Below are positions 1 through 64,000 of a DNA stretch of 64,000 bases, one piece after another. The DNA is taken from assembly GCA_016190755.1 (NCBI GenBank), contig JACPPY010000053.1:10531-74530 (forward strand). The letters run 5' to 3'. The stretch is from Chloroflexota bacterium (GTDB taxonomy: Bacteria > Chloroflexota > Dehalococcoidia > JACPPY01). A program made the translations under genes and the position numbers. How positions within the stretch are numbered: the first letter of the stretch is position 1; each line of letters starts with the position of its first letter. The notes under the pieces were generated by a model, which was not told the DNA's origin, did no database searches, and saw only the letters and a list, made by a program, of their open reading frames with translations.

Positions 1-490
1 CAAGTATGATCGATGGGTTGTTCACCAGCGCCCTGGCTATTGCGACTCGTTGCTGTTCGCCGCCGGAGAGCTGGTTCGGTTTGTGGCCGGCGCGTTGTCC
101 CAGTCCTACCCGTTCCAGTGCCTCCAGTGCTCGTTTCCTACCGTTGTTCCCGTCGCTTCCATAGAGCAACGGTAGACGGACATTGTCTACCGCGGATGTT
201 CGCGGAAGCAGGTTGAACTTTTGGAAAACGAACCCGATCTTCTTGTTCCTCACCTCAGCAAGCTGCGAGTCCGAAAGCATAGCTACCTCGACTCCATCAA
301 GCGAATAGTGCCCTGAGGTTGGCGTGTCGAGGCACCCCAATATGTTCATTAGAGTAGACTTGCCGCAGCCTGAAGGCCCCATTATGGCCACCATTTCCCC
401 TTTCTCAATGTGGCAGCTAATATTCCTGAGGGCCTGCACCTGTATCTGGTCCATCTGGTAGGTCTTGACGATCCCATGAAGCTGGATCAT
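1..490 (-). CDS. ABC transporter ATP-binding protein, MacB/LolD-like (C-terminus beyond window edge)
   Basis: Absent from the ORF track because no stop lies in the window. Reverse translation from the ATG at 490-488 gives [31 protein letters not shown] (Walker A)..[15 protein letters not shown] (ABC signature). It starts 6 nt after the adaptor gene stop. Confidence 0.85.
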
Positions 491-495
491 GTTCT

Positions 496-2304
496 CTATC
501 TGCCTCCGATGACTCTCATGATGCCACCACCGGGAATCGGTCCACCGAAGAACCGTTGCTGGCTTGAGCCGCTGGTGTCTACCAGGACCATATCGCCCTG
601 ACTAATCCCCTCGACGATCTGTGTTCGGCTGTCATCACTAAGCCCCAGAGTTACCGGTTTTGTCTGAGACTGTCCGTTGACCACGACCGTAACTGTTGGA
701 TTGCGGCTGTTGCCGCCTACGGCACGATTCGGGACTACAAGTACGTTGTTCGCCTGCTGCACCACCAGCGTGACCGTCGCTGTCATACCCGTCCTGAGAA
801 CAGAGCCCGCAGGGGGTGTTACCTGTACGTTGATGGGATAAGAGACTACTCCGGAGGTGTTCTTCCCCTGGATGGCGATGGTTGATACGACACCCGCTAC
901 GGGCACACCCGGGAGGCTGTCAAGGGTAATGGTGGCACGCTGGCCTTGCTTCACTCTTGATATGTCGACTTCGCTGACGACGGCATCGATCTGAGGTGTG
1001 GTCGTATCCACGATGGAGATAGCTACCGCATTGGCATTAACGGTCTGGCCGACCTTAATGTTGACAGTCGATACTACCCCATCGAATGGCGCCGGCATAG
1101 TCGCGGATATTAGCTTCTCCTGGGCATCATCCAACGCCGCTTTTGCGTTATCCATCTGGAGTTGCTTCAGGGCAACCTCGTCCGCGTTTGCTCCAGCCTG
1201 CAACGCGGCCAGGGTTTCCTGGGCTTGATTGAGGCTGACGCGAGAGCTAGCAACATTTAACTGCAACTGGGCCAGCGTGACTGGGTTAACTGTTTGTACA
1301 TCAAGCAGGTCCTGCTTGGCCTGGCTCAGCGCCAGTTGTTTCTGGGCCACCACCAGTGGATCAGGGCTCTGTGCGTTGAGCAAGTCCTTTTGCGCTTGGG
1401 TAAGCGCCGTCTGGGCATTGCTTACCGCAACCTGCGTCCTGGAGAGGTCCGCCTCGGATGGGCCGGCGAGTAGCTTTTCCAGCGCTTGCTCCGCAGCTTG
1501 AAGGTTTACCAGTGCCATTTGTGCTGCTGCTTGCTTCACAGAATCATCCGGAAATTTTGTCGCAGCGTCCGATGCCGCACCGTAGTTGGCTTGGGCCTGC
1601 GCCACCGTTGCTTGTGCCTTTGCAACGTCAAAGGCACTTGGTCCTGCCTGCAATGTGGTCAGGACATCCTGGGCGCTCTGGAGGTTGAGCTGCGCGGTGG
1701 TCACTGCGTTCTGGCGCGTCGTAATCACGAGGGGGTCGGGGGTCATGGCCACGGACAACGCATTCTGGGCCGAATCCACGGCAGCCTTTTTGACTGCCAC
1801 CACCCAAACGTCGGGCGTCTTTCCGTCCTGTTGCGCTTGCAGGGCTTTGTTCAGATTGGCTGTCGCCAGAGCGACCGACGCCGATGCTTTGGTGAGGTCG
1901 TCTGCCGCATAGTGGTTTTGAGCATTTATCAGATTGGTCTGGGCGGTTTTCAAATTAAATGTCGCTTGGGCCACCGCGCGCTGCAAATCTACTGAGTCGA
2001 TGGCAGCCAGTGACTGGCCTTTTTTGACGCTGTCACCGACGTTGACGTTCACTTTGAGGACCGTGGATGCAGTGCCGAAGGTGAGATCAGCGGAGTTAGG
2101 AAAGCTCAAACTCCCGTTGGCGCTAATGGCGTTCACTACGTTGCCGTACTGCACGGCGACCAATTGCGTATTTGCCGGCAATGCGGCGGCCTTGGCGTTA
2201 GACGCCTGGTGGCGCCAGCCGTAAACACCACCACCGGTACCAAGAAATACAATGATCAGGAGAAACGTCTGCCATGCCTTTATGCCTTTCATATCTGAGA
2301 ACAC
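496..2304 (-). CDS. HlyD/MacA-type membrane-fusion (periplasmic adaptor) protein with very long coiled-coil
   Basis: 602 aa. N-terminal TM anchor (WQTFLLIIVFLGTGGGVYGW), lipoyl-like half-motifs (GDSVKKGQSLAAID .. FDGVVSTVNIKVGQTV), a roughly 330-residue Ala/Gln/Leu-rich helical region, and a beta-barrel C-terminus. Sits directly upstream of the ABC ATPase. Confidence 0.75.
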   Translation of the reverse strand: MFSDMKGIKAWQTFLLIIVFLGTGGGVYGWRHQASNAKAAALPANTQLVAVQYGNVVNAISANGSLSFPNSADLTFGTASTVLKVNVNVGDSVKKGQSLAAIDSVDLQRAVAQATFNLKTAQTNLINAQNHYAADDLTKASASVALATANLNKALQAQQDGKTPDVWVVAVKKAAVDSAQNALSVAMTPDPLVITTRQNAVTTAQLNLQSAQDVLTTLQAGPSAFDVAKAQATVAQAQANYGAASDAATKFPDDSVKQAAAQMALVNLQAAEQALEKLLAGPSEADLSRTQVAVSNAQTALTQAQKDLLNAQSPDPLVVAQKQLALSQAKQDLLDVQTVNPVTLAQLQLNVASSRVSLNQAQETLAALQAGANADEVALKQLQMDNAKAALDDAQEKLISATMPAPFDGVVSTVNIKVGQTVNANAVAISIVDTTTPQIDAVVSEVDISRVKQGQRATITLDSLPGVPVAGVVSTIAIQGKNTSGVVSYPINVQVTPPAGSVLRTGMTATVTLVVQQANNVLVVPNRAVGGNSRNPTVTVVVNGQSQTKPVTLGLSDDSRTQIVEGISQGDMVLVDTSGSSQQRFFGGPIPGGGIMRVIGGR

Positions 2305-2339
2305 GCCTCCTCATATCGTTTTCCGTCTGTCGCCGGGTA

Positions 2340-3683
2340 TCAGGCTAGTTTGCCAACCGCCTCGGGCATATTGAAAGAGAAACGGCTACCCTTTCCGACT
2401 TCGCTCTGCACCTTCACCGTACCGCCGTGGGCCTCTACCAATCTCTTCACTATGGTCAGCCCAAGGCCGGAGCCACCAGTTTCCCTGTTCCTGGAGCGAT
2501 CGACACGATAGAAACGTTCGAATACGTGAGGCAGGTACTCCGCGGGGATACCTTCGCCCGTATCACTTACAGCTACCTCCGCATAGCCACCGATCTCCCT
2601 TGTCGAGACAGTTATCACACCACCACGTGGTGTATGTGTGACCGCATTGGCCAGCAGATTGCGTAGCACCTGTCCTATGCGCCGTGAGTCTATGAGGCAC
2701 AAGGGCAACTCGGAGGCCAGGTCCAGGTTCAGGGACAAGCCGCTGTTGTCCAGCCTGGGCTGGATTGCTACAGCCGCTCCCTTGACGCATTCATTGACGT
2801 CCTGCGGTTGAAGGAACAGATCAAGCTTCCCGGCATCGGCCAGTGAAAGCTCCTGCAGGTCGTCCAGGAGTTTCGTCATGGCCACAGCCTCCTCGTGAAG
2901 CGACTGTATAGCTGCGGCATCAGGTTGCGCCACCCCATCCCTGAAGGCTTCCAGGTATCCGCGAATATTGGACAAGGGGGTCCTCAGCTCATGAGCGGCG
3001 TCGCTCACCATGTCGCGCCTCAGCGTCTCCGCGCGCGCCAGGTCGTCGGCCATCAAGTTGAAGGAACGTCCCAGCTCAGCTATCTCATCGTTGCCGCGGA
3101 CTGTCACGCGATGTTTAAAATCCCCCTGCCCCATGCGCCTAGCGGCCGCCGCGATGGCATGGACAGGAGCTGAAATCCTGCGGGACAGGAAGAATGTGAA
3201 CACCATGGCCGCCGCGACCGCCATCAGACCACCCAGCACCAGGAACCGGTTCACCGACGACACCAGGCTTTGTACCGAGTCATCGTTCGCTTCAGGATTA
3301 ACATACACCGTACCAATGACAACGGGGCCCCGCCTCAGCAGCTGGCCAGATGCCGCCCAGCGTGGGTCGTTCTGCTTCCCCAAGAGACTCCGTGAAGAGT
3401 CGGCCACGATCTTGCCGCCACCATCGGCCAGCACAACACGCTGGCCGTAAAGGGTGCTCAGTTGTTCTACGAACGGCTGGATATCACTCCAACCCTGTCT
3501 CTGGACATAGATTTGCGTCAGGACAAACTGCACACGGGCCGAGCGTGTCTCGTTGCTGCTACGTTGGTACTGGTGTATCTCGCTGGTTGCGCTTCTGGCC
3601 ACAAAAACGGAGACGGCACCAATGGCCACGAATATCACTATTGTGAAGGCCAGAAGCAGGCGAAAATGGAGGCTCCGGATCAT
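2340..3683 (-). CDS. sensor histidine kinase (TM-HAMP-HisKA-HATPase_c)
   Basis: 447 aa. Two TM segments, HAMP ([12 protein letters not shown]), H-box [15 protein letters not shown]-box [13 protein letters not shown]-boxes DTGEGI and [11 protein letters not shown]. Confidence 0.85.
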
Positions 3684-4375
3684 TCTCCTCCTCCATCAAA
3701 CTTATAACCCGCTCCGTAGACTGTTTTGATGTACCTGGGGTGTTCGGGATCCGGCTCTATCTTACGACGCAGGTTAAGCACATGCACGTCGACAGTGCGG
3801 TCGAAACCCTCGAAATCGTAGCCAAAGACCTTTTCGATTAGCCTGGCACGGCTGAACACAACCCCGGGCTCTCTGGCCAGAACACCGAGCAGGCGAAACT
3901 CCATAGGCGTCAGCCTAAGAAGCTTACCGTCCAGCGTCGCCTCGTGGGCATCGAAGTTCATCCTGAGCTTCCCGCGCACGACCTCTTTAGGACCGACGTT
4001 CACGGATTCGGTAGTCCGCCGCAGCACTGCGCGCACCCTGGCTGCAAGCTCACGGGGACTGAAGGGCTTGGTGACGTAGTCGTCGGCACCGGTTTCCAGG
4101 CCAAGTAGCTTATCCTGTTCGGTCGTCTTGGCCGTGAGCATGATCACGGGCACGTCGGACTTGGCCCGCAGCGTGCGGCAGACTTGCAGCCCATCCATCC
4201 CCGGGAGCATCAGGTCCAGTACGATCAGGTCCGGGTGGACCTCCCGCGCCAGTCTCACTGCCTCGTTCCCATCATAAGCAGCATATACCTTGTAACCATC
4301 GCGGCTCAGGTACAGCTTTATCAACTCGACAATCTTGACGTCGTCATCAACTATCAGGATTCGCTTGCCGGTCAT
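3680..4375 (-). CDS. OmpR/PhoB-family response regulator
   Basis: 231 aa. Receiver domain ([26 protein letters not shown]) plus a winged-helix C-terminus ([12 protein letters not shown]). Overlaps the kinase gene by 4 nt. Confidence 0.9.
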
Positions 4376-4513
4376 ACACGATCCTCAACGGCTTTCGGTA
4401 AATTATATTACGTCCCAATTGTTTAAAACCTGTTAAGAATGCCTGTGGTCCTCCAGGTAGACAATGGCAGGCCCACCCGCTAGACTTTGGGCCAAAAACC
4501 GAGGAGGACTCCC

Positions 4514-5311
4514 TTGTCGAAGTTCGAGTACATCTTGTACCAGAAAGAACATGGCGTTGCCACTGTTACGCTCAACCGGCCGGACAGAATGAATGCCTTT
4601 ATCCTCCCGATGCTCGATGAACTGCAAGAGGCATTCACCGCGGCAAGCGCGGACAATGAGGTACGGGTGTTGGTAATCACTGGTGCAGGGCGAGGCTTCT
4701 GTTCTGGCGCCGATGTTGCCGCATTGAAGGATACAGACTCCTTCTATCGGCTGCTGACAACCAGGCTGCCAGCCGCCGGTGGAGTTTCCGTATTCTCACT
4801 CCAGCTGCAAAACTTCGAGAAACCCACCATAGCAGCCATGAACGGCCCGGCCGTGGGAGCCGGGTTCTCTCTGGCGCTGGCCTGTGATATTCGTATAGCA
4901 TCCGAAAAGGCCACTTTCGCCCAACTTTTCGCGCTCAGAGGCCTCGCACCGGACTGCGGTTCAAGCTATTGGCTCCCCAGGACCATAGGCCTGGCGGCGG
5001 CCTGCGAAATGGTGTTCACCGGAGAGACCATAAGCGCCCAGCAGGCCAGGGAAATGCACCTTGTCAGCCGGGTCGTGCCGCCAGATGACCTGATGCCAAC
5101 TGTGATGGAGCTATCCCGGAAGATCGTCAGAGCCGCCCCCCTGGCCATAAGGCTGGCGAAGAAGGCCCTTTACCGAGGCGCCGTGTCCGACCTGGGTTCA
5201 GCCGTAGAGTTCGAAGGATACATGCAGGGCATTTGCTTCAACAGCGAGGATTTCCGGGAAGGCTTGAACGCCTTTGCCGAGAAGAGGGCGCCGCAGTTTA
5301 AGGGAAGATAG
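4514..5311 (+). CDS. enoyl-CoA hydratase/isomerase (crotonase) family protein
   Basis: VATVTLNRPDRMNAF .. VLVITGAGRGFCSGADV .. IAAMNGPAVGAGFSLALACD. Start set at TTG 4514, 6 nt after GAGGAGG (4501-4507); the ORF track opens at 4487. Confidence 0.8.
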   Translation: MSKFEYILYQKEHGVATVTLNRPDRMNAFILPMLDELQEAFTAASADNEVRVLVITGAGRGFCSGADVAALKDTDSFYRLLTTRLPAAGGVSVFSLQLQNFEKPTIAAMNGPAVGAGFSLALACDIRIASEKATFAQLFALRGLAPDCGSSYWLPRTIGLAAACEMVFTGETISAQQAREMHLVSRVVPPDDLMPTVMELSRKIVRAAPLAIRLAKKALYRGAVSDLGSAVEFEGYMQGICFNSEDFREGLNAFAEKRAPQFKGR

Positions 5312-5551
5312 GGGCCTTTCCGTTATCCCTGAGCCAACCGCCAGTCCAGATATGGTTTAGAAAAGAATGTTTTTGAAACACCCGAGATGGGAATGAAAAG
5401 GTCCAGGGGAACTCGGCTCTATTACACAGAGGGAGCGCACCTCTATTCATGTGACAACGGAAAGACCCTGCAGGGAAATAGGCCGGGTTTGCCCGGAACA
5501 TGTGGAGAGGAGTAGTATTCAAATTTGGGTCTCGATATGAATGCGTGAAAT

Positions 5552-6697
5552 ATGAACCTGCAAAACAACTCCCTCGGCCTGCGCCTAGCGGCCATAAACT
5601 TCTTGCTGAACTTATCGTTTGAGTCGTCCGGATTGCTTCTACCGCTGTACGCGAACGATATGGGTGCTTCCAAGTTCACTATCGGGCTCATTATCTCGGC
5701 TCACGGCATGTCTTTCTTTATTTCGTCCTTCGTTTTCGGCCGGCAAGCCGACATCCGAGGGAGAACGGTTTTCGTCCGCCTCGGATTGGGTGCTGTGGCC
5801 GTAGCGTACCTTCTCCAATCGGTCGTAAGCAGTCCGGCGATGCTGCTTGCCGCCAGGGCATTTGTCGGGCTAAGCCTGGGCATATGCACTTCCGCCCTGA
5901 CGGCCTACGTCTACGAGTCGGAGGGCCACATCGGCAAGTTCTCTTCATATGGTGCGCTAGGCTGGGTCGCCGGGGCTGTGTGCGCCGGAGTCTTGGGAAC
6001 CTACAGCCTGCTCTTCATGGCGAGCAGCGCCGCCTCAGGAGTCGCCTTCCTGATGGCATTGACCTTGAAGGAAACGGCAGGGAAACACTCAAACGTGGCT
6101 GTACTTCCCTGGAAAATCCTGCGCGAGAACCGGAAGCTGTACCTGGCTTTCTTGCTCAGACAGATAGGTGCGCAGGCGGCGTGGTCCGTCTCGCCACTGT
6201 TCATGGCCAGCATCGGGGCCAGCAAGTCCTGGATCGCCGTAATGAGCGGAATCAACACAGGCGGCCAATTCGTCGCCTTGCGGTTCGCCGACCGGTTCAA
6301 CCCGGTGAGCATGGTGACGGTTGGTCTCCTTGGTTCAGTGGCAGTTTTCGCCGGATACGGTACGGCCACCAATTTCATACAGCTTTTGCCGGTGCAAGTG
6401 CTCCTGGCCATATCATGGTCATGCCTCTTCATCGGGGCCATGACCCTGTTGCTGAGGAAAAACGTCGAGCACGGGACGGCCGCAGGACTGCTTTACTCGA
6501 TGACTCAGCTATCTGCCGGGGTAGGACCCTTCCTCGGCGGGGCCATGGCGCAGGCCTGGGGATTCAACTTACTTATGTATGCCTCCTCGGCGCTCTCCTT
6601 CGTTAGCTTCCTGACATCGCGCGGCCTGGAGAAGCGCACCAGGAGCCAGCCAGCCAGCACAGCCGCCACCACTCCAGGTAACAGGATCAAGGGGTAA
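5552..6697 (+). CDS. MFS transporter
   Basis: 381 aa, about 12 hydrophobic segments, with an MFS-like loop motif FGRQADIRGR after TM2. Confidence 0.7.
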   Translation: MNLQNNSLGLRLAAINFLLNLSFESSGLLLPLYANDMGASKFTIGLIISAHGMSFFISSFVFGRQADIRGRTVFVRLGLGAVAVAYLLQSVVSSPAMLLAARAFVGLSLGICTSALTAYVYESEGHIGKFSSYGALGWVAGAVCAGVLGTYSLLFMASSAASGVAFLMALTLKETAGKHSNVAVLPWKILRENRKLYLAFLLRQIGAQAAWSVSPLFMASIGASKSWIAVMSGINTGGQFVALRFADRFNPVSMVTVGLLGSVAVFAGYGTATNFIQLLPVQVLLAISWSCLFIGAMTLLLRKNVEHGTAAGLLYSMTQLSAGVGPFLGGAMAQAWGFNLLMYASSALSFVSFLTSRGLEKRTRSQPASTAATTPGNRIKG

Positions 6698-6899
6698 TGT
6701 TACGCGTGGCCCTGGCCGAAGTCCCTGCATGGGATGTGTAATATGCGGCGTCTATGAGCCGCCAGACGAACGTGCCGCCAAGGGTTATCAGCTTCAGGAC
6801 CCCCAGGCCTGTCTGGCCCTTGTAAAACCTATCAGCACCCAAGTATCCCAGAGTCCAGGACAATATCATGACGACATGGTCGAACGTGAGTTTCCCCAT
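6687..6899 (-). CDS. TM2 domain-containing small membrane protein
   Basis: LGYLGADRFYKGQTGLGVLKLITLGG matches the TM2-domain pattern as I recall it. ATG at 6899 chosen; the ORF opens at 6923. Its 3' end overlaps the MFS gene convergently by 11 nt. Confidence 0.55.
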   Translation of the reverse strand: MGKLTFDHVVMILSWTLGYLGADRFYKGQTGLGVLKLITLGGTFVWRLIDAAYYTSHAGTSARATRNITP

Positions 6900-6971
6900 G
6901 CGATGCACCCTCCTTGACCACATAAACTCAGGCCCAACTGCCAGATCGCGCCCTATTCTGCTTCTGCCGAC

Positions 6972-7622
6972 TCATGCGGCCAGGCTAAAGGGTGGGTATC
7001 GGTCAGTCGTGAGAAGGAAGGCGTATGCCTCCACCCTGAGTGACCACCGGACCACGCCAACAACGAAGTCAAACAGGGACCTGGGATACCGCCTGCTGAA
7101 GAGTATTGCGAACCAGGCGAAAATAGTACAAAAGAAGGCGGCGATGAAGAGGAAGGCAAGAACGATGTAATGTGGTATTGCCAGGAACCACTTCACCAGA
7201 GGCAGCCAGCGGTTTAATTCCGTTCCGACATCCGGATACGGTATAGTGGTGTGCACCGCCTGCTCCTCGTCTGTCGAAGGGTACTCATCCCTGAGCAGCG
7301 CCAGGTAGGAACCGACACGCAGTCCGAAGCGAGTCAAACCCACATTCCAGTCGTACCACCACCGTGGATACTTCCGACGGAAGAGGATCATGAGTATCGT
7401 GGCTATGAAGACCACCCCGCCGCCAGCCAATTGAAAAGTAGTGCGCCGCATGACTCCCCGATCGGTAGTTTCCCAATTGAAATCTGCGCCAATGACCAGG
7501 GCCAGTATGATAGCAATTGGTATGATGGTGAATATCCTGAAGAAAGTGGTCAGTCGATTGAGGTCCCTTTCGGGATAATCGACCGACATCGTTACCGGAT
7601 AGGAGCCTGTGGGTCCGATCAT
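6972..7622 (-). CDS. DUF4389-like integral membrane protein
   Basis: 216 aa with two repeats of the pattern ..R(L/W)..F.R.F..IPh.I.L.. (LNRLTTFFRIFTIIPIAIILA and LNRWLPLVKWFLAIPHYIVLA) and YPPFSL at the C-terminus. Family assignment is from memory. Confidence 0.55.
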   Translation of the reverse strand: MIGPTGSYPVTMSVDYPERDLNRLTTFFRIFTIIPIAIILALVIGADFNWETTDRGVMRRTTFQLAGGGVVFIATILMILFRRKYPRWWYDWNVGLTRFGLRVGSYLALLRDEYPSTDEEQAVHTTIPYPDVGTELNRWLPLVKWFLAIPHYIVLAFLFIAAFFCTIFAWFAILFSRRYPRSLFDFVVGVVRWSLRVEAYAFLLTTDRYPPFSLAA

Positions 7623-7751
7623 CGAGTACCTCCCTGAGGTCTCTTATAACTACAGGCATCCGCCTGCCTCGACCCTGCTGAACAGATGTCTGTCCGGAGT
7701 AGTCCTCCGCGACACCAAGAGAACAGGAAACAGAGGCCGATGAAAGGTCGC

Positions 7752-7940
7752 CTAGACCTTGGCTTTGTTCAATGTGCGCAGGCAGCGCGTGCAGATATTG
7801 ACCCGCACCTGCCGCCCGTCTACAGTTATCGTCGTGCGGTGCGTGTTTGCCTGCCACGAGCGTTTGGTGTGACGCTTTGAGTGGCTCACATTGAAGCCGT
7901 ACATACGGCTCTTGCCGCAAACTTGACACATTCCTGGCAA
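7752..7940 (-). CDS. rpmB: 50S ribosomal protein bL28
   Basis: MCQVCGKSRMYGFNVSHSKRHTKRSWQAN..RVCTRCLRT is the Zn-ribbon form of L28. TTG at 7940 has GGGG 8 nt upstream. ATG 7931 and the ORF-track start 7997 are alternatives. Confidence 0.8.
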   Translation of the reverse strand: MPGMCQVCGKSRMYGFNVSHSKRHTKRSWQANTHRTTITVDGRQVRVNICTRCLRTLNKAKV

Positions 7941-8166
7941 TCTGGGTACCCCTTTTTTCGCCTGACAGACCCCTGGGGTCGCAGGGGTCGTTTTCACCCC
8001 TTGTTGGCGTCTTGCTTTGATGTTAAAATGCGACCACTATGATACTACACTCCCGGCCAATACACAAACCTCACGAATTCACGACATACCTTTTAGACCT
8101 ATCATAATATTATAGTTGGGGGTCCCCTCGGTGAGGACCAAGCAGAAAACGGTAGAGTTGAAGGCC

Positions 8167-9798
8167 ATGCAGTCGGATTGCATCACCGGACAGCAATTCC
8201 GGGAGATGATGGCAGCCGGCACGGCCTGGCTGGAGAAGAGCGCAGCCGACGTCGATGCCATCAACGTGTTCCCCGTTCCTGACGGAGATACAGGTACCAA
8301 CATGTCGCTTACCATGCGCTCCGCCGTGGAGGAGGCCTACCGGGCCCAGGACGATACCATCGACAGCATCGCCAAGGCCATGGCGCACGGCGCGTTGATG
8401 GGCGCAAGGGGCAACTCCGGTGTTATCCTGTCTCAGATTTTCCGCGGCATCTCGCGCTCGTTTCAGAACCGGGAAACGTCCTGCGGAGAGGATATCGCGT
8501 TGGCCCTGCGCAACGGCGCCGAAGATGCCTACAAGGGTCTGGCTCGGCCGGTCGAAGGCACAATGCTCACGGTAATACGTGACGCGTCAAATAGCGCGTC
8601 AGCGGCTTCCGATCATGGCGGCGGTGTTGCCACGGTTATGCAGGCTGCAGTCGAAGGCGCTCGGGAGTCCGTGGCAAAGACTCCGTCCTTACTGCCAGCT
8701 TTACGCGAGGCTGGAGTGGTAGATGCCGGAGGGCAAGGCCTCTTCATAATTTTCGAAGGAGCGCTGCATTACCTTAAGGGCGAGACGGAGCAGATGCAAT
8801 ACCGTAAGCCCAGTCTCGTCCAGAGTGCTGTCCCGCTGGCCATGAGTATGGAAACCCTTTCCAGTGAGAATGAAGAGCCGTACGGCTATTGCACCGAGTT
8901 CATGATCGAGGGCGATCAACTGAAGCCAGACAAGGTGAAAAGACGCCTGATGAAGAAAGGCCAGTCCCTGGTTGTCGTTGGTGACAATAAGGCAGTGCGA
9001 GTACACATACACACCCTGGACCCGAGCGCCGTCTTGCGCTACGGCCTATCTCAAGGGACCCTGCACCAGTTGAAGATCAACAACATGGACGACCAGCACA
9101 AGGAGTTCATGCGTTTACATCGCCAGCGGACGGGCGCCAGTCCTGAGATAGGTATAGTGGCCGTGGTCTCTGGTGAAGGATTCACTAATGTATTCCGGAG
9201 CCTGGGCGCAGCCGCAACGGTGCGGGGCGGACAGACAATGAATCCCAGCGTCAGGGATATCCTCAAAGCTATAGGTGAAGTTGCCGCCGACAAGATCATA
9301 ATCCTGCCGAATAACAAGAATATACTGCAGGCTGCGAAGCAGGTGCCCGAACTGACTTCGAAGCAGGTGCGGATAGTGCCTACCGAGTCGTTGCCACAAG
9401 GTGTCGCTGCGTTGCTCTCTTTCAACTTCGAACAGGACGTGGACAGAAACGCCGAATCCATGGCCGAGGCCGCCAGTACCGTCCGGACGATTGAGATCAC
9501 CCAGGCTGTCCGCTCGACAAAGGTGGACGGGTTGAAAGTGAGGAAAGGCGCATTCATCGGCCTTGTGGACGACAAGATGGTAACAACTGGCAACGCGCTG
9601 GACACGACGCTCCAGGAATCACTGGCCAAGGCTGACGTTGATTCAGCAGAGCTGGTGACGCTGTATTATGGGTCTGACGTAACGGAGGAGCAGGCAAAGG
9701 AGATGGCTGCAACGCTGTCTGTAGTCCATCCCAAGGTGCAATTCGAAGTGGTGAACGGCGGGCAGCCGCACTACTATTACATAGCAGCCGTGGAGTAG
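8167..9798 (+). CDS. DAK2-domain protein, YloV/FakA-like (fatty-acid kinase catalytic subunit-like)
   Basis: NVFPVPDGDTGTNM and ARGNSGVILSQ DAK2 motifs, with the long C-terminal domain typical of YloV. The rpmB / yloV / degV / recG neighbourhood is conserved. ATG 8167 chosen; the ORF opens at 8116. Confidence 0.8.
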   Translation: MQSDCITGQQFREMMAAGTAWLEKSAADVDAINVFPVPDGDTGTNMSLTMRSAVEEAYRAQDDTIDSIAKAMAHGALMGARGNSGVILSQIFRGISRSFQNRETSCGEDIALALRNGAEDAYKGLARPVEGTMLTVIRDASNSASAASDHGGGVATVMQAAVEGARESVAKTPSLLPALREAGVVDAGGQGLFIIFEGALHYLKGETEQMQYRKPSLVQSAVPLAMSMETLSSENEEPYGYCTEFMIEGDQLKPDKVKRRLMKKGQSLVVVGDNKAVRVHIHTLDPSAVLRYGLSQGTLHQLKINNMDDQHKEFMRLHRQRTGASPEIGIVAVVSGEGFTNVFRSLGAAATVRGGQTMNPSVRDILKAIGEVAADKIIILPNNKNILQAAKQVPELTSKQVRIVPTESLPQGVAALLSFNFEQDVDRNAESMAEAASTVRTIEITQAVRSTKVDGLKVRKGAFIGLVDDKMVTTGNALDTTLQESLAKADVDSAELVTLYYGSDVTEEQAKEMAATLSVVHPKVQFEVVNGGQPHYYYIAAVE

Positions 9799-9805
9799 CC
9801 GACAC

Positions 9806-10645
9806 ATGGCGCTGAAGATCGTCACTGATAGCACAGCAGACCTACCGCGCGACCTTGCGCGGCAGTTAGACATCCGTGTGGTCCCTCTAACAGTCAGGTT
9901 TGGCACCGAAACATACCTGGATGGGGTACAGCTATCCGCCGACGAGTTCTTCCGCAAGCTAGTGCAAAGTCCGGTCCTGCCAACAACAGCGGCGCCGGGA
10001 CCTGGCGTATTCAGTGAGCTTTACAACTATTTGTTGGACCAGGGCCACGAAGTGCTATCCATGCATATCTCCAGCAAGCTCAGCGCAACCTTCGGTTCAG
10101 CGGTTGCCGGCAAGAACAATCTCTCCGCTGGCAGCAAGGTTGAAGTAGTGGATACGATGTCGGTGTCCATGGGCCTTGGGCTGCTGGCGCTTCAGGCGGC
10201 AAGGGTAGCGGTAGAGGGAGCCACACTGGCTGAAGCGGTGGAACTGGTGAAGCGCAAGATGCCTGCCGTCAAACTGTATGGCGCCTTCGATACCCTGGAG
10301 TACTTGTACAAAGGCGGGCGCATCGGCCGGGCGCAGGCCCTCCTGGGATCGATGTTGAACCTGAAGCCGATGATCGTCGTACGTGACGGCGAGGTGCACC
10401 CATTAGAGCGAGTGCGTACGAGAGCAAAGGCTGTGGCCAGGCTGCGTCAACTTGTGGAGAACAGCAAAGACCCCGAGGAATTGGCCGTAATACACGCGAC
10501 CACCCCCGACGACATGGAAGACCTGTCCAAGCAAGTGGAAAAGCTCGTCCCGGGCAAGAGGGTACACCGCACCCAGTTTGGCCCGGTGCTGGGAACGTAT
10601 ACCGGTCCCGGCATACTTGCGGTCGGCCTCCTGGAAAGGCTCTAG
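9806..10645 (+). CDS. DegV-family fatty-acid-binding protein (FakB-like)
   Basis: 279 aa. KIVTDSTADLP .. FDTLEYLYKGGRIGRAQALLGSMLNLKPM. Confidence 0.85.
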   Translation: MALKIVTDSTADLPRDLARQLDIRVVPLTVRFGTETYLDGVQLSADEFFRKLVQSPVLPTTAAPGPGVFSELYNYLLDQGHEVLSMHISSKLSATFGSAVAGKNNLSAGSKVEVVDTMSVSMGLGLLALQAARVAVEGATLAEAVELVKRKMPAVKLYGAFDTLEYLYKGGRIGRAQALLGSMLNLKPMIVVRDGEVHPLERVRTRAKAVARLRQLVENSKDPEELAVIHATTPDDMEDLSKQVEKLVPGKRVHRTQFGPVLGTYTGPGILAVGLLERL

Positions 10646-10790
10646 GTCTTTCGCTGGCCTTCTGAAGGCGCTATTGCAAGATGTTCGTCCATCTACGATA
10701 CTAAGCGCGTGCCTGTTTTCGGCCATCAGATGTGTAGCTCATCAAGACCTTTGCTGAGTCTCGGGCTGTGATTCATATGAGGGTTCTGCG

Positions 10791-13199
10791 TTGTCCAGCA
10801 TAGAGACGCTGCGCCGCATAATCGAACTCGAACGTACCAGGAACTATGATGACAAAGCTGTCATGGGCGGTCTCGGGTCGTTCTTGCGGCGTTGGACGGC
10901 GGAGCTTACTGTAGAAGACAAGGCAACGCTGTCCAGGTTCCAGCAGTTGGCCACTGAGGGGGCGGCATATTCGACCTGGCCCAAGACACGCCGGAAAGAT
11001 TGGTCGGGAGAGCTAGCAGCCTGCCTGGGTATGGCGTGGGCGACGCCCAAGGCACAGGCAGCAAGGCCGGCCAGACGCAATTCATCCACCGCACCTCCAC
11101 CCACACTAGACTCAGCTATATCCACGGTCAAAAGCCTTAATGCCTCGATGGCAGAGAAACTGGGGAAGCTGGGAGTGCAGACGATGCGCGACCTCCTGTA
11201 CCTGTTTCCACGCCGCCACATCGACTACAGCCAGCGCAAGCGTATCTCGGAGCTGGTTGAAGGCCAGGACCAGACCATCATCGCCAATGTGTGGCAGGCG
11301 GATGCCAGGCCTCTCGGCCGCATGCGTGGCACGGAGGCCGTGGTGGGTGACGAAACGGGCAACATCAGGGTCGTGTGGTTCAACCAACCGTACCTGGCCC
11401 AGAGGTTGACGGCGAACTCCAGGGTAGTTATCAGCGGCAAGGTTTCTGTGTTCCGTGGCGAGCGTCTGTTTGAGTCTCCCGAATGGGAAATACTGGAAGA
11501 AAAGGACCTGGTGCATACCGGGCGTCTGGTGCCGGTATACCCGTTGACACGAGGCCTGTACCCCCGGCAGATGCGGGGATTCATGAAGCGCATACTGGAT
11601 ACCTGGGCATGGCAGGCCGGCGAATTCTTACCCGGAGATACCAGGCAGCGATGTGGCCTGCTGCAACTGCCGGAGGCCCTGCATCAGGCCCACTTCCCTG
11701 ACTCCTCCGAACTGAAAGGTCGCGCCAGAGAGAGGCTGGCGTTCGATGAACTGCTATTGCTGCAGCTGGGCGTTCAGGGCAGACGGCGAGAGTGGCAGGA
11801 AGACCAGCAAGGACACCCGCTTGGCGCCGGTTCGGGCGCCCTGGACAGGTTCATGGGCCTGCTGCCGTTCATCTTGACCGCGGAGCAGAGAAAGGCACTG
11901 GAAGAAATACTGGCGGACATCGGCCAATCCAGGCCCATGTGCCGGCTTTTGCAGGGTGATGTGGGCAGCGGCAAGACAGTGGTGGCCACCTCCGCTCTCG
12001 TCGTAGCCGCGGACAACGGCTGCCAGGGGGCCTTAATGGCGCCCACACAGATACTGGCGGAGCAGCATTTCCGGACATTGGCCCGCCTTTTGCCGCCTGA
12101 GGACGGAGGCCCGGAAGACAGGATATTCCGCCATTCGGGGTTGATGTCGCGGCCTATAACCATTGCTCTGCTTACCGGAAATACACGCGAGAAGCAGAAA
12201 GACGAGCTATGCCAGCGAATAAGCGCCGGCAAGGTGGATGTAGTCATCGGCACACATGCCCTGATACAGGAAAGCGTCGAGTTCAACAGGCTGGCAATGG
12301 TCGTCGTAGATGAGCAGCACCGCTTCGGTGTTATGCAGCGGTCCGCATTGAGACAAAAGGGGTTCAACCCCCACATGCTGGTAATGACGGCCACCCCTAT
12401 ACCGCGTACCCTCGCGTTGACCCTTTACGGCGATCTGGATGTCTCGACCATCAACCAGCTACCACCTGGAAGGCAAAAGGTGAAGACCAAGTGGCTTGAC
12501 CCGGAAAAACGCTCCAGTGCCTATGAGTTCGTGCGCAAGCAGGTGCGTGAAGGCCACCAGGCATTCGTCGTCTGCCCGCTTATCGAGGAGTCTGAGGTCA
12601 TAGAAGCCAGGGCTGCGGTGACCGAACACGAGAGGTTATCGCGAGAGGTCTTCCCGGACCTCAAGCTGGATATGCTGCACGGGCGCATGAGCGGTGCTGA
12701 GAAGGAAGACATCATGCGCCGGTTCAAGGCACACGAGTTTGACATACTGGTATCAACGCCGGTCGTCGAGGTCGGCATAGACGTGCCCAACGCAACTGTG
12801 ATGCTTGTTGAGGGCGCCGACCGTTTTGGCCTCTCACAGCTACACCAGTTCCGCGGACGCGTCGGCAGAGGCGAGGCCCAGAGCTACTGCATGCTGCTAG
12901 CCGAAAAACCCTCGGATGAGGCCAGGGAACGCCTGGCGATCATCGAGTGGACATACGATGGTTTTGCACTGGCTGAGGAGGATATGAGATTGCGCGGGCC
13001 CGGCGAGTTCTTCGGCACGCGGCAAAGTGGACTGCCAGACCTGCGCATGGCCAGATTGACGGACATGGCCATACTCGAGAAAGCCCGCGAAGAGGCGTTA
13101 CGTATCTTCCAGAAAGACCCTGAATTACAGCGCCCGGAACATCAGGCGCTGTCCAAAGAAATGGCACGCATGTGGAAACACGAGGCTGAGCGGAGCTGA
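10791..13199 (+). CDS. recG: ATP-dependent DNA helicase RecG
   Basis: 802 aa. Wedge/OB region, helicase motif I GDVGSGKT, motif II VVDEQHRFG, motif VI QLHQFRGRVGRG, and a C-terminal TRG-like segment GPGEFFGTRQSG. Confidence 0.9.
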   Translation: MSSIETLRRIIELERTRNYDDKAVMGGLGSFLRRWTAELTVEDKATLSRFQQLATEGAAYSTWPKTRRKDWSGELAACLGMAWATPKAQAARPARRNSSTAPPPTLDSAISTVKSLNASMAEKLGKLGVQTMRDLLYLFPRRHIDYSQRKRISELVEGQDQTIIANVWQADARPLGRMRGTEAVVGDETGNIRVVWFNQPYLAQRLTANSRVVISGKVSVFRGERLFESPEWEILEEKDLVHTGRLVPVYPLTRGLYPRQMRGFMKRILDTWAWQAGEFLPGDTRQRCGLLQLPEALHQAHFPDSSELKGRARERLAFDELLLLQLGVQGRRREWQEDQQGHPLGAGSGALDRFMGLLPFILTAEQRKALEEILADIGQSRPMCRLLQGDVGSGKTVVATSALVVAADNGCQGALMAPTQILAEQHFRTLARLLPPEDGGPEDRIFRHSGLMSRPITIALLTGNTREKQKDELCQRISAGKVDVVIGTHALIQESVEFNRLAMVVVDEQHRFGVMQRSALRQKGFNPHMLVMTATPIPRTLALTLYGDLDVSTINQLPPGRQKVKTKWLDPEKRSSAYEFVRKQVREGHQAFVVCPLIEESEVIEARAAVTEHERLSREVFPDLKLDMLHGRMSGAEKEDIMRRFKAHEFDILVSTPVVEVGIDVPNATVMLVEGADRFGLSQLHQFRGRVGRGEAQSYCMLLAEKPSDEARERLAIIEWTYDGFALAEEDMRLRGPGEFFGTRQSGLPDLRMARLTDMAILEKAREEALRIFQKDPELQRPEHQALSKEMARMWKHEAERS

Positions 13200-13254
13200 A
13201 AGACATCGTCATTCACAGACGCTTAGCGCATCATCGGGCATTTCCTTACGTAAT

Positions 13255-13275
13255 TATCCCGTGACAACAGGTATG
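13255..13275 (+). repeat. left inverted repeat of the IS1595-family element
   Basis: See the mobile_element entry. Contains the -35 of an inward TGACAA-16-TATAGT promoter (13262-13289). Confidence 0.55.
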
Positions 13276-13319
13276 TTTTATGCTATAGTGTAGGTATAAA
13301 TTGAGATTGGAGAACACAT

Positions 13320-14189
13320 ATGAAAACCTACGCTATAAAACATTTCGACCAGCAGTTTCCTAGCGATGATGCGTGCCTTGATTTCCTGTTCAAGTCCCGC
13401 TATCCAAAGGGTGTTTTTTGTCCCAATTGCCAGAAGGTAACTAATCATTACCGCATTGCTAAGCGCAAGGTATATTGCTGCGAATTCTGCGGTCACACCA
13501 TATCCCCAACGGCGGGGACTATCTTCCACAAGTCCGATACTCCGCTCCGTTCCTGGTTCCATGCTATCTTCTTGATGGCTTCTACGAAGACTGGTATCTC
13601 GGCCAAGCAACTCCAAAGGGAATTGGGTGTCACCTATAAGACGGCTTGGAGAATGTTCAAGCAGGTTAGGAAGCTTATGGACGAGAACGTCAACCCGCTC
13701 ACCGGACAGGTTGAAGTGGATGAGACCTATATCGGCGGGAAGCATGCCGGAAAGCGTGGGCGCGGCGCATCGGGTAAGGCCGTTGTCATGGGCATGGTGG
13801 AACGCGAGGGGAACGCTGTCGCCAAGGTAGTCCCCAATGTCCAGAAACGAACCTTGCTCCCAATGATCGCGAAGCATATTGCCCCACCTAGCACGTCCAC
13901 TATCTTCACGGACGAGCTTGCCAGCTATAACACGGTTTCCACTCTTGGATACGCCCATGAAGTTGTCCAGCACGCCGCCAAGGAATACGTCGCGGGGCAG
14001 GCCCACGTCAACACCGTGGAATCCCTTTGGAGCACAATCAAGCGCGGTATTGATGGTGTCAATCACTCGGTTAGCCCTCTTTACCTTCAGTCTTACCTTG
14101 ACTCTTATGTTTACCGCTATAACCACCGGAAGGACGAGACTCCGCTTTTTGTTTCTTTGATTGAGCGGGTTTGTTCCACTCTGAAATAG
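13320..14189 (+). CDS. IS1595-family transposase (zinc ribbon + ISXO2-like DDE domain)
   Basis: 289 aa. N-terminal CPNCQK..CCEFCGH zinc ribbon, an HTH-like segment (ISAKQLQRELGVTYKTAWRM), then VEVDETYIGGK..TDELASY..HAKEY typical of ISXO2/IS1595 transposases. GGAG sits 8 nt upstream of the ATG. Confidence 0.85.
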   Translation: MKTYAIKHFDQQFPSDDACLDFLFKSRYPKGVFCPNCQKVTNHYRIAKRKVYCCEFCGHTISPTAGTIFHKSDTPLRSWFHAIFLMASTKTGISAKQLQRELGVTYKTAWRMFKQVRKLMDENVNPLTGQVEVDETYIGGKHAGKRGRGASGKAVVMGMVEREGNAVAKVVPNVQKRTLLPMIAKHIAPPSTSTIFTDELASYNTVSTLGYAHEVVQHAAKEYVAGQAHVNTVESLWSTIKRGIDGVNHSVSPLYLQSYLDSYVYRYNHRKDETPLFVSLIERVCSTLK

Positions 14190-14250
14190 GTTGAGCAGCC
14201 TTCTTAAGAAGAGACTCAAAGCGTTTCTTAGTCAGTGGTTTCTTTACCAT

Positions 14251-14910
14251 CTATTTGATTGAACCCTCCAATAGACAGCCGAATAGTTTGTATTCCTTGA
14301 AATCCATACTATAAATTGCCCATGCAGGAGACCACCCCTTACTATTGCGTGGTTCTAATGTGGGTTCAACTATTTCTAATTTAATAGCCGCAATATTTTG
14401 ATGGTTCTCAAATCGGTACTGGAATATCGTATCTTCGTCATGCGGTCTCACATCTATTGGAATGTCTGCTTTCATCAATTGCCACTGACTTTTTAAGTCT
14501 GTCTTAATTAAGAACTTAATCCTCTTGGGAAACCTTTGCCCTTCACTACGCACGATTACCTCCGACAAGGCCCTAGGCTTTTCAAAGTGAAAAGCGAACC
14601 AATCCCCGACCTCCATATTCTTGCCGTTGCTCCAGCGTCCTCTGTCTTTCCGCCATGCGTTGTTGGGATCACTATCTGGTTGACCATAAATATCGCTTTC
14701 AGGTGGAGTCGGGATAGCTTGCGCAAACCAGGTGGCTTTAGGTCTACCAGGCCATAATCGGTTATGCATAGCAAGCCACCCTCGCCAAATTGCGCCAATA
14801 ATTGCGATAGTTGCCCCCCCCCATAAACGATTAGTAGCTGCAAGACAGATGACGGAGGCTCTGTTAAAAGTCTCCCGAACCATTCTTTTATACTTTCTAT
14901 CATGAGGCAT
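14251..14910 (-). CDS. hypothetical membrane-anchored protein with a discoidin/galactose-binding-like C-terminal domain (IS passenger)
   Basis: This is the C-terminal 219 codons of ORF 14251..15357. One TM segment (VICLAATNRLWGGATIAIIGAIW), then GDWFAFHFEKPRALSEVIV..IAAIKLEIVEP..WAIYSMDF, a beta-sandwich-like pattern. Visibly A+T-richer than its flanks. ATG 14883 is an alternative start. Confidence 0.5.
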   Translation of the reverse strand: MPHDRKYKRMVRETFNRASVICLAATNRLWGGATIAIIGAIWRGWLAMHNRLWPGRPKATWFAQAIPTPPESDIYGQPDSDPNNAWRKDRGRWSNGKNMEVGDWFAFHFEKPRALSEVIVRSEGQRFPKRIKFLIKTDLKSQWQLMKADIPIDVRPHDEDTIFQYRFENHQNIAAIKLEIVEPTLEPRNSKGWSPAWAIYSMDFKEYKLFGCLLEGSIK

Positions 14911-14923
14911 ATTATACCACACC

Positions 14924-14944
14924 CCTACCTGTTGTAAAGGGATA
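14924..14944 (-). repeat. right inverted repeat of the IS1595-family element
   Basis: See the mobile_element entry. Contains the -35 of an inward TTTACA-16-TATAAT promoter (minus strand, 14938-14911). Confidence 0.55.
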
Positions 14945-15076
14945 GTCCGGTTTCCTTTTTGCCACGACCGAGAAATTGTGGAGGCTGCTCGACGCTGTTC
15001 CACGTACCCGCCTATGTCTGCATGAGATAATAGGTTCGGAGGCAATAATACAACTATCGCAACAGGAGAGCATTGA

Positions 15077-17590
15077 ATGGAATCAGATGCGAAACCAGAG
15101 CTAAACAAGTTTGAAATACCGCCGGACAGACTCCGGCTTACCGTGGACCCAGGCATTTTCAGGTTCAAGTGCACGGAGGACTTGGTGCCGATTCGAGAGT
15201 TCATCGGCCAGACGCGTGCCACGAAGGCCATTGAATTCGGGTTGAACATACATGACGACGGCTTCAACATATATGTGTCAGGCCTGTCAGGCACCGGCAA
15301 GACAACAATAGTTAAGCGGTACATAGACCGCTTGATCAAATCCAGGACGGACTTCAAGCCCCTAGATTGGTGCTACGTATATAACTTTCGTGAAGCCGAT
15401 GCGCCGCGCATCGCCAGCTTGCCCCAGGGAAAGGGCAAGGTCTTCCAACGGCAGATAAGCGAGCTGTTGGACCATATTAAGGAAGACCTGGGGAAGTCCT
15501 TCGCCAGCGATGAATACAAGGCACAAAGAGACAGGCTGGTAGAGGATACCCGGCGCCAGCAACAAAAAGACCTCGAGCAGTTGGGTGAAGAGGCCCGCTC
15601 ACAGGGCTTCTCGATACAGGTGACGCCAATGGGCCCGGCTCTGATCCCTGTGGTAGATGGCCGGCCCATGCAGGAAGCCGAGTGGCATGCGCTTCCCGAA
15701 GACACACGCAAGACGTTGGAAGCCAGGCAAGACGACCTCCGGAAGAAACTTCAGGCAAGCTTCGAGAAGGCGGAGAAGGTCGAGCGCGACGTACATGATA
15801 GATTGCACAAGTTAGACAAGGATATCGGCGATTTCGCAATATCTCGACTGTTCCAGCAGATGCTCATGGAGTACGGCAGCAATGAGAAGTTGAAGGAATA
15901 CCTTGCGGGTTTGAAAGGCTATACGCTGGACAACCTTGCGGCCTTCAAGGCCGCCGAAGAACCGGTTAACCCGCTCTTCGGCATGCCGATGAGCCAGGTC
16001 GCCGCAGGCAGAGACCCCTTCATGCCCTTCAAGGTCAACGTCTTCGTTGATAATAGCGAGCAGAACGGCCCTCCGGTCATAGTCGAGCAGAACCCCAATT
16101 TCGGCAACATGTTCGGAAAGATTGAGCGGAGATTCGTTTTCGGCGCCTACATTAGCGACCCGTCTATGATAAAGGCTGGGGCGGTCTCCCGGGCCAACGG
16201 TGGCTATTTACTGTTGAGCGCCCAGGACGTTCTCACAAATCCCGGTGTGTGGCCGGCGTTCAAGCGGGCGATCAAGAACAAGGAGGTGCGGGTCGAAGAT
16301 CCCTACGAACAGTTCGGTTTCATCGCACCGCAGGTCCTCAGGCCCGAACCCATGCCCATAGACGTGAAATTTGTGCTCATCGGCGATCCAATGCTTTACC
16401 AGATGCTAGCCGCCTACGACGAGGATTTCTGGGAGATATTCAGGGTCAAGGCCGACTTCGACTTCGAGGTGGACAGGAACGAAAATAATATGATGGACTA
16501 CGCGGCCTTCATCTCCGGCTGCTGCGAGAAATGTAAGGCAAGGCACTTCGACCCCAGCGGCGTAGCCAAGGTCATAGAGCACTCTTCAAGGATGGTCTCG
16601 GACCGGGAAAAGATGTCTTCCCGGTTCGGCTTTATCAAAGAATTGATCGAGGAATCCGACTACTGGGCAAGCTTGGATGGCAAGGAGCGCATCTCCGCAG
16701 AGCACGTTCAGAAAGCCATAGATGAGAGGCACTTCAGGCACAACCTCATCGAGCAGCACATCAGGGAGATGATCAAGCGCGGAACGATAATGATAGACAC
16801 GGAGGGAGCCGTCGTCGGCCAGGTGAACGGCCTCAGCGTGATGGGACTCGGAGATGTAAGCTTCGGACGTCCGTCACGAATAACCGCCAAGACGTTTCTC
16901 GGTCGTGGAGGGGTCCTGGATATCGAGAGGGAGACCGACCTCGGTGGCCGTATACATAGCAAGGGTGTCATGATACTGGGCGGCTACCTGGGATGGAAGT
17001 ATGCCCAGGATAAACCGCTATCCCTGAGCGCCAGCCTCTGTTTCGAGCAGTCATACGAAGGCGTTGAAGGCGACAGCGCTTCCTCAGCGGAATTATATTC
17101 CATCTTGTCCAGCCTGTCGGAAGTCCCGCTGAAGCAAAGTATTGCCGTGACCGGCTCGGTAAACCAGAAAGGCGAGGTGCAGCCCATAGGAGGCGCCAAT
17201 GAGAAGATCGAAGGTTTCTACCACGTATGCAAAGAAAAAGGCCTAACCGGGGAGCAAGGTGCCATGTTGCCCTACAGCAACCTGGACAATCTAATGCTGC
17301 GGGAGGAGGTTGTGGATGCCGTCCGCCAGGGACAATTCCATATCTATGCGGTCAAGACCATAGATGAAGGGATCGAAGTATTGACGGGAGTGGCTGCCGG
17401 CGAGAAGAAGCCCGACGGCACTTACCCCGAGGGAACGATAAACTGCAAGGTAAACCAGAGACTCAAGGGCATGGCGGAAACACTCAAAGAGTTCGCCGGC
17501 ACGGAAGAGTGGACCAGCGCCGGCAACGGGCATCGTACCGCGAAAGTCAGGACGACATCCCGTGTCCGCAAGGCTCGCAGGGGAACGTAG
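15077..17590 (+). CDS. Lon-like AAA+ protease (LonB/LonC-type, COG1067-like)
   Basis: 837 aa. Walker A GLSGTGKTT, a charged coiled-coil insertion of about 140 aa (roughly residues 125-265), and a C-terminal S16 domain with Ser in EGDSASSAEL and Lys in GGANEKIEGF. AGGAGAG sits 6 nt upstream of the ATG. Confidence 0.8.
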   Translation: MESDAKPELNKFEIPPDRLRLTVDPGIFRFKCTEDLVPIREFIGQTRATKAIEFGLNIHDDGFNIYVSGLSGTGKTTIVKRYIDRLIKSRTDFKPLDWCYVYNFREADAPRIASLPQGKGKVFQRQISELLDHIKEDLGKSFASDEYKAQRDRLVEDTRRQQQKDLEQLGEEARSQGFSIQVTPMGPALIPVVDGRPMQEAEWHALPEDTRKTLEARQDDLRKKLQASFEKAEKVERDVHDRLHKLDKDIGDFAISRLFQQMLMEYGSNEKLKEYLAGLKGYTLDNLAAFKAAEEPVNPLFGMPMSQVAAGRDPFMPFKVNVFVDNSEQNGPPVIVEQNPNFGNMFGKIERRFVFGAYISDPSMIKAGAVSRANGGYLLLSAQDVLTNPGVWPAFKRAIKNKEVRVEDPYEQFGFIAPQVLRPEPMPIDVKFVLIGDPMLYQMLAAYDEDFWEIFRVKADFDFEVDRNENNMMDYAAFISGCCEKCKARHFDPSGVAKVIEHSSRMVSDREKMSSRFGFIKELIEESDYWASLDGKERISAEHVQKAIDERHFRHNLIEQHIREMIKRGTIMIDTEGAVVGQVNGLSVMGLGDVSFGRPSRITAKTFLGRGGVLDIERETDLGGRIHSKGVMILGGYLGWKYAQDKPLSLSASLCFEQSYEGVEGDSASSAELYSILSSLSEVPLKQSIAVTGSVNQKGEVQPIGGANEKIEGFYHVCKEKGLTGEQGAMLPYSNLDNLMLREEVVDAVRQGQFHIYAVKTIDEGIEVLTGVAAGEKKPDGTYPEGTINCKVNQRLKGMAETLKEFAGTEEWTSAGNGHRTAKVRTTSRVRKARRGT

Positions 17591-17693
17591 ACACGGCTCA
17601 CAGGCCTAGCGCGGCTCCGGATAGAGTATGCCGGCCCCGGGCCGCTTTGGGCCTGCTGCTTCCTGTACAAGCTCAAGCCCAAGTATCAAGCAT

Positions 17694-18395
17694 ATGAACG
17701 GAGCAACCGGGGGAAGGGGAACACAGCCCTTTGCATTCGGTCGGGAGCAAGCACTGACGGTGCCGGCGGGCAAGGTCACGCTTGAAGGCAATCTGTATGT
17801 CCCCGAGGATGCAGAAGGTATCGTCGTCTTCGTCCATGGTAGTGGAAGCAGTCGCCTGAGCCCGCGCAACCGGTTCGTGGCCACCGTGCTTCAAGAAAAA
17901 GGTCTGGCCACACTGCTGTTCGACCTTCTCACCGCCGGGGAGGAGGCGGAGGACATGTTGACGGCCAGCCTCCGGTTTGATGTAAGCATGCTGGCTACAA
18001 GGCTCCTTGAGGTTTCCAGGTGGCTCAAAGGCAACAAAGCGACCGGCGCTCTTAACCTGGGGTATTTCGGCGCCAGCACGGGTGCGGGAGCAGCACTCCT
18101 GGCTGCGGCGGAGCAACCTGAGTTGGTCAAGGCCGTGGTCTCCCGCGGCGGGCGCCCGGACCTGGCCGGACCGGCGCTGTCACGTGTCCGTGCTCCTACG
18201 CTACTCATCGTGGGCGGCCTAGACCACCCTGTTATCGAGATAAACCGTGACGCGCTGGCCAGACTGACAGCCGAAAAAGAGATGGCCATCGTCCCGAGGG
18301 CAACACACTTGTTTGAAGAACCCGGCACGCTGGCCGAGGCAGCAAGATTGGCCGCAGATTGGTTCTCCAGATACATGACAGGTCCAGGCAACTGA
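17694..18395 (+). CDS. dienelactone-hydrolase-family alpha/beta hydrolase
   Basis: VVFVHGSGSSRLSPRN, nucleophile elbow GASTGAGAAL, VVSRGGRPDLA, ATHLFEEPG. ATG 17694 chosen; the ORF opens at 17628. Confidence 0.75.
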   Translation: MNGATGGRGTQPFAFGREQALTVPAGKVTLEGNLYVPEDAEGIVVFVHGSGSSRLSPRNRFVATVLQEKGLATLLFDLLTAGEEAEDMLTASLRFDVSMLATRLLEVSRWLKGNKATGALNLGYFGASTGAGAALLAAAEQPELVKAVVSRGGRPDLAGPALSRVRAPTLLIVGGLDHPVIEINRDALARLTAEKEMAIVPRATHLFEEPGTLAEAARLAADWFSRYMTGPGN

Positions 18396-18507
18396 TGTCG
18401 CACAGAAACCTAACCTTATCACCACACAGCCGCTTTCTGACCGGGGCTTGACTCACCTGAGCATACTGCATTAAACTCGTGCCTCTGCTCAGGCAGACCT
18501 TTTTGAA

Positions 18508-18531
18508 GCCTCCCCGGTTGTACGGGGAGGC
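18508..18531 (+). other. strong GC hairpin in the DLH / Cys-rich gene spacer (no U-tract)
   Basis: GCCTCCCCG-gttgta-CGGGGAGGC, a 9-bp perfect stem. No T-run follows on either strand, so it is not called a terminator. Confidence 0.4.
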
Positions 18532-18566
18532 CGACTCGATGCGAGAGGCAGGTAATACTCTGTAAC

Positions 18567-19160
18567 ATGGTGCTTGCCACAGCCGGTTCGGAGACTGTAA
18601 TCCAGAGGATAACGGAGGTTGACGAGGCCGTATTCAGCAGCAGGTATCACAGCAGTTGCCAGGCATTCTCGAAGTGCGACGACGCCTGCTGTAACTACGG
18701 ATGCCAGGTTGACCTGACAGAGCGAGACCGCATCCTCAGGTACGCCACTGCGACGCTAGAACGCCAGATAGCCAATCCGTCATCCGGTTGGTTCAAAGCA
18801 GAACTTGTGCAGGACTCCGATTTCCCTTCAGGCTGGTACACCCGAGTCTTGACCTACGGTGGCAAATGTGTCTTCCATGATCCCGCCGGCAGAGGGTGTC
18901 TTCTTGAGAACGACGCGCTTGAGCGGGGCATTGACCACCACCTGGTCAAGCCTATGGTCTGCACACTCTTTCCACTTACGTGGGAGGGCGGAAGGCTTTT
19001 CGTCAGTGGTTTTTCTCGCGAATTGCCATGCAAGGGAGAAGATACCACCCTGTTCCGGGCCTTCCGCAACGAGATACGCTTCTACTTCGGCCGCATGTTC
19101 GTCTCCGAGCTGGACCGTCTGGCTGCCACCTCGGTGGGAGCGTGGAAAATACGAAGCTGA
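18567..19160 (+). CDS. cysteine-rich hypothetical protein (DUF3109-like)
   Basis: 197 aa. CQAFSKCDDACCNYGCQVDLTERD resembles the C..L..CKGaCC..G pattern I recall for DUF3109. Further Cys at GGKCVFHD..GRGCL and KPMVCTLFP. Confidence 0.4.
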   Translation: MVLATAGSETVIQRITEVDEAVFSSRYHSSCQAFSKCDDACCNYGCQVDLTERDRILRYATATLERQIANPSSGWFKAELVQDSDFPSGWYTRVLTYGGKCVFHDPAGRGCLLENDALERGIDHHLVKPMVCTLFPLTWEGGRLFVSGFSRELPCKGEDTTLFRAFRNEIRFYFGRMFVSELDRLAATSVGAWKIRS

Positions 19161-19217
19161 GCACGAGGCTTTTCGCAGCCGTAGAAGCCAAAGCATCGGG
19201 ATACTTTTGCGGCGGGG

Positions 19218-19565
19218 CTACACCATGCTTCCCGTGGCTTCGGAAGACAACCAGTCCAGGTATTCCTTGTTTCCTCCGATTATGGGTAGTGCAACTATTT
19301 CCGGAACGCTGTAGCTATGGACCTGTTTCACAAGCTTGATGACCTCAGCCATGAGCCTTGTGCGAGTTTTTGCTATGAGGAGAGTTTCCCGCGCGGAGTC
19401 CATGCTGCCCTGCCACCAGTACAACGAGCGGACGCCGCTCACAGCGTTAACGCAGGCCGCGACGCGCTTTTCCACGAGCAGCCGTGCTATGCCGTCAGCC
19501 TCCTGGTCGGAGCTGGCGGTTATCAAGACAATGATGGCGTCAGTGGTAACATCCATGTTCATCAC
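19218..19565 (-). CDS. cutA: divalent-cation tolerance protein CutA
   Basis: 115 aa. RVAACVNAVSGVRSLYWWQG..ETLLIAKT..HSYSVPEIVALPI. Confidence 0.85.
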   Translation of the reverse strand: MMNMDVTTDAIIVLITASSDQEADGIARLLVEKRVAACVNAVSGVRSLYWWQGSMDSARETLLIAKTRTRLMAEVIKLVKQVHSYSVPEIVALPIIGGNKEYLDWLSSEATGSMV

Positions 19566-19640
19566 TGCTTATGCATAACCCGGTCTATCGTGAGTCTAGC
19601 ATAACGCAGGCATCAGTAAAAGATAAGTCGTCCACGACCC

Positions 19641-19745
19641 CAGGGCTTATGCGTTCTAATTCTGGCTGCTTCAAAAACATGCTTCTCAGTCCGGGCGAAC
19701 CATATCTGGACGGACAGTCGGCCCAGGGAGAACGCATAAGCCCTG
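19641..19745. mobile_element. MITE-like 105-bp element with 17-bp perfect terminal inverted repeats and a 10-bp flanking direct repeat
   Basis: TIRs are CAGGGCTTATGCGTTCT (19641-19657) and AGAACGCATAAGCCCTG (19729-19745). TCCACGACCC abuts both ends directly (19631-19640 and 19746-19755). Confidence 0.5.
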
Positions 19746-19769
19746 TCCACGACCCACCAGCAAATCTAT

Positions 19770-19798
19770 TTGTATCTCTCATTTAAATATTGTATTAT
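19770..19798 (+). promoter_or_regulatory. putative sigma70-type promoter of argS
   Basis: TTGTAT (19770-19775), 17-nt spacer, TATTAT (19793-19798), about 30 nt upstream of the argS ATG. Confidence 0.35.
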
Positions 19799-19827
19799 CG
19801 GTCGCACTTCCTTTTGGGTAATCAGAC

Positions 19828-21489
19828 ATGACAGTAAAAGACAGGCTATCTGAGGCCCTGCTGAAAGCGGCGCAAGAGGCGCAAAAGCAAGGCAAGCTGC
19901 TTTCCGTGGCCCTGCCCGACGTGCTTATCGAGCGTCCCCAGAGGCCGGAGCACGGCGACTACGCGAGCACCCTTCCCTTGAAACTGGCCCGAAGCGTAGG
20001 GATGTCGCCGTTGGCCATCGGGAAGACGTTGCTCCACTTTTTGCCGTCCTTGCCTGAAGTCCAGAAGGCTGAGGTAGCCCCACCAGGATTCATAAACCTG
20101 ACTCTCAGCCCGGACTGGCTTGCAAGCCAGGTGAAAGTAATACTTGAGGCAGGCGAAGAGGTCGGCCGTTGCGACCTGGGCAAGAATGAGAAAGTCCAGA
20201 TCGAGTTCGTGAGCGTCAACCCTACGGGCCCGTTACACGTAGGCCACGGCAGGGGCGCCATACTGGGCTCCACATTGTCCAACGTGCTCGCTGCCTGTGG
20301 CTTCAACGTGGTCCGGGAGTATTATGTAAACGACGCCGGGACACAGATAGAGGCCTTTCACCGCTCCATCTGGGCGCGTTATCAGCAACTCTACGGCCGC
20401 GAAATCGAGATGCCGGCCAATGGCTACATGGGCAATTACATGGTAGACGCGGCCAAAGAAATAGCTGAAGAGTACGGCCGGAAGTTCCTTGAAATGCCCC
20501 CTGAGGCGGCTGTCAAAGAGATAGGCCAGATCGGCATTCGGAAGATGATAGCTTCTATACGGTCCGACCTCGAACTGCTGGGCGTGACCTTCGACGTTTG
20601 GTTCAGTGAAAAGTCTCTATTCGAGACCGGGTTGTACGAGAAGGTCATGAAGCTCTTGCAGGACAGGGGCTATGTGGCCATGAAAGAGGGGGCAGTCTGG
20701 TTCGCTTCCACCGCGCTGGGTGAAAGCAAGGACAATGTGCTGGTTCGCTCCGACGGTTCGCCCACCTACTTTGCCTCGGACATAGCCTACCACTACGATA
20801 AGTTCGTGGTCCGCAGCTTCAAACATGTGATCGACATCTGGGGCGCCGACCACCAGGGGCACGTATCGCGTCTCAAGACCGCGGTCAGCGCCATGGGCAT
20901 AGATGCGGAACAGCTTACCGTAATAATCTCGCAGATGGTTGGGCTGCGACGTGGCGATGAAGTGGTCAAGGTATCGAAAAGGACCGGAGAGCTTATCACT
21001 CTGAAGGAACTGGTGGAAGAGGTTGGGACCGATGCCTGCCGCTTTTTCTTCTTATCTCGTTCAGCCGACAGCCAGATGGACTTCGACCTGGAACTGGCCA
21101 AGAAACAGGCCCCGGAGAACCCTGTATATTATGTCCAGTACGCCCATGCGCGCATTGCCAGCATTCTCCGGCTGGCTGCCGAGCGCGGTATAGATTACAG
21201 CCAGGGCGACGTATCCGTGCTGACCACCGCACCCGAGCTGGCGCTCATCCGTAAGATGTTGGCGCTACCTGAGGTGCTGGAGACCGTGTCCCAGGGTCTC
21301 GAACCGCACCATTTGCCATACTACGCCACGGACCTGGCCACTTTGTTCCATAACTTTTATCGGGACTGCCGCGTTGTCTCTGACGATACCTGCCTCACGG
21401 CAGCCCGCCTCCAGCTAGTCAAAGCGGCGCAACTGGTATTGGCCCGCACACTGCATCTTATGGGCATGACCGCCCCCGACCGGATGTAG
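19828..21489 (+). CDS. argS: arginine--tRNA ligase
   Basis: 553 aa. Class I HIGH-type motif NPTGPLHVGHGRGA, and a DALR anticodon-binding C-terminus (YVQYAHARIASILR). Confidence 0.95.
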   Translation: MTVKDRLSEALLKAAQEAQKQGKLLSVALPDVLIERPQRPEHGDYASTLPLKLARSVGMSPLAIGKTLLHFLPSLPEVQKAEVAPPGFINLTLSPDWLASQVKVILEAGEEVGRCDLGKNEKVQIEFVSVNPTGPLHVGHGRGAILGSTLSNVLAACGFNVVREYYVNDAGTQIEAFHRSIWARYQQLYGREIEMPANGYMGNYMVDAAKEIAEEYGRKFLEMPPEAAVKEIGQIGIRKMIASIRSDLELLGVTFDVWFSEKSLFETGLYEKVMKLLQDRGYVAMKEGAVWFASTALGESKDNVLVRSDGSPTYFASDIAYHYDKFVVRSFKHVIDIWGADHQGHVSRLKTAVSAMGIDAEQLTVIISQMVGLRRGDEVVKVSKRTGELITLKELVEEVGTDACRFFFLSRSADSQMDFDLELAKKQAPENPVYYVQYAHARIASILRLAAERGIDYSQGDVSVLTTAPELALIRKMLALPEVLETVSQGLEPHHLPYYATDLATLFHNFYRDCRVVSDDTCLTAARLQLVKAAQLVLARTLHLMGMTAPDRM

Positions 21490-21623
21490 GTAGCTTCCGA
21501 TCCGGTCTCACCTGTTGTCATCAACGACCCGCTGCATGTACCATGGGAGAAAGGCAGTGTGATTGCCTGCACACACGTCGCCCCAAGGGGGCTCACTTGA
21601 GAATCGAGAATCTGGGGGCAAGG

Positions 21624-22508
21624 ATGAACAAGCTGAACAATGTGGATGTTGGGAGTCTGGACAAGGCGAAAGCCGCGGCCGCGAAAGGCAGGTCCAAGGT
21701 GAAACGAACCCAGGGCGTGGAGGGTGAATGGCTCCTGGATGAAAACGAGCATGCCCAGTTCCGCGCCCAGGTGTCTTTCGAGAACGGCAAGATGGTGTTG
21801 GAGGCTGACCAGCCCACTTTCCTCGGCGGGGGCGGCCAAAAACCAGGCCCGCTGCATTACTGCTTCTACGGTGTGGCGGCCTGCTACGCCAGCACGTATG
21901 CAAATGTGGCCTCTGAGATGGGCATCCGCCTTCGCAGGCTATCCGCAAAAGTAGAGGCCAAACTCGATTTCTCCAAGGTGTTTGGGTTAGCCGACAACCC
22001 CATAGTGGAAGAGGTGAAAGTCATCCTGACAGTCAGGGGCCAGGCGTCGAAGGCGAAGCTGGAAGAGGTGGAGCGGATGGCACAAGAGAGATGCCCCGCG
22101 GCATACACCTTGACCCATATCGTGCCGTTGAAGAGCGCCCTGGCAGTTCAAGAACACGTGAGCAAAGAAGAGGTCATGGAAGTCCTGAAGTGTGTCTATG
22201 ACCCGGACTATCTCGAACGTTCGCTCGTGGACATGGGCCTGGTGACTATGGACGACATAGAGGTGAGCAACGGCGTGGTGAAGGTCAAATACGGCTTGAG
22301 CGCTCCGATTTGTCCCTTCTCGGCTGCCATAGGCCTCACCATAAAGCACGCGCTGCAAAAACGGCTGGGTGTGGAGGCCGAAGTCCGCCTCAAACCGGGC
22401 CACTACCAGTACGAGGTCGTTAATGAGGTATTGAGCGACGAAGAGAAGTCCGCCGAGCTCATGCAGAAGTTGAAGTCCTACGGGGTATTGGAGCGTTGCG
22501 TGCGGTGA
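21624..22508 (+). CDS. OsmC-family domain fused to a DUF59 (SufT/MIP18-like Fe-S assembly) domain
   Basis: The N-terminal half has GGGGQKPGPLHYCFYGVAACY .. ERCPAAYTL (the two OsmC Cys). The C-terminal half has VMEVLKCVYDPDYLERSLVDMGLV .. LSAPICPFSA (DUF59 pattern). ATG 21624 chosen; the ORF opens at 21543. Confidence 0.7.
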   Translation: MNKLNNVDVGSLDKAKAAAAKGRSKVKRTQGVEGEWLLDENEHAQFRAQVSFENGKMVLEADQPTFLGGGGQKPGPLHYCFYGVAACYASTYANVASEMGIRLRRLSAKVEAKLDFSKVFGLADNPIVEEVKVILTVRGQASKAKLEEVERMAQERCPAAYTLTHIVPLKSALAVQEHVSKEEVMEVLKCVYDPDYLERSLVDMGLVTMDDIEVSNGVVKVKYGLSAPICPFSAAIGLTIKHALQKRLGVEAEVRLKPGHYQYEVVNEVLSDEEKSAELMQKLKSYGVLERCVR

Positions 22509-22604
22509 TAGAATTGGCGTTGCGCTGCATTGAAGAAGCAAGAGTTGCCTCAAGAAGGAAAGAACCTGTCACCACTGTTGGGTCCAGGCAACGCGGGAGG
22601 TTAA

Positions 22605-22838
22605 ATGGAAATGATGAATTGGAGCTGGGGTTTCTGGGGTATTTTCGGTATGCTATTAATGATCCTCTTCTGGGCGGCGGTTATCGCTGGGATCGTGTTG
22701 CTCGTCAGGTGGTTGATACAGCCGGGAAGGGGGGTCGGAACGGGAGAGCCATCGGCCATCGAGATTCTGAAGAAACGCTATGCCCGCGGAGAGATAGGCA
22801 AGGAGGAGTTCGAAGAGAAAAAGAGAGATCTGACGTAG
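22605..22838 (+). CDS. SHOCT-domain small membrane protein
   Basis: 77 aa. Two hydrophobic helices, then EILKKRYARGEIGKEEFEEKKRDL (SHOCT motif). Confidence 0.7.
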   Translation: MEMMNWSWGFWGIFGMLLMILFWAAVIAGIVLLVRWLIQPGRGVGTGEPSAIEILKKRYARGEIGKEEFEEKKRDLT

Positions 22839-22933
22839 GGCTTTCTTGCGGCTGCGTTCTGTGACCTAGGTCGTAGAAAGGTACTGTGAACGTGGCTAAC
22901 ATTAAAGCGTGAGCCTATCCAGGAGACTTGAAC

Positions 22934-23194
22934 ATGTTTGAAAGTAGGAAATGCCCGGGCCAGGACAGCAGGAACTTGAGTGTTGACACAATTAAGTGTC
23001 CGAACTGCGGTTTTGAAGAGGAGATCTGGTCGAACGAGCTCAGGGTGAAGTGTGGCAACTGCCAGCAGTGGACATATAAAGAGCAAGGAGCTTCTTCTTG
23101 CCTGGACTGGTGCCCTATGGCCAAGGATTGCATCGGACCCGAAAAGTGGCAGGAACTGCGGGGGTTCAAGGATAAGAAGCCCGAGGCAGTCTGA
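22934..23194 (+). CDS. small Cys-rich zinc-ribbon protein, unknown function
   Basis: 86 aa. CPNCG..CGNC plus CLDWCPMAKDC. AGGAGA sits 7 nt upstream of ATG 22934. Confidence 0.4.
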   Translation: MFESRKCPGQDSRNLSVDTIKCPNCGFEEEIWSNELRVKCGNCQQWTYKEQGASSCLDWCPMAKDCIGPEKWQELRGFKDKKPEAV

Positions 23195-23347
23195 GAAGAC
23201 CCGCAGGCGGCGAGCCGCCACGGCGTTTCATTTCGGAAAAAACAGCCAGCCGCTCCGGCTGTCGTCTGGAGCCTTCTGACTGACCGCTCGATAAAAGAGG
23301 CAGGTAGCAGAAGGCTCTAACTATGTCAACGTGAAACCCGACCTAAC

Positions 23348-23376
23348 TTGAAGAGCCAGGTAGCGCATGATATATT
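23348..23376 (+). promoter_or_regulatory. putative sigma70-type promoter of tRNA-Ser
   Basis: TTGAAG (23348-23353), 17-nt spacer, TATATT (23371-23376), 13 nt before the tRNA 5' end. Confidence 0.45.
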
Positions 23377-23389
23377 GTGGTTCGCTGGA

Positions 23390-23482
23390 GGAGGGATCGC
23401 ATAGTGGTCTAGTGCGGCCGCCTGCTAAGCGGTTACCCTGGGTAAACTGGGGTCATGGGTTCGAATCCCATTCCCTCCGCCA
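23390..23482 (+). tRNA. tRNA-Ser (anticodon GCU), CCA encoded
   Basis: Acceptor stem GGAGGGA/TCCCTCC, anticodon stem-loop GCCGC-CTGCTAA-GCGGT, long variable arm (CCCTGGGTAAACTGGGG), T-arm GGGTTCGAATCCC, discriminator G, then CCA. Confidence 0.9.
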
Positions 23483-23564
23483 TTGTCGAGTTCTCACATC
23501 TGAGAGGTAAAATGTTTGCACCTGCCTCTCGTTTGTTTCATTGTTTTTAGTGACTGCGCAGCAT

Positions 23565-24863
23565 ATGCCTACTTACTATCTCTGGAACATCGGCTGTCAG
23601 ATGAATAAATCGGAGTCGGAACGGCTCGGCGGATACCTGGAGGCTGAGGGCTACCGCCTGGTTGAGACGCCGCGGGGGGCCGACCTTGTTCTCATGAACA
23701 CCTGCGTCGTGCGTGGCAGTGCCGAAGAGCGGGTGGTGGGTGAGCTGGGCTACCTGGCTGGACTTAAGAAAAGGTCGCCCCGGATGTCTATTGTCGTCAC
23801 CGGCTGTTTCGTGGAATCGAAGCCCGGGGCGTTGAAAGAGAGGTTCCCGCACGTGGACCTCTGGTTCCCTGCGGGCAAGTACGAGGAGTTCACGAGCTGG
23901 ATGAAGGCAAAAACACTCCACTGGAGTTCTGCCGACCCGTTGTTGACCGCAGCCGCCAATGGCCCAACCGCTTTCGTGCCCGTTATCCAGGGGTGCGACT
24001 ACTTCTGCACTTACTGCATAGTTCCCTACCGGCGCGGCAGGGAGCACAGCCGGCCGGTGGATGAGGTCGTCTGCGAGGTTGAAGGCCTGTCCAGGAGAGG
24101 CATCAAAGAGATAACCCTGCTGGGACAGAACATCAACTCTTACGGACACGACCTGCCGGGCAGGCCAGACCTGGCCGACCTGCTGGCGGAGTTAAATGAT
24201 GTGCCGGGGCTCGTGCGCATACGGTTCCTGACCAGTCATCCGCGGGATGTGGATGGGAGGTTCATCGATGCCATGGCGCGATTGGGAAAAGTATGTGAAT
24301 GTATTAGCCTCCCCGCACAATCAGGAGACGATCGCGTGCTCCAGGCCATGAGGCGCGGGTATACTATCGCTCAATACCGCGATCTGGTACAGGAACTGCG
24401 GCAGCATGTGCCAGGTATCGCCATCAGCACGGATATAATCGTCGGTTTTCCCGGCGAGACTGAGGCAGAGTTCCAGCATACGGTGGACTTAGTGCGCGAT
24501 CTTAGGTTCGACACCGTCCATATCGCGGCCTATTCGCCGCGGCCGGGCACTATCGCGTCGCGCACGCTTCCGGACACCACTCCAATAGAAGAGAAGAAAA
24601 GGCGCGTAGGCATCATAGAACAGTTGCAGGAAAGCATTGCGTCGGAGATAAGCCTTGGCCTGCAAGGCCGGCGGATCGAAGTGCTCGTGGAACGTAAGAC
24701 CAAGGGCAAATGGGAAGGCCGCACGCGCACCGATAAGCTGGTGTTCTTCTCTGACAATGCCGACCATACAGGGGAACTGGTGGATGTCGAGATAACCAGC
24801 ACCAGCCCCTGGTCGCTCCAGGCTACACTGCTTTCCCGATCTGAAAAAGCATTAGCAACATAG
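23565..24863 (+). CDS. miaB: tRNA methylthiotransferase MiaB (radical SAM, MiaB/RimO family)
   Basis: N-terminal UPF0004 Cys triad (NIGCQMN, MNTCVVR, VTGCF), radical-SAM CDYFCTYC, and a C-terminal TRAM-like domain. ATG 23565 chosen; the ORF opens at TTG 23541. Confidence 0.8.
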   Translation: MPTYYLWNIGCQMNKSESERLGGYLEAEGYRLVETPRGADLVLMNTCVVRGSAEERVVGELGYLAGLKKRSPRMSIVVTGCFVESKPGALKERFPHVDLWFPAGKYEEFTSWMKAKTLHWSSADPLLTAAANGPTAFVPVIQGCDYFCTYCIVPYRRGREHSRPVDEVVCEVEGLSRRGIKEITLLGQNINSYGHDLPGRPDLADLLAELNDVPGLVRIRFLTSHPRDVDGRFIDAMARLGKVCECISLPAQSGDDRVLQAMRRGYTIAQYRDLVQELRQHVPGIAISTDIIVGFPGETEAEFQHTVDLVRDLRFDTVHIAAYSPRPGTIASRTLPDTTPIEEKKRRVGIIEQLQESIASEISLGLQGRRIEVLVERKTKGKWEGRTRTDKLVFFSDNADHTGELVDVEITSTSPWSLQATLLSRSEKALAT

Positions 24864-24956
24864 TGACGAGCAACTCTTTCTTTGAAGAGCGAGTATCGAG
24901 TTTACAATGTATGATGGTACGTCAAACTCTACCGGGAACCCCAGAAGGTAGGTCTC

Positions 24957-25907
24957 ATGACTCCAGGAAGTAAACTGGCCGTAATTGAAAGACCCGCAGC
25001 CGAACTGGCTGCCTTGCGCGAGAATATACTAGAGCTCAAGAAAAAGCTAAAAGCCGTGATCGTAGCGCATAACTACCAGCACCCCGAAGTGCAGGACATC
25101 GCCGATTTCGTCGGCGACTCGCTGGAGCTGGCGCGCAAGTCCACGCAGCTTCAGGCGGAGGCGATAGTGTTCTGCGGGGTTCACTTCATGGCCGAGACTG
25201 CGGCGATACTAAACCCGGAAAAGACGGTGTATCTCGCGCATGGTACAGCCGGTTGCCCTATGGCAAACATGATAGATGCCGACGAGCTGAGGGAATGGAA
25301 GCTCAAGTACCCTGGTGCTGCTGTCGTCTGCTACGTGAACACAACGGCCGAGGTCAAAGCAGAGAGCGACATCTGCTGCACATCGGCCAACGCCGTTAAG
25401 GTGGTCGATTCGGTGCCGGGCGAGGAGATAATATTTGTCCCCGACGAAAACCTGGGGAAGTTCGTTGCCGCCCGGACAAAGAAGAGGATGGTGCTGTACC
25501 CCGGCTACTGCGTCACGCACGCCAGGTTGAACGCCGAACAGGTGAAGCTGGCCAGGAGCCTCCACCCAGACTCTCCCGTGGTAGTGCACCCGGAGTGTCG
25601 GCCCGAGGTAGCGGCGCTGGCCGACGCCGTGCTCAGCACGTCGCAGATGATCCGCTTCTGCAAGGAAAACCCGGCGAAGAGCTTCCTTATCGGCACCGAG
25701 TTAGGTATACTGCACCGCATGCGCAAGGAAGCGCCCGACAAGGAGTTTTACGTTATCTCCAACAGCCTCATCTGCCCTAACATGAAGAAGACCACACTGG
25801 AGAGTGTGCTGGACACAATGCGTCTGAGGCGCAACATCGTCAAGGTGCCCGAGGACATTCGCCTGAGGGCCAGGCGCGCAGTAGATCGCATGCTGGAGGT
25901 GGTATGA
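24957..25907 (+). CDS. nadA: quinolinate synthase NadA
   Basis: 316 aa. VAHNYQHPEVQDIADFVGDSLELA .. CGVHFMAETA .. VVVHPEC. Confidence 0.9.
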   Translation: MTPGSKLAVIERPAAELAALRENILELKKKLKAVIVAHNYQHPEVQDIADFVGDSLELARKSTQLQAEAIVFCGVHFMAETAAILNPEKTVYLAHGTAGCPMANMIDADELREWKLKYPGAAVVCYVNTTAEVKAESDICCTSANAVKVVDSVPGEEIIFVPDENLGKFVAARTKKRMVLYPGYCVTHARLNAEQVKLARSLHPDSPVVVHPECRPEVAALADAVLSTSQMIRFCKENPAKSFLIGTELGILHRMRKEAPDKEFYVISNSLICPNMKKTTLESVLDTMRLRRNIVKVPEDIRLRARRAVDRMLEVV

Positions 25908-27469
25908 AGCCGTCCGTCTACGACTATGTAATAGTGGGAAGTGGTATCGCCGGCCTGTACATGGCTTTGCTGGCCAAGGAGAAGGGCAGTGTCCTTATCA
26001 TTACCAAAGGCAGCATCGAGGACTGCAACACCCGGCATGCGCAGGGCGGCATCGCCGCCGCCATAGGCAAGAACGACAACCCCGACCTGCATTACAAGGA
26101 CACGATGGCGGCAGGTGCGGGGCTAAACGACCCCGAAGCTGTGCGCGTGCTGGTCGAGGAGGGACCGCAGCGCATTGCCGATCTGATAGACTTCGGCGTG
26201 CCGTTCGACACCGCCGACGGCCAGATAGCTCTCACCAAGGAGGCGGCCCACAGCGTGTCTCGCATACTACACGCTGGCGGCGATGCTACCGGAGAACATG
26301 TTGAGGTTACCCTCAGCCGCAGGGTCCGCTATTCATCCTCAATAAACGTCCTAGAATACTGCCTGGCCACTGAAGTCATAGTCGAGAAGGGGAAGGTCAA
26401 GGGTGTTAAGACATTGGACCTGCGGGCCGGCTCGGTCCAGGAGTTTGAATGTCGCTGGCTGGTCCTGGCTACAGGCGGCGCCGGGAAGCTATTCAAGTAC
26501 ACTACCAACTCCGAGGTCGCCACAGCAGACGGCATCGTCCTGGCCTATAAGGCTGGAGCCGAGGTGACCGACATGGAGTTCTTTCAGTTCCACCCCACAG
26601 CATTGCGATTGCCGGGCGTGGCACCGTTCCTGATCTCCGAGGCCGTGCGCGGTGAAGGAGGCGTCTTGCGCAACGTAGAGGGATATCGATTCATGTCGGA
26701 CTACACACCGAAGGCCGACCTGGCGCCGAGGGACGTCGTCGCGCGGAGTATAGTCTACGAGATGAGGAAGACCGGCAGCGATCGAGTTTTCTTGGATGTC
26801 ACTCACCTGCCCGCCCACGTCATAACCACCAGATTCCCGCACATCTATAAGTTTTGTATGGACCACGGCCTGGACATAACCAAAGGTCTCATCTCGGTCG
26901 CTCCGGCTGCCCACTACATTATGGGTGGAATACGGACCAACGTCTGGGGCGAGACCAGCATTAAAGGTCTGTTCGCAGCAGGCGAGACCGCTTGCACTGG
27001 GGTACATGGTGCGAACAGGCTGGCCTCCAACTCTCTGCTGGAGACGATAGTCTTTGGCCACCGCATAGTGCAGAGGACCCAGGAGAAGGACAACCTCAAC
27101 TACAAGGCAAGAAGGGAAGACGATATCCGAAAGTCCCTGGCTACCGGAAAGCAGACCAGCAAATGCACGCCGTTAAGCCTGCTGGCGTTGCAGTCGCTGA
27201 TGTGGGAGAAGGTGGGAATAGTCCGTTCAGGCGAGAGCCTCGCTGAGGCAGGCAAAATGCTGGCGGCATGGGATGCCGCATTGCCACCCACCACCGATCG
27301 TCCCTCATACGAATTGAACAACCTTGTTCTGGCCGCCAAGCTTATGACCGAGGCCGCGTTGGCCCGAGAGGAAAGTCGCGGGGCGCATTTCCGCACTGAC
27401 TATCCGCGGACTTCCAGTTCCTGGAAACGACACATCGTATTCCAGAAAGATGCCACAACCCCGTCTTGA
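25904..27469 (+). CDS. nadB: L-aspartate oxidase NadB
   Basis: 521 aa. FAD motif VIVGSGIAGL, HAQGGIAAA, HYIMGGI, RGAHFR. Overlaps nadA by 4 nt. Confidence 0.9.
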   Translation: MKPSVYDYVIVGSGIAGLYMALLAKEKGSVLIITKGSIEDCNTRHAQGGIAAAIGKNDNPDLHYKDTMAAGAGLNDPEAVRVLVEEGPQRIADLIDFGVPFDTADGQIALTKEAAHSVSRILHAGGDATGEHVEVTLSRRVRYSSSINVLEYCLATEVIVEKGKVKGVKTLDLRAGSVQEFECRWLVLATGGAGKLFKYTTNSEVATADGIVLAYKAGAEVTDMEFFQFHPTALRLPGVAPFLISEAVRGEGGVLRNVEGYRFMSDYTPKADLAPRDVVARSIVYEMRKTGSDRVFLDVTHLPAHVITTRFPHIYKFCMDHGLDITKGLISVAPAAHYIMGGIRTNVWGETSIKGLFAAGETACTGVHGANRLASNSLLETIVFGHRIVQRTQEKDNLNYKARREDDIRKSLATGKQTSKCTPLSLLALQSLMWEKVGIVRSGESLAEAGKMLAAWDAALPPTTDRPSYELNNLVLAAKLMTEAALAREESRGAHFRTDYPRTSSSWKRHIVFQKDATTPS

Positions 27470-27491
27470 ACAACCGCCCAGGAGGTTGAAC

Positions 27492-28364
27492 ATGGAACAC
27501 TACGACATCCAGACGCAGAAGATCATCGAGCGGGCGATCGAAGAAGACCTGGGTTGGGGCGACGTGACCACCGACGCCCTGATTCCCGACGAGGTACAGG
27601 CCGAAGCGAATATCTTCAGCAGGTGCGACGGCATCGTCGCCGGCACGAGGGTCGCCGACAGGGTGTTCCATACCGTCGACCACTACCTGGAGATAAAGAT
27701 AGTCTTGGCCGACGGCCAACCGATGCATCCGGGGGACGTGCTCGTGGAAATGAACGGAAGCGCCGCCAGCATACTGAAGGCCGAGCGCACGGCGCTCAAT
27801 TTTCTACAGCGCATGAGTGGTATCGCCACCCAGACCAGGCGCTATGTTGACGCAGTTCGTGGCCTCCCGGTACACATCGCCGATACGCGCAAGACGGCTC
27901 CTGGGCTCCGCGTGCTGGACAAGTATGCAGTTAGCGCAGGCGGCGGTATGAACCACCGCATGCACCTCGAGGACGGGGTGCTCATCAAGGATAACCACTT
28001 GCAGATGCTTCACGCACGGGGCGTGAAGTTGAAGGACGTGATATCCCGGATACGTCAGAGGTCCCCGCGCATGCTGAATATAGAGATAGAGGCAACGAGT
28101 GTCGAAGAGGCCCAGGCGGCTGTGGACGCGGGCGCGGATATCATTCTACTGGACAACATGGACCTGGAGACCACCGCTCGCGCCGTCAAAGCAGTCAAGG
28201 GGCGCGCCCTGATCGAGGCGTCTGGCGGCATGACCCTGGAAAGGGTCAGGCAGGTCGCCGAGGCCGGCGTGGACTTCATATCCGTGGGCGCGTTGACGCA
28301 CTCCGTCTCGGCCGTCGACCTGAGCCTGGATATAAAGCCGCTCAAGGTAGTACCTGGCAGATAG
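27492..28364 (+). CDS. nadC: nicotinate-nucleotide pyrophosphorylase (carboxylating) NadC
   Basis: ERTALNFLQRMSGIAT .. DTRKTAPGLR .. IKDNH .. ASGG. ATG 27492 chosen; the ORF opens at 27450. Confidence 0.9.
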   Translation: MEHYDIQTQKIIERAIEEDLGWGDVTTDALIPDEVQAEANIFSRCDGIVAGTRVADRVFHTVDHYLEIKIVLADGQPMHPGDVLVEMNGSAASILKAERTALNFLQRMSGIATQTRRYVDAVRGLPVHIADTRKTAPGLRVLDKYAVSAGGGMNHRMHLEDGVLIKDNHLQMLHARGVKLKDVISRIRQRSPRMLNIEIEATSVEEAQAAVDAGADIILLDNMDLETTARAVKAVKGRALIEASGGMTLERVRQVAEAGVDFISVGALTHSVSAVDLSLDIKPLKVVPGR

Positions 28365-28556
28365 TAGGCCAGGAGCTACTAATACCAATCCCAAATAAAT
28401 ATCGAAACACAGCTAATTGGAGTGACGTAGGACACCTCACTCTAGCTCTCTGCCCACCCCGACTTGTTGGGGTACCTGGGGAGAGAAAGTACAAATGAGG
28501 GTGAACGTGAAGTTAGTGCACACTCCCATACTGTTGCACCAGATACTCGTATTGGT

Positions 28557-29342
28557 TTAGGACGCCAGGAACAGGCCATGCAACACACCAACCTGGTACA
28601 TGAGCACCGCTCCGAAACCGATGCTAAAGGCCCCTGCTGCGCCCTGAATGACACGGTTCAACCTGGGCAGGCGACGGGACAAAGTGAACGGCGTGCTGAC
28701 GAAGATCGATACCAGGCCCATGCTGAGGACAGAGCCCAGGCCGAAGACGAGTATGTACCATACGCCGGTCCAGGTAGATCCTAAGTTCACCAGCACCAGC
28801 AACATCAAGGTAGCGCTGCCAGCCAGCCCATGTACCGTACCCACCAAATAGGACTTTAGCCTGAAGAATGGCTTCAGCGCACCCCTGGCAGCATATCTCT
28901 GGTGTTCGCCCGGAACAATTCCGGCTACGAGGAACTGCAGCACGTTGCGCGTCGGCGAATGGTGTGCATGACTTTCATTCTCTTCATGCGAGTGGAAATG
29001 CACGTGCGCTTCGCCGCTGGAGTGAGGATGCACGTGGATGCGACGATGGCGCAACATCCAGAAGGTCTGCACGCCCAATATGATGAGCACGACGCCTACC
29101 ATAAACTCGAAGAAGAGCGCCATGTTTTCCGGCAGGCGCACGCCCAGGACAAGCAGTAGTATGCCCGCTAGGAGAAGCGAGGTGGTATGGCCCAGGCCCC
29201 AGGAGACTCCAATCCATATTGCCTTCAGCGGGTTGCGATATTCGCTGACGATGGTGGTCACCGCCACGAGATGGTCGGCATCAAAAGCGTGGCGCACACC
29301 CAATAACAGTCCCAGCCCCAGGATAGCCCATAGTGACGTCAT
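28557..29342 (-). CDS. NiCoT-family nickel/cobalt transporter (HoxN/NixA-like)
   Basis: NiCoT signature RHAFDADHL in an early TM segment, LGHTTS, and a His-rich loop HVHPHSSGEAHVHFHSHEENESHAHH. About 8 TM segments. ATG 29342 has GGGGAGAAG upstream; the ORF opens at 29453. Confidence 0.75.
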   Translation of the reverse strand: MTSLWAILGLGLLLGVRHAFDADHLVAVTTIVSEYRNPLKAIWIGVSWGLGHTTSLLLAGILLLVLGVRLPENMALFFEFMVGVVLIILGVQTFWMLRHRRIHVHPHSSGEAHVHFHSHEENESHAHHSPTRNVLQFLVAGIVPGEHQRYAARGALKPFFRLKSYLVGTVHGLAGSATLMLLVLVNLGSTWTGVWYILVFGLGSVLSMGLVSIFVSTPFTLSRRLPRLNRVIQGAAGAFSIGFGAVLMYQVGVLHGLFLAS

Positions 29343-29385
29343 TACTTCTCCCCATTTCTGACGCACAAACTGCAAAACCAACACA

Positions 29386-29418
29386 CAGTGCGCAACCCTC
29401 GCACTGCAGTTACGAGGG
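29386..29418 (-). promoter_or_regulatory. two mutually exclusive hairpins in the NiCoT 5' leader (candidate attenuator / riboswitch expression platform)
   Basis: On the minus-strand RNA, CCCUCG-11 nt-CGAGGG (29418-29396) overlaps CAGUGCG-7 nt-CGCACUG (29406-29386). The second hairpin is followed by UGUGUUGGUUUUG, then the RBS and AUG. Confidence 0.3.
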
Positions 29419-29498
29419 ACAACGCTATGGGTACTCAGGCAATACCAACGCAACGGAACCGGTCGAGGTCAGATGTGGCCCGTAGTGTTACAAAACCC

Positions 29499-29527
29499 AT
29501 CATACTATCGAGTATTACCGGTTGCAA
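29499..29527 (-). promoter_or_regulatory. putative sigma70-type promoter of the NiCoT gene
   Basis: Minus strand: TTGCAA (29527-29522), 17-nt spacer, TATGAT (29504-29499). This implies a leader of about 150 nt. Confidence 0.45.
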
Positions 29528-29655
29528 CCCATCGGAACCACACCAAATCCTAAACCAAATCCTATTGCAACTTGTGTTCCAACCTTGTTACAATTTGCTA
29601 TCCAGTATCCTCCTGCGTCGCACGGCCAGCAAGTATCCTATCAAGACGTAAAGAC

Positions 29656-30711
29656 ATGTACCACACTAGTGAGCACGACAAGACGGGGGAAATAGTCCAC
29701 TCCCTTGCCGCCGGAGCATTCAATGGCAAGACCCTGGAGAAGTACTTCGGGTTCTTCTGTGAACTGCTTTCGGAGGTCGTGCCATTCGATTGTGCCCAAC
29801 TCTTCACACGCAACGGGAGTTGGGGCGAGTCGTCATACCTCCGATTCGAGTTCAATTGCTCCTCGACGCCTGGCGCTAAAGGGTTGAAGAACATTAGCGA
29901 GTGTTTCGCCACGGCCAACACCGTCACACTGCTGGTAGCCTCGACTGGCCAACCGGCGATGCACGAATCTTTGAGGGAGCAGTCTTATAGGGACCTGCAG
30001 CAGTACCACGGGCGTGGGCTTAACTCGTCCCTGGCAGTGCCGCTCATTGCCGGAGAGGAGATAGGCGGCGTGCTTCTCTTGATGGGGTGCCAGGAGGGCC
30101 AGTTCCAGGGCGTGGACCTGGATATGGTGCAGGAGGCGACGAGGCCGTTGGCCTATTCCCTCCGCCATACCTTGCTGCAGGAGACACTGGAACAGGTGCG
30201 CCAGAGGTTGAACGAAGCAGAAAAAACAGACTGGCTCACGAGACTGAACAACCGCAGGCATTTCCTTCAAATGGCTGAGGCCGAGCTTGCGCGCTCCAAA
30301 CGGTACGGCCAGAAGTTCTCGTTCCTGTTCATGGATGTGGACAGGTTCCGAGACGTAAACGCTAGGTTCGGCCACCGCGGAGGCGATGAGGCACTCAAGC
30401 ATCTTGCATTGGTATTGCGGCGCGCGACACGGTCGTTCGACATAGTTGGCCGGTACGGGGGGGAAGAGTTCGCCATTATCCTGCCGCAGACCGACCGTTC
30501 AGCGGCGCTATCTGTCGCTGGTCGGCTCTGCGCTGAACTGCATGCCCAACCTGTCAGGCTTGGCCTATGCCAGGAGGCCAAGCTCAGCGCCAGCATAGGG
30601 GTATCCGTTTTCCCCGAAGACGCACTGACCATAGAGGCTCTGATGCAACTGGCCGACGGGGCGATGTACAAGGCCAAGCAGAGCGGGGGCAACGGAGCCG
30701 CCACAGCATGA
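29656..30711 (+). CDS. GAF-domain diguanylate cyclase (GGDEF)
   Basis: GAF-like N-terminal half. RYGGEEFAIILPQ active site, with an RSFD I-site five residues upstream. ATG 29656 chosen; the ORF opens at 29572. Confidence 0.85.
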   Translation: MYHTSEHDKTGEIVHSLAAGAFNGKTLEKYFGFFCELLSEVVPFDCAQLFTRNGSWGESSYLRFEFNCSSTPGAKGLKNISECFATANTVTLLVASTGQPAMHESLREQSYRDLQQYHGRGLNSSLAVPLIAGEEIGGVLLLMGCQEGQFQGVDLDMVQEATRPLAYSLRHTLLQETLEQVRQRLNEAEKTDWLTRLNNRRHFLQMAEAELARSKRYGQKFSFLFMDVDRFRDVNARFGHRGGDEALKHLALVLRRATRSFDIVGRYGGEEFAIILPQTDRSAALSVAGRLCAELHAQPVRLGLCQEAKLSASIGVSVFPEDALTIEALMQLADGAMYKAKQSGGNGAATA

Positions 30712-31364
30712 ACGATAGCCCCACGACCGATGGCCAGGGCCCTTACTACTCGATAACCAGATTGGTGCTGAGCAGGCACCAGACAAACTGCTATATCATC
30801 AGTTGCAGGCGTAGCCGTGAGGCGCTGGTGGTGGATGCACCTGGAACTGCAGAGGAGATACTACCGCACATCGAGAGTCTCCACGTACGCTATTTTTTCC
30901 TGACGCACACGCACGCCGACCATACGGGAGCGCTAAAGGAACTGCGGAGACGTGTGCAGGCCCCGCTGGCCGTACACCGCGAGGAGTCCGACCGGGTTGA
31001 GCCTCCACCCCAGATGCGGCTGGGCGACGGAGACACTCTTTCCATCGGCAGCCTGCGTTTCAGCGTCATACACACGCCGGGACATACGCCGGGATCAGCA
31101 TGCCTTTATCACCCCAATCAGCTTATCGCGGGCGACACCATCTTTCCTGGAGGACCAGGACACACGGCACGCCCGGCTGATTTCAAGCAAATAGTGGATT
31201 CAATAACTTCGAAACTGTTCCCGCTTCCCGACGACACCACCGTCCTGCCCGGCCACGGTGAGGCTACAGTCCTCAGCAAAGAGAAGAAGGAGTACGCCGC
31301 CTTCGCCCGGCGACCGCATCCAGCGGACCTGTGCGGAGACGTGGTCTGGCTATCTTCACAATAG
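30708..31364 (+). CDS. MBL-fold metallo-hydrolase (glyoxalase II-like)
   Basis: THTHADHTGA (HxHxDH), HTPGHTPGS, LPGHG. ATG 30708 overlaps the cyclase stop (ATGA). Confidence 0.8.
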   Translation: MNDSPTTDGQGPYYSITRLVLSRHQTNCYIISCRRSREALVVDAPGTAEEILPHIESLHVRYFFLTHTHADHTGALKELRRRVQAPLAVHREESDRVEPPPQMRLGDGDTLSIGSLRFSVIHTPGHTPGSACLYHPNQLIAGDTIFPGGPGHTARPADFKQIVDSITSKLFPLPDDTTVLPGHGEATVLSKEKKEYAAFARRPHPADLCGDVVWLSSQ

Positions 31365-31630
31365 ATGCACAGGCCAGAGCACATTGACTCTAGAATAAGG
31401 GGGTCACAGTTGCTGCGGCCAAGAAGATGACCTTCATTGTTTAGAGAACAGGGGTGCAGGCAACCCAACCCTTTGCCGTAGGTCTTCGTCTCTGCACATA
31501 GAAGGCGGACCCCTAAGGCAAGAGTCTTACCTAGATTCCCGTTTTCGCGGGAAAGCCATGACGAGGGTCAACTGCCGCTTCACCCACTGCGCTTTGGTTC
31601 GAGCGTCACGGACAGAACTGAGGCAGATGT

Positions 31631-31675
31631 GAAAAAGAAAGCCTCCCACTCTTCCGGGTGGGAGGCTTTTTCATT
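31631..31675. terminator. bidirectional intrinsic terminator (end of rplM-rpsI unit, and of the plus-strand cyclase/MBL unit)
   Basis: AAAGCCTCCCAC (31638-31649) pairs with GTGGGAGGCTTT (31659-31670), a 12-bp perfect stem. T-run on the plus side, A-run (GAAAAAGAAA) on the other side. Confidence 0.7.
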
Positions 31676-31715
31676 CCCGATGAAACTGCGATGCAGCCAG
31701 TTGCTGAAGGCGTGA

Positions 31716-32117
31716 CTACCTCTTGGTGTACTGAGGCGCCGTGCGAGCGCGCTTCAAGCCGTACTTCTTTCGTTCCTTGATTCTCGCATCTCGAGTCAGC
31801 GCACCGATGCTTCGCATAGGCGTCCTGAGAGTCTCGTCCATCTTAACCAGAGCCCGGGCAACCCCGTGCCGGATGGCCCCGGCCTGGCCGCTGTTCCCAC
31901 CCCCGATGACTTTGATCATCACATCTATCTTGCCGCTCTGGTTCGCCGTCGCTATAGGTTCCAATATGATGTGGCGATGGTCAATCCGAGGGAAGTACTG
32001 ATCCAGCGGCTTCCCGTTTATTATCACGTTGCCCGTGCCCGGAGACACCCGAATCTGGGCGATAGCGTTCTTTCTTCTTCCTGTTCCCGGATAATACTTT
32101 TCAGTTTCAGTGGTCAA
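31716..32117 (-). CDS. rpsI: 30S ribosomal protein uS9
   Basis: 133 aa. GGGNSGQAGAIRHGVARAL .. C-terminal KKYGLKRARTAPQYTKR. Confidence 0.95.
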   Translation of the reverse strand: MTTETEKYYPGTGRRKNAIAQIRVSPGTGNVIINGKPLDQYFPRIDHRHIILEPIATANQSGKIDVMIKVIGGGNSGQAGAIRHGVARALVKMDETLRTPMRSIGALTRDARIKERKKYGLKRARTAPQYTKR

Positions 32118-32137
32118 CCGTTCTTCCTCCGGAATCC

Positions 32138-32578
32138 TTACTTGGCCGCCTCTGATGCATGAGCAGCCGCTACCTGTGCGCTATGAGGGTGAGTGGGTCC
32201 TGCATAAACCTTCAGTTTCCTGAACATGGAGCGGCCCAGCCTGTTATGCGGCAACATGCCTTTGACAGCGTGCTCGATAACCCACTCGGGCCGCCTTTGT
32301 AACATATCGCCTAGCTTGGCACTCTTCTGTCCGCCGGGGTAACCGGAGTTAGAGAAGTAGGTCTTTGTGTCGCCCTTTTTCCCGGTCACTCTTACCTTCG
32401 ACGCATTGATGATGACGACGAAATCTCCAGTATCCATGCTCGGGGTGAACATCGCCTTATGCTTACCATAGAGCAACCGTGCAACCTCTGTGCATAGCCT
32501 TCCCAGCGTCTTGCCGGATGCGTCCATGACATGCCACTGACGCTTAACATCCGATATCTTTGTGTTTGTGGTCTTCAT
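32138..32578 (-). CDS. rplM: 50S ribosomal protein uL13
   Basis: 146 aa. [17 protein letters not shown] .. MLPHNRLGR. Conserved rplM-rpsI pair. Confidence 0.95.
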
Positions 32579-32585
32579 GTATCTA

Positions 32586-33353
32586 TTACCTCACTCCTAG
32601 AGGCTCAGCATAGTTAACCTTGACCAGCACTAGTCCTCGTGCGGGGGCCATCGGGCAGGCAAGCCCCGGCCTCTTGGTTTCAAGAAGATAGCGAATGTGG
32701 TCAACACCCAGCTTCTTTAGCCCGATCTTTATCAGTACGCCAACCGTATTGCGTACCTGGTGCGGCAGGAAAGAACTGGCCACTATACGAAAAACCACCA
32801 GACATCCCCTCTTCTCCACCGACGCCTCATACACAGTCCGGGTAGTGCTTTTCTCCATAGGACAGGTGATGAACGACGTGAAATCATGCGTGCCGCGCAG
32901 GTCCGACGAGGCAGCGTCCATCGCTTCCACATCCAGCGAGGGTTTCACCAGGTGAGAATATGCGCCATACAGGGGAGACCTCGTCCTCTGGTTCACGATA
33001 TTGTATTGGTACTCACGACTCACGGCCTTACGTCTCACGTTGAACTTATCTTCGATCCTGTGCGCTTCTTTTACCACGATGTCTTCCGGCATATAGTAGT
33101 TCAGACCATTTACAATCACATCCGCTCCATATGACGACTTGGTCTTGAAACTAACTACCTGCCCGGCGGCATGTACACCCGCATCGGTGCGGCTTGCCCC
33201 CAGAACCCTCCTCTGCTCGCCCGTTAGTCTGAATATCGCTTTCTCAAGCTCCCCTTGAATCGTAGCGACCCCGGCCTGATACTGAAACCCACAGTATTTT
33301 GTGCCATCATACTCTAGTACCAGGGCGAACTTCGATTCTCCCGTTTCCGCCAC
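32586..33353 (-). CDS. truA: tRNA pseudouridine(38-40) synthase TruA
   Basis: 255 aa. [12 protein letters not shown] .. [18 protein letters not shown] (catalytic Asp motif). Confidence 0.9.
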
Positions 33354-33380
33354 GTTCCGATTTCTTTGTTCCCATTCCCT

Positions 33381-33746
33381 CTAGTCGAGAGCCAGTTCCA
33401 GGATTGCCACCGGCGCCCCATCTCCCGCCCTTAGCCCTACCTTTATGACGCGAGTGTATCCCCCACGCTTGTTCTCAACAGCAGCAACCCTTGGCGCCAC
33501 CTCGGTAAACACCTTGTCCACGACACTCTCGTCATATAAAAACGCTAGCGCCTGTCTCCTTGCGTGCAGTGTGCCTTCCCGTCCCAGCGTCACAATATGG
33601 TCGGCAAACGTCCGGGCCCGCTTCGCCTTGGTCTCGGTGGTGATGACCTTACCGTAGCGGAACAGGTCTGTGACCAGGCTCCTGAACATAGCTCTGCGCT
33701 GTCCCGGGGTTTCGCCCCCTTTATGATTCCGAATGTTGTGTCTCAT
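33381..33746 (-). CDS. rplQ: 50S ribosomal protein bL17
   Basis: 121 aa. MRHNIRNHK..QRRAMFRSLVTDLFRYGKVITTETKAK. Confidence 0.95.
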   Translation of the reverse strand: MRHNIRNHKGGETPGQRRAMFRSLVTDLFRYGKVITTETKAKRARTFADHIVTLGREGTLHARRQALAFLYDESVVDKVFTEVAPRVAAVENKRGGYTRVIKVGLRAGDGAPVAILELALD

Positions 33747-34761
33747 ATCGTTCTGTACTCCCCTGCGCCTCGGCAGTCCGAGTAGTCGGTTCCTCTGTGT
33801 CTACTTCCGGTGCTCCTGACTCAGGAGCCTCGTGTCTGGGTATGTTGATGCCTAACTCCTCCAGCGCCCTCAACACTTCCTCACGTGACTTCTCACCGAA
33901 GTTGGGCAGCATGGGAAGTCCATCCTGGCTTCTCTCCAACAGGTCGCCTACGGTAGACATTCCGCCTCGCCGCAAGCAGTTCAGAGTCCTCGTCGAAAGC
34001 CCGAGTTGCTCCAGTGACATATCATACTTCTCGGGGAGAATGGACATGCGAAGGGAGGTCTTTTGCCCTTCTCGCGCGGACACCGTCGCCAACTCCCGGA
34101 ACATAGCCAGTTGCCTCGTCATGATATCAGCGGCCTGACTAATAGCTTCGACGCCGCTAATCGTGCCGTCGGTCCAGACCTCAAGCGTCAGGCGTTCCAA
34201 ATTGCTTTCCTGGCCCACGATTATTGGTTCGACGCTGTAGTTCGCCCGCCGGATCGGGGTAAAGATAGCGTCCACGGGTATGGTACCTATAGGCAGGCCG
34301 CGGCCTGAATCGGCGGGCACATACCCCTTGCCAATCTCAATGTTGAATTCGACCGACAGCATGGCATCGGCCGAGTCGAGAGTCGCCAGGTGGAGTTCCG
34401 GATTAACAACTTCGAAATCAGCCGACGGCTTGATGTCACCGGCAGTTGCTTCCTTGTCGCCCTGGGCCTCGAGTACCAGTGTTCCGGGCCGCTGGGAAAG
34501 CGAGCGAAGTCGTATGGACTTTACGTTGAGCAAGAACTCCGTAGCATCTTCTTTGACATGCGGGATGGTAGTGAACTCGTGCTGGAGGCCGTCTATCCTC
34601 ATCCAGGTCACAGCGGCCCCGGGCAGAGAGCTCAATAGCACCCTCCGCAACGAGTTCCCCAGCGTCGTACCAGAGCCTCGCTCCAGGGCCTCAACAACCA
34701 CACGAGCGTAACGCTGGTCGCTTTCTTTTATTTCTAATCTGGGCTCAGCCATGTATTGCAC
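33721..34761 (-). CDS. rpoA: DNA-directed RNA polymerase subunit alpha
   Basis: 346 aa. NTD GNSLRRVLLSSLPGAAV, CTD LSTRTLNCLRRGGMSTVGDL. The acidic C-terminal tail overlaps the rplQ start by 26 nt. Confidence 0.95.
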   Translation of the reverse strand: MQYMAEPRLEIKESDQRYARVVVEALERGSGTTLGNSLRRVLLSSLPGAAVTWMRIDGLQHEFTTIPHVKEDATEFLLNVKSIRLRSLSQRPGTLVLEAQGDKEATAGDIKPSADFEVVNPELHLATLDSADAMLSVEFNIEIGKGYVPADSGRGLPIGTIPVDAIFTPIRRANYSVEPIIVGQESNLERLTLEVWTDGTISGVEAISQAADIMTRQLAMFRELATVSAREGQKTSLRMSILPEKYDMSLEQLGLSTRTLNCLRRGGMSTVGDLLERSQDGLPMLPNFGEKSREEVLRALEELGINIPRHEAPESGAPEVDTEEPTTRTAEAQGSTERYETQHSES

Positions 34762-34802
34762 TCCGTCTTCCCGCAGCCAGAAACCTGCTGCGGTCGGGCA
34801 GC

Positions 34803-35432
34803 CTACCTGGAGTAGTACTCCACGATGGCCTTACCGTCAAATTTCACGTCGATTTCATCAACAGAGGGTAGCGATGACACCTGCCCGGCCATGGCATTCT
34901 CGTCCAGGCCAAGCCATGCAGGAATCAACCTCCCCTTGATGTGCTCGACAAGGGCCTTGTAATACTCACTGTTCTTCGAGCTCTCGTGCCAGGTTATAGC
35001 CTCCCCCGGCTTGACCAGATAGGATGGTACGTCCACACGGTGGCCATTGACCATGATATGCCCATGCCTTACCAACTGCCTAGCTTGAGGCCTGGTGTCG
35101 GCAAAACCCAGCCTGTATATCACGTTGTCCAGGCGACGCTCCAGCAACAGCATAAGGTTGTCCGACGTTATGCCCTCCTGGCGGGACGCCTCAGCAAAGA
35201 ACTTGCGGAACTGTCGCTCCAGGACGCCGTACGTATATCTCGCCTTCTGCTTTTCCTTGAGTTGCATGCCTCTGTCCGATACCTTACGGCGACGGGGCCC
35301 GCCCCTCGTAGGAGCCTTGGCAGCACGCTTCTCAATGACGCACTTCGCTCCCATGCACCTATCGCCTTTGAGCATCAGCTTGTCGCCGATCCGGCGGCAC
35401 AATCTACAAACAGCTTCTGTATGTCGAGCCAC
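34803..35432 (-). CDS. rpsD: 30S ribosomal protein uS4
   Basis: 209 aa. MARHTEAVCRLCRR..YGVLERQFR..LERRLDNV. Confidence 0.95.
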   Translation of the reverse strand: MARHTEAVCRLCRRIGDKLMLKGDRCMGAKCVIEKRAAKAPTRGGPRRRKVSDRGMQLKEKQKARYTYGVLERQFRKFFAEASRQEGITSDNLMLLLERRLDNVIYRLGFADTRPQARQLVRHGHIMVNGHRVDVPSYLVKPGEAITWHESSKNSEYYKALVEHIKGRLIPAWLGLDENAMAGQVSSLPSVDEIDVKFDGKAIVEYYSR

Positions 35433-35458
35433 TGCTTATCCTTCCACAGTCATGAGCT

Positions 35459-35848
35459 TTATACTCTGCGCCTCTTGCGAGCGCGACACCCGTTATGCGG
35501 TATTGGCGTGACGTCATGTATACCGATTATGAAGAGGCCGGCGGCTTGAAGGGCACGAATCGCCGCTTCTCGACCGGTGCCCGGCCCCTTGATGTATACC
35601 TCGACCTGACGCAGGCCATGTTCTGCTCCCCTCCTGGCCGCCTCCTGGGCGGCAAGTTGGGCAGCAAAAGCAGTCCCCTTCCGCGAGCCTTTGAACCCCG
35701 CGGTGCCTGAACTGCCCCAGGCAATAACGTTACCCTGTTTATCGGTTAACGTTATTGCCGTATTGTTGAAAGTGGACTGAATGAAGGCCTTACCTATTGG
35801 CACTGCCTTACGTTCACGTCGTTTGCCTGTCTTTTTCTTTTGCGGCAT
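35459..35848 (-). CDS. rpsK: 30S ribosomal protein uS11
   Basis: 129 aa. [43 protein letters not shown]. Confidence 0.95.
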
Positions 35849-35871
35849 ATGCTAGCTCCTGGTCGGGCTTA

Positions 35872-36261
35872 CTACTTCTTGCCGGTGCCACGCTTCTGGC
35901 CACGGCCGGCCACTGTTCTTCTCGCGCCACGCTTCGTCCGCGCGTTCGTCTTGGTCCGCTGCCCTCTCACCGGCAGGTTGCGGCGGTGACGCATACCACG
36001 ATAAGAACCGATCTCCGTAAGCCGTTTTACATTCAGGCTTACCTCTTTGCGCAGCTCGCCTTCAACCTTGAGGCTTTTCTCGATTATCTCGCGGATGCGG
36101 CTGACCTCGTCTTCCTTCAGGTCTTTGACCTTAATAGTCGGGTCTACCCTTGCCTGTTCAATAACCCGGCGGCCAAGGTGCGGGCCAATGCCGTAAATGT
36201 ACCTCAGCGCCACATCAACGTGTTTTTCCCTCGGTAAATCTACGCCAGCGATACGAGCCAT
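35872..36261 (-). CDS. rpsM: 30S ribosomal protein uS13
   Basis: 129 aa. [32 protein letters not shown]. Confidence 0.95.
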
Positions 36262-36281
36262 ATCTCGATAACCTTCCTAAC

Positions 36282-36395
36282 CTAACCCTGCCGCTGCTTG
36301 TGCTTCGGGTTGTCGCATATAACCCGAACCACCCCGTGGCGGCGGATAACTTTACACTTGTTGCACCTGACCTTGACCGAAGCTCTGACTTTCAT
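36282..36395 (-). CDS. rpmJ: 50S ribosomal protein bL36 (below the ORF-track size cutoff)
   Basis: Hand translation of the minus strand gives [37 protein letters not shown], 37 aa with a C-x2-C-x12-C-x4-H zinc motif. Lies between infA and rpsM as expected. Confidence 0.95.
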
Positions 36396-36426
36396 GATAT
36401 GCTACTCTCCAAACACGCAAAGTCCT

Positions 36427-36455
36427 ATCATACGCCTTTTCCTTTCCTTCGTCAA
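36427..36455 (-). promoter_or_regulatory. putative internal sigma70-type promoter ahead of rpmJ / the alpha operon
   Basis: Minus strand: TTGACG (36455-36450), 17-nt spacer, TATGAT (36432-36427), within the 104-nt infA-rpmJ spacer. It overlaps a 9-bp hairpin (36432-36463). Confidence 0.35.
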
Positions 36456-36499
36456 AAAGGCGCACGATATTCTGTATTAACTTGTACCTGACAAACCGC

Positions 36500-36715
36500 C
36501 TATAGCCTGTATGTAATCCGCCCACGGGACAGGTCGTAAATGGATAGTTCAACAAGTACCCTATCACCAGGGAGGATCTTGATGTAGTGCAGCCTCATCT
36601 TGCCAGATATGTGTGCCAATACTGAGTGACCGTTCGGTAGCTCAACACGAAACATCGCGTTGGGCAAGGCCTCTGTAACGGTTCCTTCAACCTCAATGGT
36701 CTCTTTCTTGGGCAT
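36500..36715 (-). CDS. infA: translation initiation factor IF-1
   Basis: 71 aa. [35 protein letters not shown]. Confidence 0.95.
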
Positions 36716-36742
36716 GCAATCTCCGCATTATTCCAGCGTTGA

Positions 36743-37492
36743 TTATAGCACAGTGAGTACTTCTGGCTCACCGAGTGTTACCGCTACCGTATGCTCGAAG
36801 TGTGCTGCCAAACTACCATCAGCCGTGAGCACAGTCCATCCGTTGTCACCCAACCTCGTCCGCCACGCACCGCTGGTTATCATGGGCTCAAGGGCCAATG
36901 CCATTCCCTCGTGCAACTCCAGACCCTCCCCGGGGACCCCGAAATTGGGCACCTGAGGGTCCTCGTGCATATCCCGGCCGATGCCGTGTCCGGTGTACTC
37001 GCGTACAACAGAGAACCCCCTTGACTCTACATACTCTTGAATTGTCGCCGAAATATCACCGAGCCGGCCGTGGTTGCGGGCCTTCCCGATGCCGGCCCAG
37101 AGTGCACCCTCACACGTTTCCATCAGCCTCCTGGCTGATGGTGAGATCTCGCCGATACCAACGGTTGTCGCCGCGTCCGCCTGGAACCCGTCCACAATGG
37201 TTCCGACGTCTAGTGACACCAGGTCGCCTTCCTGAAGGACCCGGCCCCCCGGTATGCCGTGGACTATCTCATCGTTCACGGAAACACATAGATGCGCAGG
37301 ATATCCCCTGTATCCTTTGAACGAAGACTTAGCCCCCTGGCGTGCAAGTTCTCTGACTGTGATCCTGTCAAGCTCCTTGGTTTTCATGCCCGGTGCGATC
37401 TCTGTAGCCAGCACCTTGAGCAATTCTGCCAGGACATGGCCCGCACGCCGCATCTTCTCGATTTCTTCCTTCGACTTGAGTATTATCGCCAT
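36743..37492 (-). CDS. map: type I methionine aminopeptidase
   Basis: 249 aa. VHGIPG..LVSLDVG..DAATT..HGIGR..LALEPM metal-ligand pattern. Confidence 0.95.
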   Translation of the reverse strand: MAIILKSKEEIEKMRRAGHVLAELLKVLATEIAPGMKTKELDRITVRELARQGAKSSFKGYRGYPAHLCVSVNDEIVHGIPGGRVLQEGDLVSLDVGTIVDGFQADAATTVGIGEISPSARRLMETCEGALWAGIGKARNHGRLGDISATIQEYVESRGFSVVREYTGHGIGRDMHEDPQVPNFGVPGEGLELHEGMALALEPMITSGAWRTRLGDNGWTVLTADGSLAAHFEHTVAVTLGEPEVLTVL

Positions 37493-37494
37493 GA

Positions 37495-38151
37495 CTATGT
37501 GCGCTTGCAGTTCTTGAGTGCGGCCGTTATGTCACGGCGCACCCGGTCTATGTCCTGTTCCCCGTCTATCTCGATGAGCTTGTCCGCTTCTCGATAGTAA
37601 GCGATTAGAGGGGCCGTCTCCCTGGAATAGACGTCGATCCGCTTCTTCACAGTCTGAGCCTTGTCGTCCTCGCGCTGGTAAAGTTCGCCGCCACACCTGT
37701 CACACCTGCCACTAATCTTTGGCGGTGAGTACACCTCATGGTAAACCGCCTGGCACCGCCGGCATATCCAACGTCCGCCTAGGCGCCGTTGTAGCTCCTC
37801 AGGCGAAACGTTGATGTATACGACACCATCCAACGAGATACCGTGTTGTGCCAGCGCCGCATCCAGTGCCCTGGCCTGCTCCAGCGTCCGGGGAAAACCG
37901 TCAAGTATGAACCCTTTGCTGGCATCCGGTGCTGATATGCGCTCCATCACCATGCGTACCGTGATCTCGTCCGGCACCAGGGCTCCACGGTCTATATATG
38001 ACTTAACCTGGCGGCCAAGTTCAGTCCCCTGGCGTACTGCCTCACGGAAAAGGTCACCGGAGGATATGTGTACCGCTCCCAGCTCCCTTGACATGGGCTC
38101 CGCCTGGGTCCCTTTGCCGGCCCCAGGGGCCCCCAGCAAGACTAGGCGCAA
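37495..38151 (-). CDS. adk: adenylate kinase
   Basis: 218 aa. P-loop GAPGAGKGTQ, zinc lid CRRC..CDRCGG. Confidence 0.95.
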   Translation of the reverse strand: MRLVLLGAPGAGKGTQAEPMSRELGAVHISSGDLFREAVRQGTELGRQVKSYIDRGALVPDEITVRMVMERISAPDASKGFILDGFPRTLEQARALDAALAQHGISLDGVVYINVSPEELQRRLGGRWICRRCQAVYHEVYSPPKISGRCDRCGGELYQREDDKAQTVKKRIDVYSRETAPLIAYYREADKLIEIDGEQDIDRVRRDITAALKNCKRT

Positions 38152-38182
38152 GGGTATTTCCTTTTATGCGTCGAACAGGCCA

Positions 38183-39484
38183 TTACCGCAGGAAGCCCTC
38201 GTAACGGCGCATGAGCAATTGGGCCTCGATCTGTTTCATCGTATCCAATGCAACGCCCACCATAATGAGGAGGCCCGTACTGGACAGTTGAAGCACGTTT
38301 ATGGAAGTGATCTGCTGGGCCAGGTACGGCACAATAGCTACAAACGCCAGGAACAAGGCCCCGCCTACCGTGAGGCGGGTAATCACCCGGTTCAGGTAGT
38401 CAGCCGTGGATTGCCCCGGCCTAATTCCTGGTACAAACCCGCCCTGCTGCTGCAGCACTTTGGCCAGATTTTGTTGCTGGAAGATAATCATGGTGTAGAA
38501 GAACGTGAACCCTACCACCAGCAGGAAGTACAGAACCCAGTACAAAGGCCTCGTAGTGTCGAACAAGTCTCTTACAGTGTTGGCAAAGTTGGGCTCTGCG
38601 CCCGTCGGAGCAGCGAACCAACTGGCGATCTGGCCCGGGAATAATAGTATCGACATGGCAAAGATAAGCGGGATCATGCCCGCCATGTTTACCCGCAACG
38701 GGATATGCGTAGTTCCTGTTTGCCGATACATCCTTGTGCCACGCATTTGCGCCCTGGCGTACTGCACCGGTATGCGCCGGTGCGCCTCGGTAAACGCAAC
38801 TATCAATGCAGTCAATAGCACAGCGATTATCACGAATACGACCAGACCTCCCAGGTTCTGCCTGGCGACGAAACCCCTGCCAATCAGGTCCAGGAAGCCG
38901 GCCACTATGTTGCCGAAGATAATTATGGATATGCCATTACCGATGCCACGCTCGGTTATCAGTTCGCCCAACCACACCAAAAACATGGTGCCCGCGGTCA
39001 TAGTCATGACCGTAGCTACAGTGCCCAACGCGCCCGTGGATAACACGACACCCTCGGATCGGAACAGGGTCAATTGCGCGTACCCTTGAAGCGCCGCCAA
39101 TGGGACCGTGAGCCAGTGTGTTATCTGGTTGACCTTCTGCCTGCCTGATTCCCCTTCCTGTGCCATTGCCTGCAGCTTGGGGATAACCGGCACCAGCAAC
39201 TGCATCACGATGGAAGCCGTAATGTAGGGGTAGACACCCATGGCGGCCACGCTGAAGTTTCTAAGCGCCCCACCACTGAACAGGTCCAGCATCCCGAGTA
39301 GAGCACTCCGGTCAAAGAACTGCCGGAGCGCCTCCAGGTCGACTCCCGGAACGGGTACATGCGCGACGAAGCGGAAAACCACCAATATCGCGAACGTAAA
39401 GATAAGCCTCCCCCTAAGATCAGGGAGGCTGAATGCGTCTACTAACGCCTGGATTGGTCTGGGTCTTGCTTCTCTCTGCCTCAT
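38183..39484 (-). CDS. secY: preprotein translocase subunit SecY
   Basis: 433 aa, 10 TM segments. GVYPYITASIVMQLL .. GNGISIIIF. Confidence 0.95.
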   Translation of the reverse strand: MRQREARPRPIQALVDAFSLPDLRGRLIFTFAILVVFRFVAHVPVPGVDLEALRQFFDRSALLGMLDLFSGGALRNFSVAAMGVYPYITASIVMQLLVPVIPKLQAMAQEGESGRQKVNQITHWLTVPLAALQGYAQLTLFRSEGVVLSTGALGTVATVMTMTAGTMFLVWLGELITERGIGNGISIIIFGNIVAGFLDLIGRGFVARQNLGGLVVFVIIAVLLTALIVAFTEAHRRIPVQYARAQMRGTRMYRQTGTTHIPLRVNMAGMIPLIFAMSILLFPGQIASWFAAPTGAEPNFANTVRDLFDTTRPLYWVLYFLLVVGFTFFYTMIIFQQQNLAKVLQQQGGFVPGIRPGQSTADYLNRVITRLTVGGALFLAFVAIVPYLAQQITSINVLQLSSTGLLIMVGVALDTMKQIEAQLLMRRYEGFLR

Positions 39485-39930
39485 CCTTCGAGTTTGTTAA
39501 CCTTTCCGCCGGCACCTGCTATCTTCTGTTCGGCAGAGGATGAAAAGCGATGTGCGCTTATCGTCAGCGCATGAGCAATCTCCCCACCGCCGAGGACTTT
39601 GATCGGATTCCTCAAGTTATCGATAAGGCCTGCTTCGAGCATGACCTCGGGCGTGACTTCCGACTGCGCGGGAAACTGGCTCAGTCTTCCTACATTCACT
39701 ACGCTATATTCCTTGCGGAATATATTGACGAACCCTCCCAACTGAGGGAGGCGTTTTACTATCGGCAGTTGGCCACCTTCAAAACCGGGTTTAAACGGTT
39801 TCCCCGAGCGTGCCTGCTGTCCTTTGCAACCGGCAGTCGAATAGCTGCCATGCCCGCTTCCGTCTCCCCTGCCGACTCTTTTCCTTTTATGTCTTGCCCC
39901 TTTGACAGGCGCTATCTGGTTCTGTCTCAT
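39481..39930 (-). CDS. rplO: 50S ribosomal protein uL15
   Basis: 149 aa. GRGDGSGHGSYSTAGCKGQQARSG. Overlaps secY by 4 nt. Confidence 0.95.
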   Translation of the reverse strand: MRQNQIAPVKGARHKRKRVGRGDGSGHGSYSTAGCKGQQARSGKPFKPGFEGGQLPIVKRLPQLGGFVNIFRKEYSVVNVGRLSQFPAQSEVTPEVMLEAGLIDNLRNPIKVLGGGEIAHALTISAHRFSSSAEQKIAGAGGKVNKLEG

Positions 39931-40130
39931 TGAACTACCTCAACCTGTACCAGGTGTCTCACCTTTTGCAGCATGCCTCGCACAATCGGAGAATCCTCTC
40001 GTTCCACCGTCTGCTGCATGCGTCTCAGGCCCAGCGACTGGAGCGTAGCACGCTGGTCCCGACTGTAGCCTATGGTGCTCTTCGTCCAGCTGATGCGAAG
40101 CTTACTCACCGGACTCTCCCTTGCTGGCAA
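39927..40130 (-). CDS. rpmD: 50S ribosomal protein uL30
   Basis: [29 protein letters not shown]. The ORF-track start is TTG 40130. GTG 40109 would give a more typical 60-aa protein. Confidence 0.9.
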
Positions 40131-40632
40131 CCTCAGAGCCCTTACGGACAGCCAGCAGCTCTTCCGGCAACTTCAGACTGCCCAACGCATGCAGCGTGGC
40201 CCGGACCACATTGATCGGTGTGTTCGAGCCAAGAGACTTGCTCAATATGTCCCGGACGCCGGCGGCTTCCAGCACCGAACGCACACTGCCGCCGGCTATC
40301 ACGCCAGTGCCTCGTGCGGCCGGTCTCAGCAGGACCCGCGAAGATTCATATGTTCCAGTAACAGCAAACGGTATCGTGCCGTCGTTCAAGGGCACAGTCA
40401 GGAGGTTCCGGCGCGCTGCGGCGCCAGCCTTCCTTATGGCCTCAGGCACTTCTCGGGCTTTGCCAATATCTGCTCCCACCTTCCCGTGTCCATCGCCAAC
40501 GACGACCAGAGCGCTGAAGCTCAGCCGCTTGCCACCCTTCACAACCTTGGTCACACGGCGTATTTGCACCAGCTTTTCGTTAAGCCCCGACTCGCCGTCG
40601 TCTCCTGATCTCTGGATTCTAGTCCTCTCCAT
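40102..40632 (-). CDS. rpsE: 30S ribosomal protein uS5
   Basis: 176 aa. [37 protein letters not shown]. Confidence 0.95.
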
Positions 40633-40664
40633 AAAACCAAATCACCTGCACTATTTCGTCCGGC

Positions 40665-41033
40665 TCAGAACTTGAGCCCGGCCTTTCGCGCCGCATCGGC
40701 CAGAGCGGCAATTCGTCCGTGATACATGTATCCACCCCGGTCGAATACGACCTCTTTTATGCCCTTTCCCTTTGCATGCTGCCCCAGCAATGAGCCAATA
40801 AGCGTGGCCTCTTCAGCCTTTTTTAACCCGTTCTTCTTCGCTTCCTTAAACGCCGAGGCTAAGGTGGATACGGCCACCAGGGTATTACCGGCCTCATCAT
40901 CTATCAACTGGGCATAGATGTGGTTCAGGCTTCGAAACACGCTCAGGCGCGGCCTCGCGTTCGTGCCGATGACCTTTGCGCGTATCCGAGCGTGACGGCG
41001 TTTTCTCAGTTTTCTTGCATCAAGTTTAGCCAT
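40665..41033 (-). CDS. rplR: 50S ribosomal protein uL18
   Basis: 122 aa. [36 protein letters not shown]. Confidence 0.95.
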
Positions 41034-41036
41034 ACT

Positions 41037-41588
41037 TTACTTCTTCACAGCTGCCTTACCAGCCTTACCGGCCTTCAAATGTACTCGCTCCCCGGCGTAT
41101 CTGATACCTTTGCCCTTATACTTGTCGCGCAGTCGCAGCGCCCGAATTCTAGCAGCGATCTCGCCGACCAGTTCTTTGTCTATTCCCTGAACCTTTATGC
41201 GGTTCGTGCCCTCCACTGCCAGGGTTATACCCTTGGGCGGCGAAAAAGTGACCGGGTGAGAGAAGCCCAACTGCATGGCGATATCCTCGCCAGACTTCTG
41301 GACACGATAGCCAACGCCCGTGATCTCCAGCCCTTTTTCGAATCCCTTTGTCACGCCATCAACCATGTTGGCCAGCAGGGCACGCGACAAGCCATGCAAC
41401 TCCCGGTGCAGCTTGGTTTGCCCTTCCGGCTCCACAACTGCCTTGCCTCCATCAACCTTAACTAGCACCTCCGGGCGGAACAGCCTTTTCAGTTCCCCTT
41501 TCGGCCCTTTGACCGTGACTTCGTTCCCAGCGACGCTTACCGTCACGCCGGATGGGATTCCTACTGGAAGTCTTCCGATTCTAGACAT
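41037..41588 (-). CDS. rplF: 50S ribosomal protein uL6
   Basis: 183 aa. MSRIGRLPVGIPSGVTV..GVGYRV. Confidence 0.95.
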   Translation of the reverse strand: MSRIGRLPVGIPSGVTVSVAGNEVTVKGPKGELKRLFRPEVLVKVDGGKAVVEPEGQTKLHRELHGLSRALLANMVDGVTKGFEKGLEITGVGYRVQKSGEDIAMQLGFSHPVTFSPPKGITLAVEGTNRIKVQGIDKELVGEIAARIRALRLRDKYKGKGIRYAGERVHLKAGKAGKAAVKK

Positions 41589-41606
41589 GCTTCACTCTCT
41601 AGTACT

Positions 41607-41999
41607 TCACCAGACGTAGCACAACAGCTCGCCGCCGACGTTCTGTCGCCAGCACTCTTTTCCTGTCATGACGCCTTTGTTAGTGGACACTATGGCGATT
41701 CCTGCGCCGCCGTACACTCGAGGGATTTCCCTTCGCCGCAAGTATACTCGCAGCCCAGGCTTGCTCACCCTTTTCAAGCCCATGATTACAGGCTGTTTCT
41801 GTATGTACTTCAGATGCACTTTGATCATCCGCTGAGGCCGCCCCTTCAGCACCTCAAAGTCAGTGATGAACCCTTCGACTTTAAGTATCTTGGCAATGGC
41901 CAGCTTCTCCTTCGACAGTGGCAAGAGGACAAAGTCATGGCGCGCCATGATGCCATTGCGTATTCTAGTAAGCATATCTGATACAGGATCGGTAACCAT
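41607..41999 (-). CDS. rpsH: 30S ribosomal protein uS8
   Basis: [16 protein letters not shown].. from ATG 41999. The ORF-track start 42119 would run through rpsZ. Confidence 0.95.
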
Positions 42000-42010
42000 C
42001 ACCGGTACAC

Positions 42011-42196
42011 CTACCAACTTGATTTCCTCACACCTGGGATTTTCCCAGTTAATGCCAATTGCCTGAAGCATATGCGGCATATGCCGAACTTCCGTATGTA
42101 ACCACGGGGTCGACCGCACAGACGGCAGCGGCTGTGTTGCTGTACTTTGAACTTGGGAGGTCGTTGAGACTTTACTATGTTAGACTGTTTCGCCAT
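42011..42196 (-). CDS. rpsZ: 30S ribosomal protein uS14, type Z (zinc-binding)
   Basis: 61 aa. [22 protein letters not shown] (CxxC..CxxC). Confidence 0.95.
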
Positions 42197-42214
42197 AAGT
42201 GACTTCCGCCCTTT

Positions 42215-42772
42215 TTACGATGCCTTACTGAATGGCATACCCAGGAGTTCCAGGAGCCGAGCAGCCTCTTCATCATTCCGTGCTGAGGTCGCGATCGTGA
42301 TCTCCAGTCCCCTTATCTTGTCTACTTTGTCGTACTCGATCTCCGGAAATATTATTTGTTCCTTGAGTCCCATGTTGTAATTGCCACGACCGTCAAACGA
42401 GGTACGCGATGTACCCTGGAAGTCGCGTATGCGCGGCAGCACTGCGTTGAATAGTTTGTCCAGGAAGAAGTACATCCGCAGGTCACGCATAGTTACTGCC
42501 AGCCCGATGGGCATGCCCTTCCTGAGCTTGAAGTTGGCTATCGACTTCTTCGACCGCGTCACTACAGGGTGTTGTCCCGTCACTGTAGCAACATCCTGCT
42601 CAGCGGACTCAAGCGCCTTCGGATTCGACGTGGCCTCGCCCAGCCCGATATTGACAACCACCTTTTGCAGGTGAGGTACCTGCATGACGCTCTGGTACTT
42701 GAACTCCTTCATCATCTGAGGTACGACTTCCTTGAGGTACCTCTCCTTTAGCCTTGGCAAATTCTTGGCCAT
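42215..42772 (-). CDS. rplE: 50S ribosomal protein uL5
   Basis: [18 protein letters not shown].. from ATG 42772, 1 nt after the rplX stop. The ORF track opens at TTG 42781. Confidence 0.95.
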
Positions 42773-42773
42773 G

Positions 42774-43085
42774 CTACTCAATCACCTCATTACACGCGCG
42801 GCACACTCTGACCTTCCTGCCGTCTTCCAGCAGGCGCATGCCAACGCGCGCAGGCCTGTTGCATTTATTGCACACGAACATAACATTCGACGCGTGTATA
42901 GGCGCTTCCCTTTCAATGATGCCAGCTTGACGTGCCCCTTTTACGGCACGTGAGTGGCGCTTCACCATGTTCACGCCTTCCACCACTATCTTCTGTGTCT
43001 TCGGATAAGCAAATCGGACTTTGCCCTTCTTACCCTTATCCTTGCCCACCGCCACCAGCACTGTATCACTCTTCCTGATTTTCAT
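42774..43085 (-). CDS. rplX: 50S ribosomal protein uL24
   Basis: 103 aa. [23 protein letters not shown] (KOW motif). Confidence 0.95.
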
Positions 43086-43122
43086 CTAGCAGCCTCTGGC
43101 CTTAACCGACATCATTTGATTC

Positions 43123-43491
43123 TTACAGGACTTCAGGAGCCAGAGAAACTATCTTCATGAAGTTCTTATCTCTTAGTTCTCTGGCCACAGGACCAAATAT
43201 ACGCGTGCCCTTCGGGTTGTTCCTCTCACCCAGGATTACGGCAGCATTGTCGTCGAACCTGATATACGTGCCATCATGCCTCTTATAGGATGAAGCAGTA
43301 CGCACAACTACCGCTCGCACCATGTCACCCTTTTTGACTGATCCTCCGGGAATGGCGCGTTTCACACTGGCCACAACGACGTCGCCCAGCCGAGCGTACC
43401 TTCTTTTTGACCCACCCAACACATTGACGCACATTATTTGCTTGGCACCGGTGTTATCGGCTACCTTGAGTCTCGAGTAGTTCTGAATCAT
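43123..43491 (-). CDS. rplN: 50S ribosomal protein uL14
   Basis: 122 aa. [17 protein letters not shown]. Confidence 0.95.
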
Positions 43492-43826
43492 TTTTCTTCA
43501 CCGATGACGCTCCGCGACTCCTGAGAGGCGCCCTGCTCTATTTCCTCTTTGATCTCGCTTGGTTGGATCTCAGCTAGCTCTGCCCTCGTCACTATCTCGG
43601 CCACGCGCCACCGCTTGTCTTTGGACAGTGGCCGTGTCTCGACGATCTTGACCCGGTCCCCAAGCTTGCACTCCTGCTTCTCGTCGTGAGCTTTAAATCT
43701 CCTGACATTCCTCAAAATCTTGTTGTACAGCGGGTGCCGCTGTACGTTTTCCACCGCGACCACCACGGTCTTCTGCATCTTCGTGCTGGTCACAGTACCG
43801 GTCCTGGTCTTCCTTTTTCCGCTCAC
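43488..43826 (-). CDS. rpsQ: 30S ribosomal protein uS17
   Basis: 112 aa. [40 protein letters not shown], plus an acidic C-terminal tail. Confidence 0.95.
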
Positions 43827-43846
43827 GTTAAATATACCTCGGTCCT

Positions 43847-44059
43847 CTAGCTTGCGGCCTGGGAAGTGTTACCCTGCTCGCGCTCCTTCTTCACGGTCAG
43901 GAGCAACGCGACCTTCCGCCTTGTCTTCATTATTTGCGTGTTGTCCGCCAACTGCTTCGTCGCTGCTCGCAGGCGCAGGTTGAACAGCTCTCGCCGGGCC
44001 CCTTCGATCTCCTTGAGCAGGTCAACGTCACTCATGCCTCTTGCTTGCTCTGCCTTCAA
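43847..44059 (-). CDS. rpmC: 50S ribosomal protein uL29
   Basis: 70 aa. [24 protein letters not shown]. Confidence 0.95.
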
Positions 44060-44061
44060 GT

Positions 44062-44478
44062 CTAGACTCCTGTCATCTTGCCAACAAACTTAGCATCAAT
44101 GGGCAACTTGTCGGATGCCAGGCGCAGGGCCTCTTTGGCCATGTCCTCTTTGATCCCGCCTATCTCGAATAGTATTTTGCCCGGCCTGACCACTGACACC
44201 CACTCTTCAGGCGCGCCTTTACCACCGCCCATGCGCGTTTCAGCGGGTTTCTTAGTTATGGGCTTATCAGGGAAAACCCGAATCCACAGCTTCCCACCGC
44301 GACGGAGGAAGCGCACAATAACGCGGCGAGCCGCCTCGATCTGGCGCGCCGTGAGCCACGTGGCTTCAGTCGCCTGCAGCCCGAACTCTCCAAAGACAAC
44401 CGTGTTGCCCGAATGGGCATCACCCTTCCTTCGGCCTCTATGAACTTTGCGGTACTTCACTCGTTTCGGTTGTAGCAC
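44062..44478 (-). CDS. rplP: 50S ribosomal protein uL16
   Basis: 138 aa. [19 protein letters not shown]. The start lies 41 nt inside the rpsC 3' end. Confidence 0.95.
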
Positions 44479-45118
44479 TGGCCTGCCTCTTCTCGGGGAA
44501 CACTTCTCCCTTGTAAATCCACACCTTCACACCGATCCTGCCCATTACTGTTCGGGCTTCGGCGGTGCCGTAATCGATATCGGCGCGCAAGGTGTGTAAG
44601 GGGACCTGCCCCTGGTGTGATGTCTCTTTCCGTGCAATTTCCGCGCCGCCAAGCCTGCCGGCAATCTTGATCTTCACGCCCTTTGCCGCCGCCTGCATGG
44701 TGCGGAACATCGCCTGTTTCATAGCTCTTCGGTAAGCTACGCGGCGTTCCATCTGCTCAGCCACGTTCTTCGCCACCAATGTGGCGTTCAACTCAGGCCG
44801 CTCGACTTCCCGGATGGTCAATCTCACCTTCTTTTTAGTCGCCGCCTCCAGGGCTGTTCGGAGTTCTTCCACCCGCTGCCCACCACGGCCAATAACGATG
44901 CCAGGTCGAGCAGAGAATATCGTCACCAGAACATCGCTCCCTTGTCTATCAATGACAACACGGGATATACCAGCCTCAGAAGCCTTCTCAGTCACCACCC
45001 GCCGGACTACCATATCCTCGTACAGTCGATCGCCAAAGTTCTTGTCGGCGTACCACTTCGCGTCCCACTCACGAGTTACACCCAGCCTGAAGCCGATAGG
45101 GTTAACCTTCTGGCCCAT
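44438..45118 (-). CDS. rpsC: 30S ribosomal protein uS3
   Basis: 226 aa. [15 protein letters not shown] domain..[10 protein letters not shown]. Confidence 0.95.
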
Positions 45119-45457
45119 TTATGGTTCCTCCCCAGCTACTATTACGTCGATGTGGCACAACCTTCTCAAAATCGGTGCGATGCGTCCCCTAGCCTGAGGG
45201 CGGAACCGCTTAAGAATATGACCTTTGTTACCTTGTATTCGTACTATCTTCAGGTCCGCCACGGACATCTGGTAGTTGTTCTCAGCATTTGCAGCAGCAG
45301 ATTTTATTGTCTTGGCCACCGCTCTGGCCACGGGTGTGCGCATGAACCTCAGCGTGACAAGCGCATCCTCCACCTTTTTCCCCCGGACCAACTCGGCGAT
45401 CATCGCTACCTTCTGCGGTGATACTATTTCATCTTTGCTTACGGCTCTTACTTCCAT
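45119..45457 (-). CDS. rplV: 50S ribosomal protein uL22
   Basis: 112 aa. Abuts rpsC. KTIKSAAANAENN..RFRPQARGRIAPI. Confidence 0.95.
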   Translation of the reverse strand: MEVRAVSKDEIVSPQKVAMIAELVRGKKVEDALVTLRFMRTPVARAVAKTIKSAAANAENNYQMSVADLKIVRIQGNKGHILKRFRPQARGRIAPILRRLCHIDVIVAGEEP

Positions 45458-45477
45458 AGCTGTACCTTGACGCTCTT

Positions 45478-45789
45478 CTATTTGGCTGCTGGCGCTGCAG
45501 GTGCTGCGGGTGCGGCCGCCGCCGCCTGGACCCTGGCCACATGGCCTCGGAACAACCTTGTGGGGGCAAACTCGCCCATCCGGTGTCCCACCATATTCTC
45601 CGTAACGAAGACCGCCACATGCCTCCTGCCGTCATAAACACCTATCGTCATACCGATCATTTGAGGCATCACGACACTGGAGCGAGACCACGTCTTGATC
45701 ACAGTCGTTTGACCGGACCGGCGTGCGGCCTCCACCTTCTCCAGCAACTTTTTTTCTATGAACGGACCTTTCCTAGCAGACCTCGACAT
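45478..45789 (-). CDS. rpsS: 30S ribosomal protein uS19
   Basis: 103 aa. [27 protein letters not shown], plus an Ala/Pro-rich tail. Confidence 0.95.
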
Positions 45790-45805
45790 CTACTTGCACT
45801 CCTGC

Positions 45806-46639
45806 CTATACCTGATTCCGCCGGCGGACGATAAACTTGTCCGACGCTCTACGTCCTCGCCTGGTCTTGTAGCCCAAAGCTGGCTTGCCCCAGGGGGTCT
45901 TCGGCGGCATTCCACGAGGGTTCCTACCTTCACCGCCTCCATGTGGGTGGTCTCTCGGAGTGGTCGCCGCACCACGGACTGCTGGACGGATGCCCTTCAG
46001 CCTTCTGCGCCCGGCCTTACCAAGCTGCACATTCTGGTGATCAATATTGCCCACCTGCCCGATAGTCGCCATGCAGTTTCCACGGAATCGCCTTACCTCG
46101 CCTGATGGCAACCGTATCAAAACATACTTGTCTTCACGTCCCATCACCTGTGCGGCGCCGCCCGCGCTGCGTACGATCTGGGCGCCTTTTCCCGGCTCCA
46201 GTTCCAGGTTATGGACCATGCTGCCGACCGGCATAGACTGCAGAGGCAAGGCATTGCCCACCTTGATTTCGGCATTGGCGCCACTCATAACAGTGTCGCC
46301 CACGTTCAGACCCTGGGGAGCGATGATGTACCTCTTCTCTCCGTCGGCGTAGCTTATCAGGGCTATGCGAGCCGAGCGGTTGGGATCATACTCCAGGGCT
46401 GTTACCTGCCCCGGTATGCCCGCTTTGTCCCGCTTGAAGTCGATGTTTCGCAGCATGCGCTTTACGCCGCCGCCGCGATGGCGGACCGTTATCATTCCCG
46501 AGTTGTTGCGCCCTGCCATCGACTTATGTCGCGTAATAAGCGACTTCTCTGGCTCTTTTTTCTTCGTCAGGCCTTCCAAGGTCAACGAAACCTGATGCCT
46601 CAAGCCCGGCGAAGTTGGCCTATATGTCTTCAACGCCAA
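45806..46639 (-). CDS. rplB: 50S ribosomal protein uL2
   Basis: 277 aa. [30 protein letters not shown] start with AGAGGTG upstream. Confidence 0.95.
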
Positions 46640-46666
46640 GTCAATTCACCTCTGTCTCAGGGGCTG

Positions 46667-46762
46667 CTACTTATGCCTACGTTGCCAACGAGACGCCTTA
46701 AGGAGCTTCCTGTACTTATGTCTGCTCATCTTCTTGCGTCGCTTTTTGATTACCGACCCCAT
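46667..46762 (-). CDS. 31-aa highly basic protein resembling actinobacterial ribosomal protein bS22 (AURKAIP1/COX24-like), below the ORF-track cutoff
   Basis: Hand translation gives [31 protein letters not shown]. It fills an otherwise unexplained 126-nt rplW-rplB gap. The ATG lies 3 nt after the rplW stop, and its stop lies 27 nt before the rplB start. Closely matches my recollection of the M. smegmatis bS22 sequence ([21 protein letters not shown]..). Confidence 0.7.
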   Translation of the reverse strand: [31 protein letters not shown]

Positions 46763-46765
46763 AGG

Positions 46766-47050
46766 TTATATGCCCTCGAAGAATTCAATTTTATTTCCAG
46801 GAACCAGGCTTACGACCGCTTTTTTCAAGGTTGGGGTTATCATGCGCCGGCCGCCAAAACGCTTCATCTTGCCCGGCCGGTTGATCATCTGCACCTTGTC
46901 AACCTTAACATTGAACGCCAGTTCAACGGCTAGCTTCACCTGAGACCTGTTGGCGTTCTCGTCAACCTCGAACACGTACTTACCCTGCTCCTTAAGCGCA
47001 GTGGCTTTCTCTGTAATAAGAGGACGTTTGATAACGTTCCACGTGTTCAT
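46766..47050 (-). CDS. rplW: 50S ribosomal protein uL23
   Basis: 94 aa. VIKRPLITEKA..YVFEVD..ANRSQVKLAVE. Confidence 0.95.
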   Translation of the reverse strand: MNTWNVIKRPLITEKATALKEQGKYVFEVDENANRSQVKLAVELAFNVKVDKVQMINRPGKMKRFGGRRMITPTLKKAVVSLVPGNKIEFFEGI

Positions 47051-47796
47051 TCCGGTTTGCTCCTGGTACTCGCCCTCTTCCTTGGTTTCTTTTCGGCGAC
47101 CGTTGCTTCCTCAACCTGCTTCTTCGATTCCTCTTGTTTCTCGGGTTCTTCCTGCTTCTGAGCCTCCGTTTTCTTGGGCTGCCACAGGGCTTCCGCCTTG
47201 CGTACCGCATCAACCGTCATGAGCACGCTGCGATGGCGCAGCAGATCAAGGACATTTAGTAGCGCAGCAGGGGTCGTTTTAACGCCAGGAATATTCCGCG
47301 CCGCCTGAATGACGACGGGGTCTACCTCCGCCGTGGCAACCAGAACAGTGCCGTTGCTTCCCAGGTTTTCCAGGACATGCGCCAGCTCTTTGGTCTTGCC
47401 ATTCTCCAGGCTCAGGCCCTGCAAAATCTTGAGCTCCCCATCGGCGATCTTGGAAGACAGCGCACAGCGGATAGCAAGACGCCGCATCTTCTTTGGCATG
47501 GCTTGCCGGTAGCTTCTGGGGTGCGGGCCGAAAGCTACGGCTCCACCTTTCAGCGTTGGCGATGTTATATCGCCTCTCCGGGCGCGGCCCGTATGCTTTT
47601 GTTGGTAGAGCTTCTTGCCACTGCCCGAAACGGTGCTGCGCGTCTTCGTGTCATGCATACCCAGACGGCGATTGGCCAACTGTCTTACCATTGCCTGGTG
47701 GACAACGCCCTCTCGCCACCCGACTCCAAACACGTCATCGCTGATTTCGATCTTATCAGCGACTTCTCCCGCTGTGTTATATACAGCGACCTGCAC
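47047..47796 (-). CDS. rplD: 50S ribosomal protein uL4
   Basis: 249 aa. QKHTGRARRGDITSPTLKGGAVAFGP, plus a Lys/Glu-rich C-terminal extension of about 45 aa. Confidence 0.95.
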   Translation of the reverse strand: MQVAVYNTAGEVADKIEISDDVFGVGWREGVVHQAMVRQLANRRLGMHDTKTRSTVSGSGKKLYQQKHTGRARRGDITSPTLKGGAVAFGPHPRSYRQAMPKKMRRLAIRCALSSKIADGELKILQGLSLENGKTKELAHVLENLGSNGTVLVATAEVDPVVIQAARNIPGVKTTPAALLNVLDLLRHRSVLMTVDAVRKAEALWQPKKTEAQKQEEPEKQEESKKQVEEATVAEKKPRKRASTRSKPE

Positions 47797-47801
47797 TTTA
47801 A

Positions 47802-48425
47802 CTACTTCCTTCTTCCAGCCTTATTGATGATGAGCAGTCCGCGCTCCGGTCCTGGCACTGCACCCTTGATGAGCAAGAGGTTACGGGCCGGGTCGGCTTC
47901 CACAATCTCGATATCGCGTACGGTAATCTGTGCGTTGCCCAGGTGGCCAGCCATGCGCTGGCCTTTTAGCACACGCCCAGGCGTAGTAGTGGAACCTATT
48001 GCTCCCGGAGCCCTTTGCCTGTCCGATTGGCCGTGAGTTTTCGGCCCGCCATGGAAATGATATCGCCTTACGCCGCCAGCGAAACCTCGCCCCTTCGATG
48101 TACCGGTGATATCCACTCTTTCACCCTTGGCAAATATGCTCGCGTCAACCTTCTGCCCCACTTCGACTTTCGAGGGATCAGCGACCGTCACCTCGCGCAT
48201 GTACTTCACATTGCCCAACTTGCCCAGGTGTCCGGCTACAGGCTGTTTCAATCGCTTGGCATGGTCGAACCCAATCTGGATCGAGTCATAGCCATCCTTG
48301 GCTACTGTTTTCACCTGCGTTATGGTACATGGCCCAGCTTCAATAGCCGTTACGGCCACGAAGCTGCCGTCAGGTTGAAACACCTGTGTCATGCCCAGTT
48401 TTTTGCCCAGTATCCCGTTAATCAT
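47802..48425 (-). CDS. rplC: 50S ribosomal protein uL3
   Basis: 207 aa. [29 protein letters not shown]. Confidence 0.95.
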
Positions 48426-48730
48426 AGCTTGATATCTATCTGAACCCCGGAGGGCAACTGTAGTTGCGTCAGGGCATCTATCGTCTTGGGAGTCGGTTCC
48501 AGTATATCTATCAATCTCTTGTGCGTGCGAATCTCGAACTGCTCCCGCGAATCCTTATCGATGTTCGTCGACCGGTTGACACAGAACTTCTGGATGTGGG
48601 TCGGTAGAGGCACTGGTCCGACGACTACAGCGCCGGTCCGCTCGGCAGCCTCTACTATCTGCACTCCAGCCTGATCCGCTATTCTGTGATCGAAGCTCTT
48701 TAACTTAATGCGTACTTTTTGCCGTGGCAT
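48422..48730 (-). CDS. rpsJ: 30S ribosomal protein uS10
   Basis: 102 aa. [22 protein letters not shown]. Confidence 0.95.
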
Positions 48731-50905
48731 TTAAGTCCCCTTGGTTCTGGCGCTGATACCCTTAGCCAACTCGGCAGACACTTCTCTATACCGTTCGAAC
48801 TCCATAGTATATGTTGCCCTGCCCTGGCTTAACGACCTGATGGTGGTGGCGTAGCCAAATGTCTCCGCCAGTGGTACTCGAGCGTGAACGACGGTAGACC
48901 CGCCACGCGTTTCGATACCCTCGATCTGCCCTCGTCGGGAGTTCAAGTCTCCGATGATGTCGCCGACCGACTCCTCCGGCGTGACAACCTCTATCGACAT
49001 TATGGGTTCGAGCAGGATAGGATTTGCTCTCTTCAATCCGTTCTTGACTCCAAGAGAGCCAGCCATTTTGAAGGCGATCTCAGAGGAGTCCACCTCATGA
49101 TAGCTGCCGTCATAGACCGTTACTTTTACGTCCACGACAGGGTAGCCGGCCACTGCTCCCGATTCCAGGGCTTCCCTGGCCCCGGCTTCGACAGCAGGTA
49201 TGTACTCCTTCGGGACCGCTCCTGCCTTGACTTTGTCTGCGAACTCGAAACCGCTTCCCGGCTCACCGGGCTCCAGCTCCAGCCAGACATGGCCGTACTG
49301 GCCCCGGCCGCCAAACTGCCGAATAAACCTGCCCTCAGACTTAACGGGCGCAGTTATCGTTTCCCTATAGGCCACCTGCGGCCTGCCGACTTTGGCACCA
49401 ACCTTGAATTCGCGCAGCATGCGCTCGATAAGCACATCCAGGTGCAATTCGCCCATGCCTGACACAAGTGTCTCGCCCGTTTCAGGGTCGAAGTGGACCT
49501 TAAATGTCGGGTCTTCATCGGCCAGCTTGGACAGTGCCTCGCCCAGCTTATCCTGGTCGACCTTGGTCTTGGGTTCGACTGCGACTGATATCACCGGCTC
49601 CGGGAAACGTATGGCTTCCAGAACTACCGGCGCAGATGCGTCGCACAGCGTATCTCCGGTGAAAGTATTCTTCAAGCCGACCGTAGCCGCTATGGCTCCG
49701 GTGTCGACTTCCGCTATCTCTTCACGCCGGTTGGCATGCATCAGGAACAGCCGCCCGATGCGCTCTTTTCTTTCCCTGGTGGTATTTAGCACCTGGTCTC
49801 CAACCTTCATCTTTCCCGAGTACACCCTGAAGTACACCAGGCGTCCCATGAATGGGTCGGAGACGACCTTGAACGCGAGTGCGCTGAACGGGGCGTCGTC
49901 CCTGGCCTCGCGCAGGACACGCTCTCCGGACTTAGGGTTTATGGCCGAAATCGGGAGCATATCCCCCGGCGAGGGTAGATAGTCCACCACGGCGTCCAAC
50001 AAGAGTTGTATACCCTTGTTCCTGAAAGCACTGCCGCACAGGACAGGCACAAGGTGCCGGGCCAGCGTAGCCCGGCGTATTGCCGCTCGGATATCAGAAA
50101 CCGAAAGCTCCTTGCCATCCAGGTACGCTTCCATCAGACGGTCGTCACCTTCTGCCAGGAGTTCGATCATGTTGTGCCGCGCCTCTGCTACTCTGGCCTT
50201 GTCCGACTCAGGCACGGGGCCGATGACAGGCGCATCCTCGGCGGAATCGGTGAACGTCCACACCTTTTCATCTATAAGGTCTATGACACCTCGGAAGTCG
50301 CTTTCGCTTCCCAAAGGCAGTTGTATCGCCAGCGGCTTTGCCTGCAGGCGCTCCTTGATAGTCGCGATAGAGTGCTCAAAATCAGCGCCCACGCGGTCCA
50401 TCTTATTTATGAAACAAATCCGTGGAACACTGTATTTATCGGCCTGTCGCCACACCGTTTCTGATTGTGCCTCAACTCCGGATACGCCGTCGAAAACGAC
50501 AACTCCTCCATCGAGCACTCTCAGGCTTCGCTCCACTTCGGCAGTGAAGTCCACGTGGCCGGGAGTATCGATAATATTGATACGGTGCCCGTTCCAGTAG
50601 CAGGTGGTGGCGGCCGCCGTAATGGTAATGCCGCGCTCACGTTCCTGGTCCATCCAGTCCATGACCGCGGTACCATCATGTACCTCGCCTATCTTGTAGG
50701 TGCGGCCGGTATAATACAGGATCCGCTCGGTGGTCGTCGTCTTGCCTGCATCGATATGGGCAATAATGCCAATGTTCCTGACCAACTCCAGCGGGAAAGC
50801 CCGCTCTGCGGCCTTATCGGTTTTAGCCCCGACCTGGGGATCACCCTGGTCAGGGTTGTGCGTTGTATCCACGTTAGTTCCGACTGTCAATGTATTCTTT
50901 ACCAT
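48731..50905 (-). CDS. fusA: elongation factor G
   Basis: 724 aa. [35 protein letters not shown]. The stop abuts the rpsJ start. Carries about 30 extra N-terminal residues if ATG 50905 is used. Confidence 0.95.
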
Positions 50906-51369
50906 CTAAAATGAACGAAGGCCTTGTTCGCATCGGCCATCTTATGAGTATCTTCGCGCTTCTTGATAGCGGCGCCCTGGTTCTGGAAAGCATCCATCAG
51001 CTCAGCGGCCAGCTTCTCTGCCGCCGACTTTCCTCCCCTGGCTCGCGCTGCTGCCAGGACCCACCTGGTAGCGAGTGCCGCCCCTCTCTCAGGACGCACC
51101 TCAACAGGTACCTGGTACGTTGCGCCACCGACGCGGCGTGGTTTTACTTCCACGAGTGGCGTCACATTCTTCATCGCCTGCAGAAAGACCTCTTGCGGGT
51201 CCTTCTTGGCACGATCAGCCACTATGTCCATGGCCCCATATACGACCTTATATGCCGTCGCCTTCTGTCCGCGCAACATAACACGGTTGATGAACTTTGC
51301 GATCACCGGGTTGCCGAACCTGGCATCGGCAGCTACTGGCACCCTCTCGATTTTCCCGCGCCTTGGCAT
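50899..51369 (-). CDS. rpsG: 30S ribosomal protein uS7
   Basis: 156 aa. [25 protein letters not shown]. Confidence 0.95.
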
Positions 51370-51388
51370 AACTCTTCCTGTAATTTAT

Positions 51389-51823
51389 TTATGCTTCTTG
51401 TTGACCGGCCTTGGGCCGTTTCGCACCGTACTTGCTGCGGCCCTGCTTGCGGTTGACTACGCCACCCGCATCCAGCGCGCCGCGAATAATATGGTAGCGC
51501 ACACCCGGCAAGTCCTTAACCCTGCCACCACGTATGAGCACCACTGAGTGCTCCTGAAGGTTGTGCCCTTCTCCAGGGATGTACGCCGTTACCTCAACGC
51601 CATTGGTCAGCCTCACCCTTGCGATCTTTCGCAGCGCCGAGTTCGGCTTCTTGGGGGTCATCGTCTTGACCTGGACACAGACGCCCCTCTTCTGCGGCGA
51701 GCCCTCAGGCACTCGCTTCGTCTCATTCCTCATGGCGTTGTACGTGATGCGCAGGGCTGGCGCCTTCGTCTTCTTGCCGATTTTGCTCCTACCCTTGCGC
51801 ACCAACTGATTTATGGTCGGCAT
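51389..51823 (-). CDS. rpsL: 30S ribosomal protein uS12
   Basis: 144 aa. [35 protein letters not shown]. Confidence 0.95.
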
Positions 51824-52142
51824 ATATATCTCCGCTACTCACTAGGCCATTATCAGGCAATCAAAAAGCCACCTAGTTACCAGCCGAACCTTTGCCTTTG
51901 CAGGCTCGCTTCGGCGTGAACCAGCTGGCCTTGGCGAGGCTCGCGCGCCACTGAATCTGAATTTGGCGCCGAGAAGCTAGTCTAACACACTCGACAATTG
52001 AGTGTCAACTATATCATCATTGGCCAGCACCCTCTCCTGATTGTTTCGTAGTCGCGTTACCTCCTCAATGCCATAGTGGCCAAGCCACGAGAAAATTATA
52101 CAACCATACAATACCCTCCTTGCAACACCAGCAGCCAGCACA

Positions 52143-54689
52143 TTACTTGGCCGTGGGGAGGGTGAACTTGAACGTGGAGCCTTTCCCCACCTCTGACTCA
52201 ACCCAGATGCGTCCTCCGTGTGCCTCTACCAGGCGGCGGCATACCACCAGTCCCAGCCCAACACCCTCTACCTTGGTCTGGCCGGGAGCTTCAAGCCGCT
52301 GGAAAGGCTCAAATAGCCGCTTCTTCCCTTCGGGAGATATGCCGGCACCCGAGTCCTTTACACTTACGACGAGCGAGTCCCGTTCTTGGGCGACCGATAT
52401 CCTGATGTAGCTGCCCTCCGGGGAATACTTGACGGCGTTGTTCATGAGGTTATGCAGTACAAGCTCAACCCTGAGGCGATCAGCTTTCACCTCGGGCAGG
52501 CCGTCGGGGATTGTGACGGTGATCCGGTGTGACCGGTGCAAGTCGTTGAACCTGTCTACCATGCCCCGCACGACGTCGTCCATCCTCAACGAGCTCCCGT
52601 CCAGCTTGATGCCGTGCGCCTGTATCCGCGACAGCTCCAACAAATTGTTCACTATGTCTGCCAGGGAATGCGCTTCCCAGAAAGCATCCTGCATGAGTTG
52701 CTCAGCGTCGCTTTCCGGTATTCGAGAGCTGTCGCTCAGCAGAGTATGCAGCGCCCCCAGCACCACTGTGAGAGGCGTCCGCAATTCGTGCGATACCATG
52801 CCAATGAAATCGTCCTTAAGTTTCTCAATAGTCTTGCGTTCCGTGATATCTTGCATGGCCTGCACCACGGCCACGACATCGCCCTGGGCATTCAGCACCG
52901 GGTCCAGATGGATCCGCAACCAGCGATTTCCTGATCGGGGTTCCTGCATCTCCACCTCGCGTGGCTCCTTGGTTTTCACGCAATCCGCAAACGGACAATT
53001 GGAAATAGGTGCTTTCAGACCGTGAACGACCTCACAGCACTTGCGTCCCACCATCTGTTCAGGAGTCGAATCAAACATCTCGGCCATGGCCCGGTTGGCC
53101 ATGCTTATATTATGTTCGACATCCACGATAGACAGCCCTTCGCTCATAGAGTCGAAGGTCTGTTTCCATTCTCTGCGCGCCCTATCTGCGATATCGAAGG
53201 TCGTGGCGTTGACTATGGCAACGCCGACCATGCTGGCCAGGCTATCCAATATCTCAAGGTCGGCCCGTGTCAGTTGTCCCTTGTGTTGGGAATAGAAGCT
53301 TATGACACCGACGATAGCCCCGCTGGCCCTGAGAGGACAGGCGATAGAGAAGCAACCACCGAGCTCCGCAATGAACGGGTGTACTGCCCTTATCGCCGGG
53401 TCAAATCCAGTCCTCGTCTTAACCAGCCCTTCCCGGGCTGCATCAGCTATTATTGTTTGGTCGCAACTCAGTCTGATATGGTTCATTGTGGCATCGGCCA
53501 ATTGCTCCAGCATATGGGAAGCGGTGAGCAGCTCCAGGTACTCCTTGCTGGCGTCCAGCCGCCATACAGACCCTCCTTCCATTCCCAGAACACCAAGGGC
53601 GCTGTCCAGCGCTGTAGAAGCCAATGATTTCACTTCCAGTGTTTTGGATAGCGCCTGACTCACACCATACAGGGCCTCCAACCTTGCTGCTCTATCTTTG
53701 GTCTCCTTTTCCATACGTTTGTGCTGCGTCAGGTCTACCACATAGCAAACAGCGGCGGGCCGGTCTCTGAACATCGTCGGTGCTCCGGTCATCTCCACGG
53801 CGACAGAGGAACCGTCCCTGTGCATAACGGTTATTTCCCTCAGAGAAGGTGTATGCTTCCCCTGCAACCAGAGCCGGACATCGGCAGAAACATCATTTCG
53901 GCAATCGGCGCCTATCAAATCAAGGAAGGATACTGATTGCAGTTCCTCCACGCTGCGGCCCGAAATCCGGGCCCACTCCCGGTTGGCAAATATGTGCACA
54001 GCCTCTCTCTCAGGCGTGTTCTGAAGCACAAAGACAGCCTCTCTGGCCCGACCGGCCGTTTGCACCAGGCTGTGGTAACGCTCTTCGGATTCGAGGTAGG
54101 CTTTCTCCAGTGCGGCCAGGGTCATTTTGCGGTCCGTAACATCGGTTATTGCCGAGCGTACACAGCCTTGGGCTTCTCTCCCAAGCTTGACATACACGCT
54201 CTCCATCAGCGCCTGGAACGGCCACCCATCATTCTTCATCAGCTTCAGTTCGCACTTCTGCCTTGATCCCGTTCTCGCGACAATAGCCAAATGGTCACGA
54301 AAGGCCCGCCGGTACTCACTGGCTATAAAGACCTTGAACCGGGACTGCAAAAGGTCCCGTTTTTCGGCCCCCAGAAGGGATGCTCCGGTGTGGTTGACGT
54401 CCACTATTGAACCCCTGCGGTCAAAGGTAAAGTATGCTACGGGAGAGAAGTCGTACAGGTCGATGTATTTCTTGCTTAGGGCTTCAGTCTCTTCCTTTGC
54501 CTGGCGTAGATCCCGGTTTTGCGCTTCCATCTCGGCTTGAGCTGTCTGGAGTTCTTGTATGCGTTTGTCCAGGTCTTGCGCCTGAGGAGGCCGAGTACTG
54601 TCTTGGGAAACAAGACGCTCTTCAGAGCAAGCTTTCAGGCGGCGACGTGATGCCGGTTTTGGCCTGTCCTTACCCATGTATTGGCTCAC
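52143..54689 (-). CDS. multi-PAS/GAF sensor histidine kinase (no adjacent response regulator)
   Basis: 848 aa. N-terminal coiled coil, several PAS-like modules, a GAF-like module, H-box [11 protein letters not shown]-box [13 protein letters not shown]-boxes DSGAGI and GVGLGL. Confidence 0.85.
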
Positions 54690-54945
54690 CCCCTTACATC
54701 CGCGTTGCGTTTCAAACCTAAGCGATCATCGCTGACCGAGCAGGAGCCCCATCATATTCACCATATCAGAGTATCATACATCGGTAAGCCTTGCGGGACA
54801 CCGCAGATACGATGTCGGGCAATACTAGACGGCTTTTAGCATATACATGACCATCTTCCCTTTCAGGACGCTGTTTTGTCAAGCACTACCTGCCAGACGA
54901 TTGTAGCCAAGGCGCCGGCTGCAGCACGTCTCTTTGATGTGCCTT

Positions 54946-55010
54946 TGAAAAAACTGCGAGGAAAGGAAACGGCAGTTGAGGAAAGTATGTTGAAAGCCGC
55001 CCAAAGCGGC
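54946..55010 (-). terminator. tandem weak hairpins downstream of the lipid cluster (possible terminator)
   Basis: Minus strand: GCCGC-UUUGG-GCGGC followed by UUUCAAC (55010-54991), then AACUGC-14 nt-GCAGUU followed by UUUUC (54977-54947). Confidence 0.3.
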
Positions 55011-55026
55011 AGGTCAAAGCATGCGG

Positions 55027-55878
55027 CTAGGAGTAAAAGGCAACAGACACAACCGGACCGGTATGCCCGGCCATCGTTGGCGTATACGGCGCCATATACA
55101 GCTCGGCACAATTATATTGCGCCTTGACCATGTCGCGCAGTTCTTCGCCATCTTCGATGCGGTCTGTGTAGTGCACCACCATATGCAGCGGCTTACTGGT
55201 ATCAGCATAGTCCTTTATCATATCCACTAGCCTGGCCATCGCCTTGCGTGTAGTGCGCACCCTGCCCAGATTCTCCACCACCCCCGTTCCGTTAACTATG
55301 CCGATTATCGGCTTCACCTGCACCAACTCTCCAACCCAGGCAGTCTTCGGAGCCCGCCCACTCTTCATGAGATACTTCAATGTCTACATGGCCACAAGCA
55401 GACTTGAGCGGCGCGCCACGTCTTCTGCTACAGTGACGACCTCCGCTAGGTCCTTCCCGGCGGCAGCCGCACGGGCAGCTTCCAACACAGCGAAGCCTTC
55501 GGCGCCGGCTGCTGTCTTGCTGTCTACAACGGTAATCTCCAGGCCGGGAAATTCGCTCTTGACCAAATCCTTCGCTTGTCCCGCGGCGGAGTAAACTCCG
55601 GTAAGGGCGGCGGATACGACGATGCAGGCGATGCTGTCCGTTTTCTTCGCGGCTTTTCGGAACAGGTCGGCCATATCTCCGGGGCTCACGGTGCTGGTCG
55701 TGAAATCCTTAATGCTGGGGAACATCTTCCAGAACTGTTCAGAGGTCATGTCTTCCTTGTCTCGGTACCCTTTCCCATTGATATTCAAGCTCAATGGCGA
55801 GACGAATATACCGTATTCTTTGTACAGGTTGTCGGGCAAACAACTCATAGTATCGGTTACGATCGTCACGTTAGACAT
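55027..55878 (-). pseudogene. DegV/FakB-family gene interrupted by a single in-frame TAG (55384-55386)
   Basis: ORFs 55384..55926 and 55027..55380 are in the same frame. Read through, they give ..SSLLVAM*TLKYLMKSGRAP.., 283 codons, which is normal DegV length. The stop sits where the intact paralog (9806..10645) has D in FDTLEYLYKGGRIG. ATG 55878 (MSNVTIVTDT) is the likely start. Confidence 0.7.
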
Positions 55879-55901
55879 TGTCCTGGTCCCCCTCGATCCT
55901 C

Positions 55902-56660
55902 CTACATTACGCCACCGTCGACGCATATTACCTGGGCCGTGATGTAGCTGGCGCGTTCGGTGGCCAGGAAGCCTGCAAGTTCTGCCACGTCCTGCGGTCT
56001 GCCAAAGCGCTTCAGTGGTATGCGGGCCAATATCTCGTCTTGCCTCTCTTTAGGCAACCTGGCAGTCATCTCCGTAGTGATGAACCCGGGTGCGATGACG
56101 TTGGCGGTGATATTCCTCGACCCCAATTCACGCGCCAGGCTCTTCGTGAAGGCGATGAGCCCCCCCTTTGCCGCCGAGTAGTTTGCCTGGCCAACATTGC
56201 CTACAAGCCCCCCCACCGATGATATGTTCACCACACGTCCCCAGAACTGGGCCATCATAGAGCGCATCGCAAACTTGGTGCAGAGGTAAGCGCCACGCAG
56301 GTTCGTGTTCAGGACGTCATCCCAGGCCTCATCGGACATGCGCATCAGGAGAGCGTCCCTTGTTATGCCTGCGTTGTTTACCAGTATATCTATTCTGCCC
56401 CACCTGTCGATGACGCTCTGCGTCATCGCCTTTACAGCGCCAGCATCGGCCACGTTGGCTTTGGCCAGCATAGCCTGACCGCCGGCAGCTTCTATCTCGC
56501 CCACGGCTTTGGCCGCCTCAGCATCATTGGATACGTAGTTTACGGCCACCTTTGATCCCATGGCAGCAAGTCTCAGCGCTATGGCCCGTCCCAACCCTCT
56601 CGAGGCCCCGGTCACCAGGGATACTTTCCCTTGCAGTTCCTTTTCTGTATGTTCGTTCAT
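55902..56660 (-). CDS. fabG: 3-oxoacyl-[ACP] reductase FabG
   Basis: KVSLVTGASRGLGRAIA .. NNAGI .. S..YSAAK. ATG 56660 overlaps the fabF stop (ATGA); the ORF opens at 56774. Confidence 0.85.
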   Translation of the reverse strand: MNEHTEKELQGKVSLVTGASRGLGRAIALRLAAMGSKVAVNYVSNDAEAAKAVGEIEAAGGQAMLAKANVADAGAVKAMTQSVIDRWGRIDILVNNAGITRDALLMRMSDEAWDDVLNTNLRGAYLCTKFAMRSMMAQFWGRVVNISSVGGLVGNVGQANYSAAKGGLIAFTKSLARELGSRNITANVIAPGFITTEMTARLPKERQDEILARIPLKRFGRPQDVAELAGFLATERASYITAQVICVDGGVM

Positions 56661-57913
56661 TCGTACCGCCTCAGGACTATGCAACAGTTCTGGCCGCCCA
56701 TGCCGAAGGAGTTGGACATGCATACGCTGACCGGTTTCCGCCGGGCTACATTCGGGACATAGTCCAGATCGCATTCCGGATCAGGGGTCTCATACGCGAT
56801 CGTCGGTGGTAGTATGCCTGTATTGATGGTCATAACGGCAGCTACCGCCTCTACTGCCCCCGCGGCACAGGCCAGGTGGCCTATCATCGACTTGTTGGAA
56901 CTCATCGGTATGCTGTATGCGCGGCTGCCGAACACCTTCTTGGTGGCAGCGGTCTCTGCGGAATCGTTGAGCTTCGTGGCGGTGCCATGTGCGTTTATGT
57001 AATCCACCTCATCAGGTGAGATCAACGCGTCCCGTAGTGCACTCTTCATCGCCACAGCCTGTGTTTCGGCGCTGGGAGCAGTCTCATTAAAGGCGTCGAA
57101 GGACCAACCGGCCCCGGCTAGCTCAGCCAGTATGTGAGCGCCCCGGCTGGCGGCATGCTCGCATGTCTCCAATATGAGTATACCCGCTCCTTCGCCGAAT
57201 ATCATACCGGTACGGTTGAGGTCGAAGGGACGGCACGCCTTTCTCGGGTCGGTCTCCTTCGGCAGCGCGCCAACCTTGCTCAAGCTGGCTATGGATACCT
57301 GGCTTATGCTGGACTCCGCACCTCCGGCGATAATCACATCCGCGTGTCCCAGGCGCATCAGGTTCAATGCCGCACCCAGTGCATCGCTGCCACTGGCGCA
57401 GGCGCTGTTGATGCTGGTGTTGGGACCTTTGGCCCCAACCTCCAGACCTACCTGCGAGGGGACCATGCTCGCGGCTATCTTATTAATGAATAGAGGGTCT
57501 ATCCTCATCGGCCCTTTGGCTTTCATGATGTCCCACTGTTGGCAGATGAGCGATATCATGCCAGAGGTCGCGATAACCACGCCCACCCTCTCGGCGTTTT
57601 CCTTGGACATATCTATTCCGGCTGATGTCAGGGCCATCCTGGCGGCAGCTATGCCAAATTGGCTGGCCAGGGATGTGCGGTCTGCGCGCTTGATATGCAT
57701 GTAGTTTGTCGGCTCGAAACCCTTGACCTCGGCCGCGAGCTTGGTGGGATAGGCTGTGGTGTCGAAGTGCGTAATGGGCCCGATGCCGCATTTGCCATTG
57801 ACTAGCCCATCCCAGTACTCACTTACAGAGAGGCCAATGGGCGTTATCGCCCCCAGCCCCGTGATAACTATTCTTTTACTTTGCACTCGCGTTCCCCCAT
57901 TGTTAAGCGCCAC
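56657..57913 (-). CDS. fabF: beta-ketoacyl-[ACP] synthase II FabF
   Basis: 418 aa. RIVITGLGAITPIG, active-site Cys in INSACASGS, HGTATKLND, GHLACAAG. GTG 57886 is an alternative start. Confidence 0.9.
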   Translation of the reverse strand: MALNNGGTRVQSKRIVITGLGAITPIGLSVSEYWDGLVNGKCGIGPITHFDTTAYPTKLAAEVKGFEPTNYMHIKRADRTSLASQFGIAAARMALTSAGIDMSKENAERVGVVIATSGMISLICQQWDIMKAKGPMRIDPLFINKIAASMVPSQVGLEVGAKGPNTSINSACASGSDALGAALNLMRLGHADVIIAGGAESSISQVSIASLSKVGALPKETDPRKACRPFDLNRTGMIFGEGAGILILETCEHAASRGAHILAELAGAGWSFDAFNETAPSAETQAVAMKSALRDALISPDEVDYINAHGTATKLNDSAETAATKKVFGSRAYSIPMSSNKSMIGHLACAAGAVEAVAAVMTINTGILPPTIAYETPDPECDLDYVPNVARRKPVSVCMSNSFGMGGQNCCIVLRRYE

Positions 57914-58667
57914 CGGGCATGACCTGCGTCAGAGACATACCACCATCTATAACGATTACCTGCCCTCGTATCATGTTGGACTCATCGTTGCACAGAAAGG
58001 CGACCAGATTCGCGATATCCTCACCACGCACCATTCTGCCCGCCGGAGTGCTAACGTTCCAATTTCGCGCCGGCATGTCCTTGGTATACATGCGCAAGGC
58101 ATCGCTCTCCACAGCCCCTCCTGACACACCATTCACGCAGATGCCTTTTGGAGCAAGCTCTACAGCAAGATAACGAGTGAGGGCCTCCAGGGCTGCCTTA
58201 GAGACGCCAACAGACGTATATACCGGCAGCACCATTCTGGAGCCCAGGCTGGATATAGTCACCATTTTCCCGCCGTTTTTCATCAGCGGCGCTGCACGTT
58301 GGGCACACATCAGGAACGCCTTAGCGTTTATGTCCATGGTCCAGTCCCAGCCCTTAACATCCAGTTCCATGGCAGAGCGGGCGACACCGGAGGCGGCATT
58401 ATTGATAAAAATATCCAACCGCCCGAACTTCTCCTCCACCTCCTTGAACATCGCCCCCACCTTCTCCGGGTCTCCGACGTTGGCCTTGATAGTGTGAGCA
58501 GTTACGCCAAGTGCAGCGGCTTCTTTTGCCGTGGCTTCGGCCGTTTCCCTTTTCCGGAAGTAGTTGATGATTACATCGGCCCCGTCACGGGCAAGCCTGA
58601 GCGTGATAGCTCGCCCGATCCCGCGCGAGCCGCCGGTGACGAGCGCGACTTTGCCCTTCAGCGACAT
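57903..58667 (-). CDS. fabL: enoyl-[ACP] reductase, FabL-like SDR
   Basis: 254 aa. Similar along its length to B. subtilis FabL as I recall it: ALVTGGSRGIGRA, FGRLDIFINNAASGV, WDWTMDINAKA, VGVSKAALEALTRYLAVELAPKGI, TPAGRMV, MIRGQVIVIDGG. Confidence 0.7.
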   Translation of the reverse strand: MSLKGKVALVTGGSRGIGRAITLRLARDGADVIINYFRKRETAEATAKEAAALGVTAHTIKANVGDPEKVGAMFKEVEEKFGRLDIFINNAASGVARSAMELDVKGWDWTMDINAKAFLMCAQRAAPLMKNGGKMVTISSLGSRMVLPVYTSVGVSKAALEALTRYLAVELAPKGICVNGVSGGAVESDALRMYTKDMPARNWNVSTPAGRMVRGEDIANLVAFLCNDESNMIRGQVIVIDGGMSLTQVMPGGA

Positions 58668-58696
58668 GTTTCTCCCCCCCCAGGTTTATTGCCTGC

Positions 58697-58948
58697 TTAG
58701 CCTACTTTGCTGCCTTTTTCGGCCACCTTGCGGTCGATATATGCGACGAAGGCACCCATGGTCTTTATCTCCTGAAGGTCTTCGTCCTTTATCTCGATGT
58801 CGAAGGCTTCTTCAACACCAACCAGTATTTGAACTATATCCAGTGAATCAGCGGCAAAGTCTTTGAAAGTGGCTCCATCGCTGAAATCCACTTCCTTGCG
58901 CAGCACCTTGTTGACTATGCCCTTTAAGGTCTCCTCAGTAGTTGCCAT
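58697..58948 (-). CDS. acpP: acyl carrier protein
   Basis: 83 aa. FAADSLDIVQILVGVEEAFDIEI (DSL phosphopantetheine site). Confidence 0.9.
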   Translation of the reverse strand: MATTEETLKGIVNKVLRKEVDFSDGATFKDFAADSLDIVQILVGVEEAFDIEIKDEDLQEIKTMGAFVAYIDRKVAEKGSKVG

Positions 58949-59010
58949 AGCTACTCCTTCTAGTGTCTTTTCCTCTTTCCCTTCGACTAATCGAACCGTA
59001 GCTCCTTATT

Positions 59011-60018
59011 TCAAGCGGCAGACGAGGCCAGTTTTGCCCGGACCGCCGCGAACTCTGCCTTCATCGCGCCTACCAGATCGCGCTCGTATGCAGTCTTTGC
59101 CTGCTCGATAGTATGTGCGACATCCTGCCACATGCTGCGCCCGTGGCCCACACAGGATATCCCGTTGACAGCCAGGAGAGGCCCCCCACCACGGACGTCG
59201 GAGATGTTGGTGGCCACAAGCAGGTCGTTCACCATCTTCTTGAGCTCGGTGTCTGAGATCTTGTTCTTAAGCCGTTCCTCCAGCCACTTGCACAGGACCT
59301 TGCCGAGGTTTTCGGTGTACTTGACTACTATGTTGCCAACGAAGCCGTCGCAGACGATGATGTTCGCCTTGCCCAAAGGCAGGTCATATCCCTCGACATT
59401 GCCGATGAAGTTCAACCCGCTCTTCTTGAGCAGAGCATGGGCGCTGTTTACTGCCTCGTTCCCTTTGCCTTCCTCCGCACCTATGCTCAACAGAGCTACA
59501 GTCGGATTGGGTATGTTCATCATTTTCCTGGCGAACACTGTGCCGACCACGGCGAAGTCCAGCAGCATCTCCGGCTTGCAGTCAACATTCCCCCCGAGGT
59601 CCATGACCATGGTGTTGGGCGCAAACCCCAGGAACGGCCCGCCGACGACCGGACGGGACACGCCTTCGATCGTCCCGAGCACCTGTAGTGCGGATGCCAC
59701 TACCCCTCCAGTAGGCCCTACACCTATTACGGCGTCCGCCTTGCCTTCCTTGACCAGCTTGGTGGCTACCAGTATCGAAGCATTTCTCTTCTTGCGCAAC
59801 GTGTACGCAGGATGCTCACCCTCAAGAAGATATTCATCAGTATGGACAATGCTTATCCTGTCCCCAGCGCCGCCGTTCTTGGATAGCTCCTTCTTGATCA
59901 GGTCCTGCGGCCCGACCAGTATTATGTCCACGCCATAGTCTCGTGCGCCAGCGACCGACCCTTTTACAATTTCCGCCGGGGCGAAGTCACCGCCCATTGC
60001 ATCAATAGCTATTCGCAT
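59011..60018 (-). CDS. plsX: phosphate acyltransferase PlsX
   Basis: 335 aa. MRIAIDAMGGDFAP .. GFVGNI. Confidence 0.9.
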   Translation of the reverse strand: MRIAIDAMGGDFAPAEIVKGSVAGARDYGVDIILVGPQDLIKKELSKNGGAGDRISIVHTDEYLLEGEHPAYTLRKKRNASILVATKLVKEGKADAVIGVGPTGGVVASALQVLGTIEGVSRPVVGGPFLGFAPNTMVMDLGGNVDCKPEMLLDFAVVGTVFARKMMNIPNPTVALLSIGAEEGKGNEAVNSAHALLKKSGLNFIGNVEGYDLPLGKANIIVCDGFVGNIVVKYTENLGKVLCKWLEERLKNKISDTELKKMVNDLLVATNISDVRGGGPLLAVNGISCVGHGRSMWQDVAHTIEQAKTAYERDLVGAMKAEFAAVRAKLASSAA

Positions 60019-60143
60019 CCGTCCTCCTCACTCTTGTTAATAGTGTATTTCATGATGCACTAACTGTCCTCAGGCTGCTGATTCTAGCGGGGAAACTATA
60101 GCATATACCTGCGACATCTCTCCCCCATGACATCCTGACCATT

Positions 60144-61211
60144 CTACCAGGAATGGCTCAATGCGCCCTTGCCGCACACGCTATGGCAATTGCTTGCGTG
60201 ACTGTGGCTGCACGATGTGAAACCCGGGCACACCAGCGCCAGCTTCTTGCGACAGGAGTCCTTTACTGCCGCTTTCGACTCGCTGGACCCATTTCCGACC
60301 AACTCGAACACATGCGCCGGGCATGATATGACACATTTCCCGCAGCCATCGCATGCGCCGTTGTCCACGGTAATGAAATAATCGCCTGTGCCATCACTGT
60401 AACCGTACTGCGCCCTGGACATCTCGCTGGATTTCTCTCCCAGGCATCTGTCCCTGGCGAACAACGCTGCGCCTATCGCTCCGGCGAGCTGCGGGTCCTC
60501 ACACAACAGCGGTTTCAGCCCTACCTTCCCTGTTATCTTCGCCACCATGCCCCTGTTCTTGGCGATTCCTCCGCTTATGCTGAAATCAGCCTCTATCTTG
60601 ACCCGTTTGAGCAGGTTGAAGCAGCGTGTGGATATGGCATCATTTAGTCCGGCGAGTATGTCCTTCTTGGCTACTCCTTTCCTGAGATACGCGATGGCCT
60701 CGGACTTGGCAAATACCGCACAAATGGTATTGAACGGGATAGCGCCGTTGGACTGCAATGCCAGATCGCCTATTCCCGTCAGCGGCACATTAAGCACCTC
60801 GGCGATCATCTCCAAGAACCTACCGGTGCCACCGGCGCACTTGTCGTTCATTACGAAGTTCGTTACGCGTCCCCGGTCATCCACCTTGATGGCTTTGCAG
60901 TCTTGCCCTCCCATATCGAGGATGGTCCTGACCGAAGGGAAATACCAGTTTATACCACGAGCATGGCAGCTTATCTCGGACACGTTCTCACGGGCAAATG
61001 GGACCAGCACCCGGCCGTATCCCGTGGCCACAGTGTAATCAACGTCTTTTAAGGTCAAGCCAGTGCCCCTCAAAGTCGCATCCATGGTTGCAAAAGAGGT
61101 CTTAACGCTTTCAGGGCCGGTATCGCCAATATGAGTCGAGAGCAGAGCGCCGTCTTTGATGACCACTGCCTTGGACGCCCGAGACCCTATATCTATGCCA
61201 GCGACTATCAT
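60144..61211 (-). CDS. BcrAD/BadFG/HgdC-type activator ATPase fused to a C-terminal ferredoxin-like Cys/His-rich domain
   Basis: 355 aa. ASKHA-fold ATPase (VAGIDIGSRASK, DMGGQDCK). The two cluster-bridging Cys are at C125 (NDKCAGGTG) and C164 (NTICAVFAKSE). The tail has CDGCGKCVISCP (CxxCxxCxxxCP) plus CRKKLALVCPGFTSCSHSHASNCHSVCGKG. Confidence 0.8.
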   Translation of the reverse strand: MIVAGIDIGSRASKAVVIKDGALLSTHIGDTGPESVKTSFATMDATLRGTGLTLKDVDYTVATGYGRVLVPFARENVSEISCHARGINWYFPSVRTILDMGGQDCKAIKVDDRGRVTNFVMNDKCAGGTGRFLEMIAEVLNVPLTGIGDLALQSNGAIPFNTICAVFAKSEAIAYLRKGVAKKDILAGLNDAISTRCFNLLKRVKIEADFSISGGIAKNRGMVAKITGKVGLKPLLCEDPQLAGAIGAALFARDRCLGEKSSEMSRAQYGYSDGTGDYFITVDNGACDGCGKCVISCPAHVFELVGNGSSESKAAVKDSCRKKLALVCPGFTSCSHSHASNCHSVCGKGALSHSW

Positions 61212-63293
61212 CTAATCGCTCCCTGTGCCTTCACTGGCTGCGAGGGCTGCACCCAACGCCGCTACAGTCTGCGGCGACTCAGGCACCAATACCTTGATGC
61301 TCAGCTCTTCCTCCAGTATCGCCACAAGCCCGGCGTTCAGTGCCACACCACCAACGACGAGAACATCTTTTTCTATGCCGACCCTTTTGCACAACGAAGC
61401 CAACCTGCCAGCCACAGCATAGTGTATCCCGGCTGCTATGTCGGCCTTGGGGGTTGGCGGATCACGATGCACATGTGATATGACCTCGGACTCCGCGAAT
61501 ACGGCACACGTGCCGCTGATATCCGCCCGTCCTTGCGCCTGCAACGACAGGCTGGACACCTCGGGCAAAGTCATAGCCATGAGCCTGGCCATCTGCTGCA
61601 AGAACAGGCCTGTCCCTGCGGCGCATTTATCATGGTTGATGGAATCCGTCAGGTGGCCGCCTTCATCCACCTTGACCACGGTGCAGCTCTCACCACCGAT
61701 GTCTATCACCGTTCGCACGGAATGGTACAGATAATGTGCTCCCATGGCCAGACATGTGGCGGCAGTTTTGTGCCCCTTGCTAAACGACAGCCCTTTGCCA
61801 CCAACGCCGGTCGAGACCACGCACAGGTCCGGGTTGGACCTTATTCCAGCCCGCTCCAGCGCTTCCTTTATTGCGGCTTTCGCGCCAGCCTCAGCATCAT
61901 CAGCAGAAGCTATGATGGATGTCCCAAGGACACGATCGCCGTTGATGATAACGGCCTTCGTCGTCACGCTCCCGATATCCACACCAGCGACTAAAACATG
62001 CGTGCCGGCGGTCGCCTTTACGTGCGGCTTGCTCAATTGCTCGAAGAAGCGCTCCAGCGCCTCTCTAATCTCTTCTTCGCTGTTTATCGTAGGGTCGACG
62101 AGGTCACAGTCTATCGTGACCATAGGCACATTTATCTCAGCCAGAGTATCCTTGAAAAGCTTTATCGTGGCGCACGTGTGACGGCACCCCATGAAAGCCC
62201 AGTACACCGCGCCATCCACCTTGTACTGTTTGGCATGATCAGCCGTCTCCTTAAGCACCTTGTCCGTCAGCGGGCCGTACATTGTCCGTCTTTCAGGTAT
62301 CAGGTCCGCCTTCCTGGCCACGCTCTCCAGCGGTCGAGATGGGTCCAGCCTATCGTTGTTCCAGTAAGTGAACAACGGCTCAACAGTGCTGACTGCGCCG
62401 TGCTCCTGGTATAGGCGTTCCAAGAACCCGATCATGTGCATGGGCGGTACGAAGAGCGTCATGAGCCGGTGCTTCTCCTCCTTGACCGCACCCTTGCCCT
62501 GTTTCACCATATCGCTCAGTTCCTTGTGTACTGCCTCCAGGTATTCAACAGCCTCCGGCTGTCCCGGGAAAAGGTAGTCAACGGACAGCAGCTCCAGAAA
62601 ACCAAGAGCATGGAACGGTGAAGGTATTGCCTTGCGAAGCTCGCATATTTCATGCAGGAGCTCTATTTCCCTGTTGGTCCGCACTATGGACTCGGAGAGC
62701 TTGTCCCAGTTCATCTTGTGCCCGGACCTCTCCTCCAGGAAGCGCACCAGCTCTTGCAGCTCGGAGACGAAATACTTTATCTCCAGCTTACTGTCCTGGA
62801 ACGGGTGGTCGAGGAAGAACCCCGGGCGACGGTTTATTTCGGCGATCAACTCGCCGCTCTTGGCCGTATTGTCGCAGATGAGATTCGACCAGAGCACTAC
62901 ATCGGGTCTGGGTAAGGCGTTGATCTTGAACGCGCCCGCCAAGCCCCTGTGCGGCGAACATATCTCCGGGGCCAGGCCCAACTCCGCACCCGCCGCCAGC
63001 ACCTCTGATTGGGCCCCCAGGAATTCCGCCGCGAGCCATGTGGTCAGCTCAGTGTGCATCGGGATTATGTCCATCGCGTAAAGGACTTCGGTCGGGAAGA
63101 ACACCGTATGCGAAGCGAGGAAGCCGCCTTCCTCGCGGGCTCGAAGCACCCTGCTGTAATACTTCTCCAGCAGTTGGTAATACTTTATGTCGCTCTGGCG
63201 CGCCAGCGGATTAAGCCGGCTCATCCTGCCTATAAGCCGGCATGCTTTGACCAGAGATTCCACCCGGCTGCCCTGTCGTTCTGTGCTGATCAC
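61212..63293 (-). CDS. fusion of a 2-hydroxyacyl-CoA dehydratase/BcrB-BcrC-family subunit (N-terminal ~430 aa) with a BcrAD/HgdC-type ATPase (C-terminal ~260 aa)
   Basis: 693 aa with a GTG start. The N-terminal part has HGD-D-like features (FFPTEVLYAMDIIP, ICSPHRG, LICDN, FMGCRHTC, TIDCDLVD). The C-terminal part has VAGVDIGSVTTK, DIGGESC, HDKCAAGTG, GTCAVFAESE. Confidence 0.75.
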   Translation of the reverse strand: MISTERQGSRVESLVKACRLIGRMSRLNPLARQSDIKYYQLLEKYYSRVLRAREEGGFLASHTVFFPTEVLYAMDIIPMHTELTTWLAAEFLGAQSEVLAAGAELGLAPEICSPHRGLAGAFKINALPRPDVVLWSNLICDNTAKSGELIAEINRRPGFFLDHPFQDSKLEIKYFVSELQELVRFLEERSGHKMNWDKLSESIVRTNREIELLHEICELRKAIPSPFHALGFLELLSVDYLFPGQPEAVEYLEAVHKELSDMVKQGKGAVKEEKHRLMTLFVPPMHMIGFLERLYQEHGAVSTVEPLFTYWNNDRLDPSRPLESVARKADLIPERRTMYGPLTDKVLKETADHAKQYKVDGAVYWAFMGCRHTCATIKLFKDTLAEINVPMVTIDCDLVDPTINSEEEIREALERFFEQLSKPHVKATAGTHVLVAGVDIGSVTTKAVIINGDRVLGTSIIASADDAEAGAKAAIKEALERAGIRSNPDLCVVSTGVGGKGLSFSKGHKTAATCLAMGAHYLYHSVRTVIDIGGESCTVVKVDEGGHLTDSINHDKCAAGTGLFLQQMARLMAMTLPEVSSLSLQAQGRADISGTCAVFAESEVISHVHRDPPTPKADIAAGIHYAVAGRLASLCKRVGIEKDVLVVGGVALNAGLVAILEEELSIKVLVPESPQTVAALGAALAASEGTGSD

Positions 63294-64000
63294 GACTTCT
63301 TCGCCTCTATCATTTCCAAAAATGCCTGGACCCTGGTACGGATCTGTCCCGAGCCTGAGGTCGCATACTCGACGTCCAGCGAAAGCAGCGGTATATCGCG
63401 AGCTTTCAGCCGTTCGGACAGTAAAGGCAGATCATGGGCGTACGGCACACAATACCGTATTATCTGGCTGATAACACCATCCACCCGGAAATCGCGGGCA
63501 AGCCCAAGTATACGGTTAAACCGTTCTTCCGAGGGGAACATGCGGGCACAGGGGAAGTTGCTGAGATAGCGCCTGGAGATGGCCTCCAACGGCGTCCTGC
63601 TGCCATCCAGGACCACCGGGTCAGACCAGTACCTCGTGCTCGTACACAGCTCGTCGGTCACAACCAATGCGCCGAGCTCTTCAATGGACTTAATGAACTC
63701 GGGGTTGTTCATAACGCTGCCGGCAACCATGAGCCTCCATTTGCCCTTCAACTTCCGGCCGGAGGCATCAAGTTCATCCAGTAGCCGCCGAAGTTCTTCG
63801 TTGAACCGTTCCTTTGACATGCGGAAGCTGCTGTCAAGGATCTCCAGGGTCTCTGCTCCACTCACAGGAGGGTTGTCCAGTTTCCGCATCTCATATAAAC
63901 GGGCGAGCAACCGGCGGGACTCGTTGAATACCTCGATGGAATGCAGCAACTGCTCGTCACTTATTCTTACCCCGAGGTGTTGCTCCAGGTGCTGTTTGAA
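63290..64000 (-). CDS. 2-hydroxyacyl-CoA dehydratase/BcrB-BcrC-family subunit (N-terminus beyond window edge)
   Basis: The frame is open from 64000 down to the stop at 63290; the ORF track lists only the part from an internal TTG at 63949. ELCTSTRY, FPCARMF, IIRYCVPYAHD, LSLDVEY are typical of the C-terminal half of HGD-D family subunits. The stop overlaps the next gene's GTG (GTGA). Confidence 0.7.
   Translation of the reverse strand, partial: FKQHLEQHLGVRISDEQLLHSIEVFNESRRLLARLYEMRKLDNPPVSGAETLEILDSSFRMSKERFNEELRRLLDELDASGRKLKGKWRLMVAGSVMNNPEFIKSIEELGALVVTDELCTSTRYWSDPVVLDGSRTPLEAISRRYLSNFPCARMFPSEERFNRILGLARDFRVDGVISQIIRYCVPYAHDLPLLSERLKARDIPLLSLDVEYATSGSGQIRTRVQAFLEMIEAKKS

Follow-up and report, generated by a model that had tools for sequence, protein, structure and literature searches.

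A wide gap between rplW and rplB raises the question of whether the S10 operon of this genome holds an additional gene and, if so, whether its product belongs to the ribosome. In the window, that is, the whole 64-kb stretch of DNA analysed here (G+C content of 56%), the entire fusA-S10-spc-alpha ribosomal set is encoded on the minus strand, with fusA preceding the S10 cluster and the spc cluster following it. As read from the ORF list and from Pfam labels on syntenic loci, the S10 cluster (43488-48730, minus strand) has the order rpsJ-rplC-rplD-rplW-bS22-rplB-rpsS-rplV-rpsC-rplP-rpmC-rpsQ. The rplW-rplB gap measures 126 nt; at all other junctions from fusA to rplX in the ORF list, neighbouring genes either overlap, by 4 or 41 nt, or are 0-37 nt apart. 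Both the size of this gap and the tight packing of the neighbouring genes had been pointed out in a first-pass annotation of the locus, and both observations hold.

An open reading frame that fills the rplW-rplB gap

The gap is filled by an open reading frame (ORF) of 31 codons plus a TAG stop, which starts with ATG (46667-46762, minus strand) and is supported by the ORF list and by the HMM and PDB matches described below. The first-pass annotation had proposed exactly this ORF and peptide, with coordinates and distances that agree with the ORF list, and had left unstated that the gene, like the whole cluster, lies on the minus strand. Its ATG is located 3 nt past the stop codon of the upstream gene rplW (46766-47050, minus strand), which encodes uL23 and whose homologs are annotated as 50S ribosomal protein L23 (PF00276). 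Its TAG lies 27 nt ahead of the TTG start codon of the downstream gene rplB (45806-46639, minus strand), which encodes uL2; in related loci, uL2 is found at the same place with 66-76% identity. The homologs of uL23 come from MAGs annotated as Dehalococcoidia, Chloroflexi or Chloroflexota; apart from the self match, the best is 80% identical and the next are approximately 64-66%. The window accordingly belongs to the genome of an uncultured, Dehalococcoidia-like member of the Chloroflexota.

Both the small ORF and rplB are preceded by putative ribosome-binding sites. Specifically, the Shine-Dalgarno (SD)-like motif GAGGG (46773-46777, minus strand), which is made by the last Glu-Gly codons of rplW, is positioned 10 nt 5' of the ATG and may serve the small ORF, with GAGGG, GAAGG, AGGGGA, GGGAGG or AGAGGTG at this position in relatives. 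The SD-like motif GAGGTG (46647-46652, minus strand), 7 nt 5' of the TTG, lies within the 27-nt spacer and may serve rplB. In a simple consensus scan, the rplW-rplB interval contains no terminator-like or promoter-like site on the coding strand. The same scan of positions 42000-52000 found no terminator-like site on the minus strand and a single promoter-like site, at 45330 inside rplV. The ORF is thus placed as a member of the S10 operon would be, on the same strand as its neighbours, from which it is separated by just 3 and 27 nt, and with neither a terminator-like nor a promoter-like site in the interval. An Rfam search of the 64-kb window found no ribosomal leader and no rRNA; the sole RNA gene found there by Rfam/ARAGORN is a tRNA-Ser(GCT) (23390-23482, plus strand).

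Membership of the bS22 family

The encoded peptide is a member of the bS22 family. It matches NF047430, the NCBIfam equivalog for "30S ribosomal protein bS22", with 57.6 bits against a cutoff of 34 (E = 9.3e-16), and the alignment is full-length, with residues 1-31 on profile positions 1-31 of 31. Pfam PF08213 (COX24_C/AURKAIP1, DUF1713) is matched with 43.1 bits against a gathering score of 23 (E = 3.9e-11). Additionally, a PDB sequence search gave 21 matches, the best of which are bS22 chains from cryo-EM structures of C. acnes and Mycobacterium ribosomes, aligned over residues 1-30 with E-values from 1.8e-6 to 1.7e-5 (8crx_X, 1.8e-6; 9e16_x, 2.7e-6; 32nj_x/5o61, 2.8e-6; 6dzi_j, 1.7e-5). Across 29 residues, the peptide shares 72% identity with M. 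smegmatis bS22. The likeness to mycobacterial bS22 noted in the first-pass annotation is therefore borne out by actual searches, and the mycobacterial sequence given there agrees with the PDB alignment. Only one bS22 copy is present in the 64-kb window; a degenerate pattern that joins the bS22 N-terminus to the uL2 N-terminus matches the window once and none of 100 shuffles.

The peptide has 31 residues, 15 of which are Lys or Arg (48%) and a further two His, with a pI of 12.0 and a mass of 3.98 kDa. An AlphaFold2 single-sequence model predicts helices at residues 4-9 and 14-30 with a break in between (mean pLDDT of 80), a prediction compatible with the bent helix that bS22 adopts in ribosome structures (PMC10618245). 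A Foldseek search of this 31-residue model against the PDB returned no matches, as the peptide is too short.

The closest known relatives are the actinobacterial bS22 proteins (M. smegmatis MSMEG_0945, M. tuberculosis and C. acnes; PDB 5O61 and 8CRX, among others), which fall into the same NCBIfam equivalog and Pfam domain. They are approximately 68-72% identical to the window protein, share its first 10 residues and are similar in size and charge. Twelve positions are invariant between Chloroflexota and actinobacterial bS22, namely M1, G2, S3, V4, K6, R8, M12, K19, L21, R25, Q27 and R28. The two groups differ at the C-terminus, where actinobacterial bS22, with 33 residues, carries a KLGK sequence that is absent from the window protein, and at position 26, which is Trp in Chloroflexota bS22 yet Val or Ile in actinobacterial bS22.

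The bS22 proteins of Bacteroidota (F. johnsoniae Fjoh_1533 and P. gingivalis) and Borrelia (bb0822) are likewise tiny, very basic and often unannotated, and in the solved structures they occupy the same ribosomal site with the same bent-helix shape as actinobacterial bS22. Their sequences are much more divergent (C. acnes and F. johnsoniae bS22 are 37% identical), and none of them is among the 21 PDB sequence matches. The Borrelia gene starts with GUG, and some Chloroflexota bS22 genes start with TTG or GTG. Borrelia bS22 escaped detection by mass spectrometry (PMC10618245), in keeping with the very small fragments that trypsin would make of a peptide such as that of the window. The literature examined on Bacteroidota and Borrelia bS22 contains no description of these genes within an S10 operon.

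The PF08213 domain is also shared with mitochondrial mS38/AURKAIP1/Cox24 and with cytosolic eL41. mS38 and eL41 fill the equivalent small-subunit pocket (PMC10618245, PMC10085706). mS38 proteins have 110-200 residues with long N-terminal parts, whereas the window protein is the bare 31-residue domain, with neither the size nor the N-terminal region of mS38/AURKAIP1. In line with this difference, the mS38 chains match through their C-terminal ~27 residues only, and more weakly (E of approximately 1e-3, over residues 3-29).

Resemblance in sequence could in principle conceal a different activity, in that the peptide might act mainly off the ribosome, for instance as an RNA chaperone or, in free form, as a cationic or antimicrobial peptide. 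The free bS22 of C. acnes was indeed assayed for antimicrobial action on account of its likeness to cationic helical peptides (PMC10085706), and short sequences rich in Lys and Arg may match each other through composition alone. The match found here, however, is positional, spans the whole length, reaches a curated equivalog and includes the 12 positions invariant with actinobacterial bS22. The gene is moreover embedded in the S10 operon, flanked on both sides by core ribosomal protein genes, and the peptide has no signal or export feature. We consider an off-ribosome activity very unlikely, and favour the reading that the peptide is a ribosomal bS22.

Conservation of the insertion in one clade and bS22 genes elsewhere

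The rplW-bS22-rplB arrangement is found in 17 other contigs, with 12 distinct peptides and with ATG, TTG or GTG starts. The ORF is intact in all 18 contigs, its frame is preserved and its changes are mostly synonymous. The further loci retrieved through the closest relatives of the window's uL23 (L092-L098) all carry an intact ORF in this slot, so that the conservation of position and frame that the first-pass annotation had suggested checking in the rplW-rplB spacers of relatives was found in every one examined. The exact 31-residue peptide is encoded in the same slot on two NCBI Chloroflexi MAG contigs, L001 and L002, in which uL23 is only ~61% identical to that of the window. The window ORF differs from those of L001 and L002 at 20 and 21 of 93 nt, respectively, with 0 amino-acid changes in either case. 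Over all pairs, pN/pS ranges from 0.02 to 0.46. These substitution patterns indicate that the bS22 ORF is under strong purifying selection.

Such conservation bears on two other explanations. An ORF that arose by chance, or the decaying remnant of a gene within a spacer that no longer codes for protein, would be in keeping with a length under the usual ORF filters and with the failure of gene callers to report the gene at six of nine places examined. Against this stand the match to a curated HMM (E of 9e-16), the intact frame with mostly synonymous changes in all 18 contigs, and the long rplW-rplB spacers of non-carriers, which were checked for divergent bS22-like ORFs and contain none comparable. 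The HMM match and the conservation across contigs effectively refute this explanation. Alternatively, the ORF might be a regulatory leader or upstream ORF, whose translation, rather than its peptide, tunes rplB expression. The ORF does lie directly 5' of rplB, whose TTG start is weak, and the bS22-rplB spacing is short, roughly 9-40 nt in relatives. Leader peptides, however, are not conserved in amino-acid sequence across genomes whose neighbouring proteins are ~60% identical, and here nearly all changes are synonymous, including every one of the 20-21 nt differences from L001 and L002. In addition, most related genomes have a 3-50 nt rplW-rplB junction with no such ORF and still express rplB, and the simple consensus scan found no terminator- or antiterminator-like hairpin. 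A leader function is thus highly improbable. Taken together, the family match, the conservation and the position argue that the ORF is very probably a genuine bS22 gene, inserted in this Dehalococcoidia sublineage into the S10 operon between rplW and rplB.

Two scans addressed how common the insertion is. A degenerate-DNA scan of 185,579 species genomes, which was ATG-anchored and strict and used PT[ST]PxxR as its uL2 anchor (PTSPARR in the uL2 of L001), identified at least three true cases, namely L003 ("Dehalococcoides sp. JdFR-54"), L006 (Chloroflexota MAG211) and L008, the last being the contig of L001. This number is a lower bound because the ATG anchor and the strictness of the pattern miss TTG and GTG starts and GSV[IV]KW variants. 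Six actinobacterial matches in the genome scan were rejected as chance anchor matches, bS22 not being beside S10 genes there. In a metagenome scan with uL23 alignment, 80 loci were recovered, 77 of them with both uL23 and uL2, and bS22 occupies the rplW-rplB spacer in six of these 77 (L012, L013, L015, L027, L051 and L062); the remaining loci have rplW-rplB junctions of mostly 3-50 nt. At least seven of the 17 other S10-embedded genes have non-ATG starts (TTG in L012, L013, L027, L051 and L062; GTG in L093 and L094), which is a further reason for the under-calling of bS22 and for the undercount of the ATG-anchored scan.

In a neighbour-joining tree of Dehalococcoidia-like Chloroflexota, built from uL23 and the first 170 residues of uL2, nine carriers of the insertion form one clade. 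The tenth, L003, adjoins this clade, paired with the non-carrier L023, so that either bS22 was lost or the tree is imprecise at this point. The tree fits a single gain in a Dehalococcoidia sublineage, with possible loss or tree noise.

Outside this clade, bS22 genes have other positions. All six actinobacterial loci fetched carry bS22 outside the S10 cluster. In contrast to the S10-embedded window gene, the actinobacterial gene stands alone in a proC - HTH_17 - bS22 arrangement, as tested in Corynebacterium, where the order is proC - HTH_17 - bS22 - HAD - hemA (L005). Further bS22 genes were obtained with a tandem-doubled peptide query, which retrieved longer, mis-called PF08213 proteins at marginal E-values and no exact 31-mers. 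Many of them have an "RWQRR" signature and are mostly mis-called with 5' extensions. We refer to them as W-type bS22, as those at L099-L103 have the same Trp26 signature as the window protein, to which they are 70-80% identical. The W-type genes examined at L099, L100/L101, L102 and L103, all from other metagenomic lineages, stand alone in four unrelated, non-ribosomal neighbourhoods (thiolase/OB-fold; acyl-CoA dehydrogenase/PLD; glyoxalase/ispE-ksgA; and HIT, respectively). The acyl-CoA dehydrogenase next to the L100 gene has its closest named homolog (87%) in a protein labelled Chloroflexi, a hint that other Chloroflexota-like lineages may keep bS22 as a stand-alone gene. If they do, the location inside the S10 operon would be derived, the gene having been relocated there.

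At L102, the W-type bS22 gene (4001-4153, plus strand) is convergent to ispE-ksgA (4191-5812, minus strand), which may be a coincidence. KsgA (RrnaAD) dimethylates A1518 and A1519 in h45 of 16S rRNA, a helix that helps to form the bS22 pocket. The gene order at this locus, metG-tatD-DPBB-ksgA-ispE, is similar to that of actinobacteria.

Annotation, probable ribosomal role and other features of the cluster

The first-pass annotation had called the gene hidden and expected gene callers to miss it often. In the gene-call collection, bS22 is indeed uncalled at six of the nine places examined (L092-L097) and called at the others (L001, L002 and L098). In the JGI contig L094, a spurious antisense call of 48 aa (3319-3465, minus strand) even covers the uncalled gene. 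The gene is nevertheless not wholly hidden, as near-identical proteins from Chloroflexota and Dehalococcoidia MAGs are already present in GenBank as "aurora kinase A-interacting protein" or "AURKAIP1/COX24 domain-containing protein". The former label is a domain-name transfer, not a functional description. Since the window protein passes the NF047430 equivalog, current NCBI annotation would be expected to name it bS22. The adjoining uL2 calls are shortened, to 215 aa in L095 and L096 and to 259 aa in L094, whose protein cluster has members of 258-259 aa, apparently because gene callers miss the TTG start. In practical terms, many public records miss bS22 or name it after a human kinase-interacting protein, and often shorten the TTG-start rplB beside it.

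In the literature searched, bS22 is described for Actinobacteria, Bacteroidota and Borrelia, and nothing relevant was found on bS22 together with Chloroflexi, the S10 operon or Dehalococcoidia; coverage of this search is incomplete, and absence from it is not proof. The family is known; its occurrence in this phylum appears to be new, as does the insertion of the gene, in one clade, into an operon as highly conserved as S10. Publications on recent ribosome structures make the case that bS22 often escapes annotation and could be universal (PMC10618245, PMC10085706).

In the ribosome structures solved for actinobacteria, Bacteroidota and Borrelia, bS22 is a very basic protein of approximately 30 residues. 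It sits between h27, h44 and h45 of 16S rRNA near the decoding centre and contacts H67-H70 of 23S rRNA, thereby forming an extra inter-subunit bridge (PMC10085706, PMC7797042, PMC12123416, PMC10618245). Deletion of bS22 makes M. smegmatis more sensitive to aminoglycosides, and Lys16 of the M. smegmatis protein contacts the aminoglycoside pocket in h44 (PMC10081302). Lys16 is present in the window protein, with R16 or Q16 in some members of the clade.

From the position of the gene, we propose how bS22 may reach the ribosome in this sublineage. As no terminator- or promoter-like site separates rplW from rplB, bS22 most probably shares a transcript with the core ribosomal protein genes. Translation would start from its own SD-like site right after termination of rplW, or be coupled to that termination, which would keep the output of bS22 in step with the other ribosomal proteins. 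The protein would then take up the canonical bS22 site of the 30S subunit. The first-pass annotation had regarded embedding in the S10 operon as strong genomic evidence for a true ribosomal component; the position does support a ribosomal role, but it is not proof of one.

The present data extend the bS22 family, on sequence evidence, to a fourth phylum. At the level of operons, the S10 embedding is the clearest argument to date for regarding bS22 as a bona fide ribosomal protein that is produced with the core set. As a rare change to a gene order that ranks among the most conserved in bacteria, the insertion could also serve as a clade synapomorphy. We also put forward, tentatively, a broader possibility, namely that bS22 is a widespread small-subunit component beyond the three phyla with structures, that its W-type subfamily spans Chloroflexota and lineages close to them, and that in one Dehalococcoidia clade bS22 was captured by the S10 operon, which is nearly invariant otherwise. 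If so, the capture would point to selection for stoichiometric, constitutive co-expression and would make bS22 an obligatory core ribosomal protein in that clade. It would also lend independent genomic support to the idea that bS22, mS38 and eL41 form one ancient "uS22" family, rather than convergent add-ons.

Several other features of the ribosomal genes were observed in the window. uL4 (47047-47796, minus strand) has a Lys/Glu-rich C-terminal extension of ~45 residues (KKTEAQKQEEPEKQEESKKQVEEATVAEKKPRKRASTRSKPE) and comprises 249 aa, compared with 213-232 aa in relatives. uS19 (45478-45789, minus strand) has an Ala/Pro-rich C-terminal tail and 103 aa, compared with 92-99 aa in relatives. EF-G, encoded by fusA (48731-50905, minus strand), shows approximately 30 extra N-terminal residues before the G1 motif; the extension is either real or due to the ORF rule having picked a start too far upstream. 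The genes rpsC and rplP overlap by 41 nt (44438-44478, minus strand), rplP starting with GTG; the occurrence of the same overlap in L095, L096 and L098 speaks for a real, conserved feature and against an artefact of start-codon choice. Finally, a Cys-rich ORF of 37 aa (36282-36395, minus strand), which at <60 aa is invisible to a size-filtered ORF track, lies just 3' of an ORF of 71 aa (36500-36715); judged by appearance, the former is a candidate zinc-type bL36 gene (rpmJ) and the latter a candidate infA.

Follow-up and report, generated by a model that had tools for sequence, protein, structure and literature searches.

The three-gene cluster at one end of the window (the whole 64,000-nucleotide stretch of Chloroflexota DNA that we analyzed) is best read, from its sequence, as belonging to a distinct clade of the superfamily of benzoyl-CoA reductases (BCR), 2-hydroxyacyl-CoA dehydratases (HAD), and double-cubane cluster proteins (DCCP), and this clade appears to be widespread in uncultured Dehalococcoidia. 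A fuller reading, to which we give about an even chance, is that the cluster encodes an ATP-driven low-potential iron-sulfur enzyme that has the Bzd-type module plan, forms a separate clade, and is part of a fatty-acid and phospholipid gene neighborhood. Functional evidence throughout consists of homology and gene neighborhood. A preliminary description of this DNA was right about the domains, the modules, and the resemblance to BCR; its views of the gene fusion, of the lipid operon, and of double-cubane proteins as a branch apart need to be changed, as explained below.

The three genes are coupled on the minus strand (Table 1), and both the open reading frames and the Pfam domains bear out their proposed make-up. 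The frame of A is open from position 64000 to its stop (63290-63292), and the full-length A of the source genome is P0270 in the protein database. B (61212-63293, 693 amino acids) starts with GTG, and C (60144-61211) has 355 amino acids. Reading the sequence directly, we saw both of the tight junctions that had been reported: A ends with AAG TCG TGA and B begins with GTG ATC AGC, with an overlap at GTGA (63290-63293), and the B/C junction reads GAT TAG ATG ATA, with the start of C immediately after the stop of B. Pfam identifies HGD-D in A (E = 2.7e-68) and at residues 64-420 of B (E = 1.3e-57), which agrees with the domains suggested for them. It also identifies BcrAD_BadFG at residues 437-686 of B (5.4e-44) and at residues 5-252 of C (3.6e-55), where Fer4/Fer4_6 follows at residues 279-302. 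These calls uphold the idea of four modules plus an electron-entry domain.

Table 1. Features of the cluster and of the adjacent lipid genes, by position in the window.
Feature	Positions	Strand	Assignment or evidence
Gene A, 3' part (236 of 391 codons + stop)	63290..64000	-	HGD-D, BzdN/DCCP type
Gene B, residues 1-422	62028..63293	-	HGD-D, catalytic BzdO/HadB type
Gene B linker, residues 423-432 (~10 residues)	61998..62027	-	junction comparison; pLDDT <50 in the AF2 model of B
Gene B, residues 433-693 + stop	61212..61997	-	ATPase module 1, BcrAD/HgdC ASKHA type
Gene C, residues 1-256	60444..61211	-	ATPase module 2
Gene C, residues 257-355 + stop	60144..60443	-	ferredoxin-like tail
plsX, phosphate acyltransferase	59011..60018	-	125 nt downstream of C; TIGR00182 264 bits, cut-off 243
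acyl carrier protein (ACP)	58697..58948	-	DSLD motif
fabL-type enoyl-ACP reductase	57903..58667	-	NF005975 351.6 bits, cut-off 328
fabF, beta-ketoacyl-ACP synthase II	56657..57913	-	
fabG, 3-oxoacyl-ACP reductase	55902..56654	-	TIGR01830 324.6 bits, cut-off 297.75
DegV/FakB-family fatty-acid-binding protein gene	55027..55926	-	in-frame TAG interrupts at 55384-55386

The fusion within B is not an assembly artefact: an NCBI protein from a Chloroflexi MAG (P0001, 693 amino acids) is 100% identical to B, and about 16 other clusters, drawn from independent assemblies, have the same fused architecture. Nor is it the defining feature that it had been taken for. Only 6 of 76 non-redundant loci have fused B, and most relatives have A, B, ATPase 1, and ATPase 2-ferredoxin as four genes. 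Comparison of the junction with L001-L015 showed that the stop codon after ...FFELLEDR was lost, which produced the linker of about 10 residues in B, and B and ATPase 1 have been fused independently at least three to four times, each time through the loss of one stop codon. Distant lineages also show colinear HGD-D-to-ATPase fusions, and other fusion orders are present among relatives. Because fusions of B with ATPase 1 recur, and because all 55 of the loci that have ATPase 2 also have its ferredoxin tail, we expect that the subunits form a stable complex.

Subunit A is predicted from its sequence to carry an [8Fe-9S] double-cubane of the BzdN/DCCP type. The ligands of this cluster in BzdN are Cys36/73/100/263/293/327 (PMC11971306), and all six have aligned counterparts in A. 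None of the six varies among the 17 A sequences of the family, and the three C-terminal ones are visible in the window (DELC, NFPC, and RYC). Double-cubane proteins are thus not the separate third branch that was described, as A itself has the ligand cysteines, like BzdN. In the N-terminal domain of B, invariant Cys112, Cys140, and Cys370 are predicted to bind a [4Fe-4S] cluster. These residues and invariant Glu82 align to Cys95, Cys128, Cys380, and Glu65 of BzdO, with the second ligand offset by one residue, at Cys129. Among solved structures, the AF2 model of this domain matched HadB (TM 0.86), BzdO (0.80), and MbdO (0.78).

Both ATPase modules have the cluster-bridging cysteines that were noted at first sight, and these are invariant across the family (Cys557 and Cys596 of B; Cys125 and Cys164 of C). 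The AF2 model of the module in B matches the activators HadI and MbdQ, and the nearest solved relatives of the module in C are likewise MbdQ and HadI. The tail of C contains eight cysteines, all invariant (C287xxC290xxC293xxxC297P, then C328P-x5-C334-x7-C342-x3-C346), and is predicted to bind two [4Fe-4S] clusters.

The cluster is closer to class I BCR than to HAD with its detached homodimeric activator, as had been argued. The BzdNOPQ enzyme of Aromatoleum/Azoarcus (8S02, 8S1T, 8S2R) also combines two HGD-D subunits with two different ASKHA ATPases, its accessory and catalytic subunits have the cluster cysteines (and the glutamate) that A and B retain, and both systems have a dedicated 2[4Fe-4S] ferredoxin donor, which is fused to an ATPase here and is BzdM in the Bzd system. 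This identical four-module plan, these ligands, and the top PDB sequence matches (BzdN and BzdO) are what one would expect if the cluster encoded a genuine Bzd-type benzoyl-CoA or aromatic acyl-CoA reductase for the degradation of aromatics, with the lipid genes as chance neighbors. JGI labels members of the family "bzd-type benzoyl-CoA reductase N subunit," and several metagenome papers make the same assumption for bzd-like genes of Dehalococcoidia. We nevertheless give this explanation little probability, and the public naming of these proteins as benzoyl-CoA reductase subunits is probably wrong. A is only ~33% identical to BzdN, and B is ~23% identical to BzdO. The scores are far under the equivalog (TIGR) cut-offs for BzdN (183 versus 453.8), BzdO (73 versus 448.6), and BzdQ (231 versus 380). 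BzdO's His131 and Trp46, which touch the iron-bound water and the ring, are replaced in B by Thr143 and Val64, and both replacements are invariant. Finally, the genes around the cluster are those of lipid synthesis and not of a ring pathway (see below).

The family also scores under every curated cut-off for HadBC and DCCP. Because its scores are below all of the curated thresholds, we consider it to be a separate clade and not one of these known types in a more compact form. The HAD enzymes (HadBC/HadI and HgdAB/HgdC; 3O3M, 4EHT, 1HUX) include the nearest structural match to the N-terminal domain of B, and their activators HadI and HgdC are 37-38% identical to the ATPase modules over the structural alignment. 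However, HadC lacks two of the six ligand cysteines of A, and HAD has one free homodimeric activator instead of two distinct tethered ATPase genes and a ferredoxin domain. DCCP and its reductase DCCP-R (from Carboxydothermus hydrogenoformans; 6ENO, 7YYL) and YjiM/YjiL of E. coli share with the cluster an ATP-dependent reductase partner, and A has the six ligands of the 7-Cys motif. The seventh, non-ligand Cys94 is missing from A, and the best profile match of A, NCBIfam double_cubane, reaches 259-264 bits against a cut-off of 350.

The lipid synthesis genes do begin 125 nt past C, and this gap contains no terminator-like or promoter-like site. They were first described as merely the next operon, but they are the cluster's only conserved genomic partner. 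(The mechanical ORF for fabG reaches further upstream, to 56774, and overlaps fabF.) We surveyed 85 non-redundant loci from uncultured Dehalococcoidia, and the sole recurrent neighbors were PlsX, ACP, DegV, SDRs, and fatty acid synthesis (FAS) genes. An unbiased clustering of ORFs found only ATPases, SDRs, PlsX, DegV, a HadAB-like hot-dog pair, and FabF to be recurrent. No CoA ligase, CoA transferase, crotonase, or ring-pathway gene recurred in this clustering across the 85 loci, and neither did benzoate-CoA ligase, dienoyl-CoA hydratase, or any Had or Oah homolog. As was noted at first sight, no CoA ligase or transferase is present at the cluster itself. Among the 37 loci with both flanks, 34 have at least one lipid marker no more than 9 kb away, and the other three have none. 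Of the 45 family loci whose flank is long enough, 29 have PlsX directly downstream. PlsX was above the equivalog cut-off in three loci tested and is absent from that place in about a third of the loci with enough downstream flank. The FAS operon adjoins the cluster in three arrangements: downstream, divergent upstream (L055, L099), and right after B (L101).

Conserved adjacency to plsX does not prove function, as rpmF also adjoins plsX in many bacteria. The adjacency of plsX and acpP might reflect co-regulation or inherited gene order only, and the substrate might be a small molecule (as for DCCP) or a CoA ester of amino-acid fermentation (as for HadBC). The top profile for A, the similarity of B to HadB, the loci without PlsX, and a distant fused homolog in a non-lipid context (P0132) would fit this explanation, which we consider unlikely. 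DCCP forms a homodimer, is catalytic by itself, and has no three-Cys partner, but A never occurs without a BzdO/HadB-type subunit; neither a CoA transferase nor a D-2-hydroxyacid dehydrogenase is recurrent at the loci; and three differing arrangements of lipid genes argue against passive synteny. Two points count against a role in lipid synthesis: the normal FAS cycle requires no low-potential step, and relatives in the family already possess KS, KR, DH, and ER genes.

Enzymes of BCR/HAD type that act on membrane lipids are known. PlsA/PlsR and GeR have the same four-module logic (two activating ATPases and two reduction/dehydration modules), and their module fusions also differ among lineages. 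By analogy, the cluster could make a vinyl-ether or alkyl-ether lipid by reducing either an acyl phosphate or an oxygen ester in a glycerolipid, with its HGD-D modules doing the work of the DUF2229 reductase domain. PlsX makes acyl phosphate, MMPL lipid transporters follow the cluster at one locus (L031), and another (L017) has two A-B-SDR sets without ATPase genes of their own beside a GeR-type gene of 1372 amino acids. Still, this seems quite improbable. PlsA and GeR are defined by two PF01869 domains and PF09989 (DUF2229), while the HGD-D modules here are PF06050 only and a Pfam search found no PF09989 in A, B, or C. We rejected kinship of the HGD-D modules with the PlsA/GeR reductase part, as BLASTP of A and the N-terminal domain of B against the DUF2229/reductase region of a Dehalococcoidales GeR-type protein gave no detectable similarity (E ≥ 0.09); the ATPase modules alone match that protein (~28% identity). 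Also, the nearest characterized relatives of known substrate all bind thioesters.

A lipid precursor is more probable than an aromatic compound because the only steady neighbors are genes for membrane-lipid synthesis, and judging by this gene context, the substrate is probably an ACP-bound acyl thioester of lipid metabolism rather than a CoA-bound one. That thioester would come from DegV/FakA, PlsX, and ACP and not from a CoA ligase or transferase. By homology, electrons would enter at the two predicted [4Fe-4S] clusters of the ferredoxin-like domain and would pass to a [4Fe-4S] cluster that bridges the ATPase modules of B and C. ATP hydrolysis would drive the electron to the double-cubane of A and on to the three-Cys cluster of B, whose free iron would bind the carbonyl group of the substrate while Glu82 served as acid/base. 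As to the reaction, we tentatively favor a stoichiometric two-electron reduction, as in BCR, because the ferredoxin domain is built in, the ATPase pair is encoded by two genes, the fusion recurs, and A is predicted to carry a double-cubane. A HAD-like ketyl-radical dehydration of 2-hydroxyacyl-ACP to enoyl-ACP is plausible at a three-Cys [4Fe-4S] cluster and is only slightly less probable, and some other chemistry takes up the remaining probability. HAD pathways likewise have an oxidoreductase (here SDR) and an enoyl reductase (here FabL) close by, and if the reaction is a dehydration, the SDR that is often found beside the cluster would catalyze the preceding step and FabL the following one.

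The preliminary description had presented A, B, and C as three coupled genes in which HGD-D domains are combined with two ATPase modules and a ferredoxin-like tail. Because the ORFs, the junctions, and the Pfam domains all agree with this architecture, we consider it to be correct as written, including the HGD-D domains of A and B, both of which were matched by Pfam. All three ORFs are on the minus strand and together take up 60144-64000. The stop codon of A and the start codon of B share the sequence GTGA (63290-63293), and the ATG of C lies directly 3' of the TAG that ends B. The source of the window is a Chloroflexi (Dehalococcoidia) MAG. A protein at NCBI (P0001), encoded on a contig of 79.8 kb, is 100% identical to B. 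Full-length A of that contig is in the protein database as P0270 (391 aa), which supplies the N-terminal half that lies outside the window.

Layout and Pfam domains of the three coupled genes
Gene	Position	Strand	Length	Domains (residues)
A	ends 63290, open at 64000	minus	236 codons visible in the window	HGD-D
B		minus	693 aa, GTG start	HGD-D (64-420) and BcrAD_BadFG (437-686)
C		minus	355 aa	BcrAD_BadFG (5-252) and 4Fe-4S ferredoxin motif (279-302)

In the solved structure of BzdNO, the [8Fe-9S] double-cubane cluster is held by Cys36, 73, 100, 263, 293, and 327 of BzdN (PMC11971306). Using HMMER with 8s02_B as the reference, we found that these six cysteines match Cys47, 86, 113, 274, 306, and 339 of A; all six are present in P0270. 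They and an extra cysteine (Cys92) are conserved without exception in 17 of 17 sequences from the family, by which we mean the A/B/ATPase clade of the BCR/HAD/DCCP superfamily. A has the full BzdN-type ligand set, and on this basis is predicted to bind an [8Fe-9S] cluster. DCCPs have a motif of seven cysteines, CX19CX18-19CX29CX166-170CX32-34CX32C (PMC7317905). In an alignment to 6eno_A, cysteines of A fill the six ligand positions of this motif, and the non-ligand Cys94 is absent from A. Some of the six are missing from HadC (which lacks two) and from MbdN.

In BzdO, the ligands of the [4Fe-4S] cluster are Cys95, 128, and 380, and the water on the iron is flanked by Glu65 and His131 (PMC11971306). 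Four invariant residues of B (Cys112, Cys140, Cys370, and Glu82) align with the three cysteines and with the acid/base Glu65. In place of Trp46 (at the ring site of BzdO) and His131 (which touches the iron-bound water), B has an invariant Val64 and Thr143, respectively; the alignment around Cys128/129 is shifted by one residue, so the position of His131 in B is somewhat uncertain. The AF2 model of B has a mean pLDDT of 81.5, and disorder is confined to residues 423-432, between the two domains. In this model, the N-terminal domain superposes best on HadB, BzdO, and MbdO, which are of the catalytic type, and the C-terminal domain superposes on HadI, MbdQ, and HgdC. B also has two invariant cysteines that are additional to the known cluster ligands, Cys374 (CRHTC374) and Cys396 (DC396D).

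Both ATPase modules (ATPase 1, at the C terminus of B, and ATPase 2, at the N terminus of C) keep the two cysteines that bridge the cluster. Two distinct ATPase genes, of which one has a ferredoxin tail, are present at most loci: of 64 loci, 61 have ATPase 1 and 55 have ATPase 2, and the tail accompanies ATPase 2 at all 55 of the latter. The tail of C has eight invariant cysteines, arranged as a canonical CxxCxxCxxxCP and an atypical C-x5-C-x7-C-x3-C. A few loci have a single ATPase (L031) or none nearby (L101). L031:8829-16485 is a minimal variant that comprises A, B, a 272-aa ATPase without the ferredoxin tail, PlsX (370 aa), and ACP; two genes for MMPL-family transporters come next. Each ATPase module also has two additional invariant cysteines at equivalent positions (105 and 197 in C, 514 and 635 in B), one after GGQD/GGES and the other in the helix that precedes the last strand. 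Several of the additional invariant cysteines (in B, in the ATPase modules, and Cys92 of A) are missing from the solved relatives that we aligned.

The usual state of these modules is four separate genes. In most relatives, B ends with ...FFELLEDR and a stop codon, and the first ATPase gene begins with MKALGIDIGS just 3-40 nt later, often in the same frame. A continuous B-ATPase ORF was present at 6 of 76 non-redundant loci. In a neighbor-joining tree of the N-terminal domain (distance-based and without support values), the fused forms are scattered over at least three to four separate positions. This scatter rules out a single origin and indicates that stop loss has produced the fusion repeatedly, which argues in turn that ATPase 1 stays permanently beside the C terminus of B. 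An assembly artefact is also ruled out: the preliminary description had raised the possibility of a missed stop near 62000, and the identical NCBI protein, the comparison of junctions, and the fused forms at other loci show that the fusion is real.

Fused proteins are not confined to this family. A library with 1.84 billion representatives also yielded colinear HGD-D-to-ATPase proteins of 650-720 aa from other lineages, at 27-33% identity. One of these (P0132) is in a non-lipid context. In loci of Lachnospiraceae and Rhodobacter viridis (L024:3642-7839 and L025:6292-10564), the order is reversed (ATPase-to-HGD-D): they encode the same four modules as an ATPase, an ATPase-HGD-D fusion (674-679 aa), and an HGD-D protein. 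At L024, an NMT1/THI5-like binding protein comes next.

Downstream of C in the window are plsX, an ACP gene, fabL, fabF, fabG, and a DegV gene, and the 125 nt between C and plsX contain no terminator-like or promoter-like site. At L028, a relative with 58% identity, an SDR, A, B, C, a HadA/HadB-like hot-dog pair, plsX, ACP, fabL, fabF, and fabG follow each other with minimal spacing. GTDB species representatives and metagenomes gave us 105 family loci, which reduced to 85 at 97% identity of B. B adjoins A at every locus with upstream flank present. PlsX lies directly 3' at 29 of the 45 loci whose flank is long enough. Upstream, there is an SDR at 25 of 43 loci and DegV at 16 of 43. Of the 37 loci with both flanks, 34 have one or more lipid markers within 9 kb. 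The adjacent FAS operon takes several positions: downstream (as in the window), divergent upstream (L055 and L099), or directly 3' of B without ATPases (L101). For P0121 and P0122, the closest 50%-cluster relatives, the contigs are too short to show context. When all neighbouring ORFs were clustered without bias, no other family occurred at more than six loci, and genes for CoA ligases, CoA transferases, or crotonase-type proteins were not recurrent among the 85 loci.

The family shares with Bzd-type class I BCR the plan of two HGD-D subunits and two different BcrAD-type ATPases, as well as both the six-Cys set of BzdN and the three-Cys plus Glu set of BzdO, but B does not keep His131 or Trp46. 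All three proteins miss the cut-offs of the BCR equivalogs in NCBIfam (TIGR03190, TIGR03191, TIGR03192, and TIGR02260-63), with scores of 183 versus 453.8 for A, 73 versus 448.6 for B, and 231 versus 380 for C. Among the 85 non-redundant loci, there was no recurrent clustering with benzoate-CoA ligase, dienoyl-CoA hydratase, dehydrogenase, or ring hydrolase. HADs have a three-Cys [4Fe-4S] cluster in both HGD-D subunits, whereas A has six aligned ligand cysteines; they also have one separate homodimeric activator, whereas the family mostly has two ATPase genes, with recurrent fusion to B. HADs have a CoA transferase and an (R)-2-hydroxyacid dehydrogenase as pathway partners; in the family, no CoA transferase recurs, and an SDR lies upstream at 25 of 43 loci. 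The HadB/HadC cut-offs were missed by A (177-192 versus 700) and by B (81 versus 750). With DCCP, A has the six ligand cysteines of the motif in common, and its nearest NCBIfam model is double_cubane (NF040772), followed by BzdN and HadC. P0270 and the L028 copy of A scored 258.7 and 264.4, versus a cut-off of 350 bits. Furthermore, the DCCP catalytic protein is homodimeric and has no second HGD-D subunit, whereas A is paired with B. Since A, B, and C fall below all of these cut-offs, membership in the curated BCR, HAD, or DCCP families is ruled out.

The known lipid-acting relatives of the family are PlsA/PlsR and GeR, which are defined by two PF01869 domains and then PF09989 (DUF2229), with or without PF06050. 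Pfam found no match to PF09989 in A, B, or C. A Dehalococcoidales locus (L017:3750-7865) has a GeR/PlsAR-type gene of 1372 aa with two BcrAD domains and DUF2229. Only the ATPase modules of its product match the family (about 28% identity), and neither A nor the N-terminal domain of B is similar to its DUF2229 region, which rules out a split PlsAR/GeR orthologue. At the same locus (L017:3750-17889), the GeR-type gene is followed by two tandem A-B-SDR sets, ACP, and FabG. These sets lack ATPase genes of their own, which raises the question of whether they are served by the ATPase modules of the GeR-type protein.

It is possible, although we lean somewhat against it, that the family is the first in the BCR/HAD/DCCP superfamily to depend on ACP: a double-cubane, ATP-driven radical enzyme that carries out an unrecognised, oxygen-independent step of membrane lipid synthesis or fatty acid salvage in Dehalococcoidia. 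Whatever the substrate carrier, we propose that electrons pass from the ferredoxin domain of C to the cluster that bridges the ATPases, then to the [8Fe-9S] cluster of A, and then to the [4Fe-4S] cluster of B. The proposed substrate is an ACP-borne thioester, with DegV/FakA, PlsX, and ACP standing in for a CoA ligase or transferase. The reaction could be either a stoichiometric reduction or a ketyl-radical dehydration. Reduction is favoured by the double-cubane, by a ferredoxin that is built in, and by the permanent pairing of two ATPase genes; dehydration would fit with the SDR partner and FabL. If the enzyme is ACP-dependent, it might, for example, convert 2-hydroxy- or otherwise functionalised acyl-ACPs (loaded by DegV/FakA and PlsX) to normal FAS intermediates. 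The enzyme is unlikely to replace a core step of FAS (the dehydratase or the enoyl reductase) because the same operon in relatives has a HadAB-like hot-dog pair as well as FabL. We also considered, and set aside, a biotin-independent route from lactyl- or acryloyl-thioesters to malonyl-thioesters.

Subsurface Dehalococcoidia papers have taken bzd-like genes as evidence or markers for aromatic degradation, and JGI annotates members of this family as "bzd-type benzoyl-CoA reductase N subunit" or "bcr-type subunit C." The evidence on this clade points in another direction: given the neighbourhood and the active-site data, aromatic-degradation calls that rest on this family are unsafe. If the ACP-dependent reading is true, then the widely reported "benzoyl-CoA reductase" genes of subsurface Dehalococcoidia are not a sign of aromatic degradation. 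It would also give the [8Fe-9S] double-cubane a physiological context beyond aromatic degradation; to our knowledge, this cofactor is so far limited to BzdN and DCCP, and the latter has no known natural substrate. The family would then be a second, independent lineage of lipid-acting, ATP-driven Fe-S enzymes after PlsA/GeR. New anaerobic lipid chemistry might also be uncovered in Dehalococcoidia, which are among the most abundant bacterial classes of the subsurface. We found no literature that links the family to plsX, ACP, or the lipids of Dehalococcoidia. The GTDB representatives contributed 20 family loci, every one of them from a MAG, so there is no cultured model, which is probably why the family is uncharacterised.

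Some other features of the window are worth recording. The DegV/FakB-family gene after fabG (55027-55926, minus strand) has a single in-frame TAG at 55384-55386 (...LLVAM*TLKYLMKSG...), and the DegV profile is matched on either side of this codon. A pseudogene, a sequencing error, or a recoded stop could each explain the interruption. Elsewhere (8116-13199, plus strand), consecutive genes encode the fatty acid kinase FakA (560 aa), a DegV/FakB that is intact (279 aa), and RecG. With FakA and the intact DegV/FakB, the genome is equipped to convert free fatty acids to acyl phosphate, which PlsX can load onto ACP. As called mechanically, the fabG ORF starts at 56774 (290 aa) and has 118 nt in common with fabF (56657-56774). 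Since its profile match begins only at about residue 41, translation probably starts near 56654 instead. The overlap of fabL and fabF is 11 nt (57903-57913, minus strand). After the lipid operon come genes for a PAS/GAF sensor histidine kinase (848 aa; 52143-54689, minus strand) and EF-G (48731-50905, minus strand), with those for SecY and RpoA further along (about 33.7-39.5 kb).
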